From an uncultured virus (IMG/VR IMGVR_UViG_3300035495_000309) (lineage: Duplodnaviria > Heunggongvirae > Uroviricota > Caudoviricetes), in the IMG/VR virus record IMGVR_UViG_3300035495_000309: a stretch of 20,000 bases of DNA. One strand, written 5' to 3'. Positions within the stretch are counted from its first letter, which is position 1. Each line of letters begins with the position of its first letter. The notes beneath the pieces were generated by a model, which saw only the letters and a list, made by a program, of their open reading frames with translations, had not been told where the DNA came from and made no database searches. The translations under genes were made by a program, and so were the position numbers. Positions 1 through 20,000 of this stretch are shown here, in pieces.

Positions 1-567
1 TCCGGCTTCTGCATCCTCACTTTCAAGGACCTCGTTTAAAACATCACTGACTGTATTCTCAATACCTTTGAGTCTGTTGATGGCCTCTGTGATATGTTGC
101 TTGATCTCTTCTGTACTCATCTCTTCAGAACCGCAAAGATCACTGATCGATTTTCCAACATAATCATCCGGATCAAGATCATCGGGAATCCTATCATATT
201 CTTCAACGTAGCAATCACCCTTCCAATACTCATTGATCGGAGCGTTTGTGATGAAGAGGATATCTTCACCATCGGTTTCTTCTTCAGCCGATACCTGAAT
301 CTCCGGTACATACCCATCCTCAACGTAAATCCGAATAGCCTCACTCTTACTATGAATAATAGCGTTCCAGAAATTCTCATCGCTGGTTAAACCTTCAGCT
401 GAGACAACCCAATCCGGATTATTGATGGTGAAGATCGACCACACATGGTTTCTAACGGTAGCCATACAGAGCTTCCCGAATTCTCCATCTGGTAAATAGA
501 GCACCTTCTTAATGTGCTCTGTATTCTCACTGTTAATACGACGAGTGTAAACATTGTAACCTTTCAT
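1..567 (-). CDS. Acidic hypothetical phage protein, partial (runs off the left edge), starting MKGYNVYTRRINSENTEHIKK
   Basis: Manual translation: ATG at 567, GGAGGG RBS at 575-580, 189 codons with no stop to position 1. It is missing from the ORF track because no stop lies in the window. Confidence 0.8.
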   Translation of the reverse strand, partial: MKGYNVYTRRINSENTEHIKKVLYLPDGEFGKLCMATVRNHVWSIFTINNPDWVVSAEGLTSDENFWNAIIHSKSEAIRIYVEDGYVPEIQVSAEEETDGEDILFITNAPINEYWKGDCYVEEYDRIPDDLDPDDYVGKSISDLCGSEEMSTEEIKQHITEAINRLKGIENTVSDVLNEVLESEDAEAG

Positions 568-579
568 TTCATTTCCCTC

Positions 580-1311
580 CTACTTCATCAACTTATCAAC
601 AAGCTTCGTAAGTACAAAGCCTCCAACAACACCGGCACTAACACCGATAATCAGAGAAGTCTTATCGATGACTTTCTCTTCATGCTCTGTCGCAAAGATC
701 TCTTTCCAATCTTCGGCAGATTCTTTTGCCATATTCATTACACCGCTGACATAGTCTTCGGCATCATCATAGAGCTTTTCGAGTGCCGCTGCATATTCAT
801 CAGCAGTTTTATTCAGTTTTTCAACATCTGGTTCAGCCTTTGGTGCTTCCGGCTCTGGTGAATCTGTCTTAAGCGGAATATCCTTAACATCCGGAACTTC
901 AACAAACGGATTCTCATCATCTTCGACTTCATTCCAGTCTGCAATGGCGTCAACTTCACTCTCCACTTCAACCTCGCCGCTATCCAGAACCTTAAGACCG
1001 AGATCATCCATCATGGTGATTGAGATCAACTTAACAGAATCCAGTTCATTGAGAAATGCGACGATCTCCGCGGATGTCTTATAGCTGTTATAGTTGTTCT
1101 CCTCTTTCACAAGGTTCTTCATATCCAATTCCGGATTGAATGCCCTTACAACCATCGGATTTCTACTGTGGATATTATACTCCTTCCACAAACCGTGCTC
1201 GCGATTGTAGAGAATGAAAAATCCATCAACCCACGCATACATTACCTCATCAGCGTGAGATACAATCTCTGGTGTTACATGCTCTTTCTTTAAAACATAA
1301 TTGTGTCTCAT
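580..1311 (-). CDS. Acidic hypothetical protein with C-terminal membrane anchor
   Basis: 243-aa ORF with AAAGGAG RBS and a hydrophobic C-terminal segment LIIGVSAGVVGGFVL followed by basic residues. Confidence 0.8.
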   Translation of the reverse strand: MRHNYVLKKEHVTPEIVSHADEVMYAWVDGFFILYNREHGLWKEYNIHSRNPMVVRAFNPELDMKNLVKEENNYNSYKTSAEIVAFLNELDSVKLISITMMDDLGLKVLDSGEVEVESEVDAIADWNEVEDDENPFVEVPDVKDIPLKTDSPEPEAPKAEPDVEKLNKTADEYAAALEKLYDDAEDYVSGVMNMAKESAEDWKEIFATEHEEKVIDKTSLIIGVSAGVVGGFVLTKLVDKLMK

Positions 1312-1371
1312 AGTGACTCCTTTCTTTCACACCTTAAAGGGGTTTTGTGTGATCCCTTTGATACGACGACA

Positions 1372-1402
1372 AAAAATAAGGGAGCGATTTTTCACGCTCC
1401 CT
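1372..1402 (-). terminator. Intrinsic terminator hairpin
   Basis: AGGGAGCG/CGCTCCCT inverted repeat (1379-1386, 1395-1402), followed by a T-tract on the minus strand. Confidence 0.65.
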
Positions 1403-1417
1403 AAAAATACTATAAAA

Positions 1418-1546
1418 TCATTCCACAGCTTTCTTCGCCTTTCTTTTTTCCCGCCGATTCATCACGAATGATACGGCAGTCGTCATTGCGATTACACGAA
1501 TCAATGATTCAACTACAAGTTTCCCAATCGATTTCTCTTCTTTCAT
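1418..1546 (-). CDS. Small 42-aa protein MKEEKSIGKLVVESLIRVIAMTTAVSFVMNRREKRKAKKAVE, possibly membrane-associated
   Basis: Manual translation, strong AGGAGG RBS at about 1555-1560, promoter-like motif upstream and terminator directly downstream. Below the ORF-track length cut-off. Confidence 0.7.
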   Translation of the reverse strand: MKEEKSIGKLVVESLIRVIAMTTAVSFVMNRREKRKAKKAVE

Positions 1547-1641
1547 CTTATTTTCCTCCTTGGAATAAATTCAACATGAGATTTCTTTCTCTCTCACATC
1601 AATTAAATATTACATAAATAAAATCAGAGGAAATGCAAAAG

Positions 1642-2385
1642 CTAGAGTAACATCATAAGAAACTTCAAAATCAATTGCAAGTTATAAGAAGTATCAACCA
1701 GCTCCAGATTTTCTGTATATTCTTCATCTGCATATCTCCCATCAAAATAATGGAAGTTACTTCTTGCATTGAATTCTCTGTAATATCCAGGGTCTAATTT
1801 TCTCCATTTGTATTGGTCATAAAAATCCCTGATATATCTTAAATAAGAATCCCTTGGTGTTGCTTCAATGCGATGAATCATATCGTTTAAAAAGGAACCG
1901 AAATACATGCTATGCTTTGTTTCATAGATTTCGTCATCAATTCCTTTTATATCTAACCCTTCTGGTTTCTTAAATATCTTAACTCCCAAATTCACATAAG
2001 AAGTATAAGCATTCTTCTTTCGAAAATTAATATTCTTAGTCACTTGCTCGTGCTCTACATAACGGGTAACAAAGATTGCATCCCTATGAATGGATACAAC
2101 CTCTTCCTCTAAAATCTCATTTTGTTCAAAAAAGAACTTCCTGGCTGCTTCAAAGGCAATTTTCTCTTTTGCAGAATACCCTTCTGTATCTCTCTTGATA
2201 CAACCAATAGCAATCTCTCGTTCTTTCTTTGGTAAATTTTCTATCTTGCGAATTTCTTCTTCTGGCAATAAGTCGAATTCTCTCGCAAGCGAAGTATTTG
2301 CACTCTTCATATCATACTCAATAATCGTATAGTTGAAGAGTGCATTCAGTGGTGTATCATAGCTGTCTCTTGACCATAAAGCCAT
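1642..2385 (-). CDS. Putative minimal DNA polymerase palm-like (family B-like) subunit
   Basis: IIEYDMKSANTS resembles PolB motif A (hhxhDxxSxYPS) and VSIHRDAIFV resembles motif C (YxDTDSxFV). Only 247 aa, no exonuclease domain. Motif resemblance only. Confidence 0.5.
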   Translation of the reverse strand: MALWSRDSYDTPLNALFNYTIIEYDMKSANTSLAREFDLLPEEEIRKIENLPKKEREIAIGCIKRDTEGYSAKEKIAFEAARKFFFEQNEILEEEVVSIHRDAIFVTRYVEHEQVTKNINFRKKNAYTSYVNLGVKIFKKPEGLDIKGIDDEIYETKHSMYFGSFLNDMIHRIEATPRDSYLRYIRDFYDQYKWRKLDPGYYREFNARSNFHYFDGRYADEEYTENLELVDTSYNLQLILKFLMMLL

Positions 2386-2388
2386 AAT

Positions 2389-3024
2389 TTATCCCTCTTT
2401 AAAGTTGTCTTCTAACAACTTTCTCATCTCATCAAGATCGAGTCCATCATAATCAAGTTTACGATGTTTCAACTCTTTCTTTACTTTCTTCTTTGATAAT
2501 CCTGTTACATATCTACGAACTTCAGCTGGTCGCATCTTCATTCGGTGCAACCGTTTTACCTCTTTCTTATAATACAACAGGCGTTCCAACACATCTTCCA
2601 AATCAAAACTCCGTTCTTCCGGATATAAACAGACTGGAAAATGTAAAAGATCTTCAATCGTCTCAGCAATAATTTGCATATACCCAGAACGCAATTCATT
2701 TGGACTGCATAAAAATAGTGTATTCTCATCTGCAACCAAGAATGCTTGTACTGTTGAAATGATTAGATCTAGTGATTTTGGTTCCCTGAGAAGAAAAAAT
2801 TTAAATTTTTCTTTTGCCAATTCGGAGTCGGAATCTAATTCCATCCCGACTCCTTTTAACATCCCAGAGTTGATAAACATGTTTGAAGCCATAAGCACAT
2901 TGTCATATTCTTTCGTCACTTTAATGCGACTACTGATGATAATGAAATTGGTCTTCTTAATTACCTCTGGGTCTTCCTTGGCATATTTCTTCATAAGGGT
3001 TATCGTATCTGCGTAATAAATCAT
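2389..3024 (-). CDS. Hypothetical phage protein
   Basis: 211-aa ORF packed in the minus-strand operon, with a GGGGGTG RBS. Confidence 0.75.
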   Translation of the reverse strand: MIYYADTITLMKKYAKEDPEVIKKTNFIIISSRIKVTKEYDNVLMASNMFINSGMLKGVGMELDSDSELAKEKFKFFLLREPKSLDLIISTVQAFLVADENTLFLCSPNELRSGYMQIIAETIEDLLHFPVCLYPEERSFDLEDVLERLLYYKKEVKRLHRMKMRPAEVRRYVTGLSKKKVKKELKHRKLDYDGLDLDEMRKLLEDNFKEG

Positions 3025-3046
3025 TTACTTCACCCCCGAAGTTTCT

Positions 3047-4717
3047 TTAACCTCTGTTGACTCCGATGATCATCTGATCTTCGTCTACTTCTTCTTTCGC
3101 TTCAGAGGTTTCTGCTTTTTGTACTTCGTGTGCTTCAGAAGATTCTTCACGTCGTTCTTCTTCTCTCTCTTTTTCGACTTCTTCTTCTGCTGGTACAACA
3201 TCCTGCTGATATCCGACTGATTGTGAGCTACTTCTTTCATCATCTTCCGCTGCTCCTTCTCTGTTTCCCTCGACCGGAGATACATTTCGATCATCGCTCG
3301 AATCTGTGTATCTGTTCCCAGCCCCATCTGATACAGCATGTTCATTGTGTACTTGAACATTGTCGGTTTCTGCTGAAGAATCTGAAAGATCTGCTCTTGT
3401 GTTAGCGGCGTCTGCTGGAAAGCTGGCATCATCAACTGATGCACCTTCTCTTTCTGCGTTCTCCGCGTCTGGATTTACGTATCCACCGATTTTGTGTTCA
3501 CTGTTATACTGTGCAGCCCAAGCAGCTAATGCTTCCGGGGTCATTGCAGCTTCGGTCCCATTCGGTGCCTGATCATATGGATTCTCTTCCTCTGGTGCAG
3601 CATCTTCAGAATCATCATAATTCTCATCTGCCGGATACTTCTCATCAGGATCTCTGTAGATGTTGAACATGGTCCCAAGCCCATAGAACATACATTCATC
3701 GATGTCTGTTGCTGTAGTAATTGGAGCCAGGAACTCTGCATTCTGAAGAACGCCTTCCTCATCGTACTCCATTGTATCCTTGATACCTTCAAAGAAATTG
3801 GTGATGTCTTTCTCATCCAGAAGCTCTTCCATATAGCAAGATAATCCACCGGACATATCCTTGAAGTTAATCCAGCGGAGCTCATGCATCTGTCTCTGTA
3901 ATGTAGAGAGTGTAAGGATGAGTGCATCCGGGTCATCCATATGATCGCTGATAATATCGATCCACTCATCTATCAAACGATCCGGAATCATATAACCGAA
4001 AACATATTCCGGCGCATCATCTGAAATACAGAGTGTTGTATATCTCATGTCGATTACATCGACATCATGGTGAAGTGTTTCTTCATGAAACTCCTCTTTA
4101 TCCATGATAAGCGACGGCATTCCCCAAAGTACATGGGAACTTGCCATTCCATAGGCAAGTGACATGAGAGACCCCTGGATCTGCTCCTCATCGGTTCTTC
4201 CATCATTTACAAGTGGAATATTTCTTACAGAGAATTCCTCCGCTCCTTCCTTTGCATAAGGAATCATCAGACAGTTACCAGCCCAATCATGAACCTGGAT
4301 GAAAAGTTTTCCACCACGCTCAATATCCTGTACGAATGGAAGGGACTCGGAAGACATTGTGACAGTAACTGTCGTGCCTTTATTTGCATCTTCAGGCTTC
4401 TCATTTACTACTGGAGCCTTCGGCTGTTCTGTATATACAGGACGCTCAACCGGCTTTGGTGCAGGTGCAACTGTTTCAACCGGAGTCTGATAATTCCTCG
4501 GAGTCTCCTGTCTTCTCGGAACACCAACCTCCATTAATGCTTCATCAATGACTCTCTGTGAAGCTTCTTTTGTTGCCATCGGTGCATTTCCTGATCTCAC
4601 ACCGTACTGCTTGCGAATCATTTCCTCTAATGCCGAATCAGAAAAGAGGGCCTGTTCATTCAGGTCCCCTTTCATCTCATTCGTTGTCCATCTTCTTTTG
4701 CCTTTCTTTTTACCCAT
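3047..4717 (-). CDS. Large acidic hypothetical protein with disordered termini
   Basis: 556-aa ORF with AAGGAGG RBS, overlapping the upstream stop. D/E-rich C-terminal third. Confidence 0.8.
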   Translation of the reverse strand: MGKKKGKRRWTTNEMKGDLNEQALFSDSALEEMIRKQYGVRSGNAPMATKEASQRVIDEALMEVGVPRRQETPRNYQTPVETVAPAPKPVERPVYTEQPKAPVVNEKPEDANKGTTVTVTMSSESLPFVQDIERGGKLFIQVHDWAGNCLMIPYAKEGAEEFSVRNIPLVNDGRTDEEQIQGSLMSLAYGMASSHVLWGMPSLIMDKEEFHEETLHHDVDVIDMRYTTLCISDDAPEYVFGYMIPDRLIDEWIDIISDHMDDPDALILTLSTLQRQMHELRWINFKDMSGGLSCYMEELLDEKDITNFFEGIKDTMEYDEEGVLQNAEFLAPITTATDIDECMFYGLGTMFNIYRDPDEKYPADENYDDSEDAAPEEENPYDQAPNGTEAAMTPEALAAWAAQYNSEHKIGGYVNPDAENAEREGASVDDASFPADAANTRADLSDSSAETDNVQVHNEHAVSDGAGNRYTDSSDDRNVSPVEGNREGAAEDDERSSSQSVGYQQDVVPAEEEVEKEREEERREESSEAHEVQKAETSEAKEEVDEDQMIIGVNRG

Positions 4718-5942
4718 TTTGATTTTCCTCCTTAATCTTGTACTGCTCTAAAGCATTATCATAATAACCAGCTGCTAAACGATCTTCGAATTCTTCGAAT
4801 GTTTCAGGAGCTGGGTCATTGTTATTGACATGTCGACGCCCAAATTTAAACATAGATTCTCCAGACTTCTTACGTTCTTTCTTAATCTTGCTGTAAATTC
4901 TTGCATACGCCCCATGTACGAATTTTGGATTAAACGGCTTTGACTCCTCTGTTTGAGTTAATATATAGCCTTTCTCTCTGATATCACCAATCTCTTCTTC
5001 TTGATCTTTCCTGGAAATTCGTTTTCTGATATCGCGGAACGAATACTTCTTTCCACATGTATTACAAATCAGATTATTAAACTCCTTATCATAATAAAGA
5101 ACAGAACTTGGTGAGCATTGGCACTGGAACTGCTTAAACTTTACAGAATAGATGTATGCATAATCCAAGATTACAATGCTTCCATCATCTCGAAATCCCC
5201 AGTTTACATAATTCGTAGAATTAATTCCAACATCACCAATCATGAAATCTGTTGCAATATCTGTAAGAATCTCTCCCATACGAATCGTGTTCTTCCAGAA
5301 ATCATCGATTGTGAAGATTTCTACATATTCAAACACTGCAATGAGTCCGTCTGCATATGTCTCATAACACTTGATCACATATGGTTGTAATGGAATTGAG
5401 TAAATAAACTCTCGCTTATTATCAATCTTTCCATCATCATCACATGCAATCTTTATTACATATCCATCGACCATTCCTGCCCAACGATTCGTTCCACCAC
5501 CTAATGGGGAATATTCTTTTCCCCATTCATCCAACTTCTCTCGATATAGAGAAATCTTCTGATTATTCGTGATGGTAAACGTACGCTGAATCTTCTCGAT
5601 TTCCATTGCCTGCTCTACGGTAAAGATCTCAAGCAACAAGCTCCGATACACTCTCTCCTTTGGATAATACTTCGGAGCCGCTGCTTCGATATCTTCATCG
5701 GTAATTCTTCTGGAAGAGAAAGTATCTTCCTCTTCCTTTTCATCTTTTCCAACCTTAACACCAAATTGATCTTCTGGATTTTCCGGATAAATTCTACTGG
5801 CATTGATTGGATCATGCTCTTTTAAATACTGATCATAATTATACTCCTCGGCTAAAGTTTCATCTTCTTCTAACTGTGCTAATTCCGCAGCTAAAGATTC
5901 TCTTTCAGCCTGAGATAACATCTCTCCAATATTAAATCCCAC
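4710..5942 (-). CDS. Protein-kinase-like fold protein with C-terminal Zn ribbon
   Basis: Gly loop LGGGTNR, beta-3 Lys (YVIKIA), helix-C Glu (DNKRE), catalytic-loop-like DVGINSTNYVN and DFG-equivalent ILDYAY, followed by CQC...CNTC. Confidence 0.7.
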   Translation of the reverse strand: MGFNIGEMLSQAERESLAAELAQLEEDETLAEEYNYDQYLKEHDPINASRIYPENPEDQFGVKVGKDEKEEEDTFSSRRITDEDIEAAAPKYYPKERVYRSLLLEIFTVEQAMEIEKIQRTFTITNNQKISLYREKLDEWGKEYSPLGGGTNRWAGMVDGYVIKIACDDDGKIDNKREFIYSIPLQPYVIKCYETYADGLIAVFEYVEIFTIDDFWKNTIRMGEILTDIATDFMIGDVGINSTNYVNWGFRDDGSIVILDYAYIYSVKFKQFQCQCSPSSVLYYDKEFNNLICNTCGKKYSFRDIRKRISRKDQEEEIGDIREKGYILTQTEESKPFNPKFVHGAYARIYSKIKKERKKSGESMFKFGRRHVNNNDPAPETFEEFEDRLAAGYYDNALEQYKIKEENQNG

Positions 5943-7357
5943 TACTTACCACTCCCTTTCCACATCATGTTCTTCATCTTCTTCTCATAATCTTTCATGG
6001 TTGCTTCATCAGAACCTACCATGTCTAATAAGAGAGAATCGAATGAACTCGCTTTCTTCTTAGCTTCTTTTGATACTTTCTTTTTCTTCTGCTTCTTCAT
6101 TTTCTTGTTGATCTTCTGCTCGGTTTCACTATTGTATGCCTGGATACTTCCATTGATTCCTTCCAGATTTGCTGAATTCTGCTTCGTCTTAAGATCAGAT
6201 AACATCTTCTTCAAAGACTTGATCTGCTTCTTCTGAGCTGCTCTTGTCTTTTCAAGCTTCTTCTGCCTCTCTTTATTGCCGTAAAGATTACGCAGATTGT
6301 ATCCATTCTCTTCAAGCATCTTCTTATATTCCAGCTCTTCCTTCTGTGCTTCTGTAATGGTGTTTTCTCCATACTTCACTAAATTATGCTGCTTTTCCCA
6401 CTGCTCCATCTCGAACATATAACGACTAACAGCTTCTTCATCCATAAGAGAACCATTAAATTCTGGACGAACATCACCAAGCTTTCGATCTCTCTCATCC
6501 TGGAATTCGCGAATCCATTTAAGATCATCTTCCTGAATCTGCCACAGATAGGTCTTCTCTCTCTTAGAATCGTGATCCATTTCACGAATCATCTTCTCAT
6601 ATCCCGGGAAGTGTTTTACAAGTGCTTTTCTTTGCCGCTTCGTTTCTGGTAATACGAAACCACCATCTCCACTTGTATAACTTGCTTTCGTCGGAGCTTT
6701 GTAACTCATAATCCGCTTTGCAAATTCATTATAAGTTGCTTCTCCCATGTACTGCTTGACTTCATCGATATCAACTTCTTTCTCTTCCTTGACTTCCTCT
6801 TCTCTACATTTTGAAGTGGATTGACTCTTAAGAAGTTCATCAATATCTCGATTTGGATTCAAGATATATTCAATGATATAATCCCAGTTTAAGGTCTTCT
6901 TTCCTTTTCCTTGATACTTTGGAATTGTAAGTCCTGCGATCTTAAGCTTCCCCTGAAGAACTTTCAAGATGAATTCATCTGGATCCATAACTCCATTCTT
7001 TTCTGCGGTATCCATGACGATTTCTACGACTAAACGACAGGCTTCAATATACTTGTCCAATCTTCGGATCTTCTTTGTATAATTTCGCCTTAAATGGAAG
7101 AACTTCGAGTACCGCTTACGCTGTGCTTCTCGTTCTTCCCGTGACATGTGATAATCATCCTCAAAATCCTGGACGACTACCTGTGAATAAGTTTCCCTCA
7201 TTTTGGCTAATTCTTCTGGAGGGATATATTCATTTTCAATCGTTCGCTTCTTTACTTTTAGGAATTCACTAGGAACTTCCCCTCTACTGGCCATTTCTTG
7301 TCTAGTCTTCTCTTCTACGTAGTTTTGATTCCTAGACGCGTCTAAAGATATGCCCAT
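5942..7357 (-). CDS. Highly charged, probably coiled-coil hypothetical protein
   Basis: 471-aa K/E-rich ORF with AAAGGAG RBS, first gene after the promoter-like motif at 7390-7405. Confidence 0.8.
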   Translation of the reverse strand: MGISLDASRNQNYVEEKTRQEMASRGEVPSEFLKVKKRTIENEYIPPEELAKMRETYSQVVVQDFEDDYHMSREEREAQRKRYSKFFHLRRNYTKKIRRLDKYIEACRLVVEIVMDTAEKNGVMDPDEFILKVLQGKLKIAGLTIPKYQGKGKKTLNWDYIIEYILNPNRDIDELLKSQSTSKCREEEVKEEKEVDIDEVKQYMGEATYNEFAKRIMSYKAPTKASYTSGDGGFVLPETKRQRKALVKHFPGYEKMIREMDHDSKREKTYLWQIQEDDLKWIREFQDERDRKLGDVRPEFNGSLMDEEAVSRYMFEMEQWEKQHNLVKYGENTITEAQKEELEYKKMLEENGYNLRNLYGNKERQKKLEKTRAAQKKQIKSLKKMLSDLKTKQNSANLEGINGSIQAYNSETEQKINKKMKKQKKKKVSKEAKKKASSFDSLLLDMVGSDEATMKDYEKKMKNMMWKGSGK

Positions 7358-7389
7358 TTTGCAAACTCTCCTTTCTTATACTACTAAAT

Positions 7390-7405
7390 AGATGATATAT
7401 AAATG
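7390..7405 (-). promoter_or_regulatory. Candidate phage promoter motif CATTTATATATCATCT
   Basis: One of 4-5 similar CAYTTATATAHYATYT copies, each upstream of an operon start in the same orientation. Confidence 0.55.
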
Positions 7406-7541
7406 ATTTTCAAGTTGATTTTTACATCTCTATTATTTTCTGGGTTAAATATAGAATTACAAATCATAACATGATTGTAATGGTCATAACAGATCAGGCA
7501 AACCCACAGCTTGTTAAGTTGATCGTTTTACGACTCCGGTG

Positions 7542-7588
7542 AAAGAGGGAACGCAGCGTATTCTTTATTACGCGTGCGTTCCCCTTTT
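7542..7588. terminator. Terminator hairpin downstream of 7596..8288
   Basis: GGGAACGCA-GCGTA / TACGC-G-TGCGTTCCC stem flanked by short A and T runs. Confidence 0.6.
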
Positions 7589-7595
7589 GCTGCCG

Positions 7596-8288
7596 TTATG
7601 CAGCATTTGTAACTTCGGCTTTTACTTCTACCTCGTCTTCCATTTTAACAGGCATCTCGAAACCATCCACATTGATGTATGTGAACTTTTCCTTCAAAAC
7701 ATCGAAAGAGTTCGAATTCAATTCTTTAGTCCTTTCAATTGCCTGCTCAATCTTCCTTCGAATCCCAGCATTTTCTTTCATATCCAGTTCTTCCTGGTAC
7801 ATCTCAAGGAATGTACGGAAATCACCAAATACCATGTAAAGTGGGATTGTAAGTTTATCCGATTTATGGACAACTTCGTGAAGTGTTTTACTAAGAGGAA
7901 TTAACCCTACCTGATTCATATAATGAATTCGGGTTACCTCCTCTGCAAGAAGTAAGGTGTTTATTTCTTCACCTGTACGAATAGCTCTGTCTAATACCAA
8001 CTTTGTGATATCATATAATGTAAGCGGCGCATGATGAACCTCAATACGAACTTTCTTATTATTCGCCTTTGAGACGTTATTAAAGAAAGCACAAGCATCC
8101 ATCCCTACATTGGCACGTAAATATGCAATGTAATCAGAATACTCTAAGGATGCTCGTACTTCAGCTTCAACAGCCTTTACGATATTATTCTTTTCAGTAT
8201 CGGTTTCACAAGCTTCCTGGTATTCAAATTCTCCAGGATTCTCGAATACGACAACTTCAATATTGTCATTTGATTCAGTCGAAACCAT
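7596..8288 (-). CDS. Hypothetical protein, possibly HNH-like fold
   Basis: 230 aa with GGAGGT RBS. The pattern CAFF...IEVHH...GLIPLSKTLHEVVH resembles HNH (EhHH...Nh..LC..CH...H) with degenerate Cys/Asn positions. Confidence 0.55.
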   Translation of the reverse strand: MVSTESNDNIEVVVFENPGEFEYQEACETDTEKNNIVKAVEAEVRASLEYSDYIAYLRANVGMDACAFFNNVSKANNKKVRIEVHHAPLTLYDITKLVLDRAIRTGEEINTLLLAEEVTRIHYMNQVGLIPLSKTLHEVVHKSDKLTIPLYMVFGDFRTFLEMYQEELDMKENAGIRRKIEQAIERTKELNSNSFDVLKEKFTYINVDGFEMPVKMEDEVEVKAEVTNAA

Positions 8289-8327
8289 GCTATCACCTCC
8301 TTTAAAGAAGTGTAGAGACCTGAGTTT

Positions 8328-8963
8328 CTAAACAAAAGCTGTTGCTGCAGCAAGTTCCATTTCTGTTAAGTCTTCTTCTCGTTTGCATTCACAGGTAGAA
8401 ATGAAATCATCTCTATAATATTTCCCGTAAAGATACATGTAAACAGCAAACATATCGTATTGAAGTCCAATATCAGTAACGCCCTCGGCAGTATTTCCAA
8501 GGCCTACATTGAAATGCTCAATCACACGGTTATACCGAAGAGCATATAATGCTTGCCGATATTCTGGTTGGAATATCTCAATTGGAAGAACTCCAGGGAG
8601 CTGACTAAAGATTGCATGTACATCACAAGTGTGATTTAAAAACTCCAGTTCATTTTCTGTATATAATACTTTGATGAATGATGGAATCCGGTATTCATCA
8701 TCACTTGTAATGAGCGTTTCAAAATAGCTCTCACTAAGAAGTCTACTGCGATTCGCAATGAGATATTCATCGACGTTGTCATCATCAATATTGTCAGAAC
8801 GCTCGATAAATAAATCCATATTCCTTTGCTTTCTGAATCTTTTTGCATATTCCTTTTCCTGTGTTAATGCATAAAGAGGATACGCATAACGAAGTTCATC
8901 TTTCGATACCCTTTTTCCCTCTTCCGGCTTTAAATAAAACCTCCAAACTTTCATAAATCTCAC
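8328..8963 (-). CDS. Hypothetical protein, tandem paralogue family member 4
   Basis: KVWRFYL...LYALTQEKEYAKRFRKQRN...IFQPEYRQAL motifs shared with its neighbours. Confidence 0.8.
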   Translation of the reverse strand: MRFMKVWRFYLKPEEGKRVSKDELRYAYPLYALTQEKEYAKRFRKQRNMDLFIERSDNIDDDNVDEYLIANRSRLLSESYFETLITSDDEYRIPSFIKVLYTENELEFLNHTCDVHAIFSQLPGVLPIEIFQPEYRQALYALRYNRVIEHFNVGLGNTAEGVTDIGLQYDMFAVYMYLYGKYYRDDFISTCECKREEDLTEMELAAATAFV

Positions 8964-9637
8964 GTCCTTTCTTCTGTCTCGTAAATAGAGCTATAAACAC
9001 GGTCCATCCTAAATAATTCCTGATAATACTCAAAGAAGATAGCAACCTCATCAATTACAACAGATGGTTCCACTGAACTCTCTCCGAAAACGATCAACTG
9101 TGTATACATGACCAAATCAAGAATTCCAGCAGTTACTAAAGCTTCTCGGAATTCTTTCTTTGCACATTTGATAAGAATGCTCATTGTTCGGATCATCTCC
9201 TTTGGGTATTTATCAACAATCATATCGTCATAATACTCTAAGGTATTATCAATGATTTGATGTTCATGGGGAGGAATTGGGATTTTTATTTCAATATCTC
9301 CATGATCATTCCCACCCATACCTGGAAAATTATAGGATGGGGTTGCAATTCCATCGACTGTGATTTCATACATTCGATTTCTCGATTCAAAGTCTTCAAG
9401 CTCTTCTTTTGTATAATCTCTGATGTCTTTTTCCTTTACGACAAACCTATTCTCATTTCGGTAATACATGAATTTCTTTAGCATCTTCTTACTGAATGTA
9501 TAGGCGTAGTAATATGCTTCTTGCTTACTGTAAGATACGAAATCTCCATTTCCCTCTCGAAAACTCAAATCTTCTATAATAACAGCGTTCTCGAAAGGTC
9601 CTACAATATAAATCAAATATAAATGCTTATGCGCCAT
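8960..9637 (-). CDS. Hypothetical protein, tandem paralogue family member 3
   Basis: HLYLIYI...YYAYTFSKKMLKKFMYYRN...KKEFREAL motifs. Confidence 0.8.
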   Translation of the reverse strand: MAHKHLYLIYIVGPFENAVIIEDLSFREGNGDFVSYSKQEAYYYAYTFSKKMLKKFMYYRNENRFVVKEKDIRDYTKEELEDFESRNRMYEITVDGIATPSYNFPGMGGNDHGDIEIKIPIPPHEHQIIDNTLEYYDDMIVDKYPKEMIRTMSILIKCAKKEFREALVTAGILDLVMYTQLIVFGESSVEPSVVIDEVAIFFEYYQELFRMDRVYSSIYETEERT

Positions 9638-10271
9638 TTGTGATCACCTCTGCTATTGCTTCTTCATTTAAAAGGTCTCCATATAAAACAAGCATTACAC
9701 CAATGGTATTCTTCCATCCACGAGTCTTTGTATAGTGAGCAAGTTCTGTCAGATGTTCCATCTCATTGATACTTTCTCCTTCTACATCAACTAGCATATC
9801 ACAATACCCAAGATCTCGTAAGATTTCACGGTATTCCTCCTTAAAGATATTAATACTGGGAAGTTTAGGAAGGCCTTGCATGAAATAATTGATAGATTCT
9901 GCACGGCATTCCTTTGCATACCAATACTCTGATGTTGTGAAAGGAAAATTTATTATACAACCATCCGGATCATAGAAATCATACTCATCAATTGGGAAAA
10001 TAACTTCATTAATCATAATCTTGCAATACTTATAAAGATCTCCCTCCAGTTGATTATATTCGGATTTCGACATATTCACAACTTTCTCTTTTATAAGATT
10101 TGGATTTCTTGTAACTTTGAAAAACTCAGCATAACGCTTCTTATTTGTATATGCGTAAAGAAGCGCCTCCGAATTAATTTCTGGATTAAGTCCTAACCAA
10201 TCCAGCAATCCATTATTTGCTAATTTCTTGATGTTCTGCTTTCCTAATAAATAGAATAAATAGACTTTCAC
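9627..10271 (-). CDS. Hypothetical protein, tandem paralogue family member 2
   Basis: KVYLFYL...LYAYTNKKRYAEFFKVTRN...IFKEEYREILRDLGY motifs. Confidence 0.8.
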   Translation of the reverse strand: MKVYLFYLLGKQNIKKLANNGLLDWLGLNPEINSEALLYAYTNKKRYAEFFKVTRNPNLIKEKVVNMSKSEYNQLEGDLYKYCKIMINEVIFPIDEYDFYDPDGCIINFPFTTSEYWYAKECRAESINYFMQGLPKLPSINIFKEEYREILRDLGYCDMLVDVEGESINEMEHLTELAHYTKTRGWKNTIGVMLVLYGDLLNEEAIAEVITNGA

Positions 10272-10765
10272 TTATTATCACCTCCAATTCCATTTAAGTC
10301 TAATAAATCACCATAATAATGAAGGAAGGTATTTAACATATCCGGTTGATAGACATCAGTAATTCCATTTACCCATCCTTCATGAGCTTCTTTATATCCA
10401 ATATCGCATAATGCTTCCTGCATCTCTTTTGTAAATACTTCAAGTGGCAAACATGCAGATGCATATATGCCGATAAATGCCGCTTGATTTCCTGCTCGTT
10501 CAATTGTGAGCTTTTCAATCATTGTAATAGGAAGCTCCAATATGTATTCACCGACCTCAAACTTATAAAGCATTAAGCGTTTACTATGATCTTCTTCATG
10601 AAGTATTGCAAGGTCTTCTGATGTCATTGGAACTTCCTTTTTGTAAAACTTTTTCATGTCTCTTGTGTGTTGAAACCCCTTTATTAATTTCTTCTCCTCG
10701 GAATATGCCCAGAGTTCTTCGGTTTCAATCAAATAGAAAAATGTGTACTTAATGCTTCTTTCCAT
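10268..10765 (-). CDS. Hypothetical protein, tandem paralogue family member 1
   Basis: KYTFFYL...LWAYSEEKKLIKGFQHTRD...VFTKEMQEALCDIGY motifs. Confidence 0.8.
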   Translation of the reverse strand: MERSIKYTFFYLIETEELWAYSEEKKLIKGFQHTRDMKKFYKKEVPMTSEDLAILHEEDHSKRLMLYKFEVGEYILELPITMIEKLTIERAGNQAAFIGIYASACLPLEVFTKEMQEALCDIGYKEAHEGWVNGITDVYQPDMLNTFLHYYGDLLDLNGIGGDNK

Positions 10766-10913
10766 CTTTTTTCTTTCTGCGTTCTTTTGCGCGTTTTACT
10801 ACTTGGTCCGGTGTGTCCGAACACTTCGGACTATTATTCGGAGATATTAAATCTCCGAATAAAAACTTCACTACTTTCTCTAAAATGCTTTCTCTTCTTG
10901 TTGGATCAATCAT
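10749..10913 (-). CDS. Small basic hypothetical protein (54 aa, start MIDPTRR)
   Basis: AAAGGAG RBS 8 nt before the ATG at 10913. First gene after the promoter-like motif. Confidence 0.65.
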   Translation of the reverse strand: MIDPTRRESILEKVVKFLFGDLISPNNSPKCSDTPDQVVKRAKERRKKKDGKKH

Positions 10914-10957
10914 GATTTTGTCTCCTTTCAAAAAATGATTCTATAGATATCCTAAAT

Positions 10958-10973
10958 AGATATTATATAAGTG
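10958..10973 (-). promoter_or_regulatory. Candidate phage promoter motif CACTTATATAATATCT
   Basis: Recurring motif. It also shares the downstream ATTTAG with the copy at 7390. Confidence 0.55.
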
Positions 10974-11009
10974 AGATTTGGACGTAATTTTTCAAGTTAA
11001 TGGGTAAAA

Positions 11010-11035
11010 AGAGAGATTGACTTTGCAATCTCTCT
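11010..11035 (-). terminator. Terminator-like hairpin
   Basis: AGAGAGATTG/CAATCTCTCT inverted repeat, with an A-tract on the left (T-tract on the minus strand). Confidence 0.55.
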
Positions 11036-11269
11036 ATCGTATAAAACTGTGGCTCCAAATCGATAAAATGTTCAATGTAGTAACTTTGTAACAAATAATG
11101 TATCTTGTCGTCAAACAAAAAGCGGTTAATCAATTTATGCATCTGGAAAATTGTATCAAATGTATCTTTGAGAAAGGAGGATTTGAGCCACTCCATAGTA
11201 TGCAGGCGAGTATTATCACCTTACTCGTTTTGTTACATAGCAGATTAGAAATAAAAAAGAGGGCTATCT

Positions 11270-11599
11270 CTAGCCCTCTGATTCACTCTCTTCTTCGGCA
11301 GCACGCTCTTTAATATAATCCATATACTCATCAGCTTTAATCGCCTGATCTGTAACTGAATTGTTACACCAGGTATTGCGGACAAAAATGATTGCTGTCA
11401 TGACATCGGTTATATATTCGTAGGTTTCAGATTCGCTTTTAACGAGTGGATTAAATCCGAAATTAACAGCTACATGATTTAAGATGGCGATAATCATCAT
11501 AATATACGCAGCATATGTCTTCGTATCAATATTTTTCCAATCTATTGCTTTGATGGTTTTCTTCAATTTCTTTATGAAGTTTTTAAATTTCTTTTTCAT
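11270..11599 (-). CDS. Phage holin, SPP1 family
   Basis: Two hydrophobic segments with GFNPL between them, and WCNNSVTDQAIKADEYM matching the SPP1-holin WKNNSFT..A..AD signature. AAGGAGGT RBS before the ATG at 11599. Confidence 0.8.
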   Translation of the reverse strand: MKKKFKNFIKKLKKTIKAIDWKNIDTKTYAAYIMMIIAILNHVAVNFGFNPLVKSESETYEYITDVMTAIIFVRNTWCNNSVTDQAIKADEYMDYIKERAAEEESESEG

Positions 11600-11697
11600 G
11601 GATGTATACCTCCTTTCCATCCTTTTAACTGATTGTGTTTAAATTATTATAGTCATTTTCACAATTACATAGCTTCAAAAAGGAGGAAAGTATCTAT

Positions 11698-11889
11698 ATG
11701 TCAGAGAGAAATTGTTCGCGTTCAGCTGAACAGATCCTTGATAACTTCCCCATTCCAGAATGCCCAGGTTGTAGCTACTTCAAGGAAGAATGTGGCACAT
11801 ATACCTGTAGATGGTTTTCAGAATCAAATGGTGGAACTGAGGGATTTGATGTTACGATACGGGGTGGTTATAAACCATACTATGATTAA
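11698..11889 (+). CDS. Small Cys-rich, probably metal-binding protein
   Basis: 63 aa with AGGAGG RBS and CPGC...C..C residues. Confidence 0.65.
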   Translation: MSERNCSRSAEQILDNFPIPECPGCSYFKEECGTYTCRWFSESNGGTEGFDVTIRGGYKPYYD

Positions 11890-11907
11890 AGAAAAGGAGG
11901 AACTAAA

Positions 11908-13119
11908 ATGGAAGTATTAGAAGTTACATTAGAAGGGATGAATCATTTGATTGAATTCCGTGAATCTGGATCAATGCCGCTTAAAATGAATCGCGTCATG
12001 AATCATGTCGGTGTCCAGATCTTATTAAAGGCATCTCTTCCACAGCTTCTTGTGGCAAAGCAGATGTCTACAAAAATTGCTATGAAAAGACTCACAATGG
12101 CGAAGGCAGAAACAGCTGTTGCAGATTACCCATATCCGGAAGTAGAGGATATTCGTACAAACTTACAGGAATTGATTCCGTGGTATAGTGAGAATCCGGA
12201 TCTTCTGAATCGAATTTCTATTATGGATAAAAATTTCACAAATGATGATCCAGAATCCGAAACAGGGATTAAATCACTTATGGAAACAGTTCCAATTGGA
12301 GCAGTAGTTGGAACTGCTTATTTCTATATCTCAGGATATGATCTCATTGATCTTTGTGATGGAAATATTAGCAAAATCCTTGAAGATTGCATCATAAAAG
12401 ATGACAATCTTAGTGATGATGATTTACAGATCATTGAGATAAATCTTGTAAAGATGTTTATCTCCAAGTTAAACCGGAACTGGATGTATCAGATTGTTGA
12501 GAATACCCAGGTTACAGATACCTGGTTAAAGAAGAATCAATATATCTTAATCCTTACGGATAAAGATTGTGCTGGTTTAAAGAGAATTTATCTGGAAGGA
12601 ACGGGAAGATCAGCGTCTTTTGTAAATGCTGGAGAAGATCTTCCGAAGCAGTTAGAAGATATCGGATCGGGTTACTTTGCATACAAAGGGCAGCACGTAT
12701 ATGCTGAGATCATTTGTTATACACCGATTTTTGTATATTATCTTATTATGCTTGGACTTCCAAATGGAACGATCATTGACTGTGAGGATTATATCAATCT
12801 GATTACACAGTCGCGTGAGTTTTGTAAGATTTTATCTGGTGAAGTTTACGATGAGAACAACTGGGATGTGTATTATACACAGCAAGTTCAGTCAACTCCG
12901 GATGATGAAATGAGTGTTCTTATGAAACATTCATTGATTCCGGGAAATACCAAGATCTCTTATACAATTCGAGCTGAGATAACTAATCTGCTTGTAGTTG
13001 ATGAGATTTCTATGGGACTTTCTCAGTTAGAGGAGTATGACAAATCTGGTGCTTGTGGAACCATCCGAGATCTTATTCGTCATGCACATGAAGCATTTGT
13101 ACATTTTGCTTTTATGTAA
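11908..13119 (+). CDS. Hypothetical phage protein
   Basis: 403-aa ORF with AAGGAGG RBS, followed by a terminator. No motif recognised. Confidence 0.8.
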   Translation: MEVLEVTLEGMNHLIEFRESGSMPLKMNRVMNHVGVQILLKASLPQLLVAKQMSTKIAMKRLTMAKAETAVADYPYPEVEDIRTNLQELIPWYSENPDLLNRISIMDKNFTNDDPESETGIKSLMETVPIGAVVGTAYFYISGYDLIDLCDGNISKILEDCIIKDDNLSDDDLQIIEINLVKMFISKLNRNWMYQIVENTQVTDTWLKKNQYILILTDKDCAGLKRIYLEGTGRSASFVNAGEDLPKQLEDIGSGYFAYKGQHVYAEIICYTPIFVYYLIMLGLPNGTIIDCEDYINLITQSREFCKILSGEVYDENNWDVYYTQQVQSTPDDEMSVLMKHSLIPGNTKISYTIRAEITNLLVVDEISMGLSQLEEYDKSGACGTIRDLIRHAHEAFVHFAFM

Positions 13120-13132
13120 AAAAGACAGTAAA

Positions 13133-13170
13133 AAGAGGGACACGATACGGATTCGTGTCCCTCTTCTTTT
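13133..13170 (+). terminator. Intrinsic terminator
   Basis: 13-bp stem AAGAGGGACACGA/TCGTGTCCCTCTT followed by CTTTT. Confidence 0.8.
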
Positions 13171-13602
13171 ATCGGGTTTCTCGATATTTGATAACGTGAT
13201 AAACTTACAATTGGAGGTGTTTGTTTAACAAGCAGCTATTCTCATTAGGTACCCGAATTTTACCTTGAGAATGTCCATAGCAACTAAATGCCAAAGAATA
13301 CACACAGGAAAAGTGTACCTTTAATCTATTGTATCTAATTCTCATCTCAAATTTTGGGCATCAAAGGGACAGCAGACGCACGCTGTCCCTTATCTAGCCA
13401 GGAGAAGTTTTTTCGTAAGTAGTTATCCATAAAATGAACGTCACAGTAAAAAATCATGTGAGCAAAAAGTAGATCAGGTGTCTGAGTCTGTAACCGTGCT
13501 GATCATTTCCGTTCCCGGTCAGACTCAGACGGTGAACTCGGCAAAATTCACCTTACAACACTGTTTTATTTTTGGTTTAAAAATTTATATAAACTTTAAT
13601 TT

Positions 13603-13618
13603 CATTTATATATTATTT
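13603..13618 (+). promoter_or_regulatory. Candidate phage promoter motif CATTTATATATTATTT upstream of the Cas7-like gene
   Basis: Recurring motif within an AT-rich leader. Confidence 0.55.
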
Positions 13619-13701
13619 AATAGAATAAGGGAATTAAGGAAACCTTATTTAACATCCAAATTCCTAAAAATATTTTAAAAAGACAAAGGAGGAAATGAAT
13701 T

Positions 13702-14553
13702 ATGGCAGGAAGAGTTGGAAGACCAAGAAAGAATCCATTACCGGAGGAAACAAAGCAGATGGAATTACCAATCGGTGAGGAGACAAAGGAAGAGGCACCA
13801 GTAGAAGAGAAGAAAACCAGGAAGACAAAGAAGGCAGCTGAGAAGGCGCCGGCAGCACCTAAAGTAATATTACCGGGACAGATGCTTCCGATGTTTGATA
13901 TCAAGATCAAGATTACATTGATCGAGGATATCCTGGGATCACTTCCGAGTGATGAAGAGATTTATTCTAGCTACATTGCTACCAAGAAGGCAGAGAAGGA
14001 TGCAAAGATTCCGCTTACGGAGGAAGAGAAGCAGGAAGAGATTGCATCGCTGCTGGCGAAGGAGTACAATGAGGCTGAAGAGAACGGGTTGGATGAGAAG
14101 GGTGTTACCATCTTTGCAAAGACGGAGGATGGAAAGCCGTTTTTGTATGACTACGTTATCAAGGGATTCTTTAAGAACGCGTGCAAAGCCATGCGTGAAG
14201 TTGAAGGGTCCAGATCAAAAGGGCTGTCGGCATACAAAACAAAAATCGACAATCTTGTGTTCGTTGAGCCAAGAAAGATTCTCTTCGACATGCCGGAGGG
14301 TAGTGAAATTACAATTTGTCAAAGGCCGTTGCGTGCAAATACACCACAGGGTGAAAGAACAGCGCTTGCAGCTTCAGAATGTATTCCGGCTGGATCAACT
14401 CTGGAATGTACAATCCATTGTTTGAATAAGGAGATGTATGAGAGAGTACCGGAGTGGTTGAACTATGGCCGTTGGAATGGTCTGGGTCAGTGGCATAATT
14501 CAGGACGTGGGAGACTATTATGGCAGGATATTACTACGGTTGACGAAGAGTAA
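13702..14553 (+). CDS. Stand-alone Cas7/RAMP-like RNA-binding protein (Vipr-like)
   Basis: RAMP hallmarks: beta-1 IKIKITLIEDILG, P.h.....IKG.hK helix (GKPFLYDYVIKGFFK), E.hP.G (SECIPAGSTLECTI) and a C-terminal Gly-rich loop GLGQWHNSGRGR. AAGGAGG RBS. No other cas genes in the window. Confidence 0.8.
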   Translation: MAGRVGRPRKNPLPEETKQMELPIGEETKEEAPVEEKKTRKTKKAAEKAPAAPKVILPGQMLPMFDIKIKITLIEDILGSLPSDEEIYSSYIATKKAEKDAKIPLTEEEKQEEIASLLAKEYNEAEENGLDEKGVTIFAKTEDGKPFLYDYVIKGFFKNACKAMREVEGSRSKGLSAYKTKIDNLVFVEPRKILFDMPEGSEITICQRPLRANTPQGERTALAASECIPAGSTLECTIHCLNKEMYERVPEWLNYGRWNGLGQWHNSGRGRLLWQDITTVDEE

Positions 14554-14574
14554 TTTAGACATCTTTTAATAAAA

Positions 14575-14609
14575 AGTGGGTTTGCTATAGCAAACCCACT
14601 ATATTTTTT
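14575..14609 (+). terminator. Perfect 26-bp palindrome plus T-tract (terminator or processing hairpin)
   Basis: AGTGGGTTTGCTA|TAGCAAACCCACT (14575-14600), then ATATTTTTT. Confidence 0.7.
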
Positions 14610-14619
14610 ATCGTTATGG

Positions 14620-15046
14620 AATGGTGAGGCTATTCTAAACAAGGCTGCGTAATGGTATGGTGGTATCAGGTGGAGTCGAGCAATGGAAAGGAATAGTGAT
14701 GTTTCATATTGCAAAGGTATCGTGGTGAGATGTATTATCATGTAATGGTTTTGTGGAGTTGTGGAGATGCGTAGAGTTGTAAAGTAAAGTGATGTAATGG
14801 TGATCCATGGTACAGTTATGTGAAGTAAAGCAAGGGTGTAGTCGAGAAATGTGATGTTCAGGAATGGTACATTAGCGTAGAGTGAGGCATTGGTGAAGTG
14901 CTGACCAGTAAAGTGAAGTATTGGTAAAGTAAGGCTCAGTCCGGCGATGGTAAGGAGATGTAGATTGAGGCACTGTGCTGTTATGGTTGAGTGGAGTGAA
15001 GAGCCGTAATGGTACTGTAGAGTAGGGCAGGGAAACGGTTAAGTAT
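14620..15046 (+). ncRNA. Pentamer-periodic array 1 (putative guide-RNA array, VIPR-like)
   Basis: Parses as (NNxGY)n blocks separated by NNxGGT-type hexamers at 14620, 14651, 14682, 14713, 14744, 14760, 14796, 14832, 14863, 14889, 14920, 14946, 14982, 15008 and 15034. All spacings are 6+5n. The RNA function is inferred. Confidence 0.75.
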
Positions 15047-15109
15047 CTTAAAATTTCTAATATTCGGAGTTACTCTAAATTAAGCATTGCGAAAGGAGGT
15101 GAGAAAGTC

Positions 15110-15388
15110 ATGAGTGTATTTATTAAAGATTGGATAGATCTGAATAATATTCCCAAGGAATCAAAAACGCATATTTTAGAAATTGATATGCGAACCGGTT
15201 GTGCTTGGTTAAGAACAAAAGATCCAAAACCATTAAATCACAAATTATCTATGATGCGACAAATAAAGCATCAAGACGTATATCTATCGACACATACCTT
15301 TTATGGAAAAAGCTACAAGCATTACGAAAAACTTTTACATGCATGTGGATTTGACGTAACACTTGCAAACTGGGACGCTGAAGATTAA
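15110..15388 (+). CDS. Hypothetical 92-aa protein between the two arrays
   Basis: AAAGGAGGTG RBS, normal amino-acid composition, no pentamer periodicity. Confidence 0.75.
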   Translation: MSVFIKDWIDLNNIPKESKTHILEIDMRTGCAWLRTKDPKPLNHKLSMMRQIKHQDVYLSTHTFYGKSYKHYEKLLHACGFDVTLANWDAED

Positions 15389-15392
15389 GCTT

Positions 15393-16146
15393 GATGCTAT
15401 GGTGACGTTGTGTTTTGACTTACCAAGTTATGTAGTGGTACGTTATCGTGCAGCAATGCATAGTTACGGTAACGAAAGGCACAGTCGTGTTATGAATGGG
15501 TGCAGTTAGGTGTACTAAAGTAACGTATAGCAAAGGTATAGTTACGAACTCTTAAGTAGGGTAAAGGCAGGGTCACGAATTGCCATGCTTTGTGTGGATC
15601 GTAATGTATAGGTAAAGTGTATCTAGGTCAAGCGAAGAAAGGGTTGAGACTAGCCCCGCAGCGTAACGGTGTCGTAAAGCGCTGTCTAGTATAGTCAGGG
15701 TTGAGACTAGCCCCGCAGCGTAATGGTATCGTAAGGTGAAATCTGGTAAAGCCTTGGTACAGTCACGTATCATCAAGTATTGTGAAGGATGAGCTAGGAA
15801 TTGCTGAGTAACGTAGTGGTATGGATATGTGCAGAATAGTGAGGTGCCGTTTTGGTATATTAGGGTGCGGTCGCGCCAAGCTAAGTAGTGGTGTGGTATA
15901 GACGAGCAAGGTTCGGTATTGGTAGAGACTGGTGAGGACAAGCGAAGTTTAGTAATGGTACTGTAGAGCATGGTATTGTATTGTAAAGGTATGATAATGT
16001 GGAGACTAGTGTTGTAGTGTGATGGTAGGGATAGGAATGGAAGTGCTAAGTGGTGGTAAAGTGGAGTGCATCTGAGTAATATAATATATGGTAAAGTATG
16101 GTACAGTAAAACTATGTAAAGTGCAGTAAAGGTTAAGTATTTTAGA
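15393..16146 (+). ncRNA. Pentamer-periodic array 2 (putative guide-RNA array, VIPR-like)
   Basis: Same grammar as array 1. Hexamer linkers at 15398, 15434, 15465, 15496, 15532, 15563, 15608, 15639, 15665, 15696, 15722, 15753, 15784, 15815, 15851, 15887, 15918, 15954, 15985, 16021, 16052 and 16128. Spacings are mostly 26, 31 or 36. Confidence 0.75.
15640..15723 (+). repeat. Exact 27-bp direct repeat AGGGTTGAGACTAGCCCCGCAGCGTAA (15640-15666 and 15697-15723)
   Basis: Read directly from the sequence. The offset is 57 nt, equal to one 26-nt plus one 31-nt unit. Confidence 0.9.
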
Positions 16147-16159
16147 TATCAGTATTTGT

Positions 16160-16188
16160 AAGAAGGGATTTTCTATCCCTTCTTTTTT
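16160..16188 (+). terminator. Intrinsic terminator closing array 2
   Basis: AAGAAGGGAT/ATCCCTTCTT stem followed by a T-tract, consistent with + strand transcription of the array. Confidence 0.8.
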
Positions 16189-16217
16189 ATTCCCTAAATT
16201 TGGATTTTTAACATTTT

Positions 16218-16233
16218 CACTTATATACTATTT
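16218..16233 (+). promoter_or_regulatory. Candidate phage promoter motif CACTTATATACTATTT
   Basis: Recurring motif immediately after the terminator and upstream of the next operon. Confidence 0.55.
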
Positions 16234-16399
16234 TGGTGAATGAAAGAGAAGAAAGGTATTGTGAATACATATCTCGTTTTTCTATGATCCGAGAAGCGAC
16301 GTAGGATTGCGAGATGAAAGCAATAAAATGGATTTGATTATCATTCATAAAAACTACGGACAAAAAAAAAGTCCCATGATAAAAAAGGAGGAACTAAAA

Positions 16400-16972
16400 A
16401 TGAGTATTATTAAAACATGGAAAACAGATGGGTGTGATATCACATTATCAGAAGGAACTGTTACGGATAAGCTTTTATCAGGATCAATAAGAGTTGATTG
16501 TTTCTTGTATCCAGAAGCTGCTGTAACTTTCGGTGAATTACCGGAATCGGATGCAGAATTCGTTCTTAAGATTTGTAAGAATCACGGATTCAAGGTAACC
16601 GATAAGAGTCGCTTTGTTAAGGTTTCAGCTATCGCTTCATATAAGGGCGTCGGCATGATGTTTGAAAATGGTTTCTACAGCTCAAATCCGAATATGTCAA
16701 GTAGCTGGATGAAGATCAATTATCTTCCGGCTGATTTGTTTTACGGAAAGGTTGAGAAAGATGTAGTTGACATGACAGTCATTGATTATCTCTTGACAGA
16801 TGAGTTGAGGGAAGCAAAGAAAACATGTGAACTGGATCTCGTTATCAAGCTTCAGTTGAAGCAGAAATCAAACAGATTCCGCAACTTTGGAAAGTTTGAA
16901 AATGTTCTTTCGGATGTTATCAAGTTATCGGAATTGAAGCAGTATCTGGATTATGGAAAGGAAGTAAAATAA
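16400..16972 (+). CDS. Hypothetical protein (start MSIIKTWK)
   Basis: AAGGAGG RBS precedes the ATG at 16400. The track's upstream start lacks an RBS. Confidence 0.75.
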   Translation: MSIIKTWKTDGCDITLSEGTVTDKLLSGSIRVDCFLYPEAAVTFGELPESDAEFVLKICKNHGFKVTDKSRFVKVSAIASYKGVGMMFENGFYSSNPNMSSSWMKINYLPADLFYGKVEKDVVDMTVIDYLLTDELREAKKTCELDLVIKLQLKQKSNRFRNFGKFENVLSDVIKLSELKQYLDYGKEVK

Positions 16973-16974
16973 TC

Positions 16975-17136
16975 ATGAGAAGAGGATTTAGAGATGTTAG
17001 GGAATTAAAGAGAGTTGAAAGAAATCTGCCAGTATTTCCGGATGAGATATTCCCAGATGAAATCGTTGACAAAGATGGGGCAGATGATCTGCCAGATGAA
17101 ATTAGTTTTGATACTTTTAATAAGGAGGAAAAATAA
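16975..17136 (+). CDS. Small acidic protein, 53 aa (MRRGFRDVRELKRVERNLPVFPDEIFPDEIVD...)
   Basis: Manual translation. Fills the gap between neighbouring genes, has an AAGGA RBS and repeated PDEI motifs. Confidence 0.6.
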   Translation: MRRGFRDVRELKRVERNLPVFPDEIFPDEIVDKDGADDLPDEISFDTFNKEEK

Positions 17137-17137
17137 T

Positions 17138-17305
17138 ATGTTTAAAGCAAAAATGGTAGAATCAATAATGGCACATATCGAGGAGCAGGAGAAAAGAGAG
17201 CGGGAACTTGAAGCTATGGAGAATATCGCAGATACACTGGTAACAGGTGTGAGTGTTGTAGCGTTTTCAGTGCTTGCAGCAATTGCAATTAAATTCGATA
17301 TTTAA
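17138..17305 (+). CDS. Small membrane-anchored protein (55 aa, start MFKAKMV)
   Basis: AAGGAGG RBS and a C-terminal hydrophobic helix. Confidence 0.7.
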   Translation: MFKAKMVESIMAHIEEQEKRERELEAMENIADTLVTGVSVVAFSVLAAIAIKFDI

Positions 17306-17330
17306 TAAAAAAGTTGGGAGGTGAAGTAGC

Positions 17331-17636
17331 ATGAGACTGTATTTAAAGACTGATAAGAAGACTCCATTTCGGAGATACTTCATGTATGCTGACACAAAGG
17401 AACTTCGTGCATCGAGATTCTTCTATGAGAGAGGAATTCATGTACGATTCATAAAGCAGTACAAAAATGAGGCAGAGCCGTACAGGATTGTAGTGTGCTC
17501 TGTCTCGACAAAAGATACCGGGAAGTTCGCTGATGCAATCCAGGAGCTTTCCAGAACAATGAACCTCATCGGATATAACGACTACGATGAATGGTGTGAT
17601 AAGACGTTTGATAAGATTAAGGAGGTAGCGTCATGA
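17331..17636 (+). CDS. Hypothetical protein
   Basis: 101 aa with GGAGGTG RBS. Confidence 0.75.
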   Translation: MRLYLKTDKKTPFRRYFMYADTKELRASRFFYERGIHVRFIKQYKNEAEPYRIVVCSVSTKDTGKFADAIQELSRTMNLIGYNDYDEWCDKTFDKIKEVAS

Positions 17637-17821
17637 AAGAAAAACACAGTACTATTTTAACAGAGGCAATTGATTGTTGTAAGAGTGTAACACCGGAGAA
17701 GTTTGGTGAGCAGGCGAAGAAGAAAGCACCGGGCTTATTGATCACAATTGCAGGGCAGTGTGCAGTGTTCACGATCAACTGTTTCAAGGACGCAGCGAAG
17801 GAGATCGCTGACGCAAAGTAA
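17633..17821 (+). CDS. Small hypothetical protein
   Basis: 62 aa with AAGGAGGT RBS and ATGA overlap with the upstream gene. Confidence 0.7.
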   Translation: MKEKHSTILTEAIDCCKSVTPEKFGEQAKKKAPGLLITIAGQCAVFTINCFKDAAKEIADAK

Positions 17822-17828
17822 GTGCGTG

Positions 17829-17874
17829 AAAAGAAGAGAGCAAGGGTGAAAATCCAAGCTCTCTTCTTTTTTTT
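17829..17874. terminator. Bidirectional terminator between convergent operons
   Basis: AAAAGAAGAGAGC/GCTCTCTTCTTTT stem with A and T tracts. Confidence 0.75.
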
Positions 17875-18466
17875 ATTTTTTCCTTGTATATTCCTCAATA
17901 ATGAAGTTCGGTCCTTCACCTTCAAGGAATGCATGTCTGCTTTGACTTATTCGTTTAAAACCATAATAGTCAATTGCATCTAGTGGAAACTTCACACATT
18001 TCTCAATATCAACACCAAGTCTTGCTGCGTCTGTTTGCACGCGAGTTAATGTGATACGATCCGTAAATGGGAAGAATTCGTTGTAAATCTTCTCACCACC
18101 AATAATACAAATGACATGGTTAAATTGATGAAGATTCTGATATGCCAGTTCAATCGCATCCATTGGATCTTTCGCGATCAAATATCCATCAGATGGTTCC
18201 AAAGTTGTAGATATCACAATATTGGTTCTCTCAGGCAAGGGTTTTCCAATGGAAAGAAAAGTATTCTTGCCCATTATCACCGGTCTTCCAGTTGTCATCT
18301 GTTTGAAATTCTTCAGATCCTCTGGAAGATGCCACGGAATTTTATTATCAATTCCAATAATTCCATCTTCTGATACTGCAGCAATCATGTTGATTGTAAC
18401 ACGACTGCGAATCTCCTGTAATGTGATGCGTTCGTTTATCGTTGTTGCCTTAATTGAATCGTCCAT
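17873..18466 (-). CDS. folA: Dihydrofolate reductase
   Basis: MIAAVSEDGIIG..NKIPWHLPEDLKNFKQMTTG.PVIMGKNTF.SIGKPLPERTNIV and IIGGEKIY motifs. Confidence 0.95.
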   Translation of the reverse strand: MDDSIKATTINERITLQEIRSRVTINMIAAVSEDGIIGIDNKIPWHLPEDLKNFKQMTTGRPVIMGKNTFLSIGKPLPERTNIVISTTLEPSDGYLIAKDPMDAIELAYQNLHQFNHVICIIGGEKIYNEFFPFTDRITLTRVQTDAARLGVDIEKCVKFPLDAIDYYGFKRISQSRHAFLEGEGPNFIIEEYTRKK

Positions 18467-18467
18467 C

Positions 18468-19448
18468 TTAAACTACTACCTCCCCGAAGTCAATATTTCC
18501 CATATGCTCGTATCCTTCAATATGACAGTTGTTAAAGTCATACTTAAAGAAACCGGTCTCTTCAGTGTCAAATACAAACTTCGGTTTTGATTCAATTGCA
18601 AGAATTCCTTTCTCAAGCAATAAATCCTTTGCAATCTTTTCATTCGGATAATCTTCAATATGAATACAATCAATGAGTCTTTGAGCACCTTCAAAGTTGT
18701 CGTCTTCCAGATACTCTAAGATCTCATAATACTTAAGCTGTAATCCAACGCCTTCCATCTGTCTGTCATAGATGTGTGCGTCTGCAATTACATGCGTAAG
18801 ATTTCCAGGCTTTACACCAAGATCTCTTGCAAACTGTAAACAGAGTATTGCATATTGAGTGGTATTAAACGGAACTCCAATAGGGAAGTCTCCACTTCTT
18901 TGATCAACAAGGACGTTTAATCTTCCACCATCTAAGTTCCAGCTTGTTGTGTGTACGCAAGGGATAAATCCCATTCTTGCAAGTTCTTGAGGATTCCAGA
19001 TAGTAGCAACTGCATGTCTACCATTTGGATTCTCACGCAGATATTCCAGAATGTATTCCGCCTGATTCTGATAAGAACGGAATGCTTCTTTTGACTTCTT
19101 TGGAAAGTCCAAATACGTGTTAACCGGGATTGCAATCTGTGCTCCATAAGCAGTTCCAATAGAACCATTCTCATCAGCCCATGCATCCCAGATGTGAGGT
19201 TTTAAGTCATGGATATTGTTGGATTGCTGTTTCCAGATCCATTCAATTTCCTGTAATGCACTTTTTCCTCTTACATTCTTTGACTTGAGGATTGGAAATT
19301 CTTCTTCCAAATCCACTGAGATTACCTGGTTAGGCAATCTTTTTGTTGATACGCCAGTACGCTCATTGACACCATCAGCATAACCATTCTGATAGATGTT
19401 TTTCAAAATCTTGATGTACTGCCTTTCGTAATTTGTTAATTTTCCCAT
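18468..19448 (-). CDS. thyA: Thymidylate synthase (ThyA type)
   Basis: RTG, EIEW, IWDAWADENG, YG, catalytic PC (IPCVH), QRSGD...GVPFN and DAHIY motifs. Confidence 0.95.
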   Translation of the reverse strand: MGKLTNYERQYIKILKNIYQNGYADGVNERTGVSTKRLPNQVISVDLEEEFPILKSKNVRGKSALQEIEWIWKQQSNNIHDLKPHIWDAWADENGSIGTAYGAQIAIPVNTYLDFPKKSKEAFRSYQNQAEYILEYLRENPNGRHAVATIWNPQELARMGFIPCVHTTSWNLDGGRLNVLVDQRSGDFPIGVPFNTTQYAILCLQFARDLGVKPGNLTHVIADAHIYDRQMEGVGLQLKYYEILEYLEDDNFEGAQRLIDCIHIEDYPNEKIAKDLLLEKGILAIESKPKFVFDTEETGFFKYDFNNCHIEGYEHMGNIDFGEVVV

Positions 19449-19517
19449 TTGTTAAAAATCCTCCTTTATGTAAATTTTGTTAAAATGGTTATCAGATAAA
19501 GTCGCTCAATTGAAGTC

Positions 19518-19709
19518 TTAGTTAAATGGTCTTCCTTGACCAAGATCCACTTTGTGATGCTGTATACGCATCTGAGTTAAAGTATCTTCTGCTTGAAGCA
19601 TTAATGCAGAAAGATTCTTATAAGTGTCTTTGTAGGCATCAGAAAATAAAGCTTTCTTAATCTCTTTTCTGATTAACTTCTTGATATACTTCTTTTCTTT
19701 CTTATTCAT
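19518..19709 (-). CDS. Small basic hypothetical protein (start MNKKEKK)
   Basis: AAAGGAG RBS before the ATG at 19709, 63 aa. Confidence 0.6.
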   Translation of the reverse strand: MNKKEKKYIKKLIRKEIKKALFSDAYKDTYKNLSALMLQAEDTLTQMRIQHHKVDLGQGRPFN

Positions 19710-19774
19710 TGAACGAAAATCTCCTTTAATAAAACTTTTATCTTTAATTGAAAGTGGGATTGACAATGATTAAC

Positions 19775-20000
<226 letters not shown>

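Follow-up and report, generated by a model that had tools for sequence, protein, structure and literature searches.

In the 20-kb stretch of DNA from a large uncultured phage analysed here (the window), we found a locus that probably represents a phage-encoded VIPR system, composed of a stand-alone Vipr protein and two guide-RNA arrays, with no cas or vap partners. VIPR systems are RNA-guided DNA-silencing systems first described in 2026 (10.64898/2026.04.26.720920; 10.64898/2026.04.26.720927), and the available text of these preprints bears out the original prediction, which had likened the locus to such phage systems. The fold of the protein, the anatomy of the arrays, the conserved linkage between gene and array, and the co-variation between protein and repeat are shown here and are presented in turn, followed by the searches for targets, a proposed mechanism, and a comparison with known systems.

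Predicted structure of the vipr-like protein

The vipr-like gene occupies positions 13702..14553 of the plus strand, and its ribosome-binding site (AAAGGAGG, 13685..13692, plus strand) lies 9 nt 5' of the ATG at 13702. The open reading frame confirms the 283-aa gene with RAMP motifs proposed at the outset, and the G-loop quoted then, GLGQWHNSGRGR, corresponds to residues 260-271. The proposed Cas7-like fold was also recovered: according to the AF2 model (pLDDT 76.7) and its comparison by Foldseek and VIA, the protein is a minimal Cas7-like RAMP of the Cas7/Csm3 fold, with one RRM, a thumb hairpin, and a glycine-rich loop. Foldseek returned 147 matches at E<=0.001 in the PDB, the top ones all CRISPR RAMPs, with type VII Cas7 (8z4j, E 3.1e-8) as the best match and Csm3 next. 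Likewise, the top 36 rows of a wide VIA search (Z 11.9) were all CRISPR RAMPs, and the alignment with Csm3 9g9f_D covered 161 of its 199 residues (Z 12.8, rmsd 3.4). The best match in BFVD is a phage protein annotated as "Cas system-associated RAMP superfamily protein" (45% identity, E 4e-23); neither Pfam nor PHROGs names a family for the vipr-like protein.

The thumb is modelled as a beta-hairpin at residues 204-228 (14311..14385, plus strand), with strands at 204-214 and 217-228, and the homologue alignment shows invariant positions in it at C206, R208-P-L-R211-A, T214, G217, and R219. The glycine-rich loop, YGRWNGLGQWHNSGRGR, defined from the same alignment, spans residues 255-271 (14464..14514, plus strand) and is invariant at G256, G260, G262, W264, N266, G268, and G270. 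It aligns with the G-loop of type VII Cas7, which the family profile matches with an E of 0.0014, and with that of SUSP1 Vipr, GVGDWRPRFGRF. The first 63 residues (13702..13890, plus strand) form a K/E/P-rich extension modelled with low confidence (pLDDT 52-65 for residues 1-50), which is missing in most homologues, these being about 200 aa long and spanning about 76% of the query. Residues 6-10 of this extension read GRPRK, which we take to be an AT-hook-like motif.

A sequence search gave 651 homologues, and the family extends to 2,125 cluster representatives at E<=0.001 and 576 viral loci. Relatives were found in human faecal phage records and in a Ruminococcus sp. MAG.

Genomic context

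The context of the locus is viral. An identical copy (100%) of the vipr-like gene is found on a 257,734-bp IMG/VR contig, and the only genes named by Pfam among the 24 ORFs of the window encode an SPP1-type holin, a thymidylate synthase (ThyA), and a DHFR. The expected absence of cas genes and of a CRISPR array was upheld for the 20-kb window, in which no cas family appeared when 24 ORFs were compared with Pfam and 16 with PHROGs, and TRF revealed no repeat-spacer array.

A terminator-like hairpin (14575-14600, 11 bp, of which 6 are G-C; inverted repeat I2) followed by a T-run occupies the interval between the gene and the first array (14575..14609, plus strand). Thus, the array does follow the gene as predicted, but not directly. 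A second terminator-like hairpin (16160-16184), also identified by the hairpin scan, closes the locus together with its T-run (16160..16192, plus strand), as had been proposed. The promoter search gave nothing convincing, with 11 promoter-like sites against 9.3 expected.

Between the two arrays there is a 92-aa gene (15110..15388, plus strand) with a strong ribosome-binding site, AAAGGAGGTG, upstream. Its product has 24 homologues (39-98% identity) and no Pfam or PHROG family, and the protein atlas was uninformative. We considered this ORF as a candidate vap gene and rejected it: it occurs in 75 IMG/VR loci, and a vipr gene or period-5 arrays lie within 3 kb in only one of them, its own phage contig. 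The ORFs flanking the locus (11908-13119 and 16307-16972) are missing from the other 79 homologue loci. The sole widespread neighbour among the relatives is a cI-type HTH repressor (59 loci), which is probably the phage's own. Comparison of neighbours across the homologue loci therefore revealed no accessory (vap) gene beside the vipr-like gene.

Two arrays with a five-nucleotide period

Array 1 (14640..15050, plus strand) comprises about 13 units of NNxGY pentamers over some 410 nt, and array 2 (15390..16145, plus strand), built in the same way, comprises about 21 units over some 755 nt. Array 2 begins 2 nt past the stop codon of the 92-aa gene. The approximately 1.2 kb of array DNA anticipated by the original prediction is thus present, but it is split by this ORF instead of being continuous. 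The composition of the arrays, G-rich, C-poor, and on the same strand as the gene, was confirmed: G and C account for 0.33 and 0.089 of the bases at 14600-15050, and for 0.31 and 0.119 at 15390-16140, with lag-5 identities of 0.43 and 0.406, respectively, compared with 0.259 in the vipr-like gene and 0.254 in positions 1-13000 of the window. The pentamer string originally quoted as an example is located at 14781-14831.

The sliding period-5 score exceeds 0.10 in the window only at 14576-15100 and 15376-16200. Over the whole 70,944-bp contig (2,758 windows), it peaks at 0.166 and 0.196 at the arrays and reaches at most 0.064 elsewhere. None of 74 unrelated phage loci, used as a negative control, passed the score. 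As a positive control, the 90.7-kb genome of phage SUSP1 gave only three regions, flanking the gene pair at 28031-29061; these regions are the published VIPR locus, where the 195-aa gene corresponds to PDB entry 36pp, "SUSP1 Vipr protein". The repeats are too degenerate for TRF to detect the arrays.

Across 220 pentamers, G occupies position 4 in 0.91 and a pyrimidine occupies position 5 in 87% (T 0.70, C 0.17), and position 3 is mixed (A 0.35, G 0.34, T 0.21, C 0.10), so that the relaxed xGY consensus initially assigned to this copy is correct. A protein-coding origin of the arrays was ruled out, the period being 5 and not 3. Antisense ORFs overlap the arrays at 14487-14741 and 15573-15971, as expected from the C-poor composition. 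Each array ends with one copy of a common motif (direct repeat D8, 88% identity), AACGGTTAAGTATCTTA at 15034..15050 in array 1 and AAAGGTTAAGTATTTTA at 16128..16144 in array 2, both on the plus strand.

Linkage of gene and array, and co-variation of protein and repeat

The search for 5-nt periodicity in the DNA of homologues, suggested as a check from the beginning, showed an array with more G than C within 1.5 kb of the gene, on the gene's strand, in all 80 IMG/VR homologue loci; 79 of these were recognized by the distance score and one, L007, by an array at 4501-5550 that abuts the gene, and the loci are not independent, since 57 of the 80 contig names have one common prefix. This linkage bears on the idea that the gene is a lone Cas7 left as a stray or degenerate remnant of a type III or type VII CRISPR system, next to repeats unrelated to it. 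The nearest solved structures, Csm3 and type VII Cas7, are what such an origin would predict. Nevertheless, arrays abut the gene in 80 of 80 loci, the family is as large as indicated above, the invariant residues of the thumb and the G-loop are intact, and the window holds neither a cas gene nor a repeat-spacer array, so we consider a remnant extremely improbable.

The protein and the repeat also vary together. In SUSP1 Vipr, residues D177, W178, and R179 read G1, G2, and Y3, according to the available text of the structural preprint (10.64898/2026.04.26.720927), and hhalign aligns them with Q263, W264, and H265 of the vipr-like protein. Gln thus replaces the G1-reading Asp, and the G2-stacking Trp is retained; in the repeat of the window, the base corresponding to G1 varies freely and that corresponding to G2 is G in 91%. 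As far as can be judged from aligned sequences, the G-loop residues of the vipr-like protein would fit its relaxed xGY motif.

Across subclades, residues 259, 261, and 265 track the fifth base of the pentamer, a co-variation that rests on four or five subclades. Where these residues are N, L, and H, the fifth base is T in 0.67 (2 loci); with N, I, and H, it is A in 0.52 (9 loci); and with R or S, I, and R, it is C in 0.52-0.56 (47 loci). In a further set of 21 loci, whose G-loop was read in 8 as RG(F/L)SQWR, the fifth base is A in 0.57.

Phase slips and unit heads

The 5-nt period described in the original prediction holds locally; the phase, however, slips by +1 nt about every 31 nt. In array 1, identity at lag 31 (0.508) exceeds that at lag 30 (0.21), from which the slip and its spacing follow, and the same is seen at lag 62 (0.454) compared with lag 60 (0.27). 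The slips occur every 5-7 pentamers and divide the arrays into about 34 units of 26, 31, or 36 nt, each built from one extra base, a GG head pentamer, and 4-6 more pentamers. Most units start with A-ATGGT, the extra base being A in 24 of 37. With a segmentation that left position 3 unscored, GG was found at positions 3-4 in 36 of 37 unit heads; among inner pentamers, 35 of 181 had it (Fisher p 3e-20). The same build, with slip and GG head, is present in the relatives L003, L007, L049, and L002.

Array 2 contains a 57-nt tandem duplication of two units (15627..15740, plus strand; direct repeat D4, 79% identity), in which one 5-pentamer unit is the same in both copies (at 15640 and 15697), the unit next to it having diverged. 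Among 556 distinct units of the family, positions 1-3 of the first two pentamers are biased, with A at position 1 in 0.77 and 0.72, which means that each unit is constrained in part. The other pentamer positions vary widely, and units are different from one another and between relatives. Units of 5-7 pentamers specify only 10-14 bases, which is little for unique targeting.

These observations can be read in two ways as regards the length of the guides. One is that the arrays yield just one or two guides or scaffolds of great length, covered along the whole transcript by a continuous filament of 80-150 protomers. In such a filament, the +1 slips would accommodate the geometry about once in every helical turn and would not be guide boundaries. 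The spacing of the slips, 5-7 pentamers, indeed equals the 5-6 subunits per turn given for SUSP1 filaments in the available text of 10.64898/2026.04.26.720927, and there is only the one common end motif per array. Moreover, no tail, hairpin, or ribozyme accompanies each unit: between 13000 and 17000, Rfam gave six matches at E<=1, all far under the gathering scores, with no hammerhead or other ribozyme, and structure is inconsistent, array 1 folding somewhat better than its shuffles (z -2.19) and array 2 no better (z +0.67). On the other hand, the strict GG head after the slips resembles a start signal more than a neutral adjustment, the fact that a block of two units was duplicated suggests that units are modules, and "staggered" arrays are described in the legend of fig. 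S18 of 10.64898/2026.04.26.720920. In addition, none of the seed matches reported in the next section extends into neighbouring units, although this test is weak because those 58 matches looked like chance. Taking these points together, we judge very long guides improbable.

Searches for targets

No natural target was found under any of the pairing rules tried, in tests of low power. The 34 units of the window were compared with 693 kb of sequence (the 79 homologue loci and their own contig, with the arrays masked) under seven rules with 2 or 3 read bases and 0-3 skipped, and the counts of perfect and one-mismatch matches fell within those of five shuffled controls; for the rule of NN plus one skipped base, for example, there were 21 perfect matches compared with 4-32 in the controls. 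When the 556 family units were compared all against all, 353 were matched under this rule (352.6 +/- 9.4 in the controls) and 371 with two skipped bases (348.9 +/- 7.0), a slightly high value that we do not trust. In one scan of IMG/VR, a gapped pattern of 14 bases, taken from the unit at 15852, gave 58 matches on scattered contigs. None extended into the two neighbouring units, the best reaching 9 of 14 and 9 of 12 bases, and these matches therefore look like chance. The variable dinucleotides (2,311 pairs) fit positions 1-2 of sense codons best, with -3.877 bits per pair compared with -3.899 or worse for five other registers, an advantage that is slight and weak.

The absence of a target in these searches would agree with arrays that work at the DNA level, or as an RNA with no guiding role, for instance as iterated binding sites, a decoy, or a sponge for the RAMP-like protein, with no pairing to a target and a possible role in regulation or genome organisation. 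So would the biased positions 1-3 in the first two pentamers of the 556 units. However, the remaining positions are highly variable and the units differ, as guides should; the strand bias follows the gene's strand in 80 of 80 loci, which points to an RNA product; and the fold and G-loop are those of Cas7 proteins that bind guide RNA. The codon-like composition of the dinucleotides, weak as it is, also argues for pairing. We regard non-guiding arrays as very unlikely.

Proposed mechanism

For a VIPR system with guide arrays, we infer transcription, binding by the protein, the pairing rule, the correspondence between units and guide boundaries, and a biological target. Both arrays, on the same strand as the gene, would be transcribed into vrRNAs organised in 5-nt steps. 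By analogy with the SUSP1 structures, from which the footprint is carried over, one Vipr protomer would cover each pentamer, the thumb and the G-loop holding the fixed bases, xGY, of which only G and Y would be constrained. The two variable bases would be exposed and could pair with double-stranded DNA, every third base of the target being skipped, and the filament assembled on the target might block transcription of a competing phage or prophage.

As for the units, the GG head could nucleate assembly, and the +1 slip could end each filament or mark a cleavage site; as an alternative to stopping the filament, the one-base slip may leave a single base unprotected and thereby open to a host RNase. 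If so, one transcript would yield many short guides, each of about one helical turn, and dozens of guides could be obtained from a tail-less transcript without Cas6, a ribozyme, or a capping structure. In the protein, the change from D177 to Q would free G1, and residues 259, 261, and 265 would determine whether the fifth base is T, A, or C. That the guide array is self-punctuated in this way, with GG as start and the slip as stop, and that three or four G-loop residues set the letters of the repeat, is a tentative proposal, less likely to be right than wrong. If true, the slip/GG delimiter and the G-loop co-variation would aid the automatic annotation of guides, the protein sequence could serve to predict and to engineer the repeat alphabet, and compact multiplexed guide arrays could be designed.

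Comparison with known systems

Cas7 proteins polymerise on a guide RNA, each subunit having a fixed footprint of 6 nt on a contiguous spacer. They act together with Cas10, Cas11, and Cas5 or with Cas14, and require a CRISPR array and processing by Cas6. The vipr-like protein has in common with type III Csm3/Cmr4 and type VII Cas7 the fold (VIA Z 11-13), the G-loop, and the thumb, and its locus differs from both types in having neither Cas partner genes nor a CRISPR array in the window.

The discovery preprint classes VIPR systems into types I-VII (10.64898/2026.04.26.720920). Its available text and that of 10.64898/2026.04.26.720927 place Escherichia phage SUSP1 and a Pseudomonas fulva prophage in type II, with which the window locus has several characters in common: a phage-encoded lone minimal RAMP with RRM core, thumb, and G-loop, in which the G2-stacking Trp is kept; same-strand flanking tandem repeats of 5 nt, where fixed bases alternate with variable ones; and no cas genes or CRISPR array. 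In sequence, the similarity to established Vipr proteins (SUSP1 Vipr, PDB 36pp; X1U2U4 lineage) is marginal, with an hhalign E against the SUSP1 family of 0.0058, a probability of 6.4%, and 181 collinear columns with the G-loops aligned, and a search of the vipr-like family HMM against PDB sequences at E<=10 gave no match to SUSP1 Vipr 36pp. SUSP1, as it is described there, encodes a vap1 gene and four vrRNAs, which are about 100 nt in length and each consist of a 5' leader, 9-16 strict GGY/NN repeats, and an invariable pseudoknotted 3' tail; changing the variable bases was shown there to redirect the repression of a reporter. Such discrete vrRNAs with strict GGY and a structured 3' tail were not found at the window locus, which instead has about 1.2 kb of tail-less xGY/NN arrays, with G at position 3 in only 34% of pentamers, a +1 slip with GG head, and no vap gene. 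An accessory vap gene lies "typically" beside vipr and is not defining, in the wording of 10.64898/2026.04.26.720920.

Other repeats are listed in the Methods section "VIPR type classification" of the same preprint, namely NNNGG, YNNNG, and NNNNG, and the last two describe the pentamers of the window family. Its fig. S18 legend mentions "staggered" arrays, in which the end of one vrRNA is the start of the next; judged by this legend alone, such arrays fit the +1-punctuated, tail-less units of the window. In the available text, confirmation by sRNA-seq is stated for the ribozyme-interspersed and single-vrRNA layouts and not for the staggered one. A further preprint, based on a genomic language model (10.64898/2026.10.21.760802), gives 21 period-5 clusters beside Vipr-like folds, with motifs such as WGT/NN or TGH/NN, which are near the (A/G/T)G(T/C)/NN found in the window and the xG(A/C/T) found in relatives; the text available from it mentions no periodic +1 slip, GG heads, or jumbo-phage arrays.

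VIPR systems, which bind DNA under RNA guidance and use a gapped code, form a class known for only months. The available text of the 2026 preprints already describes the kind itself, repeats that depart from the canonical one, and staggered arrays. The locus is therefore not new as a discovery; it adds a further, well-resolved example from a clade that exceeds 2,000 protein clusters and combines a relaxed repeat with long, punctuated arrays. The analysis also brings out the +1 slip with GG head as a possible delimiter of units, and the co-variation between the G-loop and the fixed bases of the repeat.

Layout of the locus and periodicity of its arrays

The Vipr-like ORF (283 aa; 13702-14553, plus strand) is preceded on the same strand by a ribosome-binding site that can be read in the sequence, AAAGGAGG. 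It is followed by a terminator-like hairpin (14575-14600), the non-coding array 1 (14640-15050, 410 nt), an ORF of 92 aa (15110-15388) behind a strong ribosome-binding site, the non-coding array 2 (15390-16145, 755 nt) and a second terminator-like hairpin (16160-16184). Both arrays are rich in G and poor in C (G 0.33 and C 0.089 in array 1; G 0.31 and C 0.119 in array 2). Within the window, the sliding period-5 score rises above 0.10 in the two array regions alone. Over the 70,944-bp contig that contains the window, the arrays give peaks of 0.166 and 0.196, and the highest score in the 2,758 windows outside them is 0.064. Since these two regions alone pass, in the window and in the contig, the periodic arrays noticed in the original prediction are real and far beyond chance.

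The claim of a 5-nt period stands as far as the identity at lag 5 is concerned, which is 0.43 in array 1 and 0.41 in array 2 (gene, 0.26; remaining window, 0.25), but the period is not a plain one, since an extra base is inserted every 5-7 pentamers (A 24, T 6, G 5 and C 2 in 37 units). The slip of one base is visible without segmentation in array 1, where lag 31 gives an identity of 0.508 and lag 30 one of 0.21, and lag 62 gives 0.454 compared with 0.27 for lag 60. Dividing the arrays by dynamic programming into pentamers ending in G-Y yields 220 pentamers, in which positions 1 to 3 are weakly constrained (position 3: A 0.35, G 0.34, T 0.21, C 0.10), position 4 is G in 91%, and position 5 is T 0.70, C 0.17 and A 0.14. 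This composition bears out the relaxed xGY/NN repeat that had been proposed, in the register of the published GGY/NN.

The head pentamer follows the extra base and is most commonly ATGGT. Of the 37 heads, 36 have GG at positions 3-4, compared with 35 of the 181 inner pentamers (Fisher p 3e-20); because the division ignored position 3, the GG head is an independent feature. Units of six pentamers predominate (n=17), followed by those of seven (n=9) and five (n=6) and a few odd lengths. The two arrays end in a common 17-nt motif (15034-15050 and 16128-16144, 88% identical), and within array 2 a block of two units is duplicated in tandem (57 nt). The arrays match no Rfam family and have neither a ribozyme nor a hairpin in each unit, and RNA folding indicated no consistent excess structure (z -2.19 for array 1, +0.67 for array 2).

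Fold and family of the Vipr-like protein

Pfam and PHROGs provide no named family for the 283-aa protein. In a 90%-clustered collection it has 651 homologues at E<=0.001, mostly of about 200 aa and covering about 76% of the query, and an exhaustive profile search with the family recovered 2,125 cluster representatives at E<=0.001, 856 of them at E<=1e-30. The AlphaFold2 model, built from 38 sequences, has a mean pLDDT of 76.7 and values above 90 over most of the core. The top Foldseek matches in the PDB are CRISPR RAMPs only, led by the type VII Cas7 8z4j (E 3.1e-8) with Csm3 next. The wide VIA-align search reached Z 11.9, and a second look against the 199-residue Csm3 9g9f_D gave Z 12.8 (rmsd 3.4, 161 residues aligned). 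The Cas7/RAMP fold anticipated for 13702..14553 is thus confirmed at the level of the predicted structure, and the family profile also matches the G-loop of type VII Cas7 (E 0.0014).

The model consists of one RRM with a helical insertion (residues 85-127). Together with the alignment, it places an invariant C-x-R-P-L-R-A-x-T-x-x-G-x-R on a long beta-hairpin (residues 204-228) and an invariant G-x-G-x-W-x-N-x-G-x-G in the glycine-rich G-loop (residues 255-271). Residues 1-63 form a K/E/P-rich extension of low confidence with a GRPRK motif (residues 6-10, window 13717-13731). We take this motif, and the KKRGRKPK of other Vipr-like proteins, to be AT-hook-like. Of 267 family proteins, 22 have basic motifs of this kind, which are located on the C-terminal side of the core in 17 proteins and N-terminally in the window protein and one other (homologue alignment A1). 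On a disordered tail, they may provide some Vipr proteins with a movable DNA-binding element. The family profile matches two longer representatives, P0241 (458 aa) and P0251 (432 aa), in two stretches each, which suggests that they are tandem-fused double Vipr proteins.

Association of gene and array in related loci

The gene has at least 576 relatives in IMG/VR, of which the best 80 loci were fetched; these 80 are not independent, 57 of them having contig names with one prefix. Homologues were expected to have adjacent 5-nt periodic arrays, and in all 80 loci a period-5 array with G>C adjoins the gene on its own strand, upstream or downstream. The automated distance score counts 79 loci, and L007, whose array adjoins the gene, completes the set. 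The only period-5 regions more than 1.5 kb from the gene in these loci are the further arrays of L002 and one weak region of L007. No period-5 array region occurred in the 74 unrelated phage loci that served as a negative control. As a positive control, the score marks in Escherichia phage SUSP1 (KT454805) only three regions, which flank the gene pair 28031-29061, whose 195-aa gene is the "SUSP1 Vipr protein" of PDB 36pp. This flanking layout matches the description in the discovery preprint (10.64898/2026.04.26.720920).

The relatives share the punctuated build of a slip, an A-N-G-G head and 4-6 pentamers. The 243-kb L002 contig, whose Vipr is 49% identical, has arrays totalling at least 3.9 kb, in which at least 82 units are clean (L002:4600-8597), reaching the end of the fetched stretch, and shows the T-rich fifth base and ATGGT heads of the window. 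One of the 80 loci has a 100% identical gene copy on a 257,734-bp contig, and therefore the window comes from a jumbo-sized phage.

Genomic surroundings and targets

A run of at least 12 ORFs of 165-556 aa occupies the minus strand of window 1-11200; none has a Pfam family, and PHROG families, in each case of unknown function, exist for three only, as is typical of the dark matter of a jumbo phage. The window ends in a long poly-A or A-rich low-complexity run (19921-19994), and its own contig stops at window position 19887. Thymidylate synthase and DHFR genes (17873-19448, minus strand) are separated from the VIPR locus by about 2 kb, and those of SUSP1 (record 23550-24993) from its own by about 3 kb, a proximity that may be a coincidence of phage genome layout.

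The 92-aa ORF between the arrays represents a genuine small gene conserved among phages: it has 24 homologues, a conserved alignment and the motifs THILE, YLSTHTFYG and CGFxV-L-NWD. The family has no Pfam or PHROG match, and its members occur in 75 IMG/VR loci of many phage types. Among these loci, vipr or arrays are found within 3 kb only on the contig of the window phage, and we therefore rejected it as a VIPR accessory gene. The two ORFs flanking the window's VIPR locus are absent from the other 79 homologue loci.

Among the smaller relatives, of 35-55 kb, the early region houses the array-vipr cassette, which has a cI-type HTH repressor, Sak and SSB as neighbours. In L003 (L003:1441-4630) and similar temperate-looking loci, the cassette belongs to the early rightward operon, just downstream of the divergent repressor and upstream of the Sak and SSB genes.

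No natural target was found for the units. In local DNA, seven pairing rules gave no more matches than shuffled guides did; one IMG/VR scan returned 58 chance-like matches, none reaching into neighbouring units. The composition of the variable dinucleotides is marginally best matched by sense codon positions 1-2, which is weak evidence in agreement with the published wobble-skip rule.

Comparison with published VIPR systems

As described in two preprints (10.64898/2026.04.26.720920, 10.64898/2026.04.26.720927), Vipr is a minimal RAMP that polymerises with one protomer per pentamer; its thumb and G-loop hold GGY, and NN pairs with DNA with a 1-nt skip. In SUSP1 Vipr, G1 is read by H17 and D177, G2 is held by R138 and W178, and the Y3 pocket is shaped by C173, T175 and R179 (10.64898/2026.04.26.720927). 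No match to the SUSP1 Vipr chain in the PDB was obtained by hmmsearch with the window family, and hhalign of the two families is marginal (E 0.0058, probability 6.4%), collinear over 181 columns. This alignment pairs the SUSP1 G-loop G-V-G-D-W-R with G-L-G-Q-W-H: the G1-reading Asp is replaced by a nearly invariant Gln H17 aligns with S/T80, and the Trp is kept and invariant. Such a pattern fits a pentamer in which position 3 is free and position 4 is fixed as G.

We also compared residues 259/261/265 with the fifth-base composition across the 80 loci. Residues N/L/H accompany T 0.67 (2 loci, both on large contigs, including that of the window), N/I/H accompany A 0.52 (9 loci), R or S/I/R accompany C 0.52-0.56 (47 loci), and S/L/R accompany A 0.40 and C 0.34 (L007 only). 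The RG(F/L)SQWR class has A 0.57, a composition taken from the 21 loci not matching the G-loop pattern, with the G-loop read in 8. These residues appear to track the fifth base, but because the clades are a handful and the events are not independent, the relation is suggestive only, as is the possibility that G-loop residues account for the relaxed repeat of the window locus.

The preprints describe seven VIPR types with the alternative repeats NNNGG, YNNNG and NNNNG and "staggered" arrays in which a vrRNA (guide RNA) begins at the end of the previous one (10.64898/2026.04.26.720920), as well as non-canonical motifs such as WGT/NN (10.64898/2026.10.21.760802). The window locus, known from its sequence and a predicted fold, is a genuine VIPR locus of the kind described in the 2026 preprints. 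It adds useful anatomical detail in its GG-headed, +1-punctuated units, its relaxed repeat and the absence of a vap (accessory) gene, and it differs from the SUSP1 system in having an xGY/NN repeat where that of SUSP1 is strictly GGY/NN.

Follow-up and report, generated by a model that had tools for sequence, protein, structure and literature searches.

A probable VIPR locus in a jumbo phage: a Vipr-like gene beside two phased pentanucleotide arrays

The locus and its surroundings

The locus described here lies in a window of 20,000 nucleotides, the whole stretch of DNA that was analysed, which matches a segment of a 257,734-bp IMG/VR contig at 100% identity and is viral by location. Within it, a gene for a small protein is followed on the same strand by two long pentanucleotide arrays. 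Gene and arrays are named here after VIPR (Viral Interference Programmable Repeat), described in the available text of a recent preprint as an RNA-guided DNA-binding system related to CRISPR, in which the protein Vipr binds RNAs termed vrRNAs (bioRxiv 10.64898/2026.04.26.720920, PMC13142463). The features are as follows.

13702-14553, plus strand: vipr-like gene (283 amino acids)
13702-13890, plus strand: Lys/Glu-rich tail with an AT-hook-like GRPRK motif (residues 1-63)
13891-14550, plus strand: predicted single-RRM RAMP domain with thumb hairpin and glycine-rich loop GLGQWHNSGRG (residues 64-283)
14575-14600, plus strand: hairpin rich in G+C with a T run after it, separating the gene from array 1 (consensus scan; 11 pairs, 6 of them G-C)
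14620-15040, plus strand: probable vrRNA array 1, with 15 boundaries and 14 complete units of 16-36 nt; G 34%, C 9%
15110-15388, plus strand: small ORF of 92 amino acids with a strong ribosome-binding site, between the two arrays (ORF list)
15390-16146, plus strand: probable vrRNA array 2, with 21 boundaries (15398-16128) and 20 complete units of 26-76 nt; G 31%, C 12%
15640-15723, plus strand: recent duplication within array 2, an identical 27-nt stretch starting at 15640 and at 15697
16160-16184, plus strand: putative terminator-like hairpin and T run closing array 2 (consensus scan; 10 pairs)

The hairpin at 14575-14600 fits a terminator pattern on both strands in the consensus scan and may act as an attenuating terminator or form a 5' structure in the array transcript. 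With a terminator-like element in this position, co-transcription of gene and arrays is not assured, and no convincing separate promoter for the arrays was identified. The ORF between the arrays has no Pfam, PHROG, NCBIfam or PADLOC match and was not seen beside the vipr-like gene in other loci; possibly it is an accessory gene or an unrelated insert. Downstream of array 2, no family was found for the ORF at 16400-16972 (190 amino acids). Atlas look-ups yielded nothing useful for either ORF.

The window also carries a holin, a thymidylate synthase and a dihydrofolate reductase (PHROGs). Tandem Repeats Finder detected no CRISPR-like repeats in it, and a Pfam search of 24 window ORFs no Cas families; PADLOC, run on nine ORFs, returned only a sub-threshold Cas7_IIId match to the vipr-like gene (E 0.026) and a sub-threshold SduA match to the ORF at 11633-11920 (E 0.024). 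Neither the arrays nor the whole window matched any of 50,697 phage records at the DNA level (blastn/megablast).

Grammar of the arrays

Both arrays are built of NNNGY pentamers, with one additional base per five to seven pentamers, giving units of 26, 31 or 36 nt. A grouping of pentamers into units by a +1 step in register had been proposed in a sequence-only reading of this DNA, and it is borne out by autocorrelation, by parsing and by comparison with shuffles. Base-identity autocorrelation peaks at lag 5 (0.43 in array 1 and 0.41 in array 2) and again at lags 26, 31 and 36, reaching 0.51 and 0.40, respectively, at lag 31, against 0.23-0.33 across all lags in three nearby coding controls. 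When the 70,944-base assembly was scanned, runs of 200-nt segments over the lag-5 threshold were confined to the two arrays; elsewhere in it, two isolated segments were barely over.

Parsing was done with an EM-trained Viterbi model of five phase states and one optional extra base. The resulting unit lengths are 31,31,31,31,16,36,36,26,31,31,26,36,26,26 in array 1 and 36,31,31,36,31,76,26,31,26,31,31,31,36,36,31,36,31,36,31,76 in array 2. As only the +1 step is cheap in this parser, it favours lengths of the form 6+5n to some extent by design; no such bias affects the autocorrelation peaks at 26, 31 and 36, which are model-free. The linker spacings given in the earlier reading equal the parsed lengths except at two places: in array 1 one boundary lies 5 nt away (31,26,31 there and 26,31,31 in the parse), and in array 2 its 45 and 31 together make up the first 76 of the parse, the 45 reflecting an in-phase GGT pentamer that lacks the extra base. 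The copies of the duplicated 27-nt stretch match exactly and are offset by 57 nt, the length of one 26-nt and one 31-nt unit between parsed boundaries.

Parse scores were 84.7 for array 1 and 155.7 for array 2, compared with 6.8 ± 3.8 (maximum 20.2) and 8.7 ± 4.8 (maximum 26.8) for dinucleotide-preserving shuffles, none of the 100 per array reaching the observed score. Shuffled sequence of the same composition does not, then, parse equally well, and the grammar in the window is far beyond chance. Information relative to array composition, for positions 1-5 and the extra base in turn, is 0.13, 0.09, 0.01, 0.92, 0.87 and 0.53 bits in array 1 and 0.14, 0.07, 0.04, 1.00, 0.76 and 0.30 bits in array 2. 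Low information at N (0.01-0.14 bits) and high information at G and Y (0.76-1.00 bits) is the pattern that the earlier reading had predicted. Position 4 is G in 199 of the 222 pentamers of both arrays; position 5 is a pyrimidine in 189/222, T in 149/222 and G in 0/222, and the internal N positions have an entropy of 1.85-1.90 bits. Complete units number 34, of which 16 contain six pentamers, nine contain seven, six contain five, two contain 15 and one contains three; 31 of the 34 thus hold 5-7 repeats.

Unit boundaries

Conservation within the array is highest at the boundary, where all three Gs are present in 36/36 cases, against 88% for the internal G. GG occurs at all 36 boundaries and GGT at 31, with A as the extra base at 24. 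The first G of the doublet continues the preceding 5-nt lattice and the second opens the next (36/36 junctions). Units abut directly, with no tail between them; no ribozyme, conserved hairpin or tail was seen between units of either array, and Rfam gave zero structured families at gathering score and five sub-threshold chance matches. The linker had been described as usually forming GYAATGGT-like words. The consensus in the window is indeed G-Y-A-A-T-G-G-T and G[CT] precedes 32 of the 36 boundaries, but "usually" is too strong, exact AATGGT being present at only 7 of 36.

The repeat departs from the canonical YNNGG. The first G is found in 34/34 unit-first pentamers, against about 23% of the 188 internal ones, a frequency no higher than the overall G content of the arrays (31-34%), and canonical GGY is absent internally.

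The vipr-like protein

The predicted model of the protein (pLDDT 82) matches the Cas7/Csm3 fold in Foldseek (E 6e-8; 145 matches at E<=1e-3), the nearest solved structures being Csm3 and Cas7 of type III and type VII effector complexes. The glycine-rich loop has the form GhGxWxxxGxG, with G199, W201, G205 and G207 invariant, and a thumb-like hairpin at residues 141-165 bears the invariant R145, R148 and R156. As modelled, the protein is a small stand-alone RAMP, with a core of about 20 kDa, one RRM, a thumb and a glycine-rich loop. AT-hooks are binders of the DNA minor groove, and AT-hook-like tails, which occur in 12/120 of the closest homologs versus 0/120 in the SUSP1 clade, fit a DNA-directed function.

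Comparison of the family profile with that of 37 SUSP1 Vipr homologs by hhalign gave E 0.0034, with a probability of only 9.6%, over 182 co-linear columns. In this weak alignment the glycine-rich loops coincide, the stacking tryptophan (W178 in SUSP1) is conserved and the order of elements is alike: first strand, helical bundle, helix-1, thumb, tryptophan G-loop and last strand. SUSP1 residues H17 and D177, which read the first G, align, again weakly, with S/T and Q here, and R179 with H; replacement of first-G-reading residues fits the loss of the first G from internal repeats. Against the single SUSP1 sequence the family profile scored E 0.041 with 1.3% probability, and a search of SUSP1 ORFs with the family HMM did not rank SUSP1 Vipr first (E 1.8). 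Sequence homology to characterised Vipr is thus marginal, and the link to Vipr rests on fold, architecture and RNA context.

Relatives of the gene and its arrays

At least 480 relatives of the vipr-like gene were found in viral contigs and 91 in species genomes, the latter mostly MAGs from gut Clostridia. An array adjoins the gene in 154/159 other loci. In viral loci it lies within 200 nt in 78/79 (47 upstream, 27 downstream, 4 on both sides), and in species-genome loci it accompanies the gene in 76/80 (62 downstream, 14 upstream). On the gene strand, G exceeds C in every adjacent array, viral (82/82) and species-genome (76/76) alike.

The vipr-like gene is the sole ORF cluster present in 160/160 loci; the next largest, an XRE-type HTH protein, occurs in 75/160 at variable distance. 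No neighbour common to all 160 loci was found that might be an accessory (vap) gene, nor any nuclease gene conserved beside the module. Within ±6 kb, four human-faecal phage records have only the vipr-like gene in common with the window. Many carriers are MAG contigs, some of them probably prophages, or viral contigs of about 40 kb, and in these the module lies near a repressor-like HTH gene and recombination genes.

The grammar extends across the family. In 74 distinct arrays (43,175 nt; 1,118 units), unit lengths peak at 26 (246 units), 31 (250) and 36 nt (209), with the boundary consensus G-C-A-A-N-G-G-[A/C]-A. Among close relatives, variable columns amount to 22/126 at positions 1-3 versus 5/84 at the conserved G and following base; broken down by position, variation affects 5, 11 and 6 of 42 columns at positions 1, 2 and 3, respectively, 2 of 42 at G, 3 of 42 at position 5 and none of the 6 extra-base columns. 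In the gene-proximal part of the array, close relatives differ by the gain or loss of entire units, and units therefore behave as modules. As aligned, close relatives preserve the format and alter the content. Such retention, unlike the decay of a microsatellite, had been claimed from the window and is evident in the phase kept in 154/159 loci of differing base composition.

Comparison with known systems

Vipr is a phage-encoded RAMP of about 20 kDa that polymerises on vrRNAs with one protomer per pentamer, forming a filament in which the conserved G(G)Y is concealed and the variable bases are displayed for pairing with double-stranded DNA by a rule of two paired bases and one skipped; programmable silencing of DNA targets was shown experimentally (bioRxiv 10.64898/2026.04.26.720920). 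The preprint's set comprises 667 systems of seven types, and its methods list an alternative consensus, YNNNG. Characterisation, as far as the available text goes, covers two Proteobacterial systems, SUSP1 and Pseudomonas fulva. A companion preprint reports that vrRNA length sets filament length, that some natural vrRNAs have up to 30 repeats and that the binary complex has 6 protomers per turn (bioRxiv 10.64898/2026.04.26.720927).

The closest match is to what the first preprint names "staggered arrays with overlapping vrRNAs", in which the end of one vrRNA is the start of the next; the legend of its fig. S18 speaks of "individual processed vrRNAs" with a 1-nt overlap, and in the available text staggered arrays are not among the architectures confirmed by small-RNA sequencing (bioRxiv 10.64898/2026.04.26.720920). 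Alike are a small phage or provirus RAMP beside long intergenic pentanucleotide arrays (PMC13142463), a conserved G(G)Y with hypervariable positions elsewhere, the lack of spacer, tail or ribozyme between units, and the lack of cas genes. In the window, successive units follow without spacer and with a one-nucleotide offset at 36/36 junctions, a comparison made with the fig. S18 legend. The repeat fits YNNNG rather than YNNGG, and the abutting units, GG junction and semi-conserved last repeat differ from the 1-nt overlap of the legend.

The type II VIPR of SUSP1 (KT454805.2; vipr at 28474-29061, minus strand) shares the pentamer period and the layout of one gene with flanking arrays. Like the locus in the window, it belongs to a phage and has holin, thymidylate synthase and dihydrofolate reductase genes within a few kb, perhaps by coincidence. 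In SUSP1, as described in the available text, a vrRNA of about 100 nt holds 9-16 YNNGG repeats and ends in an invariant 3' tail containing a pseudoknot, whereas units in the window have 5-7 repeats and neither a conserved tail nor a pseudoknot; SUSP1 also has a vap1-like neighbour, which the window lacks.

More distant parallels are found in class 1 CRISPR. The Cas7/Csm3 filaments on crRNA of types III-A and VII (PDB 6xn3, 6ifn, 8z4j) share an RRM core, thumb and glycine-rich loop, and their backbones have one protomer per fixed RNA step, pairing breaks imposed by the thumb and guide lengths that change in one-protomer steps. The Cas7-crRNA backbone, however, has a 6-nt period (bioRxiv 10.64898/2026.04.26.720920). 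The window has a 5-nt step, a sequence-specific periodic base and a single protein, and it lacks a repeat-spacer array, Cas5, Cas6, Cas10, Cas11 and adaptation genes. On the trp leader of Bacillus subtilis, TRAP is likewise an oligomer that reads a short motif with a period of about 5 nt and non-conserved spacers. It is, however, a fixed-size ring of 11 sites with a fold unlike RAMP, and its role is regulatory and not one of guidance; its variable bases carry no information.

Searches for targets

The preprint authors' own target searches used nhmmer (bioRxiv 10.64898/2026.04.26.720920). Here, exact gapped-word matches of 1,221-2,953 guide windows were counted in 1.46 Mb of local phage DNA, a small database scanned for exact matches only, under seven settings of pairing position and guide length with 2-4 skip lengths each. 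No excess was seen in this DNA for the published rule; with one skip and six pentamers, the match fraction was 0.1045 compared with 0.0995 ± 0.0059 for shuffled guides. Clear excesses appeared only at the 5-nt period and were matches to other arrays. One 18-base gapped pattern had four matches in IMG/VR, whose extensions agreed at 3-4 of 12 positions, the chance level. Guides of 5-7 repeats yield too many chance matches in exact-pattern scans.

A probable VIPR locus with short guides

The phased arrays, the RAMP fold and the linkage of gene to array lead us to conclude, with a probability of roughly 85%, that this part of the jumbo-phage genome is a VIPR locus, consisting of a Vipr-like gene and two guide-RNA (vrRNA) arrays. 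Transcription, filament assembly, processing at GG, DNA targeting and biological role are what we infer from the published systems. By analogy with SUSP1 and Pseudomonas fulva, the gene at 13702-14553 would encode a small single-domain RAMP, related to Cas7/Csm3, that coats RNA read from the plus strand of the arrays, each pentamer being bound by one protomer. The thumb and glycine-rich loop would sequester the conserved G and the pyrimidine after it, and the helical filament would present the variable bases of successive pentamers, which may pair through a gapped code with double-stranded DNA of competing phages or mobile elements and so silence it.

The second level of the grammar would then be that of a staggered multi-guide array, with a unit of the form G(YNNNG)n and n mostly 5-7, starting and ending on G and having a semi-conserved last repeat (Y-A-A-T-G in the window). 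Direct abutment of such units accounts for the invariant GG and for lengths of 5n+1. One filament would stop and another begin at the GG junction, either because the RNA is cleaved there or simply because the register breaks, and the window would encode about 34 short guides, each of roughly one helical turn. The filament footprint, +1 boundary and separate guides proposed in the sequence-only reading all agree with the VIPR preprints and, on this analysis, largely stand.

More tentatively, the mainly Clostridia-associated clade could possibly use a variant, hitherto uncharacterised VIPR code and architecture, combining one-G sequestration, one-turn guides, junction-set length and AT-hook affinity. 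With the SUSP1 first-G readers exchanged for other residues, sequestration may be limited to a single G and the base after it; that would leave three free bases in each repeat, and pairing may follow a rule other than two paired bases and one skipped. Guides may span just one helical turn (5-7 protomers), their filament length being set by the invariant G...Y-A-A-N-G|G junction in place of a ribozyme, tail or dedicated nuclease, and the AT-hook tails may provide DNA affinity that short guides lack. If so, the jumbo phage would carry a library of about 34 guides, and one relative (L008), with an array of at least 3.8 kb, could by extrapolation carry about 120.

The available text presents VIPR as a new way of recognising DNA by means of RNA guides, and as a system from which CRISPR effectors may have descended. 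A VIPR assignment here would extend its logic to a jumbo phage and to related loci in MAGs, chiefly from gut Clostridia, and in at least 480 viral contigs, in an array architecture that the preprint authors list but, in that text, leave experimentally unverified. The form G(YNNNG)n, the invariant GG, the semi-conserved last repeat, the 5-7 repeats and the turnover at one end of the array provide testable predictions of how the length of a filament and the ends of a guide could be fixed without recourse to a processing enzyme.

Alternative explanations

The same VIPR ribonucleoprotein might operate uncut, each array being one continuously coated scaffold in which the extra base serves as a hinge or register dislocation, so that neighbouring units might read adjacent or cooperating DNA sites. 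The lack of any ribozyme, conserved hairpin or tail separating units, and of a conserved nuclease gene beside the module, is in keeping with this, as are the control of filament length by vrRNA length and the natural vrRNAs of up to 30 repeats in the companion preprint. Moreover, the 10-14 specifying bases of a single unit (two per repeat) would find many chance sites in a bacterial genome. We nevertheless regard it as unlikely, because the fig. S18 legend refers to processed vrRNAs, the full conservation of the boundary Gs fits a specific recognition or cleavage site, and entire units appear and disappear among close relatives.

Considerably less probable is a counter-defence decoy, in which a Cas7 look-alike and its repetitive RNA would soak up or poison a host type III or type I CRISPR system, or another RNA-binding defence, with no guidance to DNA. 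Phages are known, in general, to encode mimics of defence components, Csm3/Cas7 of type III and type VII complexes are the nearest solved structures, and the searches of 1.46 Mb of local DNA and of IMG/VR with one pattern yielded no targets. A decoy would, however, need neither hypervariable positions nor turnover of units between close relatives; the 5-nt period of the arrays is not the 6-nt Cas7-crRNA period, and the related systems do silence DNA programmably. The many carriers among MAG contigs (some probably prophages) and ~40-kb viral contigs, with the module near repressor-like HTH and recombination genes, also weigh against it.

The slimmest chance belongs to an element not acting as RNA, be it a decaying microsatellite, a DNA site (origin, centromere or curved DNA), for which a 5-bp period with +1 per ~31 bp would, by arithmetic, keep one DNA face over three 10.3-bp helical turns, or coding sequence on the minus strand, where ORFs at 15573-15971 (132 amino acids) and 14487-14741 (84 amino acids) overlap the arrays, given that strand asymmetry follows the RAMP gene strand in 158/158 adjacent arrays, the partner protein has a predicted RNA-binding RAMP fold, microsatellite decay would not keep the phase across loci, a 31-nt unit breaks the reading frame, and the two ORFs lack Pfam or PADLOC matches and are expected in C-poor sequence.

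A separate idea, that the array RNA is selected to stay unstructured, was dropped: array 1 RNA is predicted to be slightly more structured than its shuffles (z -2.0), 4/100 of which fold as well.

Pentamer grammar of the two arrays

The plus strand of the window carries two arrays of pentamers, which are putative guide RNAs (vrRNAs):

14620-15040, plus strand: array 1 (G 34%, C 9%)
15390-16146, plus strand: array 2 (G 31%, C 12%)

Base-identity autocorrelation peaks at lag 5 in both (0.43 in array 1 and 0.41 in array 2), and beyond this the peak shifts to 5n+1, reaching 0.51 and 0.40, respectively, at lag 31, with high values also at 26 and 36. Three controls, namely two flanking genes and the small ORF lying between the arrays, gave 0.23-0.33 at every lag, and a scan of the 70,944-base assembly containing the window found runs of periodic windows in the two arrays only. 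A parse model fitted to each array separately, with five states for the phase and the option of one extra base, resolved them into NNNGY pentamers with one extra base per 3-15 pentamers. The parse scores were 84.7 for array 1 and 155.7 for array 2, against 6.8 ± 3.8 and 8.7 ± 4.8 for 100 dinucleotide-preserving shuffles; shuffled sequence, whose parsing equally well had been set beforehand as grounds for abandoning the grammar, did not do so, with maxima of 20.2 and 26.8. Autocorrelation, parse and shuffles thus bear out the pentamers with a single-base register step described in the sequence-only reading.

Position 4 is G in 199 of 222 pentamers, and the base that follows it, mostly T in the window, is a pyrimidine in 189 and G in none (0/222). 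Entropy at the internal variable positions is 1.85-1.90 bits. All 36 boundaries contain GG, extended to GGT in 31, within the consensus G-Y-A-A-T-G-G-T-A, whose three Gs are invariant (36/36); the internal G is present in 88%. The 34 complete units comprise six pentamers in 16 cases, seven in 9, five in 6, fifteen in 2 and three in 1. Unit lengths listed previously match the parse, except that one boundary lay 5 nt off and a spacing of 45 comes from a GGT pentamer that is in phase and lacks the extra base.

The first G of each GG follows the last G of the preceding unit by exactly 5 nt, and the second G opens the next 5-nt lattice, so that a unit can be written as G(YNNNG)n, with a G at both ends, a semi-conserved last repeat (Y-A-A-T-G in the window) and direct abutment of successive units. 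Abutting units of this form explain both the 5n+1 lengths and the constant GG junction. The NNNGGT hexamer earlier taken for a linker is then recast as the end of one unit (AATG) and the start of the next (GT).

Array sequence in the window totals ~1,180 nt. The predicted structure of array 1 RNA is not below that of its shuffles. Two minus-strand ORFs run antisense through the arrays, at 15573-15971 (132 aa) and 14487-14741 (84 aa), and have no family match; ORFs of this sort arise by chance in C-poor sequence, and automatic annotation might call them genes.

A predicted Cas7-like protein

Next to array 1 lies a gene that we call vipr-like, after Vipr, the small RAMP of systems named VIPR (Viral Interference Programmable Repeat):

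13702-14553, plus strand: vipr-like gene (283 aa)
14575-14600: terminator-like hairpin after the vipr-like gene
16160-16184: terminator-like hairpin after array 2

The ORF has no family in Pfam, PHROG or NCBIfam and more than 650 unannotated homologs of ~200 aa each. Residues 1-63 of its product form a tail that is charged and contains the motif GRPRK, and the remainder aligns to the family. An AlphaFold2 model built from 41 sequences (pLDDT 82, pTM 0.78) gave 145 Foldseek matches at E<=1e-3, headed by type VII CRISPR Cas7 (E 6e-8) and type III-A Csm3, and the family profile matched type VII Cas7 among PDB sequences (E 0.0044) over the glycine-rich loop GLGQWHNSGRG. Taken together, the fold matches and the profile match over this G-loop indicate that the ORF encodes a predicted stand-alone Cas7-like RAMP.

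In 12 of the 120 closest homologs, a charged tail joined to the Vipr-like core bears AT-hook-like RGR[KP] motifs. The tail is C-terminal in 10 and N-terminal in 2, namely the protein of the window (tail at 13702-13890) and one other; the homologs concerned are P0007, P0011, P0018, P0031, P0040, P0062, P0064, P0067, P0068, P0071 and P0117. Such tails are found in 10 of the 13 homologs longer than 230 aa and in 0 of 120 proteins of the clade of Escherichia phage SUSP1, which carries a characterized type II VIPR system. They may add non-specific DNA affinity.

Linkage of gene and array across relatives

Four human-faecal phage records encode a homolog 45-49% identical, each beside a G-rich array of 5-nt periodicity, and within ±6 kb they have nothing in common with the window besides gene and array. 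IMG/VR, scanned with the family alignment, yielded at least 480 relatives, and a scan of species genomes 91; 80 loci were kept from each. The genome carriers are mostly MAGs of gut Clostridia (Lachnospiraceae, Oscillospiraceae, Ruminococcus, Faecalibacterium, Subdoligranulum), with a few contigs binned to Bacteroidota, Actinomycetota and one archaeon; isolate carriers belong to Lachnospiraceae, Megasphaera and Porcincola.

An array lies within 200 nt of the gene in 78 of the 79 other viral loci (47 upstream, 27 downstream, 4 on both sides) and in 76 of 80 genome loci (62 downstream, 14 upstream). In two of the five exceptions the arrays are farther away, and in three none was detected, one of these having just 34 nt past the gene. 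All 158 adjacent arrays have more G than C on the strand of the gene. The vipr-like gene is the sole ORF cluster present in 160/160 loci, the next being an XRE-type HTH protein (75/160). Median array length is ~480 nt; in L008, the locus of another jumbo phage (242,978-bp contig, protein 48% identical), the pentamer array after the gene spans at least 3.8 kb and reaches the end of the fetched locus (L008:4741-8600).

The 1,118 units of 74 distinct arrays (43,175 nt in all) are most often 31 nt (250 units), 26 nt (246) or 36 nt (209) long, followed by 41 (76) and 21 (74). The junction consensus of the family is G-C-A-A-N-G-G-[A/C]-A, and the base following the periodic G is best described as "not G" (C 0.44, A 0.37).

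Six loci whose vipr genes agree to 95% identity or more (L023, L026, L027, L028, L038 and L041) share an almost identical promoter-proximal part of the array, distal to the gene; at its end next to the gene, the upstream array varies by 0-200 nt in whole units (columns ~400-600 of the alignment of these arrays). In the common part, variable columns number 5/42, 11/42 and 6/42 at the three N positions, 2/42 at the G, 3/42 at the next base and 0/6 at the extra base, so that in this small sample the variable positions change faster than the G and the next base, the expected direction. The polarized turnover of units is reminiscent of CRISPR arrays; adaptation genes are absent.

Relation to published VIPR systems

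VIPR systems were described in two bioRxiv preprints of April 2026 (10.64898/2026.04.26.720920 and 10.64898/2026.04.26.720927). Vipr is a phage-encoded RAMP of ~20 kDa, discovered when Cas5, Cas6 and Cas7 were used as queries in structure searches. The vrRNAs consist of 9-16 YNNGG repeats, and the filament is right-handed with one protomer per repeat, one turn counting six protomers in the absence of DNA and five in its presence. Thumb and G-loop sequester GGY, the two N positions base-pair to double-stranded DNA, every third target base being skipped, and competing phages and satellites are silenced. Seven types are named, and the methods list the alternative repeats "NNNGG, YNNNG, and NNNNG"; according to the text, what small-RNA sequencing confirmed were arrays interspersed with ribozymes and systems with a single vrRNA, not staggered arrays (10.64898/2026.04.26.720920, 10.64898/2026.04.26.720927).

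On balance we class the locus as VIPR, staggered in arrangement and with YNNNG repeats. Type II does not apply: its 9-16 repeats come with a tail and a pseudoknot, whereas the arrays of the window have neither tail nor pseudoknot and their units are shorter. As the class was published in 2026, the locus adds a member and no new kind of system; still of interest are the staggering of the arrays, which is uncharacterized, the rule at the junctions, the loosened repeat consensus and the AT-hook tails.

In phage SUSP1 (KT454805.2), the vipr gene lies at 28474-29061 on the minus strand, with H17, D177, W178 and R179 at their published numbers and flanking arrays as described. Plain HMMER found no connection between the two families. 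With hhalign, the window family profile and 37 SUSP1-clade homologs aligned over 182 co-linear columns (E 0.0034, probability just 9.6%). In this weak alignment the G-loops match and the tryptophan stacking on the second G is retained, whereas S/T and Q stand in place of the SUSP1 residue pair that reads the first G, and H in place of R179. The first G is present in ~23% of 188 internal repeats, and the apparent replacement of the residues reading it would fit its being dispensable there, as far as so weak an alignment goes.

Proposed mechanism and targets

Grammar, RAMP fold, gene-array linkage, strand bias, faster-changing variable positions and unit turnover are shown for the locus and its family. 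By analogy with the related systems of the preprints, a filament would assemble with one protomer per pentamer and present the variable bases, which would pair with DNA in gapped fashion and silence competitors. We infer that one filament would stop and the next begin at each invariant GG, where the end repeat is semi-conserved, so that the window would hold ~34 guides, each of about one helical turn. The array may be cut at GG or may instead be coated as a single string. The earlier interpretation of the units as separate guides in a selected format is supported in kind.

No natural targets were found: exact gapped-word matching under the published rule gave no excess of matches in 1.46 Mb of local phage DNA, and one IMG/VR scan for targets returned matches at chance level only. 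In the DNA of the local loci, a "three paired, none skipped" rule gave a fraction of guide windows with hits of 0.099 over four pentamers versus 0.085 ± 0.004 for shuffled pentamer order, an excess not clearly kept over five (0.0038 versus 0.0025 ± 0.0010); it is small and may be an effect of composition.

Genomic surroundings

The window is part of a 257,734-bp IMG/VR contig (100% identity) and belongs to a jumbo phage. Most of its ORFs are family-less, those recognizable being an SPP1-type holin, dihydrofolate reductase and thymidylate synthase. A run of plus-strand genes extends from 11633 to 17636. The 92-aa ORF between the arrays, whose ribosome-binding site is good, drew no match in Pfam, PHROG, NCBIfam or PADLOC, and Atlas offered nothing usable. 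The 580 nt upstream of the vipr-like gene (13120-13700) contain no ORF and show no 5-nt periodicity; a terminator-like hairpin lies near 13140-13165, other inverted repeats occur as well, and the end is very rich in A+T.

In both the window phage and SUSP1, a holin and an adjacent pair of thymidylate synthase and dihydrofolate reductase lie a few kilobases from the VIPR locus (window 11270-11620 and 17873-19448; SUSP1 locus L087:23136-24993), a common neighbourhood that may be coincidence. The assembly contig stops at window position 19887, and the remaining 113 bases (19888-20000) are A-rich and of low complexity, with A runs and periods of 10 and 27 (TRF), and match the longer IMG/VR contig at 99.9%.
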